The notes: generated by a model not told the origin, from the letters alone. DNA of 64,000 nucleotides from a virus (IMGVR_UViG_3300028591_000073:128001-192000); one strand, 5' to 3'. Positions 1 to 64,000 are shown, counted from the stretch's first letter. A program made the numbers and translations.

Positions 1-3000
1 TGTTAAAATTTCTTTTTTCCATGCTTGATCAAAATAGGGAAGAATCTGATAATTTGGAATTTCTCTCATGCCTAAATCATCTGACGTAGGATGATAAATT
101 GAAACACCATTGATTTTGGGGATATTATAATATTCATTATAATCGTCATACTCATCCTCATTCAGATATCCGTTATTCCAAGTATCCATGATATTTGGTT
201 CTACATCTACATTATTCGGATTTGTAATGAAACCCATACTAATGTCTTGAAGATTTGTATGATTAGGATATCCATAAAATGCATATCGCATGTCTTGTCC
301 GATTAATTCATGATTAGATAAGAAGGCTTGTTGATAGGATGCGTATACATTCCCTTCCAAGTCAATATAAACACTATTCTTATTTGATAAAAGTGTGTCA
401 TTTACATCATCTACCAATTCGATCAATTCAAAATTCTTTAAAGAAACCAAATTGATTAATTGGAAAGATGTTGGTGATAAGATAATCAGATTCTCAACAC
501 CTTTGAGCTGACGACCGTTTACCCAGAATTCATATCTTCGTCTGGACAGAGGTGTTGGAATATATCCGGTTACATCAATGAATCCATTCTTGGGAATATT
601 GTAACAACAATATCTACATACATGCAGATGATTAGAACGAACCACTTGCCTGTATTCTCGATCGGTTCCCGATAAATATGGACCTCCACCATGATATGTT
701 AATCGCTTATCATATTGCTCATGACGAATATTGGAGATGGGATAACGAAGTTTGTTAATTGCATCACAGTAATACTCGAAAGGATTCATCATATATGTGC
801 CATCATTTGTAATCTGATCATCGGATGCTTTTTTGTATGTTACCGAGATATTGATGTCACATGTACATGGTGACGAATATGGATGATCCGGAATCAGAAC
901 GAATTCATCTGGAATTTCCATATACAATACATATTCCGATGGTATCTCAATCCATGAATCATCGTTTGTTGTGTAATTTGGTGTGATCAGTTCCTTTGAT
1001 ACATCAATATTGATGAGACCACCGATGCAACCATAATCGGAATCATGTAACACTGTACATGTATATGAATTATTGTGATCCAAGTCTACATTTGAATCGA
1101 TAATTCTGATGATTTGATTCTGATTTTCATCCACATCGGCAATTCCATGGAATATGATGGATGATACATTCCCATCATATTGAGATTTTTGATTGTCGAT
1201 ACAAATCAACTTGATATCCTCACCAGATAAGAAATTGTCAATTGGCTGTATGATTGTTGCAACATATGTGTTTTGATACAATGGCATTGGCGTGTGTGTA
1301 TCAATCAATGGATTCTTTACCAATACATGATATTCTTTTGCTGTTTCATGGATTGTGATTCCATCACTGCCATAATCATTGAGATATACATCCATATGAC
1401 AGAATCTTGGTTTTGGTGTATATGGTCGATCTCCTCGATGTGGCAAGCTGTTCCGTTTGATTTTAAATACCATTGCAGTCTCTGCATCATTTAAATCTGG
1501 TTTGATATCATGGAAATAAGCTTCCCAATTTTCTTTGGATGAGTGTGCTTCCAATGTCCCAGTTGCATCATAATGATAGTATTCTTCCAAATCCAAATGC
1601 TTTCTGATACATAACTTATCATACACATCTGTTTTGATTTCATCCGGATTATCTGGAATATTGTTGTTTGTTGACAGAATCGGTTTGAAACGAACATTGC
1701 ATGTTTTATCATGCAACGTGATTTCATCAAATACATCTGCCGTTTGATATGCGAAATAAATGAAGATTCTGTCTGCTTCAGGGAACTCTTCATTGTTGAT
1801 ACCTTCGATATATACACGATTGAACGTGCGTACACGATAAGCATCATATACATCCGTGTCATCAAAATTGGTATAGGTGTATGTGTCAGTCGCAACTGTC
1901 TTGACAGTATACGATGATGGTTTAATCCATTCCTTTTTATCCCAATTATACAACAACACTTCCAATTTACTGGACATGGGAATGTCACGTACATCGAACT
2001 CATATGTTCTGGGAAGTCTGGTTCGATCATTTGTCATATAGGTTTGTGCAGCTTCATATGATGTGACATTATACCACGTTGTCGCATGCTCTGGTTCATC
2101 CAAATAGGATGCTAATTTGGAAACCTTATCTTCCATGGATTTTATATCCAATTCCGATTGTTCAATTTGACGTTGTAATTTGATACGTTTACTTACCGTG
2201 GATGTCTGAACCAGTTGTGTGTGCAACTCTTGTAACGTATCTTTTTCCATTGCAATCTTCGATTCTAACTTCTCCATCAATTTTTGATATGTGAGTTTTT
2301 CCAAATTGATTACATTATGATCATTTGGTTCATCTCTTAAAATCGGATACAATTCTGGATCTGTTAATAAAGAACGATTTACATTCATTAACTTTACACA
2401 CATATGTGGCAATTCATTCTCGTAATGATGCCAACAATTCCATCCCATAAAATGAAAACGATAATGTTTATGTGCTTCATCTGGATATGGATTTGGAATG
2501 ATGTTATGGAACATGCCATTCACACGAGTATATACATAATCCCCATGTGTGTAAACATACACAGGGTCCCCAGGTACTGATAACATATCGGGATAATCTT
2601 CATCGTAGAATTCTAATTCTGGATCATACGATGGATTATAGTACATCTTGTAATCTGAATTGGAAAATTCATCTAAGAAGTTGGAAATGTTATCATCCAA
2701 TACTGTACATGAGATATCAGTTGTAAGATACCGATGAATCAATGTGGGATCTGTCATGGAAATCCATTTTGCATGACGGTGATCTACCCGTGCTTCCACG
2801 AATCCACGAGATTGGGAATGATCAATTGCTGTGATATAAGCTGGGAAAGTATAATGTAAATCATCATTTGTTGTGATATAAATCTTTTGATTTTCAAAGT
2901 ATTTACCACCAATAGATTCTATATCTTGACCAGTTGTTGCATTATTCGTGATCGTGATCTCCGGATGTATAATTTGTGATGGTTTGAAAAATAATTCTGT

Positions 3001-6000
3001 TGTTGGACAGCTGCCAACATCACTGAGAATGAATCGATTGATATCTTGATTTGATAAATAGATGCGATCAATGGATCCCGGTAACATGGTTCTCTTTTGT
3101 AGAATCATTTCTGAAGTATGCTGTAATTGTTGATACCGATTACCATATAACATCTCATAATTAGAACCATTTACTTTGGATACAACTGTACATCCATCTT
3201 CATTCACATGCATATCTTCATGGATGTTTTGCAAATCCACATGTGTATTTGTGGTATGATACAACATCTCCATCGATTGTAATAATTGTGCAGAATTACT
3301 GATTCTACGGAATGTGATACGACCAGAACGATCTGCAATCATGGTTCCATCTTTTCGATAGAATGAGAATGTCAAATCTTCCAATGTATTTCCATTAAAG
3401 AATACATATTCACAATTCTTACGGATTCCACCATGTCTTTTCACAACGTATTTCCCATCAACATATTGGGATGCGACATTAAAATATAAATTCTTTGTAC
3501 TTGACATGGTTGGCTTGTACAATGGTGGATACAGATGATTATCATCTGGAGAACTCGTTAACGTGACCATCATGTATGAAGGTTGTTCATTCCATGGTGA
3601 GACTGTGATATCTCGATCATCTGGTACGGTACTGTCATATTCTTGAATTTCATCAATCACATACATGTCGAATACATAATTTTCCATGGCATCATTTACA
3701 TATTCTTCCATGTTTGCAATGTAATTATTTTTTGCATCTTCAATGGATGTTAAGATATCTTGATAAACATCAAAATCGTTTATATTATTTAATAATCCAT
3801 CACGGAAATCATCCAAGTTTTTATACATTGTGGATGGTTGATTTTTAAATGTTGTACGTGCCGGTGATTTATCCGTGTCATCCAAATCAGAAACGGCATT
3901 TGCAATGGAATCATGATTGTAAAAATACCCGTGATCAAGATACAAATGTAATTGTTTGAATTGATAAATGTTTTGTTGCTTGTGGAATTTCTTGAAATAT
4001 AAATACAGATTCCGAACACGACGAATGGTATTTGTTTTAAATCCATATCGATAATACATATGCTTCAAACACTTCAACCACCAATCAATACTCCGATACA
4101 AGTTTTGATATGTGTCACGTGTAATGGAAAGCGGATTTGTCCATATCCTTGTTGTACCAAAATCCCATTTATTATCAGATTGCAATTGTAAATACATATT
4201 CAACAACTTGTCCAAAATACCATTCGTAGTTCCATGTTTCAAAAATGGCTCATGATCAATCAAATGATTTAATGTAAGCTCTGTGTAATGATGTGGTTTA
4301 TCCGATGCGGTAGTTCGGAATTTCACCAATTCATCATAAATCTTTTCCAATGCTTCTTTGGAAGATTCTATGACAAATGTGTGGTTTACACCAGTCTTGT
4401 AATTCGTTTCCAAATAACTGATGAGATCACGAACACAATTCAAATATTTTGTACACAACTTAGCCAATTGCATGTCGTAATAATATACTTGCAATCCAAT
4501 TGAAGTCCCCATCAACCAATGTTCTTGATCAATTGCCATGTTGTCAATTAACATATACTTTGTGTCTGTTTGTCCATAATCTCCAAATGTGTAAGCATAT
4601 GCATCATTGTCCAAACGTGTGGTTCCTTTAAAAATACCTGGAATCCCATAATACAAATGGGAGTTCCCGTCATTCAATATATTGGATGTTGTTGTATTAA
4701 CTGCAAATGAGGTATAGAATTGAGAAAAGTTCACGGGAATCATTGGTTGATTTTCAAATGCTTTTGCAATATTATAATCCAAATATCTTTCATCAAACTT
4801 GTCATTTGTTAAAATATGATAGAACATCGCTTGTGAATTATCATCACCATCATTCAATATAGAAAGTGTGTAGAACAGATAGTTCAATGCAAACGGTGCT
4901 CTTTCGGAAGATTCTGTATACTGATGAATCTGGTCGGATGTGATATTCGCACGATCATATTGTATCTGAGACCAGTCCGTGTGAACCAAATCCTTCGTAT
5001 CAATCTTACCACGTAACATGTCAGACATGACTTGCACAACTGTTTCATCCGAATATGTTCCATATAAGATCTTCGACAATTTCATCAATTGATTTTCGAC
5101 ATCCCAATATCTGATAAAGCCAAGATAACGTTCTGTCTCTGTGATAAAGGTATCATAATCCAATACATCTGTCAATGTAAATGTATCATCAATTTCTTGT
5201 GCACTTGGATAGAAGGTATCAGTATATAACACGAAGAATTTGAACATGTCATCTTCATATAGATTATTATTGATATAGAAGGTATTCTCGATTCCTTTGA
5301 AACGTTTGATATTGGGATATGCAAATACCCATGCTTGGTCATCTTTGGAATATGCCAATGAAATAAAACACTGTTCTGTGATTGGTCGATTGAATCGATT
5401 TGGAGATGTCTGCTCTAATAAGAAATTATCAATATCAGCTTGCATGTTATTGAATACTTGTAATGATTTGCAACCACGATATGGATCTGACAATCTTTCC
5501 ACAAATGCCTGGTATGCTTCTTCATAGAATGCAGGATGAATCAACTCTCGATAATCGTATTTATTATCCCAATCATCCTCTGAATAGAATGTTAATTGAT
5601 CAATGGATTCCATGAAATCCGAGAATTCCGATACCAATTCCGAAGAAACCAGATTTGTCAATAATGCACCTTTCACATATGCCGTATAATATGGATATAA
5701 AGACCGGTATATATTCCGTAATGGTGTAATCACTTTCGTTTTGAACTGTTCATATGTTTTAAAACTCTTCATCAACAATGCTTCTGTTATTTTGGAAATA
5801 GTTTGACGGTGTGTTTCCATATACTGATACAGATTGACACATTTTACCAATACATCAAACTGTAAATCATATGTTCGATCAATACAGATTGGAGGTGTAC
5901 AGATGGGTGGATCATAGAAGGGTGTGTCATCCTGTGTGGAAGCAACGATGGGATTTCCATCCAAATTCACAACAGGATTATTTAGATCCGTATAAACAGG

Positions 6001-6984
6001 ACGATTGTGTGTGAAATTCATATAATTTAATGCGGGAAAAATGCCATTGATTTCATGTAAGAATTTTGTGTGATAAATCATCATTGTCAAGCTGGTGGGT
6101 TGATAACGTTCCAACATTTGTAATACAGCAATCTGTAAATGAGGAATACATAACACACCTTTCTCATCAATTGTACCAAAGTTTGGAACAACTTGTACTT
6201 GCTTGACATAATCATCCATATAAATATCAACAATGCAGTTCTGGGATACATCAGATATTTTACCGGTGTCAAACTTGAGATAAGTTCCGTTAATGTCAGA
6301 TGGGGAAAGTTGCATTACTGTCACATCTGTTTGATCGAGTTTATAAATGATGACTTCCGCATTGCCCAAACCACCATATGCAAACTTAAAACGGAATCCA
6401 TAATCATTGAATCCCACATAGAATTCATTACAGATTTTGCCATTGATGGTACACAGCAGTGAGAAATCCAATAGTTTCGTATATGCATTCGTAGTGAATT
6501 CCGACACGTGAATGTATTGCCGATTTACAGAATCATGCATCTTGTTTAACTTTTGACGAATGAATTCATCACGTTCTCCAAAGTGTAATTGATCATATGG
6601 AACATCTGCAATATAATAAGAAGATCCACGTTCCATATGAATGCTTTTATCACTCAGATTATCAGCATGATACAATACAGCGTGTGTATTCACCAACATC
6701 TTACCCATGGCTCTACGTAATGTTTGTTCATACGTTTTTACCATAGCATCATCCACATCTTTAAAACTATAATTGGATTTGGACAATAACTCCATTAGTT
6801 TTTCAAATCCATATTTGTTACCCATAATTCCAAATGGTTGTTGTTGTAATAATTCAGAATGGGTTTCTTGTAAACGTTTATAACGATTTCCGATATCTAC
6901 CCAACTGGTATCATATGCTGTAAAGTATTTGTGAAACTCATAAAACCAGTCGTTGTAATTTATTTTCATATCATCATCTGACAT
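1..6984 (-). CDS. Giant protein (>2300 aa, runs off the left edge), probable virion structural protein
   Basis: Frame begins ATG 6984 or ATG 6969 (MKINYNDWFYEFHKYF...) and is open in the same frame at the window edge (...RFFPILIKHGKKEILT). Not every codon between was checked. Probably absent from the track because there is no stop in the window. Function inferred from size and context only. Confidence 0.75.
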   Translation of the reverse strand, partial: MSDDDMKINYNDWFYEFHKYFTAYDTSWVDIGNRYKRLQETHSELLQQQPFGIMGNKYGFEKLMELLSKSNYSFKDVDDAMVKTYEQTLRRAMGKMLVNTHAVLYHADNLSDKSIHMERGSSYYIADVPYDQLHFGERDEFIRQKLNKMHDSVNRQYIHVSEFTTNAYTKLLDFSLLCTINGKICNEFYVGFNDYGFRFKFAYGGLGNAEVIIYKLDQTDVTVMQLSPSDINGTYLKFDTGKISDVSQNCIVDIYMDDYVKQVQVVPNFGTIDEKGVLCIPHLQIAVLQMLERYQPTSLTMMIYHTKFLHEINGIFPALNYMNFTHNRPVYTDLNNPVVNLDGNPIVASTQDDTPFYDPPICTPPICIDRTYDLQFDVLVKCVNLYQYMETHRQTISKITEALLMKSFKTYEQFKTKVITPLRNIYRSLYPYYTAYVKGALLTNLVSSELVSEFSDFMESIDQLTFYSEDDWDNKYDYRELIHPAFYEEAYQAFVERLSDPYRGCKSLQVFNNMQADIDNFLLEQTSPNRFNRPITEQCFISLAYSKDDQAWVFAYPNIKRFKGIENTFYINNNLYEDDMFKFFVLYTDTFYPSAQEIDDTFTLTDVLDYDTFITETERYLGFIRYWDVENQLMKLSKILYGTYSDETVVQVMSDMLRGKIDTKDLVHTDWSQIQYDRANITSDQIHQYTESSERAPFALNYLFYTLSILNDGDDNSQAMFYHILTNDKFDERYLDYNIAKAFENQPMIPVNFSQFYTSFAVNTTTSNILNDGNSHLYYGIPGIFKGTTRLDNDAYAYTFGDYGQTDTKYMLIDNMAIDQEHWLMGTSIGLQVYYYDMQLAKLCTKYLNCVRDLISYLETNYKTGVNHTFVIESSKEALEKIYDELVKFRTTASDKPHHYTELTLNHLIDHEPFLKHGTTNGILDKLLNMYLQLQSDNKWDFGTTRIWTNPLSITRDTYQNLYRSIDWWLKCLKHMYYRYGFKTNTIRRVRNLYLYFKKFHKQQNIYQFKQLHLYLDHGYFYNHDSIANAVSDLDDTDKSPARTTFKNQPSTMYKNLDDFRDGLLNNINDFDVYQDILTSIEDAKNNYIANMEEYVNDAMENYVFDMYVIDEIQEYDSTVPDDRDITVSPWNEQPSYMMVTLTSSPDDNHLYPPLYKPTMSSTKNLYFNVASQYVDGKYVVKRHGGIRKNCEYVFFNGNTLEDLTFSFYRKDGTMIADRSGRITFRRISNSAQLLQSMEMLYHTTNTHVDLQNIHEDMHVNEDGCTVVSKVNGSNYEMLYGNRYQQLQHTSEMILQKRTMLPGSIDRIYLSNQDINRFILSDVGSCPTTELFFKPSQIIHPEITITNNATTGQDIESIGGKYFENQKIYITTNDDLHYTFPAYITAIDHSQSRGFVEARVDHRHAKWISMTDPTLIHRYLTTDISCTVLDDNISNFLDEFSNSDYKMYYNPSYDPELEFYDEDYPDMLSVPGDPVYVYTHGDYVYTRVNGMFHNIIPNPYPDEAHKHYRFHFMGWNCWHHYENELPHMCVKLMNVNRSLLTDPELYPILRDEPNDHNVINLEKLTYQKLMEKLESKIAMEKDTLQELHTQLVQTSTVSKRIKLQRQIEQSELDIKSMEDKVSKLASYLDEPEHATTWYNVTSYEAAQTYMTNDRTRLPRTYEFDVRDIPMSSKLEVLLYNWDKKEWIKPSSYTVKTVATDTYTYTNFDDTDVYDAYRVRTFNRVYIEGINNEEFPEADRIFIYFAYQTADVFDEITLHDKTCNVRFKPILSTNNNIPDNPDEIKTDVYDKLCIRKHLDLEEYYHYDATGTLEAHSSKENWEAYFHDIKPDLNDAETAMVFKIKRNSLPHRGDRPYTPKPRFCHMDVYLNDYGSDGITIHETAKEYHVLVKNPLIDTHTPMPLYQNTYVATIIQPIDNFLSGEDIKLICIDNQKSQYDGNVSSIIFHGIADVDENQNQIIRIIDSNVDLDHNNSYTCTVLHDSDYGCIGGLINIDVSKELITPNYTTNDDSWIEIPSEYVLYMEIPDEFVLIPDHPYSSPCTCDINISVTYKKASDDQITNDGTYMMNPFEYYCDAINKLRYPISNIRHEQYDKRLTYHGGGPYLSGTDREYRQVVRSNHLHVCRYCCYNIPKNGFIDVTGYIPTPLSRRRYEFWVNGRQLKGVENLIILSPTSFQLINLVSLKNFELIELVDDVNDTLLSNKNSVYIDLEGNVYASYQQAFLSNHELIGQDMRYAFYGYPNHTNLQDISMGFITNPNNVDVEPNIMDTWNNGYLNEDEYDDYNEYYNIPKINGVSIYHPTSDDLGMREIPNYQILPYFDQAWKKEILT

Positions 6985-8428
6985 ATTGTTTCTTACCCAA
7001 GAATACTATTGTATTCAGACAGTAAGCTCATACCCAGTGTCGTCTGGGCTGTTTATATTCACAAATCAAGTAAGTCAGGATAACCTACTTTCTATATTAT
7101 TTTACGACACTTGAATGTCCTTGATTGTGAATTTTCTTATACTCCAAGAATTCACTTGTCTTAATGCTTCATTACGTAGATTGATAGCAGCATTCCAGTC
7201 TCTATCAATTGTTAATCCACATGAAGGACATTGATAAACTCTGTCTTTGAGTTGTAAATCTTTCTTAACATATCCACATCTATGACACATTTTAGATGAA
7301 CAAAACCACATATCTGCTCTAATGACAATATGGAATGGTTGTCGCAATTGCTTATATTCTAACATGGTTCTGAATATTCCAAATGCATTATCATATGTCG
7401 ATTTGCCTAACTTGAGAGATCTTCCAATATTTTGCATATTGATATCTTCAACGCCAATCACATCGTAGTTCTTGGTTATTGAACTACTCAGTTTGTGTAA
7501 GAAGTCATATCTTTGATTGGAAATATGCTCATGAAGTTTAGATGATTTAACTCTAGTTTTATCCCAATTTTTTCCATGAAGAGTTTGTCTACTTAATTTC
7601 TTATTAAGTATTCTTAAACGTTTTTCTGCTTTTCTGTAGTATCTGGGATACCCAGCAGAATTGCCATTGGAATCAACATATAATGATTTAGATGAATAAT
7701 CTAAACCAAGTATATTTAATTCATTATTTGGATTTAAGATGAAGCATTTACCAGATATCCCTTCTCTATCATCTTCATAATGATAACATATTGAAATATA
7801 ATATTTACAAGAGGAAGATTTAGAAATAGTGATATGCCCAAGTATCCAATGTTCGGGATGTTGTTTTTCTCTATGAGAGAATTTAGTCCAGCCTATAACT
7901 GGAATCTTTATTGATTTATTATCCCAGTTTATGCGAATATTCTCACCATGATAGTCAACATAACTTTGTTTACTTGTTTTTTTCTTAAATCTGGGAAATC
8001 CGACTGGTTTACCATCCTTTCTAAATTTCCAAATGTTTTTATTCTTTCGATAGATGTCCCACATACGATTGTATGCTTGTTTAAGAAACATCTTTTCATT
8101 ATTCATAGCATGTCTGTCAATGATGAGGTCCTTATTAGATTTATTCAAGAATGGATGTTCTGATATGATATCACAGCAGTTAACTATTGTAGCTGATACT
8201 TCTTTATCGAAGAATGTTTGTGAAAGTTTCTCGAGAAGTTTATTCCACATAAATCTACAACATCCGAATGTATCATTGATAATCTTCTTTTGTTGTTCGT
8301 TTGGAAATATTTGAAACTTCCTACTGACATAGATTGTTGACATATAATTCACCTTCTTTATTTATTTTATCATGTGAATTATATGTGCATAATAATTATA
8401 TATTCTACATTGTAACATAAATAACATA
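6962..8428 (-). mobile_element. tnpB-only IS200/IS605-like (IS1341-type) element with putative omega-RNA at its right end
   Basis: tnpB with no tnpA. TTGAT lies immediately outside the proposed left end (8429-8433). About 140 nt of structured sequence follows the tnpB stop. Boundaries are inferred. Confidence 0.55.
7102..8343 (-). CDS. tnpB: TnpB RNA-guided endonuclease
   Basis: N-terminal HTH (FGCCRFMWN), RuvC-I GLDYS, RuvC-II GVEDI, Zn ribbon CHRCG...CPSCG, RuvC-III DRDWNAAINL; catalytic D/E/D intact. Start moved to ATG 8343 after the GAAGGTGA RBS. Confidence 0.95.
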   Translation of the reverse strand: MSTIYVSRKFQIFPNEQQKKIINDTFGCCRFMWNKLLEKLSQTFFDKEVSATIVNCCDIISEHPFLNKSNKDLIIDRHAMNNEKMFLKQAYNRMWDIYRKNKNIWKFRKDGKPVGFPRFKKKTSKQSYVDYHGENIRINWDNKSIKIPVIGWTKFSHREKQHPEHWILGHITISKSSSCKYYISICYHYEDDREGISGKCFILNPNNELNILGLDYSSKSLYVDSNGNSAGYPRYYRKAEKRLRILNKKLSRQTLHGKNWDKTRVKSSKLHEHISNQRYDFLHKLSSSITKNYDVIGVEDINMQNIGRSLKLGKSTYDNAFGIFRTMLEYKQLRQPFHIVIRADMWFCSSKMCHRCGYVKKDLQLKDRVYQCPSCGLTIDRDWNAAINLRNEALRQVNSWSIRKFTIKDIQVS

Positions 8429-8474
8429 ATCAACAAGTTTAATCATCTCCTACAATAAAAGTTACAGATTCGTG

Positions 8475-8497
8475 AATGGGGGCTATTAGCCCCCATT
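8475..8497. terminator. GC-rich hairpin after RNAP beta gene
   Basis: AATGGGGGCTA-T-TAGCCCCCATT immediately past the stop codon. Confidence 0.6.
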
Positions 8498-8501
8498 TCT
8501 A

Positions 8502-11500
8502 TTATTCTTCCCATATTTTCTTACAAGTCCTTTTGAGCTCAATCAAACATTTGTTACCAGCAGCATTTACCACAAGTGATGGTACCATACGTTTTAACAC
8601 GGACGTTGGTGCCTGGAACAAGTCGATTGGTTCGTCCGGACGGAATTCAGAATATGGTTCCAATCCATCAGGAATGATTTCTGAGATAACTTGTTTACAT
8701 GCGGAATAGTCTGCGATCTTATCTCCAACAGATACTTCATCATCATGTGAGATATAGATCTCCACTAAGACATCGCAATAGATACCCTTGATGGAAGGTG
8801 TTTTCAATGGTTCAGTTGGACGATCATACAGCGTTCCCAATTTGTAAACAGTACTTGTGCCATCATACTTATCCAAGATCTTACGCTTTGCACGATTTTG
8901 TTTAAAGTGTTCAGATACAATTTTAAACAGAGATGGAGATAATTTATCCAAACTCTTATTTGTGTAGATACGCACATCTACAACCTTACCTGCGTTCTCT
9001 GCTTTTTTGATTCGTTTAAAGGAATCATCTTCTGCAGTTGCTCCAAATGCTTTCAAGAAGTTGTCGACAGATTTATCACCGACATTACCCAAGCCAAATG
9101 TTAATAATGGATCTCCGACTTCAATTTCATCACCGACTTGTACAATCTTATCCACATCTTCTGTCGCATCTAATTTGATGATTTCTTTCATGATAACAGT
9201 TGTTGACATTTTTTTGGACAGTCTTGTTGTCATCGCACCGGCATCTTCATATGTGAAATAGTTACCATAGAATGCGACTTTACCAATTGGACCAACATTC
9301 ATACGAACTTGTCCCATGGAATCTTTTGTAAAGTATTTTTCATGATATGCCAGAATGTCATTCTTTTTAAATGATTCACCGGGTTGGAAATTTGGAACCA
9401 GTTTGTTATTCACATAGAAGCCAGAACCAGAGTTGAATCCCATCTTGTCTCCCACAGGAACTGCTTGTTTCTCTTGGTTCTTATATTGGACGATCATGTA
9501 TCCATCTGCAATCTCCAATACTTTACCATCATCTTCTGCCATGACTGAGAATTCCTCTGTTAAATATGCAGGTGTAATTTCATCAACCCCATTTGAAATT
9601 AGTGCTGGTTCGGCACCAGCTGTGGATACGATATGCCCAGACTGTGAACAAGCCATGGCAATACGAATCGCATCATCTCGAGATACTGTTCCAGGTGTTA
9701 ATAATTCAGAAAAGGAAGATAATTGTAAATCATCAAATTCCGTATCTTCTACAGAATTTGTGGACGTATAACCACGAACAGATTCAATCTTAGGGTCAGC
9801 GGTTAATTGTCGTTGCATACCAACATTAGCAGAGTTTGGTGAAGCCATGGCAATCTTACCAATCATGGAGTCATTATAACTTCTTCTCGCTTTACTGTAA
9901 GAACGTGTGTTGTTAATACCACGGAATCCTTTTGTGGAAATAACTTCACGAGCATGCAGTTCGATTACCGGATTCAATGCAGAAATTTGGTTGCATGTTT
10001 CCAAATTGGTTAATTCTCCAATGATACAGTTTGGATTGAATTGAAATTTGGATTTACGTGAACGAGAACCAACCTTATTGTTGTACTTAGACATTTCTAC
10101 CGCCAAATGATAATGTATCATTGCAGGAATAATTTCCGAACAACGAATGCGATATAATGAGGAATTAAATTCGCTCGTGTAAGTATTATCGCATAATAGA
10201 TGTGTTGCATACAATAATAATCCACACAATGTATCCGGCATATTATAATGATGACAAACATCTGCAGTGATTGCATCCATGAAGAAATTATAATACGTAA
10301 TGAACGTTGTTAATTGTGAATATTGAGAGAAGAAATGTTGGTTGAATAAATCGACATAAATCGAATTCGATTCCATGATTGGAATATCAAAATCGGCAAA
10401 GTTATATGCTTTGGTATTTAAACGATAGAATCCATTGAATACCAATTGTCCATAAATGGTATTTCGAATGGCGATAGATTTATCTTTGAATGGATATACA
10501 ATGTAATTGGGATCCTTGAATCGTGGTTCGACAATCCGATATTCCACACCAGATTGTTTTAATAATGAAGAGATACCTTCCCACGCAGCAATTGCAACAC
10601 CCATTGGGACTGTACCACCAATCTTAATGGTAGCATACATACTTGTCTTACCTGGCTTTGTTTTGTAGAATTCGGATTGTAATGCATCTGGCAATAAATC
10701 AACGATTGTTTGTACGATTGTTTTGTCTTGTCTGGTCTTGGAAGTTTCTGTATTAACAACAACTGGAGTCTGTCCAATCATACCACAACAGAATTCATCT
10801 TGATTTACAGTAACGAATTGCCATTTCTTCAAACAATCATTTCTATTGAAACAGAATTCTGCATTTGCTTCTGGAATGGTGAAAGAATACCACATTTTTG
10901 CAAACTCATCATATTCGATGGTGGATACATATTTCATATTGGAATTGATGTTGGAACCTAATTTCACATACTTGTTCGTGCCATCCGGCTTCAATTGTTT
11001 TTCTGCCAATTTACGTAAAGCCGTTAAGTCAACCAATGATTTGGTATCATATCGAGCCAATGTAATCTTATTGTAATTGCTTGTAATAATGGCAGTCTTC
11101 GGATTAATCTTTAATACTGGGATCGGAAAGTCTTGTTTGTCAATGGTATACCATGTGCCATTCACAAAGAAACGACCATTAAACATCTTAGGAATGAAGA
11201 TATGAATGATATTCTGCAATCCACTTTCTTTGCTTTTTAATGTAATCTTCCAGTCATTGATCATGGAAACTGCATTGGATTTATCTTGGATATCCACATT
11301 TGTGACAAAGAAACCATCGGCTGGTTTAGACAATCCCATGAGTGTGGCAACAATATCACGATCCATCAACTTGGATTCATATTCCTTGGTAACACGTGAA
11401 AATTGTGTACCACGTTTTGCAACACTCGTTGTGGTTGTTTTTAATGGACGATACGGTGCGGGTTTTGGTACATCATCCACTTGCACCAACTTATTGAATG

Positions 11501-12809
11501 TGACATTATTCAATTTCAGATTACCCATTTCTTGACGTAATTTCTCTTCACGGGGACTGGTGGTGGTATTCATCACATCTTTGTTATTCGCTGGAGCCGC
11601 GTCAATTTTCTGTGCCGCTTGATTGATTAATTCCTTTTCTACGGGAGAATCACCAAGCTGTGACAAATCATCACGAAGCTTTTGTGTTTGTTGTGGATTG
11701 ATTTGTTGATTGGGATTGATGCGTTGTTGTAAATCGGCATTAATGGCAAATGCTTTTGCATCATATAATTGCTGTTTATTTCGTTTTACAAAGTCATCTT
11801 GGGCTTGTGGTTGTTCATCATTCCCATATTGATCAAAGAGATTGTTAATCGTAGAACGAATATCACGAATGGAATTTCGATGTGTATCTTGTAATCTTTG
11901 TAAGTTCTCATCTAATTGATTGATGCGGATACCATCATCCTTTGGTTTTTCTTCGATGGATTCTTCCTCATCCAATTGATCCATCATACGATCTTTCTCT
12001 TTATCCGCTTCTTTTGCTTCTTCTGCATCTTGTTTGATTTCATCTAACGAAGCAGCCGCTTGTCTGGACTCTGGAGAAGACACACCGGGAGTACCAACAA
12101 ATTCCACACCGATCTTATTTAACATTTGACGAAGACGCATGCGATCACGGTCTTCCCATGCAGACAAATCAAATTTATAATCTTCATCACTAGAATGGAA
12201 AATAATGGTCCATGATGCCTTTTTAATTTTCTCCTTTGGAGAAAGTGCATATGCTGTTAATAATGCATTCACCAAGTCTGTTCTGAATGTCTCCATTGTT
12301 GGATTCTTATAGATACGGAATCTGCGTGTATCAATCCACAATACTTTCTTTTTGGAGAAATTTAGTTTATTTGCCATCAAACCAAATAACATAAAGATTT
12401 GATCTTGAATTACATTTGGTGCCATTTGTTTTAATGATGGAGATATCTTACTCATTAACTCTGATAATGGAATATACAAATTCTCTTTATATGTTTTCTC
12501 ATAAGGAAACCTAATTGCAATGAGATTTGGTATCATCTTCTGGTTTTGTGCATAGACAATCTTTTTATTATATTCATTTTGTGTTAGAATATAACGAACA
12601 GGTCTACCACCAATTGTGTCAACAAAACGACATGGTATCAACAAATTCTTATAGTTCATCTTTGGTTGTGGGAACATTTTAATCATTTCTAAGTCATACT
12701 CATATGAGTCAGACAACAAAAAAATGGAAATATCTGAATTGTCCGATGGTAACCGGAATCTTTGTTGTGTGGGTAAATAACTTGGTCTGGAATTGAAATC
12801 TACAGCCAT
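8502..12809 (-). CDS. Phage multisubunit RNA polymerase beta subunit (possibly virion RNAP)
   Basis: Beta-like motifs SPNSANVGMQRQL, RIAMACSQSGH, YFTYEDAG, VGDKIADYSACKQVIS, PIDLFQAPTSVLKRM. Confidence 0.9.
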   Translation of the reverse strand: MAVDFNSRPSYLPTQQRFRLPSDNSDISIFLLSDSYEYDLEMIKMFPQPKMNYKNLLIPCRFVDTIGGRPVRYILTQNEYNKKIVYAQNQKMIPNLIAIRFPYEKTYKENLYIPLSELMSKISPSLKQMAPNVIQDQIFMLFGLMANKLNFSKKKVLWIDTRRFRIYKNPTMETFRTDLVNALLTAYALSPKEKIKKASWTIIFHSSDEDYKFDLSAWEDRDRMRLRQMLNKIGVEFVGTPGVSSPESRQAAASLDEIKQDAEEAKEADKEKDRMMDQLDEEESIEEKPKDDGIRINQLDENLQRLQDTHRNSIRDIRSTINNLFDQYGNDEQPQAQDDFVKRNKQQLYDAKAFAINADLQQRINPNQQINPQQTQKLRDDLSQLGDSPVEKELINQAAQKIDAAPANNKDVMNTTTSPREEKLRQEMGNLKLNNVTFNKLVQVDDVPKPAPYRPLKTTTTSVAKRGTQFSRVTKEYESKLMDRDIVATLMGLSKPADGFFVTNVDIQDKSNAVSMINDWKITLKSKESGLQNIIHIFIPKMFNGRFFVNGTWYTIDKQDFPIPVLKINPKTAIITSNYNKITLARYDTKSLVDLTALRKLAEKQLKPDGTNKYVKLGSNINSNMKYVSTIEYDEFAKMWYSFTIPEANAEFCFNRNDCLKKWQFVTVNQDEFCCGMIGQTPVVVNTETSKTRQDKTIVQTIVDLLPDALQSEFYKTKPGKTSMYATIKIGGTVPMGVAIAAWEGISSLLKQSGVEYRIVEPRFKDPNYIVYPFKDKSIAIRNTIYGQLVFNGFYRLNTKAYNFADFDIPIMESNSIYVDLFNQHFFSQYSQLTTFITYYNFFMDAITADVCHHYNMPDTLCGLLLYATHLLCDNTYTSEFNSSLYRIRCSEIIPAMIHYHLAVEMSKYNNKVGSRSRKSKFQFNPNCIIGELTNLETCNQISALNPVIELHAREVISTKGFRGINNTRSYSKARRSYNDSMIGKIAMASPNSANVGMQRQLTADPKIESVRGYTSTNSVEDTEFDDLQLSSFSELLTPGTVSRDDAIRIAMACSQSGHIVSTAGAEPALISNGVDEITPAYLTEEFSVMAEDDGKVLEIADGYMIVQYKNQEKQAVPVGDKMGFNSGSGFYVNNKLVPNFQPGESFKKNDILAYHEKYFTKDSMGQVRMNVGPIGKVAFYGNYFTYEDAGAMTTRLSKKMSTTVIMKEIIKLDATEDVDKIVQVGDEIEVGDPLLTFGLGNVGDKSVDNFLKAFGATAEDDSFKRIKKAENAGKVVDVRIYTNKSLDKLSPSLFKIVSEHFKQNRAKRKILDKYDGTSTVYKLGTLYDRPTEPLKTPSIKGIYCDVLVEIYISHDDEVSVGDKIADYSACKQVISEIIPDGLEPYSEFRPDEPIDLFQAPTSVLKRMVPSLVVNAAGNKCLIELKRTCKKIWEE

Positions 12810-12859
12810 GATATATCACTCCTTATAAATTTATTTAAGATAAGAAAGGAAAATTTGTT

Positions 12860-13042
12860 ATGAAAAGAACGTATTATTGGACATGCCCTACCTGTGGAGC
12901 TTCTTTAGACCCAGGCGAACGTTGTGAAGATTGTAATCCTCGTGAACGAATCCCATATCCGGATGCAAAGGGTTACAAATCAGTCGACCATCGTGATTGT
13001 AATAGAAAGGAGATGAAAAAAGATGTCAATCTTCACCAATAA
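12860..13042 (+). CDS. Small zinc-ribbon protein
   Basis: CPTCG...CEDC; AAGGA RBS. Confidence 0.65.
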   Translation: MKRTYYWTCPTCGASLDPGERCEDCNPRERIPYPDAKGYKSVDHRDCNRKEMKKDVNLHQ

Positions 13043-13400
13043 ACCTGTTCGAAATATATGGAAAAAATCCACATACTCATTCCCCGTTGTACCAAATAAA
13101 GCATTTAATACAGAAACAGAAACTCCCGGTGAGTTTAGTAAAAATATTCCATCTTATAAAGACAAACTAACATTTGTCACAATGGAAGATGTATTCGGTG
13201 GGCAGTTTGAACCAAACCATGTGTTGTTTAATCCCAGACTGTCAAAGGAACAAAATGAACGTATCTTAAAAAAGGCACACTGTTATCATTTTAAACATCA
13301 TCCCATTACGAATGATGATTTGGATATGTTAACTGCATTTGATGAAGATTCATTGGATGAATTTGTGATTGCATACAAGAAATTTCTTGGGATGGAATAA
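13023..13400 (+). CDS. Hypothetical protein
   Basis: ORF with AGGAG RBS; ends at a palindrome. Confidence 0.6.
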   Translation: MSIFTNKPVRNIWKKSTYSFPVVPNKAFNTETETPGEFSKNIPSYKDKLTFVTMEDVFGGQFEPNHVLFNPRLSKEQNERILKKAHCYHFKHHPITNDDLDMLTAFDEDSLDEFVIAYKKFLGME

Positions 13401-13418
13401 CATAATAAATGAAGATGG

Positions 13419-13440
13419 TACGGGGGCATATGCCCCCGTA
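13419..13440. terminator. CATATG-centred palindrome between convergent genes
   Basis: TACGGGGGCATATGCCCCCGTA. Confidence 0.7.
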
Positions 13441-13442
13441 CA

Positions 13443-14036
13443 TTATTCTTCTTTGAATTCCACTTTGATTGTGTGGTCAACGATATTTGCCAATCTGGCA
13501 ATCGTTGTGATAGATACCACAAGTTCGTCTTTATGTGTGGACATTTCATACTTGACCACGAATTGTCCAATGTTATTTGCTATTGTAGGTTTCAGCAATT
13601 TGGACATACGTTCACGAACCATTTGTGGTGTAATGTCGAATGTCGTAACCACGAATTCAAACATCTCATTGAACTTGCAATCTTCAACGGATGTGAACAC
13701 CCAGCTGTTGACAATCTCCGATAAATCCGCTTTACACAACTTGATGCGACAAACCATCTTTGGCTGTGTTTTGCGAATCTGTGTGAGTATCTCTCCAAGC
13801 TTGGACTGAGATACCGTGTTGGTGGACGAGTTCAACATCTTCACGATTGGAGTGGACAAGGAATCGATATTGATGATGTTCTCGTTGATAGCTCTGCATA
13901 AGGCAACCATGATTGGGTCACCGTTCACCTTCTTGGACATATCAATCTTCTCCTGTGTGGAGATGACTTGTTTCAGGTGTTGCATTGCTTCGGGTTTCAT
14001 TAAAGCTTTTGCTTCTTCAATTGACATATTGGACAT
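13443..14036 (-). CDS. Hypothetical protein
   Basis: 197 aa, AAAGGAGGA RBS, promoter-like motif upstream. Confidence 0.7.
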   Translation of the reverse strand: MSNMSIEEAKALMKPEAMQHLKQVISTQEKIDMSKKVNGDPIMVALCRAINENIINIDSLSTPIVKMLNSSTNTVSQSKLGEILTQIRKTQPKMVCRIKLCKADLSEIVNSWVFTSVEDCKFNEMFEFVVTTFDITPQMVRERMSKLLKPTIANNIGQFVVKYEMSTHKDELVVSITTIARLANIVDHTIKVEFKEE

Positions 14037-14111
14037 ATTTACGTCCTCCTTTCTACGTGTTAATTATATATGTTTTCATAAAAATAAAAATTCTATTATT
14101 TCAATTTTATA

Positions 14112-14146
14112 TCTATATATAATTAATATGATATAGAAATATATCA
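14112..14146 (+). promoter_or_regulatory. Putative phage promoter followed by 5' hairpin
   Basis: TATATAATtaatat then TGATATAGAAATATATCA hairpin; the same hairpin occurs at 49420-49437. Confidence 0.5.
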
Positions 14147-14240
14147 TATTAATTATTAATTTATACTCCTCCGACAGTCATGAGGCAGTCTAGTCAACTG
14201 TAGTCGGATCGAAGGAGTCACTCTTAAAGGAGGAATACTT

Positions 14241-14459
14241 ATGACACATTTCACGAAATTAAATAATCTTTCAATGGATGAACTCAAAAAGATGGCAAAA
14301 AAATATAATCCTATCAATTCCGACCTTATTAACAAAGGCTGTTTTGATAATGATCGGACAATGCTGGTAAAAATAATTAGCACAAGTCCCGCGTATATGA
14401 AGAATTTCAAGGGTGTCGATTTTATGGCACTCATGAAATTTAATGCTAACTTGAAATAA
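14241..14459 (+). CDS. Hypothetical protein
   Basis: AAGGAGG RBS, 72 aa. Confidence 0.65.
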   Translation: MTHFTKLNNLSMDELKKMAKKYNPINSDLINKGCFDNDRTMLVKIISTSPAYMKNFKGVDFMALMKFNANLK

Positions 14460-14474
14460 GAGGAGGAACTTATC

Positions 14475-14867
14475 ATGAAAGAAAATTTCGAAATCAAACT
14501 CCCCGAGCATATGCTCGGGGATCTCCATGCGCAAAAATGCATGGAGAAACAACTGAAGCTCTTCACCGCTGCACTGGGTGAAGAAAATGCAAAATCAGTG
14601 CTGTTGAAATCCTTCGCCATCATGGCGAAGGTAGATGAGCTCGAAGATGAGGGCAGAGATGCCGAAGCCCTTGAGCTTGAAAATAACCACGACAAGTGGT
14701 TTTCTCAGTATCAACAGAAGGTGGAGTCCTATATGGACGAAGCCAATGCTGATGCTGAATCAGCTGGACTTGACCTCCCATACCCGGAACGCATATGGGA
14801 TCAGATGTCAGCTGATGAAAAGGTAGGGCTGTTCGATGCCCTTACCGAAATGGCTGAAGAAGACTGA
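14475..14867 (+). CDS. Hypothetical protein
   Basis: GAGGAGG RBS, 130 aa, higher GC than flanks. Confidence 0.7.
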   Translation: MKENFEIKLPEHMLGDLHAQKCMEKQLKLFTAALGEENAKSVLLKSFAIMAKVDELEDEGRDAEALELENNHDKWFSQYQQKVESYMDEANADAESAGLDLPYPERIWDQMSADEKVGLFDALTEMAEED

Positions 14868-14872
14868 ACAAT

Positions 14873-14896
14873 ATCCCCCGGCATATGCCGGGGGAT
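14873..14896. terminator. CATATG-centred palindrome between convergent genes
   Basis: ATCCCCCGGCATATGCCGGGGGAT. Confidence 0.7.
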
Positions 14897-14939
14897 TCTG
14901 CTGATAGTTGATTTCAATATTAAATCATTTTTTTCTTTT

Positions 14940-15824
14940 TTACCATTTCAAATATCTATCGAAACCATCTTGCTTTGGATTCTGTTTAAATAAACCATCC
15001 ATTTGCACGATGCAATATTCGATAATAGCACGGTTCAGTCCTTCTTCGGTTGACATTTTTCTATGTTCCTTGACGTAGGACTCGGTAATGATTGCTTCAC
15101 TCATTTTCAGGATGACAGACTCACTCTTGACTTCTTCATTTGGTGTTTCAGAAGCTTGATCGGGTTGTTGATCCTGTGTTTCAGGGAGTGTATCTTCTTC
15201 GGCTTTTTCTTCCTCATTCTCCTCTTCCTTTTCGTCTTTATCTTTTTTCTCCTTGGATTTCTTATTTAAAGATGCATCCAAGTCATCAAAGACGGGAGCT
15301 TCATTACCATTCACAACAACATTTGTGACATCATCCACAATGTCTTTAGAAACCTTATTCATGAGACGTTGACGGAATTCATCATAGTTTTCACAACCAT
15401 CCAACAATTCCTTTGTCTTCAAAGCAGCTTCCTTTACAACTTTATCGGGATTCTTATTCAGTGTAACTTCTTCTTCTGCTTCATCACATCTGTTATTGAT
15501 TTCCATGATGATATCTCCAATCAACGGAGATTTCAGTTTATCACATGAGGATTTCAAGTAACCATAACAAGAACCACCATAATTGGTATTGATATGTCGC
15601 ATAATGGTTTGGTCAATCATACCATCCAAATCTTTTGTATCATCATGCATCATGGCGGAAATCAAATCCTTCAATACATAGAGGGATAGTTTCTCACGAA
15701 AATTCACTTTATCAAACTTCTCATGTTCAGATGCATCTTCGGGTGCTTTGTGTTTATCTTCGAATGATTTATCAGTTGTCTTAATAATATCATCCAACAA
15801 ATCTTTGATATCAGGCATTATCAT
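14940..15824 (-). CDS. Probable virion (head) protein
   Basis: 294 aa, acidic, coupled to the upstream 740-aa gene. Confidence 0.55.
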   Translation of the reverse strand: MIMPDIKDLLDDIIKTTDKSFEDKHKAPEDASEHEKFDKVNFREKLSLYVLKDLISAMMHDDTKDLDGMIDQTIMRHINTNYGGSCYGYLKSSCDKLKSPLIGDIIMEINNRCDEAEEEVTLNKNPDKVVKEAALKTKELLDGCENYDEFRQRLMNKVSKDIVDDVTNVVVNGNEAPVFDDLDASLNKKSKEKKDKDEKEEENEEEKAEEDTLPETQDQQPDQASETPNEEVKSESVILKMSEAIITESYVKEHRKMSTEEGLNRAIIEYCIVQMDGLFKQNPKQDGFDRYLKW

Positions 15825-18043
15825 TCACCTCCTTCAGTAGTTGCGTGTTCCATGACAGGACTTCCAAGAGGAATTACTTTAGAAACACGTCTTGTTGCAT
15901 TTGTAAAGTTTCGAATTGCTTCCTTAATTCCTTCAATTTCTTCTTTCATTGGAGTGTCATTTAACTTCAATACCATTTCATTCAATGCATGATTTAAATT
16001 CTCCAATTCTTTTTTGGCTTTATCATCAACATCTGCGGACTTTACAGCCATTGCGATAGATTTATTCAAATGCTTTGCATCTTTTTTCGTAGCACCAAAA
16101 ATCTCTGCTAGATTCTTTTTATTGTCATTCAAATCACCAAGTACTTTTCTGACACAAATATTAATCTGTTTCTTCACATCTGTTACGGATTCCAGAACTG
16201 GTTCAATATCTGTATCTACGCTCATTACGGCAGATTCCAAAGCACTCAGATCATCACCACTATCGGTTGGTGTTGTGCCAATAGCACCACTACCATCATT
16301 CAGAAATTCTTTTAACTGACCCATTGGCATTGTCTTAATCTTTTCAATACCTTGTTGAATCATATCATCCATGGACATATTATCAATATCCATATTGCCC
16401 ATTTCCGTATTTCCATCTGTATCTGAAGAAGATGTGGAAGAAGTATCATCAATATCGGTTTCGATATCATCCAAGGAAGATGCTGGGTCTGTTGGATCTA
16501 TGGGAGTTGTACTTGTATCAGCTGTATTACCAAGATCCATTCCACTTGCATCAGATGTTGGTGTGTCCATATTTCCCATATCTGGATTATCTGTTCCACC
16601 CATTGCATCATCCAATCCAGCAAATGTATCATCCACATTCTGATCAAATGTGGGATTTTGATTCATCACATCTGTCTGACTGGCTGCAGCTTGGTTTGCT
16701 GCTGTTGCATTTGCAACATTATCTGCAATCTGTTGTGAAATATCATTTGTTGTTGCTGTCGATGCATCCGGAGATGTTCCACCGGCTGCATTGGGATCCG
16801 CTCCAGCATTCGGATCAGGAGCAGCACCTGCAGTTGGATCTGTACCACCCATTGGATCAGCACCGGCTGGAGCTGCGGCCGGGTCTGTACCACCAGCTGC
16901 TGCATTGGGATCACCACCAAGAGGAGGAGGATCTCCAGCAGGATCACCACCACCGAAATCGATTGCTTCTTGGAAGAATGCAGAGTTTCCAAGCCAACGA
17001 TTAGGTGTAAAATCAAATGCTTCTTTAATTGCTTTCTCTTCTTTGGCTTTGAAATCCTTTTTACAAACAAGATTCATGGCATTAAAGTCTTTATTAGCAA
17101 CCTTGATATTCGGATAAGTATTGTTTTCAGAACCTTCAAGCTTCTTCATGAGTTCTTCCTTATTTTCAATCTTACCACCCTTGGATTGACGAACTAATCT
17201 GGTTTCGACACTCCACATGACCGGATATGGCTGATGCATACCTTCTACTTCAAATTCAATACCAACAACGAATTTATCCATGACAGCTGGAACAATTACT
17301 CTTTTGGGAGTTGCAATATCCCAAATCTCAGAACGATATAGTTCACGGCGATAACCATCACGAATCAACAATCCTCTGAGTGCTTCACCCATATGTTCAA
17401 AAGCTTCCAAATTGGATGCGACACTGAGTGCATGGATTTGATTCATTGAAATCTTGTGATCTGGTGTGGTTTCAAAATAAACGGGAAGTTTTGCAACATA
17501 GTGTCTGGAAGAACCACCTTCATGAAGAGGTCCAAGATCCACCATGACATTAGAAGGAACACGTTCATCAGAAACACTCATCATATCATTTCCGAACAAT
17601 CCTTCTTGTACAATATAAGCATGATATTTTTCATATGCTTTCATTGCAACTTCTTGTACACGTTTCAAATAGGACTGCTGACTTTCTCTGTTGAACATGG
17701 GCGTTCTTGCCATTGCTTCTTGATAGAAGTCATCATAGGTTCTTTCTTGTTCAAATGCTTCACTGGTTTGCACATCCATAGGGATATCGACAATTCTTCC
17801 GGTCTTGACATCCATTTCCACCAGATCTAATTCGATATCATCCTCGATAGGAATGTCGATTACGGGACGTTCACGTTGTGCATTTGTACCAACAATTGTT
17901 AACTCTTCCATTTCACTGAATAAATGTGCACATTCTAGAATGGCCTCATCCATTTCTTGAATGGGGGCATCTTCCTGTGCATGGAAAGCTTTCTGTCTTT
18001 CCTGTTCTTTTTTGGCAATCTCTTGCCTTAGGAAGTTAAGCAT
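15821..18043 (-). CDS. Probable inner-head/virion protein with low-complexity acidic linker
   Basis: 740 aa; FYQEA, FFQEA, IVQEG motifs; G/D/P/A-rich central segment. Confidence 0.6.
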   Translation of the reverse strand: MLNFLRQEIAKKEQERQKAFHAQEDAPIQEMDEAILECAHLFSEMEELTIVGTNAQRERPVIDIPIEDDIELDLVEMDVKTGRIVDIPMDVQTSEAFEQERTYDDFYQEAMARTPMFNRESQQSYLKRVQEVAMKAYEKYHAYIVQEGLFGNDMMSVSDERVPSNVMVDLGPLHEGGSSRHYVAKLPVYFETTPDHKISMNQIHALSVASNLEAFEHMGEALRGLLIRDGYRRELYRSEIWDIATPKRVIVPAVMDKFVVGIEFEVEGMHQPYPVMWSVETRLVRQSKGGKIENKEELMKKLEGSENNTYPNIKVANKDFNAMNLVCKKDFKAKEEKAIKEAFDFTPNRWLGNSAFFQEAIDFGGGDPAGDPPPLGGDPNAAAGGTDPAAAPAGADPMGGTDPTAGAAPDPNAGADPNAAGGTSPDASTATTNDISQQIADNVANATAANQAAASQTDVMNQNPTFDQNVDDTFAGLDDAMGGTDNPDMGNMDTPTSDASGMDLGNTADTSTTPIDPTDPASSLDDIETDIDDTSSTSSSDTDGNTEMGNMDIDNMSMDDMIQQGIEKIKTMPMGQLKEFLNDGSGAIGTTPTDSGDDLSALESAVMSVDTDIEPVLESVTDVKKQINICVRKVLGDLNDNKKNLAEIFGATKKDAKHLNKSIAMAVKSADVDDKAKKELENLNHALNEMVLKLNDTPMKEEIEGIKEAIRNFTNATRRVSKVIPLGSPVMEHATTEGGE

Positions 18044-18123
18044 GATATATCACTCCTTGTATTTTCAATTTGAAATATAGATATTGTTATGTTGAACACC
18101 GAGATACGTGGGGCTCGATGTTA

Positions 18124-18279
18124 TTATAATATGAATCCGAAAGTCTCCCGATATAATTCAGCAACCATTTCAGGTGTTAACTCGACGATACCAATGTCTT
18201 CGAGTTCCATGTCACCTTCTAATGTTACACCATTAATTTCGGGACGATTCTCCAATTCATTATAATCCTGAGAAGGCAT
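18124..18279 (-). CDS. 51-aa protein MPSQDYNELENRPEINGVTLEGDMELEDIGI... (not in ORF track)
   Basis: GAGGTGAT RBS; resembles the YxxLxNxPxINGVxL motif of Firmicute phage tail-associated proteins. Confidence 0.65.
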   Translation of the reverse strand: MPSQDYNELENRPEINGVTLEGDMELEDIGIVELTPEMVAELYRETFGFIL

Positions 18280-18310
18280 AAGATCACCTCACTGAAAGGA
18301 GATTAGGCAT

Positions 18311-20230
18311 ATGGGTATAGTCAATCAATATGAAACCATGATTGTTGAGATGTATCAACAAACACATCCAAATGTTGACCCACTTCGTTTGAGACAGCTC
18401 GTGTCAAATATGGTTGAGAATCATTTCCAGGATATTCCAGTTCAAATGGACAATAATATTCGGCATGAAACATTCGATACCACAATGACAAATGTATTTG
18501 ATTGGATGGATGAAAGAAAACCAATTATTTCATCAAATGGGACATTCTTCAAACAGCACTCTGAATATCTATCACCAACTGTATTGTTCTTGGAAACATT
18601 ACAGAAGGACAGAAAAGATACCAAGAGAGAGATGTACAAACATCCAAAAGGAAGTATCATGTATCTAAACTTAAACTGTGCACAAGGACAGATTAAGGTA
18701 ATCATGAATTCCGACTATGGCGGAAGTGGTACTCCACTCTCACCTTTTTACAGCATGTATATTCCACCGGCTACAACGGGTTCTGCCAAGAATATGACAA
18801 CCACGTTAATTTGTTGTCTGGAGCTCTTATCTGGGAACAAGGACAGTTGGGCAAAGTTAAATGGAATCAATGAATTGTACGATTTCATCAGAAAAGTGTT
18901 AACAACAAATACTTCAAATCGACAACTAATGGTGCTAGACTCTTACAAGGATGAAGAAGTTGTTGGTCATTTAATTGATATGACAACAAATATCAGCTTG
19001 CAAGATATCAAATATTTGAAAATGTATGTTGCGACATTAACCAATCCCCAGAAGACAAAATTGATGTTGGCAAATAATCTGCGTCATGTTCTAAAAGCAT
19101 ATCTACATGGTAGAGTTGGTTCTATTATGGCATATCTCAAGAGCCATCGTTTGCATGTAGACAACATCACACAAGAGAATATTGATGAATCTGGATATGG
19201 CGTAAAGCCTCCAAAAGAAATCTTAAGTGATTTGGAATATTGTAAGCAGTTTGTATTGGACAATTGTGTGTACCCATTCATTCCCAATGATTGCGAAACT
19301 CGTGCATGGAATATGCACCGTGATGTTGTATGTGTCACAGATACTGACTCATTGATGGTACACTTTGCATCCTATCTGGATGAGTTTCAAGCACATGTAT
19401 CATCTTACCGTGATTCTTGTTTGATTGCATCTGCATTCGGCTTCCGTTTATTCATTGAAGCCGTTATTCCACAGATGACAGAAAACATTGTCATGTATCG
19501 TGGCATTCAGGATGAATATTATCGCAGAAAGTTTGTATTCAAGAATGAATTTGCATTCTTGGCAATGTCATTGTTTGCCAAGAAGATGTACTCTGCATCA
19601 TGCTTTGTACAAGAAGGGAATCCACGTAATATCCATGAAACAGCAGTCACTGGATTATCATTTAAGAAACGTGACTCAGCAGAATTCTTAGAACCAATTA
19701 TGTTACGTTTGCATGACCAATATGTGTTAACTGCGGATAAGATTAACGTATCTGCACTATTGGATGAATATTATGCTTTACGAGATAAATTGAAAGCAGT
19801 TGTGAAAACGGATGCTCATTATCACAAAGCCCAAAGTGTCAAGACAATTAATGCTTATAAATCATTGCCAGCTCACATGAAAGGAATGCTTATATGGAAT
19901 ACCATGTTCCCGGAGGAAGAAATCCTACCGATGGATAGAGTCACCGTTATTCCGTTATCATGGAAGCTATTGGAAGAAAATAGCCACATTCCCGAATTAG
20001 CAAGGATTGCACAATTGGCAAGTATTGATAATCCCAAGCATAAGACAGAACCAGTATTGTCAATTCCAGAAACGTATCACGAGATTCCCGATTGGTTACA
20101 ACCAGCAATTGATGAAGACTATTGTGTGGATAAGTTATTATCTCCATTCAAACAGTTGCTCGGGTTGTTTGATGTTGTTATCAACGATACTCGGGGTGGC
20201 ATGATTCCGAGTCGTATGATATTCCTATAA
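18311..20230 (+). CDS. Family B DNA polymerase, polymerase-domain subunit of a split jumbo-phage enzyme
   Basis: Motif B KVIMNSDYG, motif C VTDTDS, KKMY; no exonuclease domain seen. Confidence 0.85.
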   Translation: MGIVNQYETMIVEMYQQTHPNVDPLRLRQLVSNMVENHFQDIPVQMDNNIRHETFDTTMTNVFDWMDERKPIISSNGTFFKQHSEYLSPTVLFLETLQKDRKDTKREMYKHPKGSIMYLNLNCAQGQIKVIMNSDYGGSGTPLSPFYSMYIPPATTGSAKNMTTTLICCLELLSGNKDSWAKLNGINELYDFIRKVLTTNTSNRQLMVLDSYKDEEVVGHLIDMTTNISLQDIKYLKMYVATLTNPQKTKLMLANNLRHVLKAYLHGRVGSIMAYLKSHRLHVDNITQENIDESGYGVKPPKEILSDLEYCKQFVLDNCVYPFIPNDCETRAWNMHRDVVCVTDTDSLMVHFASYLDEFQAHVSSYRDSCLIASAFGFRLFIEAVIPQMTENIVMYRGIQDEYYRRKFVFKNEFAFLAMSLFAKKMYSASCFVQEGNPRNIHETAVTGLSFKKRDSAEFLEPIMLRLHDQYVLTADKINVSALLDEYYALRDKLKAVVKTDAHYHKAQSVKTINAYKSLPAHMKGMLIWNTMFPEEEILPMDRVTVIPLSWKLLEENSHIPELARIAQLASIDNPKHKTEPVLSIPETYHEIPDWLQPAIDEDYCVDKLLSPFKQLLGLFDVVINDTRGGMIPSRMIFL

Positions 20231-20260
20231 TATAAAAGTTTTGAAAGGAGGTGATATGAT

Positions 20261-20797
20261 ATGTGGGAAGATATTACTGCCTGGCTGGAGCAATATTCAG
20301 GTATCGAATATGACTTCGATTTCTATCTTCGTCAATTGAAAGACGATGGGATATTCATTGCTCCAGTCCAATGGAGAAACAATGTATCCATTGTATTGGA
20401 TAAACTATCAGAAATGGTAGATGATATTGAAGACAGGAAGCATGAGGTTCCAGATGATTTACCGAGTGCTCCGGAAATCAAAAAGATTGTCACATCTAAT
20501 ATCTTGAGCAGTTTGATTGATATCATCGATTCTATCAAACAAAAGCTCAATATTGAACCAACCATCATTCGTCGATTTACCACTTTGGAAAAGCACATTG
20601 ATGCTTTATTCGATTTGGTCAAAGCATTATCAGAGCATTCGATAGAATGGCTGATTCAAAAGGAATGGTTTGATGAATATGAATATAGTAATGATGATTT
20701 TCTACACGATACCTTTGGTATTGTGAAAAATGATTTACCGAATATGCATTTTACCGTCAACGATATCATCCAACTTCACGAGGATGACGAAGATTAA
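20261..20797 (+). CDS. Hypothetical protein
   Basis: AAGGAGGTGA RBS, 178 aa. Confidence 0.7.
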   Translation: MWEDITAWLEQYSGIEYDFDFYLRQLKDDGIFIAPVQWRNNVSIVLDKLSEMVDDIEDRKHEVPDDLPSAPEIKKIVTSNILSSLIDIIDSIKQKLNIEPTIIRRFTTLEKHIDALFDLVKALSEHSIEWLIQKEWFDEYEYSNDDFLHDTFGIVKNDLPNMHFTVNDIIQLHEDDED

Positions 20798-20878
20798 TTA
20801 TGAAATTCAGAAACAATATATGTTATTTCTGAATCATACAAGAAAATACTATTTTATATGCCGAAAGGAGAAATTATT

Positions 20879-21472
20879 ATGGCATTCATGAATAACAACG
20901 GTGGTTTTAATAACCAGAACAACAACAATGGTGAACCGAAGAAGAAAGTAAACTTCAAGGTTGGTAGGGACTTATATGGTGATGATGGTCGTCTGACTGT
21001 TGGTACTTGGAATTCTGATAAGGGTGGCACTTATGCAACTCTTAGAATTACTGCAGCAGTTGGAAAAGACCCATCCACAAAAGCAAACGTATATGAACAG
21101 AAGATGAGTGGTGAACTTCCTACTGTTTATCTGAATGGGGAAAATCTGCGTGCACTGATGATGGCAATGAATGATACCACACCTGAAACCTGCAACTTTG
21201 CAATTGATTGTGGTCGTTCCAAGATTACATTCAAAGGTGCTGGCACACAGTATACCATTACAATCGAAAACCAGAAAACTGGCAATCGTACTATCACACT
21301 GAAATCGATTCCTGCTGGGGATAAAAACTATCATCCGTCATGGTCTATCCTCATGGATAAATTGAAGATTGTTGATAAGAAGATTGCATTCGGCAGTGTG
21401 GATATGGAAGAATTTGGAGTTGCTTTCACTGGCAATGATGCTGCTTCCGATGCTGATGATAGCCCGTTCTAA
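20879..21472 (+). CDS. Putative single-stranded DNA-binding protein
   Basis: Beta-rich core with acidic C-terminal tail ending DADDSPF; lies in the replication cluster. Confidence 0.55.
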   Translation: MAFMNNNGGFNNQNNNNGEPKKKVNFKVGRDLYGDDGRLTVGTWNSDKGGTYATLRITAAVGKDPSTKANVYEQKMSGELPTVYLNGENLRALMMAMNDTTPETCNFAIDCGRSKITFKGAGTQYTITIENQKTGNRTITLKSIPAGDKNYHPSWSILMDKLKIVDKKIAFGSVDMEEFGVAFTGNDAASDADDSPF

Positions 21473-22110
21473 TGGTTGATTTGACAAATATGGGTCGGGC
21501 AGGACTCATCATACAATATGAAGATGTCATCTCATTAATGGGATACAACATCGTCGAATACTTGAAAGACAACAAAATCAATGATAAGTTTGAAAGGATG
21601 TCCCACGAGGACATCCTTTTGAGCTATTTTAATCGTGAACATTATAACATCAATGCATGGATTAAAGAAACATTTGATTTTGAATTGAATGTTTATGAAT
21701 TAATGGAATCACGAATCATGTTAAAACCAAACATGATTTATGCATATAAAGTCTTTCAAGAATCTGCCAAACAAGGTGTATCGAACCTGATGATTTATTC
21801 CAATCATCCGTCTGATGCCATTACATCTTACTTGCCATCTTTCAATATTCCATGTTTAAAACATGAGAGTGAGAATATTGTAGATATCTTAAATCATAAT
21901 CCCAATTGCACGTTTATCACATCTAATCCAGACTCCATTCAATTATGTACGGAGGTAAAAGCTCCATTTGTATTAACAATTATCGATGAATTTCTTTACG
22001 TCAAAGATATACTATTAACAGGAGTGGATGAGACACTGCGTAAACAAAACAAGCTTGTTTTCTTTACTGGTATCTTATCTGGAGGACTCACAAACGTCAA
22101 TCGAGATTAA
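21472..22110 (+). CDS. Hypothetical protein (possible degenerate HAD fold)
   Basis: 212 aa, coupled to the upstream gene. Confidence 0.55.
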   Translation: MVDLTNMGRAGLIIQYEDVISLMGYNIVEYLKDNKINDKFERMSHEDILLSYFNREHYNINAWIKETFDFELNVYELMESRIMLKPNMIYAYKVFQESAKQGVSNLMIYSNHPSDAITSYLPSFNIPCLKHESENIVDILNHNPNCTFITSNPDSIQLCTEVKAPFVLTIIDEFLYVKDILLTGVDETLRKQNKLVFFTGILSGGLTNVNRD

Positions 22111-22133
22111 ATATATGAGAGGAGAAAAATGAC

Positions 22134-23777
22134 ATGAGCACGAAGAAACCCGACGCAATCGAGAAAGCCCTTTTCTATTTATATGACCCTGAAGCCACAT
22201 ATACGTACAATCTACGTCATGGAACTGAATATCCGTATAATGGATTCCCCAAAGGTGCTGATGGTAGAGTGTACAAGAAGACCAGATTCATTAACTGGGA
22301 ACCGATACCAGAAGACGTGATTATTCGTTATTCTGGAGCACAAATCATTGTGAACTTCGAAGCATTATTCCCTGATGTCATTGATGACCCGGCAATTCAA
22401 ATATTCCAGCTTCGTTCTAAAAGACCTATCATTCAGAATTTGATTTGTGAACAAATTAACTTCTTCACCGCATTATATGATGAAGATAATGATTTGCTCA
22501 CAAGCATGTTGATTGCAAAATACAAAACAGATTCCCAGACTTATACCATTAATACGTTCGATGAATTCTATGAGGATATCTATGATACACTCTTTCCTGA
22601 TAGAACAATTGAAAAGATTAACAAAATGGTGGAGGAAAATAATGTCGGAGATGATGTTGTTGGATTATTCCCGGTTGAATTCACGTATGACATGTATAAG
22701 GTCAGCTTCATGATTAAGATTATGCATATCTATGTGGAACACTTTATTCTGTCAACTGGTAATGTACCAAAGGATTTGTATGAGTTGTTTGCTCGTGCAT
22801 TCACGCATATCATGAACAAAACAAATCCCAACATGTATCTCTTACTGTATAACTATGCCAATACAAGAGTATTACAGACCATCACATCCAATCAAGCCAT
22901 TTATGAGATGAGAGCAATTGATGGTGTAACTGCTCCAACAACCACACAACATCTGATGCGAAAAGCATTGATTTGTGATGGTTTGATTAAGCTCACATTT
23001 GCATCAGAATGGGACCCTGTACAAAAGAGACCATCATACAGTTGTGTTGGGTTAATCAAAGCCATCGTTGCCAATTATACCAACAATACTCGCAAGATGC
23101 AATTGCGGTATTCGTTGGTAAATGTAGATGGAGACATCTCTCAATTGTTAGCAGATAATGTTGGAGCAAATGCTCCCATTTCTGTATTAAGGTCTTTCAA
23201 TCCCGGAGAATTCTGTTGCATGCACAAAGACCTGAATATCATCATTGGTCAAATCATTCTGGAAATCGACATCTCTAGTGTCGATTGGTATCTGGAGAAT
23301 TTGGTACAAATGAATGATTTGTCAACCATTTTGGTACAGACCGTGTTGTATAATAAGTTTCATTCTTCCTTAAACATCGATACACTAACCATGAAGCAGA
23401 AGTATATCATACTCCTATATGTTCGCAATATGGTCATGAACATCTATGGTTTAAGCGAAGAAGATACAATTCATCATCCATTGATTAACATTCTCATGGG
23501 TAAAGTAACAAACACTTCCACAAAAACCTTGACTGCGAAGGACCTGAATGGTGTCAAGAAATATGTGAAGTTAAACAATCTGAGAGATTATTTGCTGTCC
23601 GAGAAGAATGTCAACACCTATGTGGAAAAGATTATTCAGTGTGTCTTGTCCAACTATACCATTGTCAATCACAATGACCCTTCATTACTGAATACACCAT
23701 TGGTATATGATTCTGGTAATATGACAGTCATGTTACTGGAAATGATTGTGTCATTGTTTGAGTCGTTTCTATCATAA
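22134..23777 (+). CDS. Non-virion RNAP sigma-like promoter-specificity subunit (AR9 gp226-like)
   Basis: Helical protein; segments IVNFEALF, NDLLTSMLIAKY, EFYEDIYDTLF, KMVEEN, YNKF recall AR9 gp226 (from memory, not aligned); directly upstream of beta'. Confidence 0.6.
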   Translation: MSTKKPDAIEKALFYLYDPEATYTYNLRHGTEYPYNGFPKGADGRVYKKTRFINWEPIPEDVIIRYSGAQIIVNFEALFPDVIDDPAIQIFQLRSKRPIIQNLICEQINFFTALYDEDNDLLTSMLIAKYKTDSQTYTINTFDEFYEDIYDTLFPDRTIEKINKMVEENNVGDDVVGLFPVEFTYDMYKVSFMIKIMHIYVEHFILSTGNVPKDLYELFARAFTHIMNKTNPNMYLLLYNYANTRVLQTITSNQAIYEMRAIDGVTAPTTTQHLMRKALICDGLIKLTFASEWDPVQKRPSYSCVGLIKAIVANYTNNTRKMQLRYSLVNVDGDISQLLADNVGANAPISVLRSFNPGEFCCMHKDLNIIIGQIILEIDISSVDWYLENLVQMNDLSTILVQTVLYNKFHSSLNIDTLTMKQKYIILLYVRNMVMNIYGLSEEDTIHHPLINILMGKVTNTSTKTLTAKDLNGVKKYVKLNNLRDYLLSEKNVNTYVEKIIQCVLSNYTIVNHNDPSLLNTPLVYDSGNMTVMLLEMIVSLFESFLS

Positions 23778-23797
23778 GAAAGTGAGGAGGATTTAAT

Positions 23798-25186
23798 ATG
23801 ATTTTGAAACGTATGAGTCTGGAAGCCGAATACTATGTGGACATGATTACCCATAATGGATTTCGTATTGAAAACGAGGATGTGTATTCACCAACTGACC
23901 CGAGCATGTTGGTGAATTCATCCAAGTTTACAGATAACGAATTTCGTTGTGACTGTGGTGCTTTTACTGGTCAAGATATCGTTGGTCAAAAGTGTCCGTT
24001 ATGTGGTTCAGAGATTGCATTGCATTCTCTGAACTTCCGTTATACTGGATGGGTGGATATCTATCCACATCGTGTAATTGCACCAGCTTATTATCACCTG
24101 CTAAAACGAGCTATTGGACAAAATATGATTAACTTCATTCTCGGTAATTATAAGGCAGATAATGATGTCAAATATAATGAGAATGATGTCGAGTTTGAGA
24201 AGAAACAAAAGACCAAGAAACGTGGTCGTGTGGCAACCAATGATATTGCAAATATCATCAGAAAGATTCCGCAAAATAAACATCAGTTCAAAGGAATTGG
24301 ACATGACGCATTCTATCAACGTTTCGAAGAAGTCTTGACAGCATGTGATTCAAAGCCACATCACGATGACATCCTTAGACTGTTGGAGAATAAGAATGAT
24401 GTCTTCACCAGTAAGATTCCAATCTATAGTACAGCCTTCAGACCAACCAATACCACATCTGAGAGTAAGTTCTATCCCACTATCAATAGATGGTTGGCAA
24501 AGATTGTTTCACTGAATTGTCAGTTAAAGTTCATGACGATGGATTTACAGATTATGCATACGCTTAATTGTATGCAAAACAATTGGTTGGAAGCCGTTGA
24601 TTATCTGGTCGAAAGTGAAATGGATAAGAAGACCGGGTTTATCCGTAGTGAGATTGTTGGTGGACCGTTTCAATTCTCTTCCAGAGCAGTTATCACATTA
24701 GACCCATCTTTGAATATTGATGAAGTTGACCTTCCGTATAACATGTTGGTTATCGTATATCAGTTCAAGATTGCACACATGTTGAAGAATCGTTTGAACA
24801 TGACATTGGAACAAGCATGCTTATATGTGAAAACGTATACAACAGCGCCAGAGGTTGTGGCTTGTATGGATGAGATTATTGGAAAAGGTGCTTGGTGTGT
24901 AATTCTGAGAGAACCGACAAACAATCTTGCATCCATCTGCTTATGCAAAATCAGAAGATATAAGTTGGATGATAATGATGATACCATGAGCATTACCATT
25001 GAATGCTTAGCTGGATTAAATGCTGACTTTGATGGTGACCAGCTTGATGTATTCATCGTAGATGATTATGGTAAAGAATGCTTTATGCCATTCCATTATT
25101 CTTGCATGACCAACTATGTCACTGGCGAATTCGACATCTCCTTGAGAGAATGGTATGCGATTAGCGCTGGCAGAATGAGTGAATGA
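23798..25186 (+). CDS. Phage RNA polymerase beta' subunit, N-terminal part with catalytic loop
   Basis: Zn finger CDCG...CPLCG, SSRAVI, REPT, NADFDGD. Confidence 0.92.
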   Translation: MILKRMSLEAEYYVDMITHNGFRIENEDVYSPTDPSMLVNSSKFTDNEFRCDCGAFTGQDIVGQKCPLCGSEIALHSLNFRYTGWVDIYPHRVIAPAYYHLLKRAIGQNMINFILGNYKADNDVKYNENDVEFEKKQKTKKRGRVATNDIANIIRKIPQNKHQFKGIGHDAFYQRFEEVLTACDSKPHHDDILRLLENKNDVFTSKIPIYSTAFRPTNTTSESKFYPTINRWLAKIVSLNCQLKFMTMDLQIMHTLNCMQNNWLEAVDYLVESEMDKKTGFIRSEIVGGPFQFSSRAVITLDPSLNIDEVDLPYNMLVIVYQFKIAHMLKNRLNMTLEQACLYVKTYTTAPEVVACMDEIIGKGAWCVILREPTNNLASICLCKIRRYKLDDNDDTMSITIECLAGLNADFDGDQLDVFIVDDYGKECFMPFHYSCMTNYVTGEFDISLREWYAISAGRMSE

Positions 25187-25195
25187 TATGACATT

Positions 25196-25217
25196 ATCCC
25201 CCGCATATGCGGGGGAT
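25196..25217. terminator. CATATG-centred palindrome
   Basis: ATCCCCCGCATATGCGGGGGAT followed by a T-rich tract. Confidence 0.75.
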
Positions 25218-25237
25218 TTCTATTTTTTATAATTTTC

Positions 25238-25311
25238 ATATAGATATCATTAATATGACAATAGATGAAAGTCTATTTGTCAACCCATATAATTCAAAGA
25301 ATTATATGGGT
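25238..25311 (+). promoter_or_regulatory. Putative phage promoter with two leader hairpins
   Basis: ATAGATATCATtaatat, then TGACAATAGATGAAAGTCTATTTGTCA and ACCCATATAATTC-AAA-GAATTATATGGGT. Confidence 0.5.
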
Positions 25312-25389
25312 GAAGTATAAATTGTCATGGTGACAGCATGATGATTTCTTTGTATCAAAGCCATATAAAATAAAAGGAGGAAATGAATC

Positions 25390-25779
25390 ATGGCAGAAAA
25401 CAAAGGCATTCGTTTACAAATCACTGGGTATGACGGACAATATTTCCCAGTTGATTCCGCCACTATTGTCCGCTGTGTAGTGACAGATACACAGCATTGG
25501 GAGCATGGTGTTCATCTTGATGATGATGAACTTCGTCTCTGGGATTACAGACCATTCTACAATGTAGATATGGTTATCCAGAATTGGGATAAAAGTCTCA
25601 TGAAGATGAAAGAGAGACCGCTCGATGCATACAGTGAAGTGACAGTTCATTGTATGATTTCACCGGAATTCTTTCAGGAATGGCACAGATGTAAAGGCGC
25701 TGGATATAATAATCCGGAAACCAGAGCGGAATTCCTGAATGCATGGATTCAGTATTACACAGAGGAGGTGAATCAATAA
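25390..25779 (+). CDS. Hypothetical protein
   Basis: AAGGAGG RBS, 129 aa. Confidence 0.7.
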   Translation: MAENKGIRLQITGYDGQYFPVDSATIVRCVVTDTQHWEHGVHLDDDELRLWDYRPFYNVDMVIQNWDKSLMKMKERPLDAYSEVTVHCMISPEFFQEWHRCKGAGYNNPETRAEFLNAWIQYYTEEVNQ

Positions 25780-26102
25780 TGGAAGAGTTGATGGAGATGC
25801 TGAAATCCATACCAGAAGAGGTTACAATCCTCAAATGGGAAGACGGATTCGACGAAGACATGAAGCCCATTAAGAAGCAAACGCGTTATATTGACCGCAG
25901 CAAATATGACGCAAGCGAGCTTTATGACAAAATGCTCACATGGCTGCTGGATGATGAACTTGAAATGCATCCGATTCGTGCACTCGAGATGATTGAAAAC
26001 GGTTTCAGACTCACAGTCATTCATGAATCAGAGTGGGAAGCCGCTGTTCAGGTGACAGTTCCTGGTATGGAACCGCCACTCACCGTAATCGCAATCTCAT
26101 AA
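25779..26102 (+). CDS. Hypothetical protein
   Basis: GGAGGTGA RBS; TAATG coupling puts the start at 25779. Confidence 0.7.
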   Translation: MEELMEMLKSIPEEVTILKWEDGFDEDMKPIKKQTRYIDRSKYDASELYDKMLTWLLDDELEMHPIRALEMIENGFRLTVIHESEWEAAVQVTVPGMEPPLTVIAIS

Positions 26103-26159
26103 ACAAAAAAGGGCTCCCTTCGGGGAGCCTACTGCTTTAATTTGAAAGGAGAAATTATC

Positions 26160-27917
26160 ATGAGCAAGAAGAAAATCGAAATCAACAAGGAAGATGTAAA
26201 AAAGACACTGGGATACAGGGTGTCTAAGAAACTCCTCTCCGTGTCAATCCCAATATTGTATCTCATCAGTATTGGGTTTGCTCTCTTTAGAGGGTATACT
26301 GATAAGATGAACGCAGCTGTTTATGCATCATTAACGGAAAATATGGATGCGTTCATGAACAAGCTGATGCTGGTATGTCTGCTGTCAGCAATCGGCATCT
26401 ATGGTCTTAACAGCTTCGCAAAGGCTGCAAGATTGAATGCGATAAATTCCGAATTCAACAAGGTCTTCGACCTTGCCTTGCATTCGAAGATATCAGACAT
26501 CAATAAGCTGTCGCCAGAACGCATCAGTGGGTTAGTGAACAGTGTTGCTGTCATGAAAGCCGACATCAAGTCATATATCATCAATTTAGTGAAAGCGGTA
26601 ATACCTTTTGCAATTGTGGTATATCACATTGCAAAGATATCTTTGTATGCTGCTATCATCATGGTGCTCGTAATGGGGTTGGTAATCATCCTCAATCTCT
26701 ATTCTGACTTCTTGTTCCATTTTGATTCGAAGAAATCTGTAATGAGCAATGAGGTAAGAGGAGTATCAACAGCATTGTTTATGTCAGTCCCCATGCTTAA
26801 ATACATGAATGCAGAAGCATGGGCGCAAAAGAAGTTGAAAGATGTGCAGGATGAAGCAACTCCTGCAATGCAAAACTGTGCAAAGCAACTGTACAATTTC
26901 GGAGTAGAGTTGTTAAGCACAATCCCTGAAATCGTGTGCATGGGGAATGCCATCAAAATGGGTGACGTGACCTTGGCAACATTCATGGGCTTCAATCTCG
27001 GCAGTATATATCAAATGATGTATCTGCTAAGAGGAATGGCTGAAGAAAAGAGTGAGCTGGATGGTGAACTCAATTCAATGGCCGAGCTCAAAGGAGATGA
27101 CAAGGCTTATTCTGATAAACCCGCATTCCCAGATAAATTGATTTTGCAAAACGTTAGATTCTATTATGAGTCTGACGAGAATAAGAAAAAGCCATTTATC
27201 TTCAACAACCTTGTGATTCGCAAGGGAAAGAAGTATAGATTCACATCTGCGTCAGGGACGGGAAAGTCATCGGTATTCAAATACTTTGCTGGTGAGATGG
27301 TGACAGACAGACAGCCTGATTTCCGCACATTCTATGTACATCAGCAGGCTTGTCTGATTAATCTTGTCTCTTTAAGAGATAATATCACATTGGGTAATCC
27401 GTATGTGCCTGATGGAGATATTGTATATCTCTTAACGGAGATGGGTATGGGTGATTGGCTTGCTAATTTGCCCAAAGGATTAGACTCCATTATTGGTGTA
27501 GATGTGACGCCGTCTGGTGGTGAATCTAGTAGAATCTCTCTAATGAGAGCATTCTTGCATGTCCGCAATTATGGACCGGACCCTCTCCATCGCATCAGAA
27601 ATACATCCGACCTTATCATGATGGACGAAGTAACTTCCGCATTGGATAAGCGCACAAGATGGTTAGCAGATGACGAACTCTGTACGGAAGAAAAAGTCAT
27701 CAAACTTTGTGAGAAAGAGTTCGCCGGCTGTACGGTAGCAATCATTTCTCATGAAGATGAAACGAGTCATGCGTATGGTTTCCGCAATATTGTCGACTAC
27801 GAAGTTAGACTCGAGGTCAGACAGAATGGCGACAAGGAAGAGCACATCATCTGCAGTGCTGAACCTGTCAACTATGAGAAGACCCGTTCAACAGCACTGA
27901 GTCGTATCGCAAAATAA
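26160..27917 (+). CDS. ABC transporter, fused transmembrane + ATPase (exporter type)
   Basis: Hydrophobic N-terminal helices, Walker A SASGTGKS, signature PSGGE, Walker B IMMDE, H-loop ISH. Confidence 0.88.
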   Translation: MSKKKIEINKEDVKKTLGYRVSKKLLSVSIPILYLISIGFALFRGYTDKMNAAVYASLTENMDAFMNKLMLVCLLSAIGIYGLNSFAKAARLNAINSEFNKVFDLALHSKISDINKLSPERISGLVNSVAVMKADIKSYIINLVKAVIPFAIVVYHIAKISLYAAIIMVLVMGLVIILNLYSDFLFHFDSKKSVMSNEVRGVSTALFMSVPMLKYMNAEAWAQKKLKDVQDEATPAMQNCAKQLYNFGVELLSTIPEIVCMGNAIKMGDVTLATFMGFNLGSIYQMMYLLRGMAEEKSELDGELNSMAELKGDDKAYSDKPAFPDKLILQNVRFYYESDENKKKPFIFNNLVIRKGKKYRFTSASGTGKSSVFKYFAGEMVTDRQPDFRTFYVHQQACLINLVSLRDNITLGNPYVPDGDIVYLLTEMGMGDWLANLPKGLDSIIGVDVTPSGGESSRISLMRAFLHVRNYGPDPLHRIRNTSDLIMMDEVTSALDKRTRWLADDELCTEEKVIKLCEKEFAGCTVAIISHEDETSHAYGFRNIVDYEVRLEVRQNGDKEEHIICSAEPVNYEKTRSTALSRIAK

Positions 27918-27995
27918 ATTGTAAATAATCCGGGAGTTTTATATGCTCCCGGATTAAAATAAAATTCCCAAAAAGAAGAAAGGAAGTAATTTATT

Positions 27996-29168
27996 ATGGG
28001 AAAAGAAGAATACTATAACAGGGGAAAATATGCCGACATGCTCACAGGTAATCTTGATAAAATCTGTGAAATTGCCAGTAAGACAACAAATGGAACGACA
28101 TTACCATACGCATTAATGGGATACACTCCCGAACAGTGTGCAATGGCAGAAGAATTCGCAGACCATATCAGAAAAGCAAAGAAAGAACAAGATGAGGCCG
28201 AATTCCGAGCTCGCATGGAAGCTGCTTCTGCAAGATTTCGTAAATCAAAATATCGCAATCAATTTTTCAAACGTAATTCAAGAAATTCTCCAAATCATAT
28301 TGAAATTGATAAGCAAACGATTGAAATGCTTGGCAACTTGTGGAACACCAATCTCAATCCAGACATTATAAGAAGTGACGAGTTCGAAGGACTTGATGTT
28401 CCAACCGATATTGTACTCGGTGGAACAATTGCGCTAGAGGATGTTGAAATAGAATTTCCGATATATCTGGATTGTGCCACAGGTGATGCATACGGATATG
28501 TCATGAATGATAACCGAGCTAAAGTCGCAAAAGCAAGATTTATCATGCGCCCTGATTATATGAAACATATCATGGAATCAGAGGAGCAACAAGTTGCATT
28601 TTGTGATGTTCATTTATCAATAACTGGCATTAATAGTAATGGAAAGAATTATGACTTCACTATGGGTACTGAAATCTTGATTCGCAAAAATGAACCAGAT
28701 TGCATATTTTACAATGATGAATTCGCAATCAAAGGTAATTTTCCAGGAAAAATAATGGCATTCATGGCTGAGAGAATCTTGGTGTATTATACTGCCGTGT
28801 GGTATTCTATCATGCTTGCATATTTACATCCGTTAACCATCACATCAATTGTTGATGTTGGTAAAAAGATGATGGAAGAATATGCACATGAACCAACAAA
28901 ATACAAAGCGCCATTAAAGAATATCCGTTATCTGAAACTGGATGGGAAAACGCTGGAGAAGGCGTTATACCATTCTAAGCCGGGTAAAGGAAAGAAATAT
29001 GAACGTCACTGTCAGCTGTGGCATGTTCGTGGATATATGAAAAAGAACGGAACATGGGTTGCTCCACAGTGGAGAGGTCCTCTTGCGAAGATGAAAAAGC
29101 TCAGTGATGACATCGAAGCAAGACAGCGTAAAATTGTTGGCGTGTCAATAGACAAAAATCATAAGTGA
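27996..29168 (+). CDS. Hypothetical phage protein with basic C-terminal WHVRGY...WVAPQWRG motif
   Basis: 390-aa ORF; the motif suggests nucleic-acid binding. Confidence 0.65.
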   Translation: MGKEEYYNRGKYADMLTGNLDKICEIASKTTNGTTLPYALMGYTPEQCAMAEEFADHIRKAKKEQDEAEFRARMEAASARFRKSKYRNQFFKRNSRNSPNHIEIDKQTIEMLGNLWNTNLNPDIIRSDEFEGLDVPTDIVLGGTIALEDVEIEFPIYLDCATGDAYGYVMNDNRAKVAKARFIMRPDYMKHIMESEEQQVAFCDVHLSITGINSNGKNYDFTMGTEILIRKNEPDCIFYNDEFAIKGNFPGKIMAFMAERILVYYTAVWYSIMLAYLHPLTITSIVDVGKKMMEEYAHEPTKYKAPLKNIRYLKLDGKTLEKALYHSKPGKGKKYERHCQLWHVRGYMKKNGTWVAPQWRGPLAKMKKLSDDIEARQRKIVGVSIDKNHK

Positions 29169-29172
29169 GAAT

Positions 29173-29192
29173 TGCCCGCCATATGGCGGGCA
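29173..29192. terminator. CATATG-centred palindrome
   Basis: TGCCCGCCATATGGCGGGCA. Confidence 0.65.
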
Positions 29193-29272
29193 TCTCTATA
29201 TAAATTCTTCTCACAGGAGGTGGTTCATATGATTGTATCAATAAAATTTATGTGAAAGGGGGTGAACATCAT

Positions 29273-29446
29273 ATGAACACAAATTGTCAAATCAACTGGA
29301 GTGGGAAACTCGAAACCGAAAATGAGAAAACAACCACATCCAATGATTATCCATATGTTATCGAGAGAATTAATTTATCATTCCTCAATAAACTATTGTC
29401 GACCAATTTCAAACCATTGGTTTGGATTGGAATTCCGAATCAGTAA
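29273..29446 (+). CDS. Small hypothetical protein
   Basis: GGGGGTGA RBS before ATG 29273. Confidence 0.45.
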   Translation: MNTNCQINWSGKLETENEKTTTSNDYPYVIERINLSFLNKLLSTNFKPLVWIGIPNQ

Positions 29447-29452
29447 ATGATG

Positions 29453-29476
29453 ATCCCCCGTGTATACACGGGGGAT
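29453..29476. terminator. Perfect palindrome between convergent genes (GTATAC centre)
   Basis: ATCCCCCGTGTATACACGGGGGAT. Confidence 0.7.
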
Positions 29477-29490
29477 TTTTCTTGTATTGT

Positions 29491-30825
29491 TTATGCAGAC
29501 AGAGAATTCAATTCATCCATAATAGAGAATGGTTTAATCTTACCAGCCACATCCAATGCAGGAGAAACCAGTGTATCCAATTCTTCCATCGCTGCCTGCA
29601 GGAAAGTTTTGTATGTTGCTGGATTGGATTCGAAGTCTTCATAGATTTTTTTCCATGTAAACTTCTCAGAGATTTCATTACCCTGTTTATCCAGTACTTT
29701 GAAACCTGCTTTATTACCCTTTAATCTACCTCTATCATTCAGGAATAATACCAGTGTTCTCAAATTGTCACAACCATTCTTGGTCTTGTCCACAACAATG
29801 CGGAATCCCAATCCTGTCTTCTTATTACCACTTTGATTGGTAGATAATTTGATAGGTTCATAGAGTACAGTATTGCCAACAAAGCCATCTTGCTGTTCGG
29901 TATATCTGGACTCATCCTTGATTTCACCAGTAAATCCCATGACAGAAGAAGCATTGTATTCAACACTCTTACCACCACTGATTTTGATATTGTGGTCACC
30001 ATATTGGAATTGTTTCTTCGGTGTTGCAAATGCATTCATGGATACATTAGCATTTTCATGAGCGATGGTGATGAAGATAATGTTTGCTTCCTTTAACATA
30101 GGAAGAATGTCAGAGATGACACCTTTTAATGTTTTTGCATTCTGCATACCATCTGTATTTCCTCTCATTTCTTTTTGTTTATCCCATTCTTTGGAATTCT
30201 GAATATCATATTCTTTAGAGATGACATCAGACAAAGAATCGAGGAACATGACAGTCGGAGGCATAAGCCAAATGGGTTGGTTGTGTTCATCCACGCAACC
30301 TGTATCTTTTAATAACAGATTCTTGAATTTCATCTTGGATTCATAGATAGCAGTGACATAATTCTGGAGTGTGTCATAACCAATCGCTCCAGCACGTAAT
30401 GCATATCTAGGATGGTCTCCATCAAACCAAGAGTCTGGCAATTGTGTTAAGTTCTTCAGTCGTTGTACGACTAATCTATTTTCTGCATCCAGATGTATCA
30501 CATTACCATTATTGGCATATGCAATATTTGCACACATCTGCATGCCTAAGGTGGTTTTAAATGACTGCGTCGCTCCAGTAATTACATTGAATGAACCAGC
30601 TTGAATACCAAGACATGTTCGTTTCATAATCAATCTACCAGAGTCATCTTTTACATTGACTTCATATCCAAGTGAATAATCAATTACAGAAATTCCAGTT
30701 GGGTATGAGAAGTCAATTAGATTATTCTTTGTGAATACCTCTGCGGCATCACCCATGGAAAGAATTTCCATATAATCCTTATCAGTCATCTCCGCTTCAA
30801 GAACGGCTTGTTTCTTTGTTGCCAT
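29491..30825 (-). CDS. RecA/UvsX-like recombinase
   Basis: Walker A GATQSFKTT, HLDAEN, Walker B MFLDS, SGGKSVEYNAS. Confidence 0.85.
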   Translation of the reverse strand: MATKKQAVLEAEMTDKDYMEILSMGDAAEVFTKNNLIDFSYPTGISVIDYSLGYEVNVKDDSGRLIMKRTCLGIQAGSFNVITGATQSFKTTLGMQMCANIAYANNGNVIHLDAENRLVVQRLKNLTQLPDSWFDGDHPRYALRAGAIGYDTLQNYVTAIYESKMKFKNLLLKDTGCVDEHNQPIWLMPPTVMFLDSLSDVISKEYDIQNSKEWDKQKEMRGNTDGMQNAKTLKGVISDILPMLKEANIIFITIAHENANVSMNAFATPKKQFQYGDHNIKISGGKSVEYNASSVMGFTGEIKDESRYTEQQDGFVGNTVLYEPIKLSTNQSGNKKTGLGFRIVVDKTKNGCDNLRTLVLFLNDRGRLKGNKAGFKVLDKQGNEISEKFTWKKIYEDFESNPATYKTFLQAAMEELDTLVSPALDVAGKIKPFSIMDELNSLSA

Positions 30826-30847
30826 AATGCATCTAACTCCTTTAATA

Positions 30848-31171
30848 TCAAATTTGTGTAAATGGTGTATCTATCTGGTTCAAATCGATACCCAATTTAT
30901 CCTGTATGTGTTTCATGATATCAACAGAGTGTAATGATTTACCAAATGCAAATCCTGGCTCCAGATGAATTAACGAAATGAAGCTATCATATATTTTACG
31001 GAGTTCATCATCCGAGTACTTATTATCTTCTTCTAATGACATGGAATACAGCAACAGACACACCGTCTGTTGCATCACTTCCACACTCACTTCTTTCACA
31101 ACTTGTTCCCGTAAGTCATTATAATGGTTTAATAACAACTGTTTTTGTGTTGCTTTACTCATTGCTCTCAT
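30848..31171 (-). CDS. Hypothetical protein
   Basis: 107 aa, AGGAG RBS. Confidence 0.6.
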   Translation of the reverse strand: MRAMSKATQKQLLLNHYNDLREQVVKEVSVEVMQQTVCLLLYSMSLEEDNKYSDDELRKIYDSFISLIHLEPGFAFGKSLHSVDIMKHIQDKLGIDLNQIDTPFTQI

Positions 31172-31200
31172 TCGTCATCAACTCCTAAATTGATATAGAA

Positions 31201-31485
31201 TTAATCTTGACAACATTCTTCGATGATATACTTGTCCATATCTTCTGCATGGATTGTTTCAATAAACATGGAATGTGTTGATTCATTCAGTCTTACAAGT
31301 TTACGCTTGTAATCATCATTCTTTCTCAATGTCATGAATACCAATCTAAATTTGGTACAGTTTTTAAGAATACCAAATATCTTTTCATCACTACCAACAT
31401 GACGAACACAGTATCCGTTTCCAATGGTGAATGCTTCTGGATTGAATACATTCATCTCTTCCTTATTAATGAACTTAGCATCCAT
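31201..31485 (-). CDS. Small beta-barrel paralogue family protein
   Basis: FNPEAFTIGNGY...FGIL...LVF. Confidence 0.6.
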   Translation of the reverse strand: MDAKFINKEEMNVFNPEAFTIGNGYCVRHVGSDEKIFGILKNCTKFRLVFMTLRKNDDYKRKLVRLNESTHSMFIETIHAEDMDKYIIEECCQD

Positions 31486-31503
31486 TTGTAATCACCCCAA
31501 TTC

Positions 31504-31806
31504 TTATGCTAAAATATCATTATTCCAACTTGGTGTCAACAATACAAAGTCCCATTTGTCAATATCATGATACTTGATATTGAGTTCTCTGATATCACAC
31601 TGCTTGTGGTTATCAAGGTCGATGGTATCTGTACAAGCGACTTTGAAGTACAACTCTTCCTGTCCTTTAGAACATAAGATACCATTATACTGATGCATCT
31701 CATCTCCGTTTTTAAACCATAAATGATATGCATGTCCAAGTTTGAATGCGTCTTCGTTGAACATGGTAACCTGTTTTGTGAACCAATTCTTATCTTCCTC
31801 CATCAT
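31504..31806 (-). CDS. Small beta-barrel paralogue family protein
   Basis: FNEDAFKLGHAY...YNGIL...LYF; start adjusted to RBS. Confidence 0.6.
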   Translation of the reverse strand: MMEEDKNWFTKQVTMFNEDAFKLGHAYHLWFKNGDEMHQYNGILCSKGQEELYFKVACTDTIDLDNHKQCDIRELNIKYHDIDKWDFVLLTPSWNNDILA

Positions 31807-31810
31807 AATA

Positions 31811-32248
31811 TTACCTCCAATGATACATTTGAATGTTACCATCCATTGGATACTTAGCATACTCATCTAAGAAAGATAATTCTAATGAAAGTCTTTCTGC
31901 ATCTTGAATTCCAAATACAACCAAGATGGAATCTGTACCAATCTCTCTACAAAACCAATGGTTGCTAACCTTATCATTTGCAAATGGCACGAATGCATTC
32001 CGGTATCTTTTTCCATCAACATGGCCGTCAGAAACACCCTTGTCATCAATGATTCTACCATGTGAAGCATTTGCAATGATGCCAAGTCTATCATACTCGA
32101 CCGAATCAATGATACCGTAGTTTTCTATTCGAGCAGACATGGAATTATTTCCAATCTGTTCAAGAATAGAGAACTTCACAACCATGCCAGGTTTTAAATC
32201 ATAGGTATTAAAACCGAACTTCTGAATGGGTGTTAATAAATTATTCAT
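31811..32248 (-). CDS. Small beta-barrel paralogue family protein
   Basis: FNTYDLKPGMVV...YGII; start adjusted to RBS. Confidence 0.6.
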   Translation of the reverse strand: MNNLLTPIQKFGFNTYDLKPGMVVKFSILEQIGNNSMSARIENYGIIDSVEYDRLGIIANASHGRIIDDKGVSDGHVDGKRYRNAFVPFANDKVSNHWFCREIGTDSILVVFGIQDAERLSLELSFLDEYAKYPMDGNIQMYHWR

Positions 32249-32555
32249 CTGATGACCCCTCCTGTTCTTTAGTAAACGAGACTGCATAACAATCTTGTTT
32301 TGATTCGAGCAATTCCAATTCATATTCATCCATCTCATTATAATTGATACATAATTCCCAGTTGTTAGCTTTTTTAAAATTTTTGAGTTCAGAGGTTTGA
32401 TACGCCCTGGTACAATAAAATGTTAAATGTGTAGGTCTCGCTTCTGTCAAAAGTCCATAATACGTATGGTGGTAATCATGCACAAAGTATGGGGCACCAA
32501 CACGAAAACAATCAACATTGAACAACTTACATTCTTTTGTATATTTATCATCCAT
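32241..32555 (-). CDS. Small beta-barrel paralogue family protein
   Basis: FNVDCFRVGAPY...YYGLL...LTF; start adjusted. Confidence 0.6.
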   Translation of the reverse strand: MDDKYTKECKLFNVDCFRVGAPYFVHDYHHTYYGLLTEARPTHLTFYCTRAYQTSELKNFKKANNWELCINYNEMDEYELELLESKQDCYAVSFTKEQEGSSDE

Positions 32556-32571
32556 GATAAGTCCCTCCTTG

Positions 32572-33021
32572 TTATTTGAATGCATAATAATCGGTTACTG
32601 CTCCATCGATTGGAACAACTGTTGTATTATCATGAGATAACACCTTTACATCAAAACCCAATTTCGTAGTAGAATTCATATGAATTGACACAGAAAACAC
32701 ATCTCCCCAAGCGGTCGTGTCATAAGTGTCAAATAAGTGAATATAACGATACCATGATAATGCTTCATCGTTATTATCGGAAAGATGGCGTTTATCAAAA
32801 AATTTATTATTAGAATGAGTAATTGCGGTTTTTACAGACATTAATATTTCAAGATATTCGGGTGTTAATTCTACAATGATACCTCTGTTTGTGATAGTAC
32901 AATCAACAACGTCACCACAATCACAATGAGTATCTTTGATGGTAAACTCTACATAATCTCCAACATGCAGTTTGTCCAAATCATACTGATAAACCGTCTT
33001 GGCTATGAAGTAATTCGACAT
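32572..33021 (-). CDS. Small beta-barrel paralogue family protein
   Basis: YDLDKLHVGDYV...RGII...LEI. Confidence 0.6.
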   Translation of the reverse strand: MSNYFIAKTVYQYDLDKLHVGDYVEFTIKDTHCDCGDVVDCTITNRGIIVELTPEYLEILMSVKTAITHSNNKFFDKRHLSDNNDEALSWYRYIHLFDTYDTTAWGDVFSVSIHMNSTTKLGFDVKVLSHDNTTVVPIDGAVTDYYAFK

Positions 33022-33184
33022 AGATATTCCTCCTCGTTATTTATCTAAAAAGCATTTTATAATGGAATAGATAGTTGCTGGGATAATGGTAGATCCCAAC
33101 AACAGTAAAATGATAAAACGTGAAATACGTTCCTTCTTATGCTTATATTCTTCCGGAACATATTTCCAATGGTGGTGTTTTACA

Positions 33185-33403
33185 TTACTTCTCTTCCGAG
33201 GCATTGCTACTCACCAACCCATCCATGTATGGAGAAACAGCATTTACAAACATCGGAAAAGAGAGTGCTTGCCTAAGTAAATTCTGTTTCACTTTTGGAC
33301 GTTCCTCATTCAGTTTATCAAACCCTCGATACATATTATGCTGGGCTTCTAATTCCCCAGAAACATCTATCAGTTCTTCCACAACATTTTTATTCATCAT
33401 CAT
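33185..33403 (-). CDS. Hypothetical protein
   Basis: 72 aa within the operon. Confidence 0.5.
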   Translation of the reverse strand: MMMNKNVVEELIDVSGELEAQHNMYRGFDKLNEERPKVKQNLLRQALSFPMFVNAVSPYMDGLVSSNASEEK

Positions 33404-33719
33404 TTGGAACTTCTCCCTTCACAACAGCTTCATGATATCCTAACAAACCTTGTTCTTCGAGTACATCATTTGTTACAGACTTCTGACATGCTGTTTGCAT
33501 CTCGGTATATTTCTTTGCAATATTGATTCGTTCAAAACGATAATCATCTGACACAACCATTCCGGGTGTGATGGAAATCTTCCCATATGGTGTTTCGAAC
33601 ACAATAAGATTGTCTTTCACCTCAACGCATTTTCCAATAAATGTATGTTCATATCTGGAAGAAACCGAGTAGCTTTCTCCGATACAAAATACATTTGGAT
33701 TGAATATGATTACATTCAT
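33390..33719 (-). CDS. Small beta-barrel paralogue family protein
   Basis: FNPNVFCIGESY...FIGKC...LIVF; start adjusted. Confidence 0.6.
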   Translation of the reverse strand: MNVIIFNPNVFCIGESYSVSSRYEHTFIGKCVEVKDNLIVFETPYGKISITPGMVVSDDYRFERINIAKKYTEMQTACQKSVTNDVLEEQGLLGYHEAVVKGEVPNDDE

Positions 33720-33738
33720 ATTGATATCTCCCTTCATA

Positions 33739-33960
33739 TTAAATTTTCCATATTTTCCAACCAGAGCCACGATACATGTTGTCAATATCTTTTACCAATA
33801 CGGATTGTTTTGTCCCATTATCAGCATCTCTAAAATGCAGCATCAGATTTTCATCTTTGCCATCACATCCTTCATAGATACCATCTGCACATGTTCCATC
33901 TTTTGTTTGGTATCCATAAACAGCTCCGACAATCATACTATCCTTGATATTATTACTCAT
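33739..33960 (-). CDS. Sm/LSm-like small protein (putative)
   Basis: VGAVYGYQTKDGTCADGIYEGCDGKDENLMLHFRDA resembles Sm motif 1; start adjusted. Confidence 0.5.
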   Translation of the reverse strand: MSNNIKDSMIVGAVYGYQTKDGTCADGIYEGCDGKDENLMLHFRDADNGTKQSVLVKDIDNMYRGSGWKIWKI

Positions 33961-34555
33961 CATCATCCTCCTTTTCACACGCATATACTTCATACCTGTC
34001 AACATTTGTTTTATCAATCTTTATTGAATCCACACTTGATATACCATTTTCCCTAATATAATAATAGAATTCAAGATAATCATCAGTTATATTATTGAGA
34101 CGAATATAATATTTCCATTCTTTTGTTTTGGAATCGTAAATGTGATATGATTGATCAATTTCCAAATGAGCATTCCAAGGATACTCAACTTCCATGTATG
34201 TTAAATTTTCCAACCAGATTAAGCTGTCATCTTCAAGTTTTTCAAGAATTATTTCGACTTTTAAGTTATCAAGATGCTCAATAGACATACTGTATTCAAC
34301 TAATGTATCATCCAACTCACTACTTGTATTCCGATCAAACTGTAATGATACAACTCGGAATTTCAATAATTTACCATCTTCTGTCACTTCATCCAAAATG
34401 GCAAGATGTCTTGTTCCATTTGTAAATGAATACACTGGATTTCTAGTGATATAACAGAACTTCCCACCAGTCAATTCTTGTGCAATTCTATTACAGTCCC
34501 ATACTCTTTTCAGTATGGGACTCTGAAATATCTCAATCTTTTTCATTTTATCCAT
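33953..34555 (-). CDS. Two-domain paralogue family protein
   Basis: Start adjusted to GAAGGTGA RBS; LEIDQSY...LEF in the second domain. Confidence 0.55.
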   Translation of the reverse strand: MDKMKKIEIFQSPILKRVWDCNRIAQELTGGKFCYITRNPVYSFTNGTRHLAILDEVTEDGKLLKFRVVSLQFDRNTSSELDDTLVEYSMSIEHLDNLKVEIILEKLEDDSLIWLENLTYMEVEYPWNAHLEIDQSYHIYDSKTKEWKYYIRLNNITDDYLEFYYYIRENGISSVDSIKIDKTNVDRYEVYACEKEDDDE

Positions 34556-35492
34556 TCTCACCTTCACCTCTACATGTGAGCTCATAAATCTTAATCTTAC
34601 CACTGGCCAATTCATCCTGATATACCTGATAGGTACCAGCAGAATTTTTATCAGATATAACTGCAAATAAAATTGATGATTTACCAGGTATAGGTATTAC
34701 TGGTCCATATAATGACCTATAAATACCATCGGTCTCATTACCATCACTATCTTGAATACGATATGCTTTACCAACCTTCAGTTTGTCAATATCCCATTCC
34801 AGTTTTTCTTCTTTCTTGAAGATGTCGTCTATCTTGATTTCCTCATGAGTGCATGCACTATCACCTTTGAACAATTTGAAATTTGTCTCGACAGGATCGC
34901 ATACGATTTTGTCATGATATAACTTCGCACTTTCGCAAGAAACATCAGTAAATCCCACAGTCCTTGCAAACGCAATATGCATACCAGCTCTATCAAGTGT
35001 TGGTCCATAATAAAGTGCTTCATACCTCTCATTATCGGAATTTTTTATTAAGAAATGACGAACACCATTTGTCGCACGATAAAATGCTTTTTCATCGAAT
35101 TTATATCCTTCGATTTTCTTTACAAGTTGCATTGGCTTGGGAACTGTGTCAGGAGATAATAAAGAATAAGCCCGATTAATTCTTTCACGCAATTTTTTAT
35201 CAAATATTTCATCAAATTCATCAAGAAACTTCATATCAGTTTTATCCTTTTCCTCTTCAATAGGTTTGGAAATGAGACTGGCAGCACCAATATCATTTGC
35301 CATAATACGAAACACCGTGCCATTCTCGGCAGATTTAAAAATCAATAAGAGGTCTTCGCCACACCCTTCAAATCCAATCAACGTATATCTGTATCTCCAT
35401 CCACCAGTACCTTTGCCAATGAAATTATAAATGGCTCCAACAACCATCCCATCACGATATTCTTTTTCAAGCTTTCTTCCATAATTAGTCAT
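34548..35492 (-). CDS. Three-domain paralogue family protein
   Basis: MVVGAIY..., FDEKAF..., WDIDKLKVGKAY...; start adjusted. Confidence 0.6.
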   Translation of the reverse strand: MTNYGRKLEKEYRDGMVVGAIYNFIGKGTGGWRYRYTLIGFEGCGEDLLLIFKSAENGTVFRIMANDIGAASLISKPIEEEKDKTDMKFLDEFDEIFDKKLRERINRAYSLLSPDTVPKPMQLVKKIEGYKFDEKAFYRATNGVRHFLIKNSDNERYEALYYGPTLDRAGMHIAFARTVGFTDVSCESAKLYHDKIVCDPVETNFKLFKGDSACTHEEIKIDDIFKKEEKLEWDIDKLKVGKAYRIQDSDGNETDGIYRSLYGPVIPIPGKSSILFAVISDKNSAGTYQVYQDELASGKIKIYELTCRGEGENG

Positions 35493-35633
35493 ATTAATTT
35501 CCTCCTTAATGTGATGGAGCAGGACAACCAACAACGATTGCCCCATCTCCAAACATGAATATTATAAACATTATGAACACAATTACTATTGCAAGAAGCA
35601 AATAGAAATCATTATCGGGTCTTTTCATCTGAA

Positions 35634-36401
35634 TCACTCCATGCGATATACATCATAATCAGCATATTCAAATCCAGGACGAACCAGAATCTCTACATAA
35701 CAATTGTCTGGATATTTCGGGTCATTAGAATTGGATGCATCACGTTCTGCAGTGACAAATACCAGACAGGTTTCGGTAATCTGTGACAGTAAAGCAAATG
35801 TAGTCTTACCATCTTTCACAAGGCGATATGGATTTCCAATTTTCAATACATCAAGATTCCATTGTTTCCCCAGTTCAATCAAAGACGTACGATGAATTTC
35901 TTTTCCTGACTTGAAGTTGATGATATAACATTCCTGATTCCAGAGTTTGTCCTTCGTAACACCATACATGTGGGCAACTCCATCGCGGACGTATTCAAAC
36001 ACATGAGCAGCGCTTTCTTCATCATACCGGATATAGATTGCGGGGTACAAAATTTCATCAATACGGAGCATGCAGAATGGATGATAATCATCGGCACCAA
36101 TTATCTCTCGGAAATTAGGTTTCCATCTGTATGGCACATCTTTATCATCTACTAAAAGCTGAATCTTCTTCTCATTATCAGATTCATCAGAATCCAGCTC
36201 AACAACATCCATCAACGAATATGGAGCGATACAAAGGAGTTTACCATCGTCACTGAACAGGAGACTCTTATTACCGCATGAAGGAAACCTCTCAATGACG
36301 AACCTGAGATTATGTTTTTTTACAATATTTTTGTCGTCATCTTCATATGTGATGGTGTACTTTTTACCACATACGAATTCACCTGACCATTGTTTATTCA
36401 T
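35634..36401 (-). CDS. Multi-domain paralogue family protein
   Basis: FVCGKKY... and WNLDVLKIGNPY...LVF. Confidence 0.6.
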   Translation of the reverse strand: MNKQWSGEFVCGKKYTITYEDDDKNIVKKHNLRFVIERFPSCGNKSLLFSDDGKLLCIAPYSLMDVVELDSDESDNEKKIQLLVDDKDVPYRWKPNFREIIGADDYHPFCMLRIDEILYPAIYIRYDEESAAHVFEYVRDGVAHMYGVTKDKLWNQECYIINFKSGKEIHRTSLIELGKQWNLDVLKIGNPYRLVKDGKTTFALLSQITETCLVFVTAERDASNSNDPKYPDNCYVEILVRPGFEYADYDVYRME

Positions 36402-36418
36402 AATAAATTCCTCCTCAG

Positions 36419-36607
36419 TTATAATACCCTTGATTCTTCACCATCTATTTCAAGATATGATTTCTTGTGAGATGTCTTATCAACAACCCACATGATTCCA
36501 TTCCATGCCAGAATGAGAATCGTTGTAATTGCCATCGCTTTCGCTTGACCAGTGTAATAGTCTGTGAGACTAATCTTTCTTAAGGTTAACTTTTTCATTT
36601 TCATCAT
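36419..36607 (-). CDS. Small membrane protein
   Basis: One hydrophobic segment, AAGGAGG RBS. Confidence 0.5.
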   Translation of the reverse strand: MMKMKKLTLRKISLTDYYTGQAKAMAITTILILAWNGIMWVVDKTSHKKSYLEIDGEESRVL

Positions 36608-36997
36608 GTTCCTCCTTATAATTATATTTTGCAGTATTTACAACAATAATCGTTCTGCAAATATTAGAAACTATTCTGTCGATTAATAACGTTGCACAAA
36701 TGATTATTATGATAACAATACCAACTGTCATATTTCATGCTTCCTTTCTTCATTATGTTTTTCATGTTTTTTGTATTCATATATCTCATAGATATGACAA
36801 GCAATCGTAATGCATGCACTGATTGCCCAGCAAACAAATAGTGCATTAATCATTCCATATCATCTTCCTGTTCCACCACGTGATATTGTTCATTGAACTG
36901 TTCAAGTGTTAACGTTTCCCAAACGGGAGCGTGAAGATGTTTCACCTTCACATTGTCCTCTGTTTGTTCACGAATCACCACGAGTTCTTTCGTTTCA

Positions 36998-37291
36998 TTA
37001 TTCTGATACAGCTTCATTGTTATCATTCCTTTCGAGTGGATGTACTGTCAGTATGAAACATCCATCATCCCATACATATCCACGATGTTCACCATTTATA
37101 TCAGTGAAATTAAAATGCCATTTAGTATCGATGCGTGCATAATTGTTTAAATAACCATCAAAGTCATGCCAGAGAAACGGGCAATTAGATTCATCAAGCC
37201 AATAAAATTTAAAATGATATGGCTCATCTGGCAAGATGTCATCAAGTGAGATTCTTTTTGCTTCGGTTTTCTTTCTTGATTTTATCCTCAT
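36998..37291 (-). CDS. Hypothetical protein, paralogue of 37636-37908
   Basis: Both start MRIKSRKK and share PYHFK, FDGYL and PLER.DNNEA. Confidence 0.65.
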   Translation of the reverse strand: MRIKSRKKTEAKRISLDDILPDEPYHFKFYWLDESNCPFLWHDFDGYLNNYARIDTKWHFNFTDINGEHRGYVWDDGCFILTVHPLERNDNNEAVSE

Positions 37292-37295
37292 ACTC

Positions 37296-37661
37296 TCATC
37301 TTCTCATCCTTCCTTTATTGGTAATCACAATTTCTCTCCACAGATAATGTTTTACATCTTCCGGATGTATGAAAAATTTAACACACTCATCCTTTGATAA
37401 ATCATTACGATATATAACGTAATAACCATCTGTCGTCAATTGAATATAACCGTGACCGAGATACATTTGACCTTTCCTGTTAACAAGAGTTCCATGTGAA
37501 GTATTCATGAAATCCTTGTTGTTGGTTGTTAAAAGATTTGGTTTCCCATCAATGAAAAATTCTTTTGCTGTATCATAATATCCAATTTCAAAAAATGGCA
37601 ACTTTTGGTTATTGTCAAAAGCTTCATTTGACAATCTACTTACTTTCTTGATCAGCTTCAT
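37296..37661 (-). CDS. Hypothetical protein
   Basis: In the operon; start adjusted. Confidence 0.55.
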   Translation of the reverse strand: MKLIKKVSRLSNEAFDNNQKLPFFEIGYYDTAKEFFIDGKPNLLTTNNKDFMNTSHGTLVNRKGQMYLGHGYIQLTTDGYYVIYRNDLSKDECVKFFIHPEDVKHYLWREIVITNKGRMRR

Positions 37662-37908
37662 TATTATCAATCCTTTCAAGTGGGTATGCTTTCAAAATCC
37701 AATGTGATCCCTGCCACAAATAATACCCGAATGGTATCTCGTTTAAGTCCATAAAATGAGCACTAGTTCCTTTAGTTCCTGTAAATTCAACGAGATACCC
37801 ATCAAATTCATAATCAACCTGTCTAATCAATTTAAAATGGTAAGGTATCTCTTTAGATATCTGGTCAAATGGAATCTCATTTCGTTTCTTTCTTGATTTT
37901 ATCCTCAT
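37636..37908 (-). CDS. Hypothetical protein, paralogue of 36998-37291
   Basis: See paralogue; overlaps the sbcD 3' end. Confidence 0.65.
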   Translation of the reverse strand: MRIKSRKKRNEIPFDQISKEIPYHFKLIRQVDYEFDGYLVEFTGTKGTSAHFMDLNEIPFGYYLWQGSHWILKAYPLERIDNNEADQESK

Positions 37909-38932
37909 ACTCTCTTACCTCTTTCTCAACATCTACATTGTACTTTTCGTTTATAAAATCCAGTAGACCTTCGATTGGTTCTACAATTGTGGATGTTGTT
38001 TCTGGTAATTCTAGTTTATCAGATTCTTCCACAGGTTCTTCTGTCACCATCTTGTATGATAAGTTTGTATTCTGTTTGTTGATGTTCATGATTTCATGAT
38101 ATGTTTGTAAATCCGTGTTGTCAGAATGAATCACAAACCGATGTGGCGTTTCGATGTTATTGGATAATGCATCACGCAGTTCTTCTGGATTGTGAATCTC
38201 AATGGTTTTGAATTCTTTTGCAAATGGATTCTTAATTGTTGTGACTTTAAAGTCTTTATCACACATGAAGAATACTTTGGGAACATCTTCTCCGTATCGG
38301 AATCGTAATAAAGAACCAGTATAGTATACATTCTCACCAAAGTCGGTGTATTCATGATAATGACCAAATACACATAACTTGGAATGTTGTGATAACCATT
38401 CCACGGAATGCATATATTCAGTACCATGAGCAGTTACCACTTCTTTTTGTTTGGATGACATTGGTCCGTGCCCAACAATCAAATCGAACATTTGGTTTCC
38501 ATTGGATAGTTCGGAATAATCCACATTTCCATATTCTTGTGGTAAATATAAGACCTTCATTCCATTTGTCCATTCCGCAGTACACCAAGTATCCGTATAG
38601 AATACGGATGCTTCCGGAAAATGGTCCAAGAACTGTTTGAAGATTTTCATTTGTTTTCTATCATGGGAGAAGGTTCCTTCAATGATATGAACGGGGACAT
38701 GTTTCATATTTCCCCGTCCACATTCATTCAATACCAATCTAGTTAAGAATCGAGCAGCTTGACAATTCTCTTCGATATTGAGATGTCTATCAAATAAGTC
38801 GCCTGCTATCACAATACAATCACATGGTTCTTCATGTTCTTTAATGAGTTTGAAAGCATATTCCAATGAGTTCATAAAATCTTCGAATGGAAGTTTCACA
38901 CCCAAATGAATATCTGACATAAAGAATATCAC
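37877..38932 (-). CDS. sbcD: SbcD/Mre11-like nuclease
   Basis: SDIHLG, AGDLFD, GTFSHD, VGHG, FGHYH, YTGS. Confidence 0.88.
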   Translation of the reverse strand: MIFFMSDIHLGVKLPFEDFMNSLEYAFKLIKEHEEPCDCIVIAGDLFDRHLNIEENCQAARFLTRLVLNECGRGNMKHVPVHIIEGTFSHDRKQMKIFKQFLDHFPEASVFYTDTWCTAEWTNGMKVLYLPQEYGNVDYSELSNGNQMFDLIVGHGPMSSKQKEVVTAHGTEYMHSVEWLSQHSKLCVFGHYHEYTDFGENVYYTGSLLRFRYGEDVPKVFFMCDKDFKVTTIKNPFAKEFKTIEIHNPEELRDALSNNIETPHRFVIHSDNTDLQTYHEIMNINKQNTNLSYKMVTEEPVEESDKLELPETTSTIVEPIEGLLDFINEKYNVDVEKEVREYEDKIKKETK

Positions 38933-39276
38933 ACGTCATCCTCCTCCTCATGAAGCGAATCATGACCATATATCACATCATTCATACTATAGTCAGTCTC
39001 AAGTTTTGTCATTGTATCAGAGATTTTTTGTCGTGGAATAATGATAAAATGACCATCGATATCCCATGGGTCTGTATACACTCTGAATGGAACATCAGCA
39101 CGTATCAAATCATCATTGATATACTGGGCTAGGTAATTGTTGGAAATATGATAATTGACACAATATTCGAAATACTTCCGGAATATTGGTTCCATGATAC
39201 GAATCCATTTTCTTGTTTCAGAGTATGAACAACCCTGCAATCTCTTCTGACGTTTGTTCTTGATTCTACGATTCAT
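38929..39276 (-). CDS. Hypothetical protein
   Basis: 115 aa, GAGGGTGA RBS. Confidence 0.6.
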   Translation of the reverse strand: MNRRIKNKRQKRLQGCSYSETRKWIRIMEPIFRKYFEYCVNYHISNNYLAQYINDDLIRADVPFRVYTDPWDIDGHFIIIPRQKISDTMTKLETDYSMNDVIYGHDSLHEEEDDV

Positions 39277-39299
39277 ACTATCACCCTCTTAAAAGAATC

Positions 39300-39653
39300 T
39301 CATTGATTACCACTCCATCCCCATATCAAATCATCATAGTGTTTGTATTCACCATATAGATGTTCACATTCTCTCACATCATCCAAGAATTGACGAGTCA
39401 TACAATCTTTCAAAGCTCCCCTCACACCTGATGCCCATAACAATGAATCTGTATCAAACTTCCATCCAAATTTACGAATTGCTCGTTCTTTCGATGTAAG
39501 TGGTTTCACTCTCTCGTTCAATGACATATCACAGAAATGACATGCTTCTTCAAGCATTGCTGGTTTATAACTTGACATCATTTCTTGCCATATGCTTTCC
39601 ATAAATAAGCTGTCTCTAATCCATTCATCAATTCTCGTCCAATCATCAGTCAT
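39300..39653 (-). CDS. Hypothetical protein
   Basis: 117 aa in the operon. Confidence 0.6.
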   Translation of the reverse strand: MTDDWTRIDEWIRDSLFMESIWQEMMSSYKPAMLEEACHFCDMSLNERVKPLTSKERAIRKFGWKFDTDSLLWASGVRGALKDCMTRQFLDDVRECEHLYGEYKHYDDLIWGWSGNQ

Positions 39654-39667
39654 GTATCATTCACTCC

Positions 39668-39874
39668 TTAACTAAACTTTTCAATGATCATATGATCAAA
39701 CCATTCTTCCGGTAAACTAAATATGCTATTCATAAAATCATCCCGAAGAAATTTGAGAAATCCCCCACGGTTACCAACATACTTTCCCATCACGGGATAT
39801 CCATCCTCATCAATTTTAATGATATACCAAGCATCTATGGCGAGGTCTTTGTAACTATTCACTCTGTTGTTCAT
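39668..39874 (-). CDS. Small beta-barrel-like hypothetical protein
   Basis: LAIDAWYII...MGKYVG...LKF, similar pattern to the 31-36 kb family. Confidence 0.55.
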   Translation of the reverse strand: MNNRVNSYKDLAIDAWYIIKIDEDGYPVMGKYVGNRGGFLKFLRDDFMNSIFSLPEEWFDHMIIEKFS

Positions 39875-39888
39875 ATAACGTATACTCC

Positions 39889-40725
39889 TTAATCGTAGAA
39901 TGGGTCATGAACAAAGGAAGAACCTTCTTCCATTACCCTCATAAATAATGGCATGTTTTTATCCAACAACTCTTGTTCTCCAAAGTGTTCAGGACACTCC
40001 TTAATGTGTTTGGAGAATTCTGGTTGTGCTTTAATCACTTCTGATAATTCTACAGGTTTAATACGACCACCCAACCATGCAACATCAATATGATTATTGT
40101 AATGGACCCAATATTGGGGTTGTCTTGAATTACCTTCTAAATTAACGCCAATTCCAACTTTCGTAGGAGGTTTACTATGAATATGTCCGTGCACATTCAA
40201 TTCACAATCATGTTCTTGTGGCATGTGTGAAAACAGAATGTCATGCCATTTAAAAGAATCCACGATGTATAAGAAACCACATGACCGGTAAAACTCCTGG
40301 TCAAACAAATCATTGTTGCCACGAACCAATACTTTCTTGCATACGATTTCTCTCATTTGATTTCTCAAAGAATCTTTATCTTGAAATTCACCATCGACCA
40401 AATCACCAAGATTGATTAATAGGTCATTCAACTTTACGATTGATTCAACAGCTTTGATGACTTGGCTGAAGTCTTTGCGTTTGTTACAAGCTGGCTGATT
40501 CTTGGAAATACGTTTCCAAAGATGCCAGTCTGTACATAACCAAACGGTATTTCCACGTTCACGTGTCTCATCAATGAGTTTTGCAATATGACTTTGGTCA
40601 GGATGCTGTTCTGCATCTTTCAAACGTTGTAACATCTTTTCTTCTTTGATACGACGTTTCTCTTCACGTCGTTCGGTACGTTTTTCAGCCATTGCTTTGC
40701 GGGTTTCATCACTATGTCTTGGCAT
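39889..40725 (-). CDS. Calcineurin-like metallophosphoesterase
   Basis: TDWH, LGDLVD, RGNND, FSHMP, VHGHIH. Confidence 0.85.
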   Translation of the reverse strand: MPRHSDETRKAMAEKRTERREEKRRIKEEKMLQRLKDAEQHPDQSHIAKLIDETRERGNTVWLCTDWHLWKRISKNQPACNKRKDFSQVIKAVESIVKLNDLLINLGDLVDGEFQDKDSLRNQMREIVCKKVLVRGNNDLFDQEFYRSCGFLYIVDSFKWHDILFSHMPQEHDCELNVHGHIHSKPPTKVGIGVNLEGNSRQPQYWVHYNNHIDVAWLGGRIKPVELSEVIKAQPEFSKHIKECPEHFGEQELLDKNMPLFMRVMEEGSSFVHDPFYD

Positions 40726-40793
40726 AAAATACCATCACCTTTCTTATTTTGTAATTTTTTGTGATATAAGAATGTAGATAAATGCAAAAAAGA

Positions 40794-40815
40794 ATCCCCC
40801 GCATATGCGGGGGAT
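40794..40815. terminator. CATATG-centred palindrome after ligase
   Basis: ATCCCCCGCATATGCGGGGGAT, with a U-tract on the minus strand. Confidence 0.75.
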
Positions 40816-40825
40816 ATGAAATGCA

Positions 40826-48381: not shown

Positions 48382-49263
48382 TCATTCGGCTGCTGTAGCT
48401 GCAAGAGCAGCTTCGACGCATTCAGACGCCACTCTGATTGCATCTTGCTTGGTGGCACAAGCCGCTATGCTCAGCCAGTTTGTCACAAACGTGACGCCAT
48501 CCGGCTTCTGGTCAAGCCATTTCGCCGGAAGTTTCCAGGCGGGGTCTACGACCTGGATGTTGTAGCTGCCCGGGTCGCGACCCGGGAACACGGCCATTTT
48601 CAGACCATGTTCCTTGGCATACGCCTGCCAAGGTACAAACTTATCCATCACAAGGATGGAATCATTCAGTACCTGTGCATGTTCTGCCAGCCAGCTTGCT
48701 GCCTTTGCAGCAGACAGGTCTTTTTCAATGGCATTCACGAGAGCAGGTGTTAGCCAGTCCACCGCTCTCATAAATGCATCGTTGGGATTCTCGTCAGAAT
48801 CCCAAGTGGGATAGAAGTCACGGACCGTCGTCCATGCCGGCGTCCAAACGACCCCCGTATCATGGAGGTCGATGGAATGGATGATACTACTCAACGTGGG
48901 GAACTCATCCTTTCTTCCCCACGCCTCCCACAAGAGGCCCACGGCAGCGTGGACTTCATCGTGAGGTGTGCCTCTCTTCAGGAGGATACTGCCATCCTCC
49001 TGCACCACCTCTTCGTCCTTGATAGGACGATACTGGTGGTGGTCAAATAAGGCCACCCCATCATGCTGACGGCCGACATCAGCGATGATGTGCTGCACAT
49101 CTGCAGCTTTCACATCCGGGTTGTTATTACGAATGATGAGTACATCCGGAAACTGCAGACGCAGCAGTGCTGCGACTGCAACATCATCGGCATGAAACAT
49201 GCCGGAATGTACTGTAACGGATTTTACTGCGGATGTAAAATTAAAAAGATTATAAGTAGCCAT
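48382..49263 (-). CDS. MYG1-family (DHH-like) nuclease/hydrolase
   Basis: HSGMFHADD, ADVG, FDHHQ, AVGLLW, IDLHDTG; GC clearly above flanks; start ATG 49263 after AAAGGAG. Confidence 0.85.
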   Translation of the reverse strand: MATYNLFNFTSAVKSVTVHSGMFHADDVAVAALLRLQFPDVLIIRNNNPDVKAADVQHIIADVGRQHDGVALFDHHQYRPIKDEEVVQEDGSILLKRGTPHDEVHAAVGLLWEAWGRKDEFPTLSSIIHSIDLHDTGVVWTPAWTTVRDFYPTWDSDENPNDAFMRAVDWLTPALVNAIEKDLSAAKAASWLAEHAQVLNDSILVMDKFVPWQAYAKEHGLKMAVFPGRDPGSYNIQVVDPAWKLPAKWLDQKPDGVTFVTNWLSIAACATKQDAIRVASECVEAALAATAAE

Positions 49264-49419
49264 AAGGCTCCTTTCCACCTTTGCAGGTGTACCGACTTAT
49301 GGTCTCGGGTAGACCTAAAATAACGAACAGAAATATTCAGTGATTGCTTTCTAAGTTTGATCCGTTATGTCGTATTTGACTTCCTATAAAGATAGGTGTG
49401 ATCATTAATACTAGCAATT

Positions 49420-49460
49420 TGATATATTTCTATATCATACAAATAATATCTATATGAAAA
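49420..49460 (-). promoter_or_regulatory. Putative phage promoter with 5' hairpin upstream of MYG1
   Basis: ATAGATATTATttgta then TGATATAGAAATATATCA. Confidence 0.5.
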
Positions 49461-49482
49461 ATTAAAAAAATAGAAAAATGGA

Positions 49483-49506
49483 AATCCCCGGCATATGCCG
49501 GGGATT
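49483..49506. terminator. CATATG-centred palindrome
   Basis: AATCCCCGGCATATGCCGGGGATT. Confidence 0.7.
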
Positions 49507-49511
49507 GTTAG

Positions 49512-49772
49512 TTACCATTTCTGACCACCACTCAACCATGGGTTTACCACGCCAGACTGTTGTGGTGTTCCAGTCTGTTCTCTTTGAAGTTGTTCTCTGT
49601 CTGCTTTCCATACGGTCGGATATACTTGGTGTGTATTGAATGGAAGTGCACCCTTTACAAGCATATCTTCTAATATGGAAGCAAAGTCAGGATTGCCCTC
49701 ACATAAATGTGCGGGTGTTGTTGTCTCACCATACATGTTATCCATGGCTGTTGCATCTGTATAAATATACAT
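49512..49772 (-). CDS. Hypothetical protein
   Basis: 86 aa, AAGGAGATGA RBS. Confidence 0.55.
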   Translation of the reverse strand: MYIYTDATAMDNMYGETTTPAHLCEGNPDFASILEDMLVKGALPFNTHQVYPTVWKADREQLQREQTGTPQQSGVVNPWLSGGQKW

Positions 49773-49844
49773 AACATATCATCTCCTTCTGAATGTGTTT
49801 TGGAGTATTGTTCTCCTCATTCATGGAAATGATATATCTATGAA

Positions 49845-51638
49845 TTATGCATTTTGTATCACTTGAACCAATTGATTCAATGTTCCAATATCAGCAGCAA
49901 CTACCTTTGCAAGTGTCGAATAAGATTTCGTTACGACTTTCATGTATTCAATGCAATTATTATATACCTTTATTTTCGTGCGATAAATGGAGTTGTTGTC
50001 ATTCTCCAATCCTTCCAATTCACCAACAAAGTTATTTGTAATATCTGTCCAAAATGCAACAGTCTGTGAAATGATATCTAATATACAGAAATAGTTTTTG
50101 AAACCGGAGATATCGATACCTTGTGGAGTTTTTGCAGCATTCTCAATACCATTTCCAAAATGACGCAACTGTTGTTCATCTGCTGGGAAGGAATCAAAGA
50201 ATAAGTTCGCAACACCGGCAGCATTCTGTTGTGTCACAACAACTTTGGTTTTCATCAAATCCAATTGTTGTAACCGTTTCAAACAAGTCAATGCCGGAGG
50301 TTTCTGTTGATATTTTGGATCATGAGCTTGGAATATTTGTCCAACAGAACCAATTACATTTGCATATCTTCCATTTCTGATTTCAGACAACTTAACAACC
50401 TCTTGTGTTAACCAGAATGCCATATTTGCGAAATACATTAATGGTTCAATTTCCATAGAAGAAGTACGATCATTCCACAAGTATAACATAACACCATTCT
50501 TGAATAATGCACCAATTCCTCTGTTCTTAACAAACTTTGCCAATGCATAAATACGGTGGTTTGTTTTTTCAACAATAGAACGAATCAGATTTGTTACTTT
50601 TCGAATGAGTTTGATGATACCTGCAAATGCACCGACAATCAAATGGAAGCCGGACATCTTTCTGGAGTATACACGGTCTGCAGTTGTTGCAATTTCTTCT
50701 TGGAAGATCTGTGGCTGTGCTAGTTTCATGACACCTTCGGTAATATAATCATCCGTGGAATATTCCAATACAAACTGTACGGTTTCCATATACAAGAATC
50801 CACGTTCCATTTCTTCCACAGCTTCTTGGATTTCTTTATTCTCCACTTCAACATTACCAGCATCATCTTTTGAAATAGAAGTAACATGCAGATTGAATTT
50901 GTCAACTGCTGTTGCCATGGCAGAACCTTCATCCATGCCCATGGCCAATAATTCTTCATATTCCTTACGGATATCTGGATCCTTGGGTTTATATTCTTCG
51001 CCAGTGATTTCTGCTTTTGCAAACAAGAGCTGTTCCATATGATATCTTTCTTCATCTGCAATATCTGAATACAAACGCTGAAGAATATCCACTTTGGATG
51101 TCTTGGCAGCTTCCAAATAATCTGATAAAGCCTTTGCTTCATCTGCAACAAACTCCATGACTTTGGCAACTTCAGCTGGATCATATTGATTGTTGGGGAG
51201 ATCATCGCCGCCATGTTGGCCGAATGTGCTCATATCATCTTCATTATCATCTTCGATTGGAGTGTCTGTTGGAGTTTCGGTATCTTCATCTTCAGTTTCT
51301 TCCGGAATTGTACCATTAATTCCATCAGTTTCCACAGGAGCTTTGTTATCGGTATCTTCACCTTGCATATCATCTGTTGTATCTGTGGTATCATTCATGT
51401 TGTCATCTAATGATGCATTGTCAGATGTTTCATCATTCACTTCCGTATCAGAGTCAACATCTTCTTCGGAGTCTTCTTCTCCATCTTCCTGATAATAGCT
51501 ATCGTTCATGGCTTCAAAGAAAGCATCCAGACCACGTGCAGAACCAGACGGAATTAAACGATTTGGTTTCTTTCTCTGAGTTTCGAATTGTTCTTCTCTC
51601 TGTCTACGTGCAAATGTTTCAATGGATCTATCCATCAT
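49845..51638 (-). CDS. Probable virion protein containing a ferritin/rubrerythrin-like helical module
   Basis: DEAKALSDY...LYSDIADEERYH (ExxH); YYQE, IQEA and FQEE motifs. Confidence 0.6.
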   Translation of the reverse strand: MMDRSIETFARRQREEQFETQRKKPNRLIPSGSARGLDAFFEAMNDSYYQEDGEEDSEEDVDSDTEVNDETSDNASLDDNMNDTTDTTDDMQGEDTDNKAPVETDGINGTIPEETEDEDTETPTDTPIEDDNEDDMSTFGQHGGDDLPNNQYDPAEVAKVMEFVADEAKALSDYLEAAKTSKVDILQRLYSDIADEERYHMEQLLFAKAEITGEEYKPKDPDIRKEYEELLAMGMDEGSAMATAVDKFNLHVTSISKDDAGNVEVENKEIQEAVEEMERGFLYMETVQFVLEYSTDDYITEGVMKLAQPQIFQEEIATTADRVYSRKMSGFHLIVGAFAGIIKLIRKVTNLIRSIVEKTNHRIYALAKFVKNRGIGALFKNGVMLYLWNDRTSSMEIEPLMYFANMAFWLTQEVVKLSEIRNGRYANVIGSVGQIFQAHDPKYQQKPPALTCLKRLQQLDLMKTKVVVTQQNAAGVANLFFDSFPADEQQLRHFGNGIENAAKTPQGIDISGFKNYFCILDIISQTVAFWTDITNNFVGELEGLENDNNSIYRTKIKVYNNCIEYMKVVTKSYSTLAKVVAADIGTLNQLVQVIQNA

Positions 51639-54600
51639 TCATCAGTCCTTTCGGTTAATTTCATAAAGAACACATGATCATCCTCATCACATACATTCCA
51701 ACCATATTTCTTGTACATGTGGAATGCTCGTTTGTTCTTTTTGTTTACGGACAAGTAGGTTGCACCAAAGTCATCTACGGCAATCTGTAAAAGATCCACG
51801 CCATAATCATGTCCCTGATATTCCTCTGATACTTCCAATGCGGTAATCCAACGTTGTCCATTAATCTTCTTCTCAACTGCAACATATGCTACGACAATAT
51901 GATTTTCATCAATATAAATTGCACCTTTTGTATTATCATTCACACGAACACGTCGCAATCCATGTTTAAACACACCTTGATCTTTGTATTTTTTGACGGA
52001 TTGTTCTGTTAATGGAATATAGTGATACTTCTCTTTCAAGGTATTATGATTTGTTCCCATATAAGATTCTTGTACAAATCCTTTGAGTGCAGATTCCATT
52101 TCCGATACGGACATGTGGATCTTATCATTATCGAAAAATGATTGATGGAATTGTAATCCTTCTTGCGTAAACAGTTGTGTTGCATTTAATAGATTAATGA
52201 TATCAAATGCGGTATTATCATCCATTTGTTGGATCTGCTCATTGATCTTCATGCCATCATCAGATAAATATTTATGATCTGACAAATATTGCCAATATGT
52301 TTTCATTGTCTTTGTTTGATGATTAATACGGATTTCATTCTTAATAAACTTGCCATTGAGATATACTTGATTGATGTATCCAACATACGTATCTCCATCA
52401 CGTGGTTCAAAGGAAGACACATCAATGAGATCTTGTTTCATAAGCTGTAAATCCTCTTGTGATAAATGTAAATCAAATGTTTGAATCAGATGAGATACAA
52501 CATCATCCATATTCTCAACTAAGAAGACACCATTCTTCTCATGGGTCAATGATGTTTCAATCAATACAATGGAATCTGTATCATTTGGAACAATGGTAAA
52601 CTGATGCCAAAATGACATGTCATTATTGTTGTGCTGTTCAACTGCAATAGACTCGGATTCTTGTTGGATACTTGTATCTTCATCTTCTTCGGGTGGTTGG
52701 GTGTGGTCAATATTACAATTCAAGAAGAAGGTTTGACATGGCAATCCTCGATCCTTCAACAGCTTCGCAACATAGAAAGAATGCTCGAAACATACACCAA
52801 GTTTGGATTGTTCCATTGATTGAATGGACTGAGAATGGTATGTGGAAATCATCTTCCAAGAATCTTTGAATGGAGATGCTGTAATACGTTCCCCATTCTC
52901 ATCTAAGCATCCATAATGTATCTGAGAAGCTTGTTGGAATACTTCTTGACATTGCTGTCTGAGAGAGTTGATGTCTACCGCTTCTTGAACAATTTTCCGA
53001 TTCTTCAATTCTTTTTTATAGAAATCATTGGAGAAGATTAAACTTTTGATCGTTTTAAAAGACCCTTCACAAAGACGATTGCATGTTGATAATAGCTCAT
53101 CATCTTCTTCATAATTGTGATTAATTACGTGCTGAATCTTTCCATTTTCATTTATCATGAAATGAATCGTAATATCAGACAAACGAATGTACTCATTCCA
53201 ATACGTGTCTTGAATATGTGATTCGATATATTTCTCCCATATTTTACGTTTAGACCAATCAAATGTGACACAATAATTTCCATCATCTTCTTCAATTTCA
53301 AATCCTTTATCTTTCAGATCGTAAATAGAATCATCAACACCCATTGCATATGATATACATTTATCATGATAATCTGCTTCTTGATAAGGATGATATTTTG
53401 GATCATCTGAATGCTGTCCAGTCCAATGTACTTTTACATCGACTTTCTTTTGATTAGACCAATCGATATGATCGATGTCATATATTAGATATTCTCTATG
53501 AGGAGACATCCAATCATATTTTCCGATATGATCTTTTAAATCCGAAATATCGACTTCATATACATATCCGCTCATATCCTTTGTGTGTTCGGTTTCATCA
53601 TTCAACCCTTCCACTTGCATGTGAATCTCATCAATATATTCATTTTTAGGATGAGCCCATTCGTCATAATGATAGTTAAATCTTCCATGAGGAATTCCCA
53701 ATTCTTCTTTATTCTTAGACACTGCAAAAATACATGCCAATGATTTGAATGGGGTTACAAACAATGGACGATCACAATCAATCCCATCTTTATATTCATT
53801 CGGTGTTCCAAAATAAACTTTGTCATATTTCAGATCTTTCACTTCATAGATCTTATCATGATTTGTTGCATTTGGATGTGTCGTTTGTATCGGATGATAT
53901 GCTTCTTGTACTTTTTTATCCAAGTATGGTTTCAATGATTCCCAGTTCTCCCAATCCATACCCAATTCCTTTACACGTTTCACAATGTTCTTTGCCAATT
54001 CTTCTTTGTATTCATCGGGTGCTTTATTAAAAAAACGAACGGCTTGTAAGACATGTTTCTCATCCGTCAAAGGATACTTCCTTAATTCAGGAATCCCAAA
54101 TTGAGAATCATCCAAATCATTTCTGTCATCGGTAGATAACTTTGCTTCTTGATACACTTGATCCCATGATGTAATCGGTTCTGTCATTGATGCAAGATGA
54201 ATGTTAATCTTCGGAATATATGGTAGCTTCACTTTGATACTAACACCAGGCACAAAATCACAAACCTCAATCATCGATATAAACAACATACGGAATGCTT
54301 GATACAAAGGGACTAATTTCACCATTCCTGGACTAGAATCAAATGCATCGATTGCCGTTTTTACCAACTTGAATCTCATATTTGTATTTGTACGAATATT
54401 CTTAATCCATGATGGTTCTTTATTCTTTTCCAAATGACCAGGCGGTAGCGTTTGTTTCAAATCATCAATGAATTGATCACGCCGATCATGTAGTTGATCA
54501 TACATCTTTTGGAACGGTTCTCCACCTACTTTTTTCATCTGATGCAATGTCATTAATGTTTTTTCCCACAACTTCTGATAATCTACAACTGCTTTATTGA

Positions 54601-56569
54601 TATCCTTTTGATAATCTTGGATCACTTTTGTTCGATCAGGAGGAGTTTGTACTTCCTCTTGATATACATCATCTGCTGATTCATTATCATAGAACTTGTC
54701 CACATAAGAATCCATGATCTTATCCAATATCTTATGAGATGCCTTTTCTGTCAAATTACCAACTAACTTATCACCAATATGATCATTAATGTGTAATTCA
54801 CGTTTCTCATATTCCCACACATCCATCATTTTCTGAATGACAATTTTCACACCACCACGATTGAAATTTCGATTTAAGTCAATAATATTATCTCGAATTT
54901 CATAAATCAATCGATCGATGTATTGACGGTGAGACATACTACGTTTTTCTGGTTTACGAGCAAATCCCAAGCGAGAAGTTTTGATTGGTACCTCGGTATA
55001 GTCTTCTTCAATGTTATCATAGATCTCTGCTAATTTATTATACAAAGAAGCCAATCTTTGCACGATTTCACGTTTTGTCATATGATTCATTTCTTTCCGA
55101 AGATATACGATCTCCGAATTGAAGCTCATGGCACGTTCAAAGTTCTTCTTTTCCTCATATGTTGCATCCGTATGTCTCCAACCGCTGACACCTCTACGTG
55201 AAAATGCAGCTGCTTCTTGATATACATCATCGAAATCACTCTCCAAAAAAGATTCTTTCATTGGCCTTGTTGGAGAAGTGCTTGCTGTATTGATAATATC
55301 TTTTAAAAGATTAATATACAACGTGGAACCTTTTAATTGCAATTGTAATTCAATTGTAATATATCTCACATACTGTTGAAATGCAGGAGATTGTTGTACA
55401 TTTGGATTCAATTGTTGCTGTTGATCCTTGATAAATTGATTTGTTGACGTAAGTGCCTTATAGCATGGCCCAATCATTTTTGTATATTGTTGAATCACCT
55501 GATCAATTTGTTGTTTGGAATATACATCCCTTGGTCTATTTTGTGTTGAAACCGCTTCCAATTGTTTGTATTTTGCAAGAACCTGTTGATCTTGTTCAAT
55601 CAACTTTTGATATTCTGCACCTTTCGATGGGTCAAATTTTGAATATCTATCGGCATTTTCAACATGAGGAGCTTGTTGTAATGAAATCATTATGGACTCA
55701 AAATTTATTTTATCCAATGCAATTTTTGAATAATTTAATTGTAAAGCTCGTTGTGTCAATTGTTGCACTTGTTTATTCTGATAATTAGCAGAAATTTGAT
55801 TGATCATTCTGGAGATCCAATTCTTGATACGATCCCACGTAGATACTTGATTCACACCATTATCATATCCATTATGTGGAACATTAGTTTGTTTTACTTT
55901 CCCAGATTCCATAAAATAAGATTCCAATAAATATTCAATTTCATAATCATAATTGAAATCCAACACATCAGATTCTTCCACAATTTGGGGTTGTTCTTTT
56001 TTCGTCATATCATCAAACACCCACTTTCCATGTTCAATCATCCAATCCATATATTCACCAATTTCACAACCATATTTTGGATGGCTATTTGTGTATTCAA
56101 AGACAGAGTATTTCACTCCATTCAAATGTTCTTTGTTTCTAGAACCTCGAAAACATCCCCATGCTGCCATCTTTAATAAATCTCTCAATTTAGAAAAAAT
56201 ATGAACACCTTGAGAATTCTTCATGGAAGATTCTACCCAAATAAACTTCCCTTCTGTTTCGATGACAACAAAAGTGTGTGTATCATAATCAGGAGGTGTT
56301 TCGGTAATTAAATAGAATTTACGACATGAGACATCGCGTTCTTTCAACCATGCCTCTTCATATTCGACATAATCAAAACAAATTCCACCACCATTTTGTT
56401 CAAACTCATCAGGAGATTGGAATCGATAATATTTCGCAATGTCTTTGTTGGATACATGTGTCTTCAGTTTTCCGTCTTTCGCAATACCATACTCAAAATG
56501 CTTGTCGAGATGTTTATACAACTCTTCACACAGTTTCTTTGTTTCCTTTAATGAACCCACATCTATCAC
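51635..56569 (-). CDS. Multidomain probable polyprotein: two transglutaminase/papain-like modules, DUF6582-like module, C-terminal GNAT acetyltransferase
   Basis: GICFDY...HTF...VES and GVCFEH...HQF...IET; FGIPELRKYPLTDEKHV; LEVSEEYQGHDYG...NKRAFHMYKKYGW; repeated [YV]QE[AS]. Confidence 0.7.
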   Translation of the reverse strand: MIDVGSLKETKKLCEELYKHLDKHFEYGIAKDGKLKTHVSNKDIAKYYRFQSPDEFEQNGGGICFDYVEYEEAWLKERDVSCRKFYLITETPPDYDTHTFVVIETEGKFIWVESSMKNSQGVHIFSKLRDLLKMAAWGCFRGSRNKEHLNGVKYSVFEYTNSHPKYGCEIGEYMDWMIEHGKWVFDDMTKKEQPQIVEESDVLDFNYDYEIEYLLESYFMESGKVKQTNVPHNGYDNGVNQVSTWDRIKNWISRMINQISANYQNKQVQQLTQRALQLNYSKIALDKINFESIMISLQQAPHVENADRYSKFDPSKGAEYQKLIEQDQQVLAKYKQLEAVSTQNRPRDVYSKQQIDQVIQQYTKMIGPCYKALTSTNQFIKDQQQQLNPNVQQSPAFQQYVRYITIELQLQLKGSTLYINLLKDIINTASTSPTRPMKESFLESDFDDVYQEAAAFSRRGVSGWRHTDATYEEKKNFERAMSFNSEIVYLRKEMNHMTKREIVQRLASLYNKLAEIYDNIEEDYTEVPIKTSRLGFARKPEKRSMSHRQYIDRLIYEIRDNIIDLNRNFNRGGVKIVIQKMMDVWEYEKRELHINDHIGDKLVGNLTEKASHKILDKIMDSYVDKFYDNESADDVYQEEVQTPPDRTKVIQDYQKDINKAVVDYQKLWEKTLMTLHQMKKVGGEPFQKMYDQLHDRRDQFIDDLKQTLPPGHLEKNKEPSWIKNIRTNTNMRFKLVKTAIDAFDSSPGMVKLVPLYQAFRMLFISMIEVCDFVPGVSIKVKLPYIPKINIHLASMTEPITSWDQVYQEAKLSTDDRNDLDDSQFGIPELRKYPLTDEKHVLQAVRFFNKAPDEYKEELAKNIVKRVKELGMDWENWESLKPYLDKKVQEAYHPIQTTHPNATNHDKIYEVKDLKYDKVYFGTPNEYKDGIDCDRPLFVTPFKSLACIFAVSKNKEELGIPHGRFNYHYDEWAHPKNEYIDEIHMQVEGLNDETEHTKDMSGYVYEVDISDLKDHIGKYDWMSPHREYLIYDIDHIDWSNQKKVDVKVHWTGQHSDDPKYHPYQEADYHDKCISYAMGVDDSIYDLKDKGFEIEEDDGNYCVTFDWSKRKIWEKYIESHIQDTYWNEYIRLSDITIHFMINENGKIQHVINHNYEEDDELLSTCNRLCEGSFKTIKSLIFSNDFYKKELKNRKIVQEAVDINSLRQQCQEVFQQASQIHYGCLDENGERITASPFKDSWKMISTYHSQSIQSMEQSKLGVCFEHSFYVAKLLKDRGLPCQTFFLNCNIDHTQPPEEDEDTSIQQESESIAVEQHNNNDMSFWHQFTIVPNDTDSIVLIETSLTHEKNGVFLVENMDDVVSHLIQTFDLHLSQEDLQLMKQDLIDVSSFEPRDGDTYVGYINQVYLNGKFIKNEIRINHQTKTMKTYWQYLSDHKYLSDDGMKINEQIQQMDDNTAFDIINLLNATQLFTQEGLQFHQSFFDNDKIHMSVSEMESALKGFVQESYMGTNHNTLKEKYHYIPLTEQSVKKYKDQGVFKHGLRRVRVNDNTKGAIYIDENHIVVAYVAVEKKINGQRWITALEVSEEYQGHDYGVDLLQIAVDDFGATYLSVNKKNKRAFHMYKKYGWNVCDEDDHVFFMKLTERTDE

Positions 56570-56580
56570 CTCTTCTTATA

Positions 56581-56652
56581 TATTATACTATATACACATT
56601 GACCTCCGGTCAATTTAATACTATACATGAATATTTAGAAAATAATAGTTTG
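56581..56652 (-). repeat. Diverged third copy of the 43205/63919 promoter-leader element
   Basis: Shares ATTGACCTCCGGTCAATTTAATA, ATACATG and AATAATAGTTT. Confidence 0.8.
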
Positions 56653-56667
56653 TTTACACAGGAACTA

Positions 56668-56685
56668 CGGGGGCATGAGCCCCCG
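56668..56685. terminator. GC hairpin of the palindrome family (variant loop)
   Basis: CGGGGGC-ATGA-GCCCCCG. Confidence 0.6.
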
Positions 56686-56716
56686 CATATTCCCATATGT
56701 TTTCACTCGTTTGTGA

Positions 56717-56986
56717 TTAGAACCAACGGCCAATCTTCGGTGTTGTTGCTTCTGTATGCTTTGTATAGCCGTAAGTTGTGTCAGATCTTTCTTCCAATTC
56801 AATATCCGGGATGCCGTCATAAGACTTGAGAGCACCGTTACCACCAGAGATGATAGATTCCGGATTAAATGAATTGAATTTAGAATCAAAGAGGTCCTTG
56901 TAACCAGAGGAACCAGCATCATAGCTTTCCTGATAAGGTGCAGCACCATCAAGAGAGAATCCGTATTCGAAATCCTGTTCAAACAT
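56717..56986 (-). CDS. Small hypothetical protein, probably virion-associated
   Basis: AAGGAG RBS, PYQES motif. Confidence 0.6.
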   Translation of the reverse strand: MFEQDFEYGFSLDGAAPYQESYDAGSSGYKDLFDSKFNSFNPESIISGGNGALKSYDGIPDIELEERSDTTYGYTKHTEATTPKIGRWF

Positions 56987-57003
56987 AATCTTTTACTCCT
57001 TTT

Positions 57004-58398
57004 CTATAGATTAGATAATGCATTATCTGATTTATCATACAACATCTTCAGATAGTCATTGATATATAACTGGTTTACAGAAATAATCAATCGATATGTC
57101 GATGTGTAATTTACTGTTGTGAAAATGATTTTACGATGTACCCAATCAATGTCATATCCTTCCGTAATCAGTGAATGATTTTCACGTAGCATTACGGAGA
57201 TAAATAACTTTGGATCGATGTGATTTTCCAAATGATAGTCGATCATTCGTTCCAATGTTAACCCCAATACCGAACCGAATTCGATTTCTCGTTCATTCCA
57301 GTCCAATTTAATGATTGGGCGAGAATGGATTTTCCATCCATATGGCAATGGAAAATCTCTCTCGTTAAATGTATCCGAGAAGATTGGTATCGAGATTGAA
57401 CACGGTCTTGGTTGTAACACCCGATATGGTCCTGGATTTGGAACGGATAAGTCAAACATACCAATCGTGTTAAACTCACATCTCAATGTGAAAGTAATGG
57501 GGCAATCGCTTTCCACTAAGTTATTTTGTTTCGTCACCTGGGTATAGTTTAGGTCTGAAATCTTACATAATAACGATGTCATGTAGTAGGTATAGAATGC
57601 ATCCTGATGTCTTCCAGAAGAGAATCGATATGAAATGGGGAAAATAGAATTCATATTCAGATAATCTAAGAAACGTGCAACGCTTCCATGCTCATCTTTC
57701 ACAGGCATCTTTGCATATCGAGCAGTTTCTTCTAAGAATCCATCTGGGATTGCCAACTCCAAAGCAGTATCAATATCAAAAAAATGTCCATCCGTAGGTA
57801 TGCGGTTAATCAAATAAGAAGCCCATTTCAATTGTTCTGTTGCACTCTGGAAAGATAGTACAAAATCAAAATTGACAACAACACGATTGAGTTTACCACG
57901 CCATTCAATTCCATCTGATTTGGAGAAAAGTAATAACTCCATCTCAGACCGATTCCGGAATCTACTCGATGTAGTTTGCCAAAGTGTTGTACCAAAAGAT
58001 CCTGCAGCTAATCGATCATCGAGTCCGGATAAAGAAACACGTGGATTCACAATACACATTGGATATGGCATTGTCCGTATCTGTTTCGGAGTGTGACGCA
58101 ATTGTCGATGTGCGATCTTTGTAGAAGGCATAACCGTTTCAAATGTTCCATTTGGAAATTGATCTACCATGAATTGAAGTATGATTGCCGTCACATTACC
58201 AATGGTATGTACCATGTCAGTACCACTTTGGCATGCTAACGACAACGCATATCCATGTTTTAATCTTGGATCAGAAGGATTTAAACTATTATATTCATAA
58301 TGCATCCCAGGTCGATAAATGTTTTGATCAGTCAATCCCTCATTAAAATTGTTTCGGTTCTGATCATTTAACCGAGCATCATTATAATTCTGGCTCAT
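57004..58398 (-). CDS. Probable virion structural protein
   Basis: Long ORF following the baseplate-like gene. Confidence 0.55.
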   Translation of the reverse strand: MSQNYNDARLNDQNRNNFNEGLTDQNIYRPGMHYEYNSLNPSDPRLKHGYALSLACQSGTDMVHTIGNVTAIILQFMVDQFPNGTFETVMPSTKIAHRQLRHTPKQIRTMPYPMCIVNPRVSLSGLDDRLAAGSFGTTLWQTTSSRFRNRSEMELLLFSKSDGIEWRGKLNRVVVNFDFVLSFQSATEQLKWASYLINRIPTDGHFFDIDTALELAIPDGFLEETARYAKMPVKDEHGSVARFLDYLNMNSIFPISYRFSSGRHQDAFYTYYMTSLLCKISDLNYTQVTKQNNLVESDCPITFTLRCEFNTIGMFDLSVPNPGPYRVLQPRPCSISIPIFSDTFNERDFPLPYGWKIHSRPIIKLDWNEREIEFGSVLGLTLERMIDYHLENHIDPKLFISVMLRENHSLITEGYDIDWVHRKIIFTTVNYTSTYRLIISVNQLYINDYLKMLYDKSDNALSNL

Positions 58399-58399
58399 A

Positions 58400-58837
58400 T
58401 TAAGCAGAATGCTGTGCACGCGAAATCAGAATAGACATAATATTGGTTAATGTCGTTATATCATAATAACGAATTCGTTTAAAATCGAATTCTAAGATGG
58501 ATGGACATTTGTTCAATATCATGATCAGTCTCCACATGTTGGTGATTCCATATTTGTCATAAGAATATAACTTCGGATTGTATTTGTATTTGGCATCGAA
58601 ATCCTCGTACCGATACAAGTTTCCTCCAACATTATAGGAGTTTAATAATTCATAAAAATCTAATGGTAAATACTTAGTGATGATCTCCCATTTGTTAGGA
58701 GGTTGATAGTTATTCACCATCGGTTCTGTTTGCGGCACAGTCAATGTTGCACTTTCTGAGATATTTCCGATTGTGTATAGATCGGAGTTAATATAGCTCA
58801 ATAATGAGGGAATCGAGGTCTTTTCATCCGATGTCAT
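58400..58837 (-). CDS. Baseplate wedge-like protein (T4 gp53/LysM-like)
   Basis: YKYNPKLYSYDKYGITNMWRLIMILN pattern. Confidence 0.6.
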   Translation of the reverse strand: MTSDEKTSIPSLLSYINSDLYTIGNISESATLTVPQTEPMVNNYQPPNKWEIITKYLPLDFYELLNSYNVGGNLYRYEDFDAKYKYNPKLYSYDKYGITNMWRLIMILNKCPSILEFDFKRIRYYDITTLTNIMSILISRAQHSA

Positions 58838-58851
58838 GGAAACACCTCCAT

Positions 58852-59121
58852 TTATAATCGCACATACATATTGAATGGATCGTTGTCATCACACACCAAT
58901 GTCGCTTGTAACTGTTCTTGAATCACGATTGGTTCAGTTGTTCTTAATCTTACTTCAAATCCTGACGATAGTTGAAATTGGTTCGATGTAAAATCGATAG
59001 AAGAAAATACTGGAGAAGTGACTGTAATGGTATCACCGTCCGAAAATGTACCAGTAGATGTGATTTGACAAGTGGATGTATGTGGGATGTTATAAGTAAT
59101 TGGATAATACTGTAACAGCAT
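58852..59121 (-). CDS. Hypothetical protein
   Basis: 89 aa, TAATG-coupled. Confidence 0.5.
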   Translation of the reverse strand: MLLQYYPITYNIPHTSTCQITSTGTFSDGDTITVTSPVFSSIDFTSNQFQLSSGFEVRLRTTEPIVIQEQLQATLVCDDNDPFNMYVRL

Positions 59122-60098
59122 TAATATGCTTCTTTCTTCTGGGGAAGAGGAGCAACGCCGCCATTAATGGTTTCGCCAATTGCATAACCGGAGTCGTTTA
59201 GAGACTTCGCAAGTACATCTGTGGTAGCTGCGAATCTACGAGCAGATCTCTTCATCTGTTCCATAGCAGCCTGAGACAGAGCACCATTACCAACATACTG
59301 TGCAGCATATGCACCAGCACTCTTCTTAGTAGAATCAGATTCCAGTGCATTTGTTACAGATTCACAGAAGGTCTTCAGTGTGTATGCAGTTCTGATATAG
59401 TCAGCAATATCGGCAACACATGGGTTTGCGGATTCCATTACAGTCTGATCAGCAAGTGCAGCAGTTGCATATTCCATGCTGATGACAAACTTGTTCAGAT
59501 CGCCTTCAGAATAATCGGATTCGGATGTGACTGCATATTCAGCAACAAAGGAACCGGACATATTTGTCTTAAGACCGAATGCAGGAAGCATGTCCTGAAT
59601 GGATCTCATATAAAGACCAGCATTTGTACGAAGAGATGTACCATCCTTGAAACCACGGCTGATTGCAGTTCTGTCATTCTTTGCTCTCTGTGCAATTTTC
59701 TTAGCAGTTACTTCTGCAAATTCATCAAAATCATTTTCTTTCAAACCATCCGGAACACCGGTAATCTTGGCAGCACCACAAATGGCTTTCCAGCTCTTGT
59801 CAGCAGCAGTTGCAACTTTGGATGTAGCCATTTCCATCAGATTGAGGAATCCATTAGAAGAACGGGAGAATGCTTCCTGAGCAACACCCAGAGCTTCTCT
59901 ACGATCAGTTGGCAGACCTGCTTCTGTTGCGGCTTCCTGAATATAAGAAATATCGTTCTTGTCCAGATCCATGATATTTACTGATGCATTATAGATTGCG
60001 CCAGCTACATTAATCTGACCCATTGCTTCTTGAATATATGCATCCTGAGGACAGGAGTCGCCAGTTGCATAATCAAGCATCAAATCTGTAAACTTCAT
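59121..60098 (-). CDS. Probable abundant head protein
   Basis: Ala-rich with strongly biased codons; YIQEA twice, VMESA. Confidence 0.6.
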   Translation of the reverse strand: MKFTDLMLDYATGDSCPQDAYIQEAMGQINVAGAIYNASVNIMDLDKNDISYIQEAATEAGLPTDRREALGVAQEAFSRSSNGFLNLMEMATSKVATAADKSWKAICGAAKITGVPDGLKENDFDEFAEVTAKKIAQRAKNDRTAISRGFKDGTSLRTNAGLYMRSIQDMLPAFGLKTNMSGSFVAEYAVTSESDYSEGDLNKFVISMEYATAALADQTVMESANPCVADIADYIRTAYTLKTFCESVTNALESDSTKKSAGAYAAQYVGNGALSQAAMEQMKRSARRFAATTDVLAKSLNDSGYAIGETINGGVAPLPQKKEAY

Positions 60099-60219
60099 AA
60101 TTAGTAAAGTCCTTTCGTAATTGGATTTTCACAACAGAGCATTTTGAGGAAGAGCCCCCTGATCCCCAATAGTCTGTGTAAATTAACATTGAGTTGATAT
60201 AATATATACTATAGGTATC

Positions 60220-63006
60220 TTATTCTCCCTTGGAATAAGATTGAGAAATGAATTGTCTCCAGCACTGCTCCAATTGATCACGGATGGTATGGTAATCATA
60301 TTGCATGCACTTATCATAATAGATGCGAAGGAACTGTGCACCACGTTCTGTCACTTCATTTGTTGTCAATACAGAATCAGATCCGATATGTTTCATTTCA
60401 TCTTTTCCAGCAGGTGTTAATAAAGAATGTTTATCAAGGAATTTGTAAACTTCTTTGAATCTCTTAATGACATTCTTCTCATCCATTCCTTGATCAGTGT
60501 GCCAAGAAACTTTATCAAACTTTTGGAATGATTTATCGGAATAATATTGACGACGTGCAAAAGTAATGGAATTGATCGTATCATCAGAATTCAATACTAC
60601 TTCAATTGACATGATCTTAGAAACAAGCTTGTCATCACCTTCTGGTTTGATGTCAAGTGCTTTCTTTCTCAGATTATCAATCTTCCCAGGGAACACAATG
60701 GATCGATCAAGTTCAATTTGGATGTCCTTGATGATGGTAACACGAGCCACTTTATCGCTTTCATAATATACGATAAACTTTCCATAATCATCCATTTCTA
60801 CTGTGGATTTTTTTGGCTGACCAAAATCCTTTTCCAGTTTCTTTTGTGTCTTTGTACGTGTTGCACCAAATTCGATATCCTCAACTTCCTTACCAGGTTT
60901 TACTTCCCATTCAATCAGTTCGTCTTGGTCTTTCCGTTTGCTATTACTGACTACACCAGCGCCATCATATGATTCATCCATTTCAGCATACCATGAAGAT
61001 TTCAATTCACCAGTCTCTGGATCGATGTAGAATTCTTCTTCCAATTCATCATCTTCATCGTCATCATTTTCGGAATCTTCTTCATCATCATCTTCATCAT
61101 CATTGTCTTCATCGTCAATGTCTTCTTCGTCATCGTCTGTGTCTTTGTCTTTATCGTCATCTTCAGAATTATCTTCGTCTTTGGATTTGTTATCTGTATC
61201 CTTTTCGGGATCATTTGCTTCATCATCTTCATCAAGATTGGCATCGGAATCATCTTCATCGGATTCTTGGTAATAGGAGGATTGCATTTCACCATTTTCA
61301 TCCAGATAGAATTCTTCTTCATACTCTGGTTCATCTTCATCAGAAATGACTTCAATGTCTCTTCTATATGGTTCAGCACCAACGATTGGACCATGGTCAT
61401 ATCGATTGATCAAATCATTTGCTCTGGACTTATAAGAATTGATGATATCGACCTTGAGAGAACGTTTTCTCATACCTTGATCAACGAGTTGATGATAACG
61501 TGGATCTCCCTCTTCCTTAGCCAGCATTAAAGCAACGCATGATGTTACAATGTTCATGATGGTATCATCTGTTAATCTCATGCCATTGATTTCCACACCG
61601 TTCTTCTCCGCAAGATCTTGGAGTTCCTTTTGTTTACGATAATGAACAAGCATTTCACCAACTTTTGCAAACATGGCATCTTCTCCAGATTCCATTGTGA
61701 CATTACCATCGGCTTCATCGATATCATATTCAAACAACCAAAGCTTCTTTGCAATATCACGGACATGACGAATCACCATTGGTTGAGAACGTTCACATTC
61801 TGTGATCATATCTTGTTGCAAATTATTAATCATCTTGATTGTCTTCTTCATTAAAGATTTACTTGGTTTTTCATTTTTGGGGTCTGATAAGATTTCAATA
61901 TTCTTTTCGATATTCTCAATATCCTGATCGATAACTCTCTTAAGACCTTGATAAGAACGCTTGGGATCATGCGCATCATCATGTTTACTGGAATAATAGG
62001 ATTCACGACGTTCTTTCAATTCATTGAAGATATTTGTCATTTCTTCCAAGATGGCTTCTTTCGATGCTCTCTTCATTAGTGTCTTATACAGATGCTCAAG
62101 ATCTTTGGAAGAATTAGCAATGAATGTGTAGTAGTTGTTCTCACCAAGGCGGGATTCCATTGCTTCATCAATGTCTTGTTTTGCGGTCTTCTTAATGAGT
62201 GCAGCCGCTTCCTGATAACGATAGGATTCTGATATCTTATCACCGATTTTATTTCCAGCATCTCGAACAGCTTCACCGGCTTTACGTTTTACGGTACGTG
62301 CAGCTTTATCAACCTTATTCTTGGATTCAAAAGCATCGAAGATGGCATTACGGGCATCCATTCTGGATTGTGCTGCATCTCGCGCCCATTTATCTTCCAT
62401 ATCATAGTCATGTTTGTAAGCACGGGGGATTGTATTTAGAGTTTCTTTTACAGCACCACCAAAACTGCCAGCGTTCTTGATTTTATCAAGGTCATCTGCG
62501 GCATCATCAAATCTATCTTTGATACCACTACCTAGTTCATGGAAACCTCTCTTAAGACCTTTGACGACTTGATGACCTGTTTCTTTGATACCTTCTTTAA
62601 AACCTTCTTCTTCGACATCGATTTCTTCATCATTATCATCTGATGTGTCATTTTTATCGGTGTCATCATCTTTGGTATCTTTCTTCTTAGATGATTTCTT
62701 TTTGGATTTCTTCTTATCATCCTTTTTATCGTCCTTATCATCAGAATCCTCATCGTTTTCATCAGAAGAACCATAATCGAAATCATCATCAACATCTACG
62801 TCGGCAGGTTCAATAGTTGCACCTTGGTCATTATCAAGATCATACTTATCATCATACTTTTCGGACGTATTGGATTCTTCATCATCTACATCAGCTTTTG
62901 CTTTCTTAGCTTCTTGGTAGATATGAGAATCGCCTTTGTATCGAACTTTTTGTTCTTGTACTGGCTCTTCGTCGAGCAGTTTGAGTGTATCTCCAAAATC
63001 AATCAT
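60220..63006 (-). CDS. Large acidic modular protein, probable inner-head/polyprotein
   Basis: D/E-rich tracts; IYQEA, RYQEA, YYQES; internal repeat EEEFY[LI]D..GE..SS[YW]Y. Confidence 0.65.
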   Translation of the reverse strand: MIDFGDTLKLLDEEPVQEQKVRYKGDSHIYQEAKKAKADVDDEESNTSEKYDDKYDLDNDQGATIEPADVDVDDDFDYGSSDENDEDSDDKDDKKDDKKKSKKKSSKKKDTKDDDTDKNDTSDDNDEEIDVEEEGFKEGIKETGHQVVKGLKRGFHELGSGIKDRFDDAADDLDKIKNAGSFGGAVKETLNTIPRAYKHDYDMEDKWARDAAQSRMDARNAIFDAFESKNKVDKAARTVKRKAGEAVRDAGNKIGDKISESYRYQEAAALIKKTAKQDIDEAMESRLGENNYYTFIANSSKDLEHLYKTLMKRASKEAILEEMTNIFNELKERRESYYSSKHDDAHDPKRSYQGLKRVIDQDIENIEKNIEILSDPKNEKPSKSLMKKTIKMINNLQQDMITECERSQPMVIRHVRDIAKKLWLFEYDIDEADGNVTMESGEDAMFAKVGEMLVHYRKQKELQDLAEKNGVEINGMRLTDDTIMNIVTSCVALMLAKEEGDPRYHQLVDQGMRKRSLKVDIINSYKSRANDLINRYDHGPIVGAEPYRRDIEVISDEDEPEYEEEFYLDENGEMQSSYYQESDEDDSDANLDEDDEANDPEKDTDNKSKDEDNSEDDDKDKDTDDDEEDIDDEDNDDEDDDEEDSENDDDEDDELEEEFYIDPETGELKSSWYAEMDESYDGAGVVSNSKRKDQDELIEWEVKPGKEVEDIEFGATRTKTQKKLEKDFGQPKKSTVEMDDYGKFIVYYESDKVARVTIIKDIQIELDRSIVFPGKIDNLRKKALDIKPEGDDKLVSKIMSIEVVLNSDDTINSITFARRQYYSDKSFQKFDKVSWHTDQGMDEKNVIKRFKEVYKFLDKHSLLTPAGKDEMKHIGSDSVLTTNEVTERGAQFLRIYYDKCMQYDYHTIRDQLEQCWRQFISQSYSKGE

Positions 63007-63045
63007 ATCGATTGCTCCTTTCGTATAAAAAATTTACAAATGCGT

Positions 63046-63069
63046 TAACCCCGGCATATGCCGGGGTTA
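63046..63069. terminator. CATATG-centred palindrome
   Basis: TAACCCCGGCATATGCCGGGGTTA. Confidence 0.7.
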
Positions 63070-63075
63070 TTTACA

Positions 63076-63399
63076 TCAACGGAAACAATTGTACTGTTCA
63101 CCAAGCTGTGTTTGGTAACTGGATAACGGAATGCATTCAACATTGGGAATGACAACAGATGGATCATTAAATAATGATTCATACTGTTGATTCACAATCT
63201 TGGTTCCGATATCAAATAGAATGTTCAACTTATGTTCCACATCCGAAGTAGTAATTCTTATCATCTTTCGATATGTTGTCACATAATCAAGAAGCTGTTT
63301 TCCCAAATGTTGTAATTCTACTTCGTCCAATCCTTTGATTTCTTGTTCACGATTATCTCCTTGAATAATCATTGATAACACCTCACTTTCCATGAACAA
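63076..63399 (-). CDS. Hypothetical protein
   Basis: ORF of about 100 aa; start uncertain. Confidence 0.55.
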   Translation of the reverse strand: MFMESEVLSMIIQGDNREQEIKGLDEVELQHLGKQLLDYVTTYRKMIRITTSDVEHKLNILFDIGTKIVNQQYESLFNDPSVVIPNVECIPLSSYQTQLGEQYNCFR

Positions 63400-63456
63400 T
63401 TCGACAATACATCTTCGATGTACACTTTAATATTATATATAAAGGAGAAATGAATT

Positions 63457-63915
63457 ATGTTTGATATGACAAATGAGGAAGCCATCATTCAAATGATCAA
63501 GGATAAAGATGAAGATTGTTATGTAATTCCATTATATGTTCACATCAATAACAACCATTACAATCTTTGGGAAATGGATCAGATTAATGACTTTTCTCCA
63601 TATACCATCAAAGTTGGGTTTGGGTCTTCTCGAGGATTAATGATCAAATCACAATTACCAGCTGAGTGTGTATATGAATTCAATATGGAATTGACATTAC
63701 ATCAGTATGATTATGACAAAGATGTTGATCGATTTTATTATGTATTTGAGACTGGGTTTATGGAGGAAGAAGAATTGAAAGATGATTTTCATAAACAGAT
63801 TCAAGCATACATGGATGCGATTGCGGAACATGTGAAGAAACATGTGGAAGAACGAAGAATGGAGGTGAGAAAACAAATGATGGAAGATGAAGACAATTAC
63901 ATTAGTACTGGATAA
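63457..63915 (+). CDS. Hypothetical protein
   Basis: 152 aa, AAGGAG RBS. Confidence 0.7.
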   Translation: MFDMTNEEAIIQMIKDKDEDCYVIPLYVHINNNHYNLWEMDQINDFSPYTIKVGFGSSRGLMIKSQLPAECVYEFNMELTLHQYDYDKDVDRFYYVFETGFMEEEELKDDFHKQIQAYMDAIAEHVKKHVEERRMEVRKQMMEDEDNYISTG

Positions 63916-63918
63916 GTG

Positions 63919-64000
63919 AAACTATTATTTCATTTTTGAACATGTATATTATTAAATTGACCGGAGGTCAATCAATGTATAATAATATTATATAATGAAA
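63919..64000 (+). repeat. Inverted identical copy of 43205-43286 (may extend beyond the window)
   Basis: Direct comparison over 82 bp. Confidence 0.9.

Follow-up and report, generated by a model that had tools for sequence, protein, structure and literature searches.

The window analyzed here, a 64,000-nt stretch of the 294,548-bp (~295 kb) genome of an uncultured gut or rumen phage, carries on its minus strand a long open reading frame for a protein of 1644 residues (P0001), which eight joints divide into nine modules (S1 to S9). Each joint consists of a hydrophobic-x-Glu motif, mostly [VY]-Gln-Glu, with Ala, Ser or Glu at P1' (in homologues also Gly). The features of the locus are as follows (a vertical stroke in a motif is replaced by a slash, marking the P1/P1' bond):

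49845–51638, minus strand: gene for a 597-aa protein with an IQE/A site conserved in the relative L007
51635–56569, minus strand: whole open reading frame, P0001, 1644 aa
51638–52066, minus strand: S9 (residues 1502–1644), predicted GNAT acetyltransferase
52067–52981, minus strand: S8 (residues 1197–1501), second copy of the transglutaminase-like cysteine protease, with a helical extension, ending in FVQE/S
52982–53377, minus strand: S7 (residues 1065–1196), poorly modelled, ending in IVQE/A
53378–53902, minus strand: S6 (residues 890–1064), confidently folded mixed alpha/beta domain, ending in PYQE/A
53903–54145, minus strand: S5 (residues 809–889), DUF6582-like, ending in KVQE/A
54146–54655, minus strand: S4 (residues 639–808), four-helix-bundle-like, ending in VYQE/A, present only in the closest relatives
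54656–55213, minus strand: S3 (residues 453–638), helical, ending in VYQE/E, shared by the 22 closest homologues identified
55214–55972, minus strand: S2 (residues 200–452, 253 residues), helical, low-confidence model
55973–56569, minus strand: S1 (residues 1–199), transglutaminase-like cysteine protease, ending in IVEE/S
56570–56716, minus strand: upstream region with a G+C hairpin without T-run, followed by a header of ~90 nt
56717–56986, minus strand: 89-aa open reading frame with the family leader MFEQDF... at its start and a PYQE/S site at residue 20
59121–60098, minus strand: gene for a 325-aa protein with two conserved YIQE/A sites at residues 24 and 55
60220–63006, minus strand: gene for an acidic 928-aa protein with three hydrophobic-Gln-Glu sites at residues 32, 266 and 581

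The true start of P0001 is likely the GTG at 56560, which is favored because a GAAGAGG ribosome-binding site is better spaced from it; P0002 and P0003, two homologues, begin at the corresponding position. At the other end, the polyprotein stop and the start of the 597-aa gene overlap by 4 nt.

A sequence-only reading of the window had proposed seven [YV]QE[AES] motifs as delimiters of a processed polyprotein, and all seven lie where it had placed them, with the P1 Glu at residues 452, 638, 808, 889, 1064, 1196 and 1501 (codons at 55216, 54658, 54148, 53905, 53380, 52984 and 52069 of the window). Their number is far above expectation: in 20,000 composition-preserving shuffles of P0001, [YV]QE[AES] was expected 0.155 (~0.16) times against 7 observed, [YV]QEA 0.03 times against 5 and VYQE 0.03 times against 3, and not one of the 20,000 shuffles reached the observed counts for any of the three. 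Genome-wide, 90,891 residues contain 17 copies of the strict motif, seven of them in P0001 and three in the 928-aa protein encoded two genes upstream. The resulting segments of 186, 170, 81, 175, 132, 305 and 143 residues agree in size with the earlier proposal, and its cluster of EES/LES/MES motifs near residue 200 is real as well (Glu 199, 216 and 221); here IVEE/S forms the eighth joint, Glu199/Ser200 being the exact module boundary. In two AlphaFold models all eight joints fall into low-confidence linkers between folded domains rather than inside them. The 10-residue blocks around the seven hydrophobic-Gln-Glu sites have mean pLDDT values of 31–58, compared with 83–94 for motif look-alikes within the domains, the linker status being less secure at sites 452, 638 and 808 because the N-terminal model is weak (mean pLDDT 57).

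At least four of the modules are predicted to fold compactly as enzyme-type domains, with catalytic residues that are conserved. For S1, the assignment as an N-terminal transglutaminase-like module held: Pfam DUF553 (transglutaminase-like) matches residues 10–109 with 22.4 bits (cut-off 20.5), the model is of good confidence (pLDDT 80–94), and the predicted papain-like core with the triad Cys64, His98 and Glu113, conserved in at least 90% of the alignment, corresponds to the LapG/vasohibin/CPR-C4 class. The structural matches are the CPR-C4 cysteine protease (7pjo; Z 11.2, 158 residues aligned, rmsd 3.6), vasohibin (6j4s; Z 10.2) and LapG (4fgo; Z 9.0). The second copy proposed for the ~305-residue piece was likewise borne out, as S8 is homologous to residues 1–200 of P0001 (E 7e-13) and its first residues, from P1' onward, are those of the P0001 N-terminus. 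Both papain-like modules look like LapG/vasohibin-type cysteine proteases. The GNAT proposed as the last piece was also recovered: S9 scores 26.7 bits against PF00583 (residues 1545–1624; cut-off 20.7), matches phrog_3810, and its model has the GNAT fold, with RimI (5isv) as a structural match (Z 13.6, rmsd 2.5 over 123 residues; model residues 706–832) and the tRNA-acetylating toxins TacT and AtaT at Z 11.6–11.9. S9 is a predicted GNAT acetyltransferase, with a predicted CoA-binding loop, Q-G-H-D-Y-G, that departs from the usual Q/R-x-x-G-x-G/A. For S5, ‘DUF6582-like’ was and is the proper wording, since the match to PF20223 (residues 811–867) reaches 21.9 bits, below the cut-off of 27.3; S5 also matches phrog_16160 (E 9e-6). 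S6 is modelled at pLDDT 91–97, found no match in a Pfam search, and its Atlas clusters are all annotated ‘hypothetical protein’. S7 also occurs as free-standing proteins of ~130 residues (P0255), and the structural search with S4 returned only helical-bundle matches and was uninformative. S2 opens with an acidic Tyr-hydrophobic-hydrophobic-Glu tag common to other presumed head proteins of the same genome, has clusters of candidate sites at both ends (Glu 199/216/221 and Glu 439/443/452), weakly matches a head-module gene (G000 18884–20020; E 4e-6), and is N-terminal in P0015 and P0021–24.

In the homologues, modules are swapped, deleted, inserted and reordered exactly at the motif, the very exchange that the sequence-only reading had suggested looking for; modules of P0001 also occur as free-standing genes. 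In the set of about 40 homologues (39 in the BLAST comparison), 168 of 188 homology break-points (BLAST HSP ends) fall no more than 20 residues from a joint where 39 are expected, and 121 of the 188 within 10 residues where the null gives 20. The exchange can be followed to the P1/P1' bond: the closest homologues read ...IVEE/AAAF..., P0001 reads ...IVEE/S[S2]...VYQE/AAAF..., an alignment in which S2 appears as a 253-residue cassette inserted exactly between the P1 Glu and P1'. In 16 homologues with differing upstream modules, S8-type modules have x-x-Glu directly before AVDINSL (16/16), and the P3 and P2 residues ahead of a shared downstream module differ (VYQE, IFEE, LMME, FFTE, YFVE). Because P3 and P2 vary, conservation acts on a pattern at the peptide level and not on a DNA word. 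Among representatives at 50% identity, hydrophobic-x-Glu precedes the S5-type module in 125 of 137 cases (~16% by chance); in 36 instances S5 stands behind an N-terminal leader, with the cut position within the first 25 residues. Many homologues start with leaders, 6–20 residues long in those inspected, that end in the motif, and some free-standing module proteins begin with Met directly followed by P1' (MAKLS). P0001 and its closest relatives have no such short leader, P0001 beginning directly with S1, and P0003–P0007 are devoid of both the leader and S2, a point that weighs against head targeting.

The same motif recurs in the head proteins of this phage. The genome encodes an S80-family protease of the phiKZ gp175 type (G000 23586–24428, 280 aa; Pfam Peptidase_S80 PF20034, 33 bits, cut-off 23.4) that also matches phrog_3014 and phrog_207, ‘head maturation protease’, and has the same motif near its own N-terminus. 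A gp21-type S77 protease (PF03420) had no match in the genome scan, the S80 protease itself scoring 11.5 bits with this profile (E 0.21), below the cut-off of 27. The major capsid protein (phrog_20655) carries F-x-[VI]-Q-E/S-Y at residue 131; all 121 homologues keep both the Glu and the Ser, and the site is closely like the S8/S9 joint G-F-V-Q-E/S-Y. Here [VI]QE/S is the putative maturation cut site; the putative propeptide of ~130 residues would be within the range of 111–254 residues known for SPN3US propeptides. S80 enzymes cleave after Glu, the sites being A-x-E in SPN3US and, in phiKZ, sequences such as SQE-122 (PMC10052503, PMC5694885). The sites in the neighboring genes (928, 325, 89 and 597 aa) are conserved in a relative, at 48–65% identity for the three that were aligned: that of the 89-aa frame in L006 and L007, and in the 928-aa protein, compared with L007, site 32 is conserved and site 266 kept as YGE/S, while site 581 lies within a stretch absent from L007.

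The region upstream of the polyprotein gene points in another direction. The early-type promoter core of its ~90-nt header resembles that of AR9 (TATAGTAT-N6-G), matching the AR9 early (virion-RNAP) promoter consensus at all but one base; a leader, GACCGGAGGTC, belongs to the header as well. This header is found elsewhere in the genome before the genes for a family-B DNA polymerase and an AAA ATPase and before three other genes. Sharing it with replication genes points to early or middle, not purely late, transcription, and, as far as promoter-like sequence can be read in this way, argues against treating the gene as a plain late gene. Upstream of the polyprotein gene there is also one late-like match (AACA-N6-TA), and the orthologue in L007 (54% identical) has no such ~90-nt header upstream.

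With a head-protease motif at every joint, and with relatives swapping modules there, the chain is probably cut in the phage head. Our preferred explanation, which we consider reasonably probable, is that P0001 is a polyvalent cargo polyprotein of nine modules cut by the phage's own S80 prohead protease. The hydrophobic-x-Glu motif of the joints would then be the recognition motif of this enzyme, cleaving after Glu. The chain would enter the assembling prohead, possibly by means of S2 with its acidic tag and/or the helical S3, and the protease, once activated, would cleave the exposed linkers and so release as separate proteins two LapG/vasohibin-like cysteine proteases, the RimI-like GNAT, the DUF6582-like module and several further modules. 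These pieces would remain with the DNA and be ejected into the next host, where they may act on host targets. The interpretation offered by the sequence-only reading, a packaged cargo polyprotein cut by a prohead protease, is partly supported: both of its checks carried out here, on module swapping at the motif and on the motifs lying outside folded domains, turned out in its favor. Its protease link has been strengthened by the Peptidase_S80 gene, the invariant capsid motif and the short leaders ending in the motif, while packaging, cleavage and injection to modify host proteins stay at the level of a proposal.

Other explanations have to be weighed against this one. P0001 might be an uncleaved multidomain enzyme that acts at full length, possibly early and outside the virion, the motif being a linker cap, a docking motif or the signature of recombination joints. 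This would agree with the promoter header common to replication genes, with the 42 head proteins of SPN3US that stay uncut and with N4 virion RNAP-type polyvalent proteins being packaged unprocessed (PMC5512222). Yet it leaves unexplained why the joints combine hydrophobic-x-Glu with a small residue, why they resemble the invariant site of the capsid protein, and why 6–20-residue N-terminal leaders end in the motif; the variable P3/P2 residues speak against a DNA-level recombination signal, and the redundant site clusters at the ends of S2 resemble the redundant propeptide cuts of phiKZ and SPN3US. We regard it as rather unlikely.

Since S1 and S8 look LapG/vasohibin-like, self-processing stays a live rival, even if we assign it a low probability: S1 and/or S8 might cleave the joints, in cis or trans, in the cytoplasm and independently of the head, in a 3C-/NIa-like manner. 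The likeness of S1 to real cysteine proteases with the Cys-His-acid triad kept is in line with this idea, an early/middle-type header would suit a cytoplasmic protein, and autoproteolysis by built-in peptidases was predicted for polyvalent proteins by Iyer et al. (2017, PMC5512222). However, the motif also sits at the putative propeptide boundary of the capsid protein, near the N-terminus of the S80 protease and in neighboring proteins without a cysteine-protease module, and homologues without any S1 or S8 (P0035, P0038–P0041) still have leader and motif. Moreover, S80 and S77 head proteases are characterized by a P1 Glu that never varies, and the short leaders ending in the motif resemble targeting peptides. 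Improbable, in our judgment, is a scaffold-like or inner-body protein, that is, a head-core chain chopped for clearance and not for enzyme release. S2–S4 do contain long helical segments, as scaffold and inner-body proteins do, and T4 core proteins are cut to fragments that exit the head. But the compact modules with enzyme folds and conserved catalytic residues do not fit such a role, the same modules are known as free-standing genes, and their fast turnover suits conflict effectors rather than scaffolds.

Returning to the proposed polyprotein substrate of the S80 protease, its closest counterparts are the head, inner-body and ejection proteins of phiKZ, 201phi2-1 and SPN3US (gp175/gp245), likewise jumbo phages with an S80-family protease. 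Shared features are the predicted cut after Glu in a three-residue motif, often x-Gln-Glu, the putative capsid propeptide and redundant sites. P0001 differs in a hydrophobic or aromatic P3 (V, I, Y, F), not Ala/Ser/Gly, and in its eight sites between nine autonomous modules, whereas the known cuts nearly all remove N-terminal propeptides (13 of 14 reported sites in SPN3US); here the modules, which include several enzymes, are swapped as cassettes at the P1/P1' bond. Compared with the T4 capsid targeting sequence (IPI–III, Alt; gp21; Mullaney and Black 1996; PMC9026906), leaders likewise precede the first module in many homologues, the P3-hydrophobic/P1-Glu pattern is like the T4 L/I-x-E, and the cargo is diverse with fast turnover in both. 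In contrast to T4, however, the protease is S80 and not S77, the cargo is a chain and not single units, and P0001 lacks the N-terminal leader of ~10 residues that defines this class. P0001 has at least two unrelated effector-type domains in a mosaic architecture and in this respect belongs to the polyvalent proteins, for which Iyer, Burroughs, Anand, de Souza and Aravind (2017, PMC5512222) describe large size, many unrelated modules including RimI-like GNATs and peptidases, extreme mosaicism and predicted delivery with the DNA. In the passages considered, built-in zincin-like MPTase peptidases are proposed to do the processing; in P0001 Pfam detected no MPTase domain, and a head-protease motif stands at every joint. 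Finally, the picorna-like and potyvirus polyproteins share a repeated short protease motif, a small P1' and a cysteine protease inside the chain, but P0001 comes from a dsDNA phage, its P1 is Glu and not Gln, and the protease likely to cut it has its gene in another part of the genome and would act inside the capsid.

Extending this to the family is more tentative, and we give it somewhat less than even odds: in a large clade of gut and rumen jumbo phages, the head-maturation protease might serve as the release mechanism of plug-and-play cargo, and any module with a hydrophobic-x-Glu end could be inserted into a carrier chain at the P1/P1' bond, enter the capsid within that single polypeptide, be released by cleavage and reach the host along with the DNA. 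If true, a dsDNA phage would be using a polyprotein strategy, with a packaged proteome that could be read from sequence, and enzyme arsenals (proteases, acetyltransferases, kinases) would be traded between phages as protease-delimited cassettes.

The protein under study is encoded on the minus strand of a 294,548-bp IMG/VR virus record that is rated complete by CheckV; the window covers positions 128001-192000 of this record.

Window 51635-56569, minus strand: polyprotein ORF (P0001), a single ORF of 1644 aa.

Its first GTG (window 56569, minus strand) abuts the ribosome-binding site; a GTG at window 56560 (minus strand) has normal RBS spacing and is the start of the database entries P0002 and P0003. 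The seven [YV]QE motifs claimed in the sequence-only reading were all recovered at the positions it named, with the P1 Glu at residues 452, 638, 808, 889, 1064, 1196 and 1501. The motif [YV]QE[AES] is present seven times, against a mean of 0.155 in 20,000 shuffles of the protein, none of which reached seven. Across all called ORFs of the genome (90,891 residues), 17 strict motifs were counted, seven of them in P0001 and three in a 928-aa gene two genes upstream; outside these two proteins the rate is about that predicted from composition. Taking the evidence together, we consider it rather likely that P0001 is a cargo polyprotein cut by the prohead protease.

A search of 5.8 billion proteins yielded 40 homologues of 934-1856 aa, and all 40 carry several hydrophobic-Gln-Glu-[ASGE] sites each. 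Their BLAST homology to P0001 is block-like, with block ends concentrated at ~200, ~450, ~650, ~805, ~888, ~1064 and ~1195. The swapping of modules at QE sites that had been anticipated is indeed seen as deletion, insertion and reordering: 168 of 188 HSP ends are no more than 20 residues away from a site (39 for random site sets) and 121 no more than 10 (20 for random sets), and neither count was matched by any of 5,000 random site sets. In other members, the N-terminal protease module of P0001 sits at position 150, 284, 457, 639, 815 or 1120, and a dozen homologues have the DUF6582-like module at their N-terminus. When motif-delimited segments were grouped by single linkage, they all ended up in one family, and this break-point analysis was preferred. 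At residue 199, where the closest homologues read ...PQIVEE/AAAFSRRG... (the slash marks the presumed scissile bond), P0001 reads ...PQIVEE/S, followed by 252 further residues and then ...VYQE/AAAFSRRG.... An entire module is thus inserted precisely between the P1 Glu and P1', which makes Glu199 an eighth joint and bears out the cluster of EES/LES/MES motifs pointed out near residue 200.

The four residues preceding the DUF6582-like module vary (VYQE, IFEE, LMME, VIQE, IIQE, LFME, FFTE, YFVE, FFGE and others), while the Glu is invariably present and P3 invariably hydrophobic; therefore, it is a peptide pattern that is conserved rather than a DNA word. HMMER, run exhaustively against 1.84 billion 50%-identity representatives, gave 1,676 proteins of 128-2785 aa at E <= 0.001, whose best-matching stretches keep the same module limits and which include single-module proteins standing free; some begin with Met plus P1'. 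Among the top representatives, hydrophobic-x-Glu marks the boundary (±2 residues) of the DUF6582-like module in 125 of its 137 internal occurrences, versus ~16% expected, and in 36 cases a short N-terminal leader precedes this module, with a site inside the first 25 residues.

Three independent lines, namely structural models, the start of the second protease-like module and the start of the acetyltransferase, identify the motifs as domain boundaries. In two AlphaFold models (residues 809-1644, mean pLDDT 74; residues 1-808, weaker, mean pLDDT 57), the seven hydrophobic-Gln-Glu sites fall into 10-residue blocks with mean pLDDT of 31-58 and not into domain interiors, where their presence would have spoken against the sequence-only reading. 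Confidence is low around sites 889, 1064 and 1196, over model residues 78-83, 256-275 and 358-388, respectively; look-alikes without Gln within domains (Glu 15, 72, 113, 856 and 1582) lie in blocks of pLDDT 83-94. The second transglutaminase-like copy (residues 1197-1501) is homologous to residues 1-200 (E 7e-13), and its first residues, counted from P1', are the same as the N-terminus of P0001 itself. From the last site to the start of the GNAT fold there are 5-13 residues (model residues 706-832 versus RimI, Z 13.6).

As to the nature of the modules, Pfam found a transglutaminase-like domain DUF553 (10-109), DUF6582 below threshold (811-867) and a GNAT acetyltransferase (1545-1624), the last also called from PHROGs. 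Of the domains initially proposed, the GNAT end and the second transglutaminase-like copy held up, while the DUF6582 piece merits only the suffix "-like". The first and eighth modules (S1, residues 1-199, and S8, residues 1197-1501) are predicted transglutaminase-like cysteine proteases with conserved Cys64, His98 and Glu113; structure comparison ranks CPR-C4 cysteine protease highest (Z 11.2, rmsd 3.6 over 158 aligned residues), followed by vasohibin (Z 10.2) and LapG (Z 9.0). Between the Cys and His of S8, an acidic, low-confidence insertion loop (residues 1291-1316; window 52640-52700, minus strand) reads IQQE/S in P0001 and the canonical PIQE/S in homologues P0015 and P0017, a site that could serve as an internal activating or inactivating cut. 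The C-terminal module S9 is a RimI-like GNAT; tRNA-acetylating toxins score nearly as high as RimI, so the substrate is not fixed by the structural match. S2-S4 (residues 200-808) are helical, and S6 (890-1064) is a confidently folded domain without a named relative, for which an Atlas search returned unnamed clusters only. Foldseek and VIA on the multi-domain models retrieved mostly GNAT, S1 and generic helical bundles and were uninformative for S6 and S7 (1065-1196).

A candidate cutting enzyme is encoded elsewhere in the genome.

Whole record 23586-24428, plus strand: Peptidase_S80 protein of 280 aa in the genome's head module, outside the window.

This protein scores 33 bits against Pfam Peptidase_S80 (cut-off 23.4) and also matches two PHROG head-maturation-protease families; it had no sequence match in the PDB, and the genome scan gave no match to the T4 Pfam families PF03420 and PF07068. 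The S80 family includes phiKZ gp175, and cleavage after Glu is common to all its members and to T4 gp21, with reported motifs such as A-x-E in SPN3US and sites like SQE-122 in phiKZ, and with redundant cuts described in propeptides (PMC10052503, PMC5694885, PMC9026906). The 728-aa major capsid protein (phrog_20655) carries ...F-L-V-Q-E/S-Y-N... at residue 131, nearly identical to the S8/S9 joint of P0001 (G-F-V-Q-E/S-Y-M); across 121 homologues (63-98% identity), neither Glu131 nor Ser132 ever changes, 119 retain Gln130, and P3 is always one of Val, Ile and Met. The putative 131-residue propeptide fits the SPN3US range of 111-254 residues. FIQE/S occurs at residue 20 of the protease, and near its C-terminus YME/A (207) and VCE/S (234) are candidates for autocleavage, close to the positions reported for SPN3US gp245 (203, possibly 234 and 246). 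The acidic Tyr-hydrophobic-hydrophobic-Glu tag that opens S2 resembles the N-terminal tags of several head-module proteins here, and S2 has a weak match (E 4e-6) to a 378-aa gene that precedes the protease in the head-gene block.

The neighboring genes (928, 325, 89 and 597 aa) all carry sites that are conserved in L007, the more distant of two related loci, with 48-65% identity for the three aligned.

Window 56717-56986, minus strand: 89-aa ORF directly upstream of the polyprotein, with PYQE/S at residue 20.

Its product begins with MFEQDF, a leader also seen in polyprotein homologues, is conserved in L007 and in the near-identical locus L006, and has the appearance of a small cargo protein with a tag. 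L006 and L007 were the only related loci from a single metagenome scan; none was found among viral contigs, and tblastn and megablast against GenBank phages returned nothing close: the DUF6582-like part of P0001 had one match of 68 residues, and the region had none. A 740-aa protein (window 15821-18043, minus strand), in a stretch of high local G+C and with no Pfam or PHROG match, has hydrophobic-Gln-Glu sites at 109, 147 and 359 and is probably another abundant protease substrate. Downstream of the cluster, adjoining the Ro60 gene region, a 298-aa protein (window 48382-49278, minus strand) has an N-terminal MYG1-exonuclease-like match (PF03690, E 6.5e-16).

Since two cysteine proteases are predicted within the chain, self-processing by these built-in enzymes is possible. 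The prohead protease is the most economical cutting agent, because the same motif occurs in the capsid protein, the protease and module-free neighbors, because P1 Glu is typical of S80, because homologues without cysteine-protease modules retain the motif and because N-terminal leaders end in it. It is also possible that P0001 acts as a full-length, uncleaved enzyme. The comparative pattern is very hard to explain other than by a function tied to the hydrophobic-x-Glu/small-residue bond.

The main caveat for cleavage by the prohead protease is that the polyprotein gene does not simply belong to a late operon. A hairpin and then a header separate it from the 89-aa ORF.

Window 56668-56700, minus strand: G+C hairpin GCGGGGGCTCATGCCCCCG, without T-run; the 11-mer ATATGCGGGGG occurs seven times in the genome.
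Window 56570-56660, minus strand: ~90-nt header of the polyprotein, CTATTATTT..CATGTATATTATTAAATTGACCGGAGGTCAAT.
Whole record 94820 (minus), 125003 (plus), 171246 (minus; window 43246), 191959 (plus; window 63959) and 286028 (plus): other header copies.

Six genes in the genome carry the header including the palindromic leader GACCGGAGGTC, the other five being family-B DNA polymerase, AAA ATPase, Imm40-like and two small genes. The header core GTATA(G)TAT-TAAATT-G equals, apart from one base, the early promoter consensus of the AR9 virion RNAP, ...TATATTAT-N6-G (PMC5312081), and the polyprotein's copy has TATAGTAT where TATATTAT is expected. In AR9, a one-base deviation can silence such a promoter, and both promoter types are found on continuously expressed genes (PMC5312081). 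L006 has the header with the same mismatch, and the L007 orthologue keeps a similar hairpin and lacks the header. Expression could therefore be early, middle, continuous, or late by read-through. Structural genes of this genome do not generally have the strict AR9 late-promoter motif (AACA-N6-TA) upstream, so promoter class did not decide between these timings.

It is already known that phiKZ-type head proteins lose propeptides and are cut redundantly; the T4 capsid-targeting sequence is likewise known, and so are polyvalent proteins with predicted injection. In a full-text literature search, no account was found of autonomous enzyme modules strung into one chain, separated by head-protease sites and swapped as cassettes at the scissile bond. 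If our reading is true, the role of S80 and T4-type head proteases would extend from propeptide trimming to the release of enzymes from one chain, and the exact recombination of modules at the scissile bond would be explained. The junction rule (module ... hydrophobic-x-Glu/small residue ... module) would be a natural design rule by which large phage capsids could be loaded with foreign proteins, for which the T4 capsid-targeting sequence is a precedent. Proteins injected by a jumbo phage would become predictable from its genome alone, via the protease motif, and the family of 1,676 matches would amount to a large library, modular by nature, of enzymes that are candidates for host modification or anti-defence.
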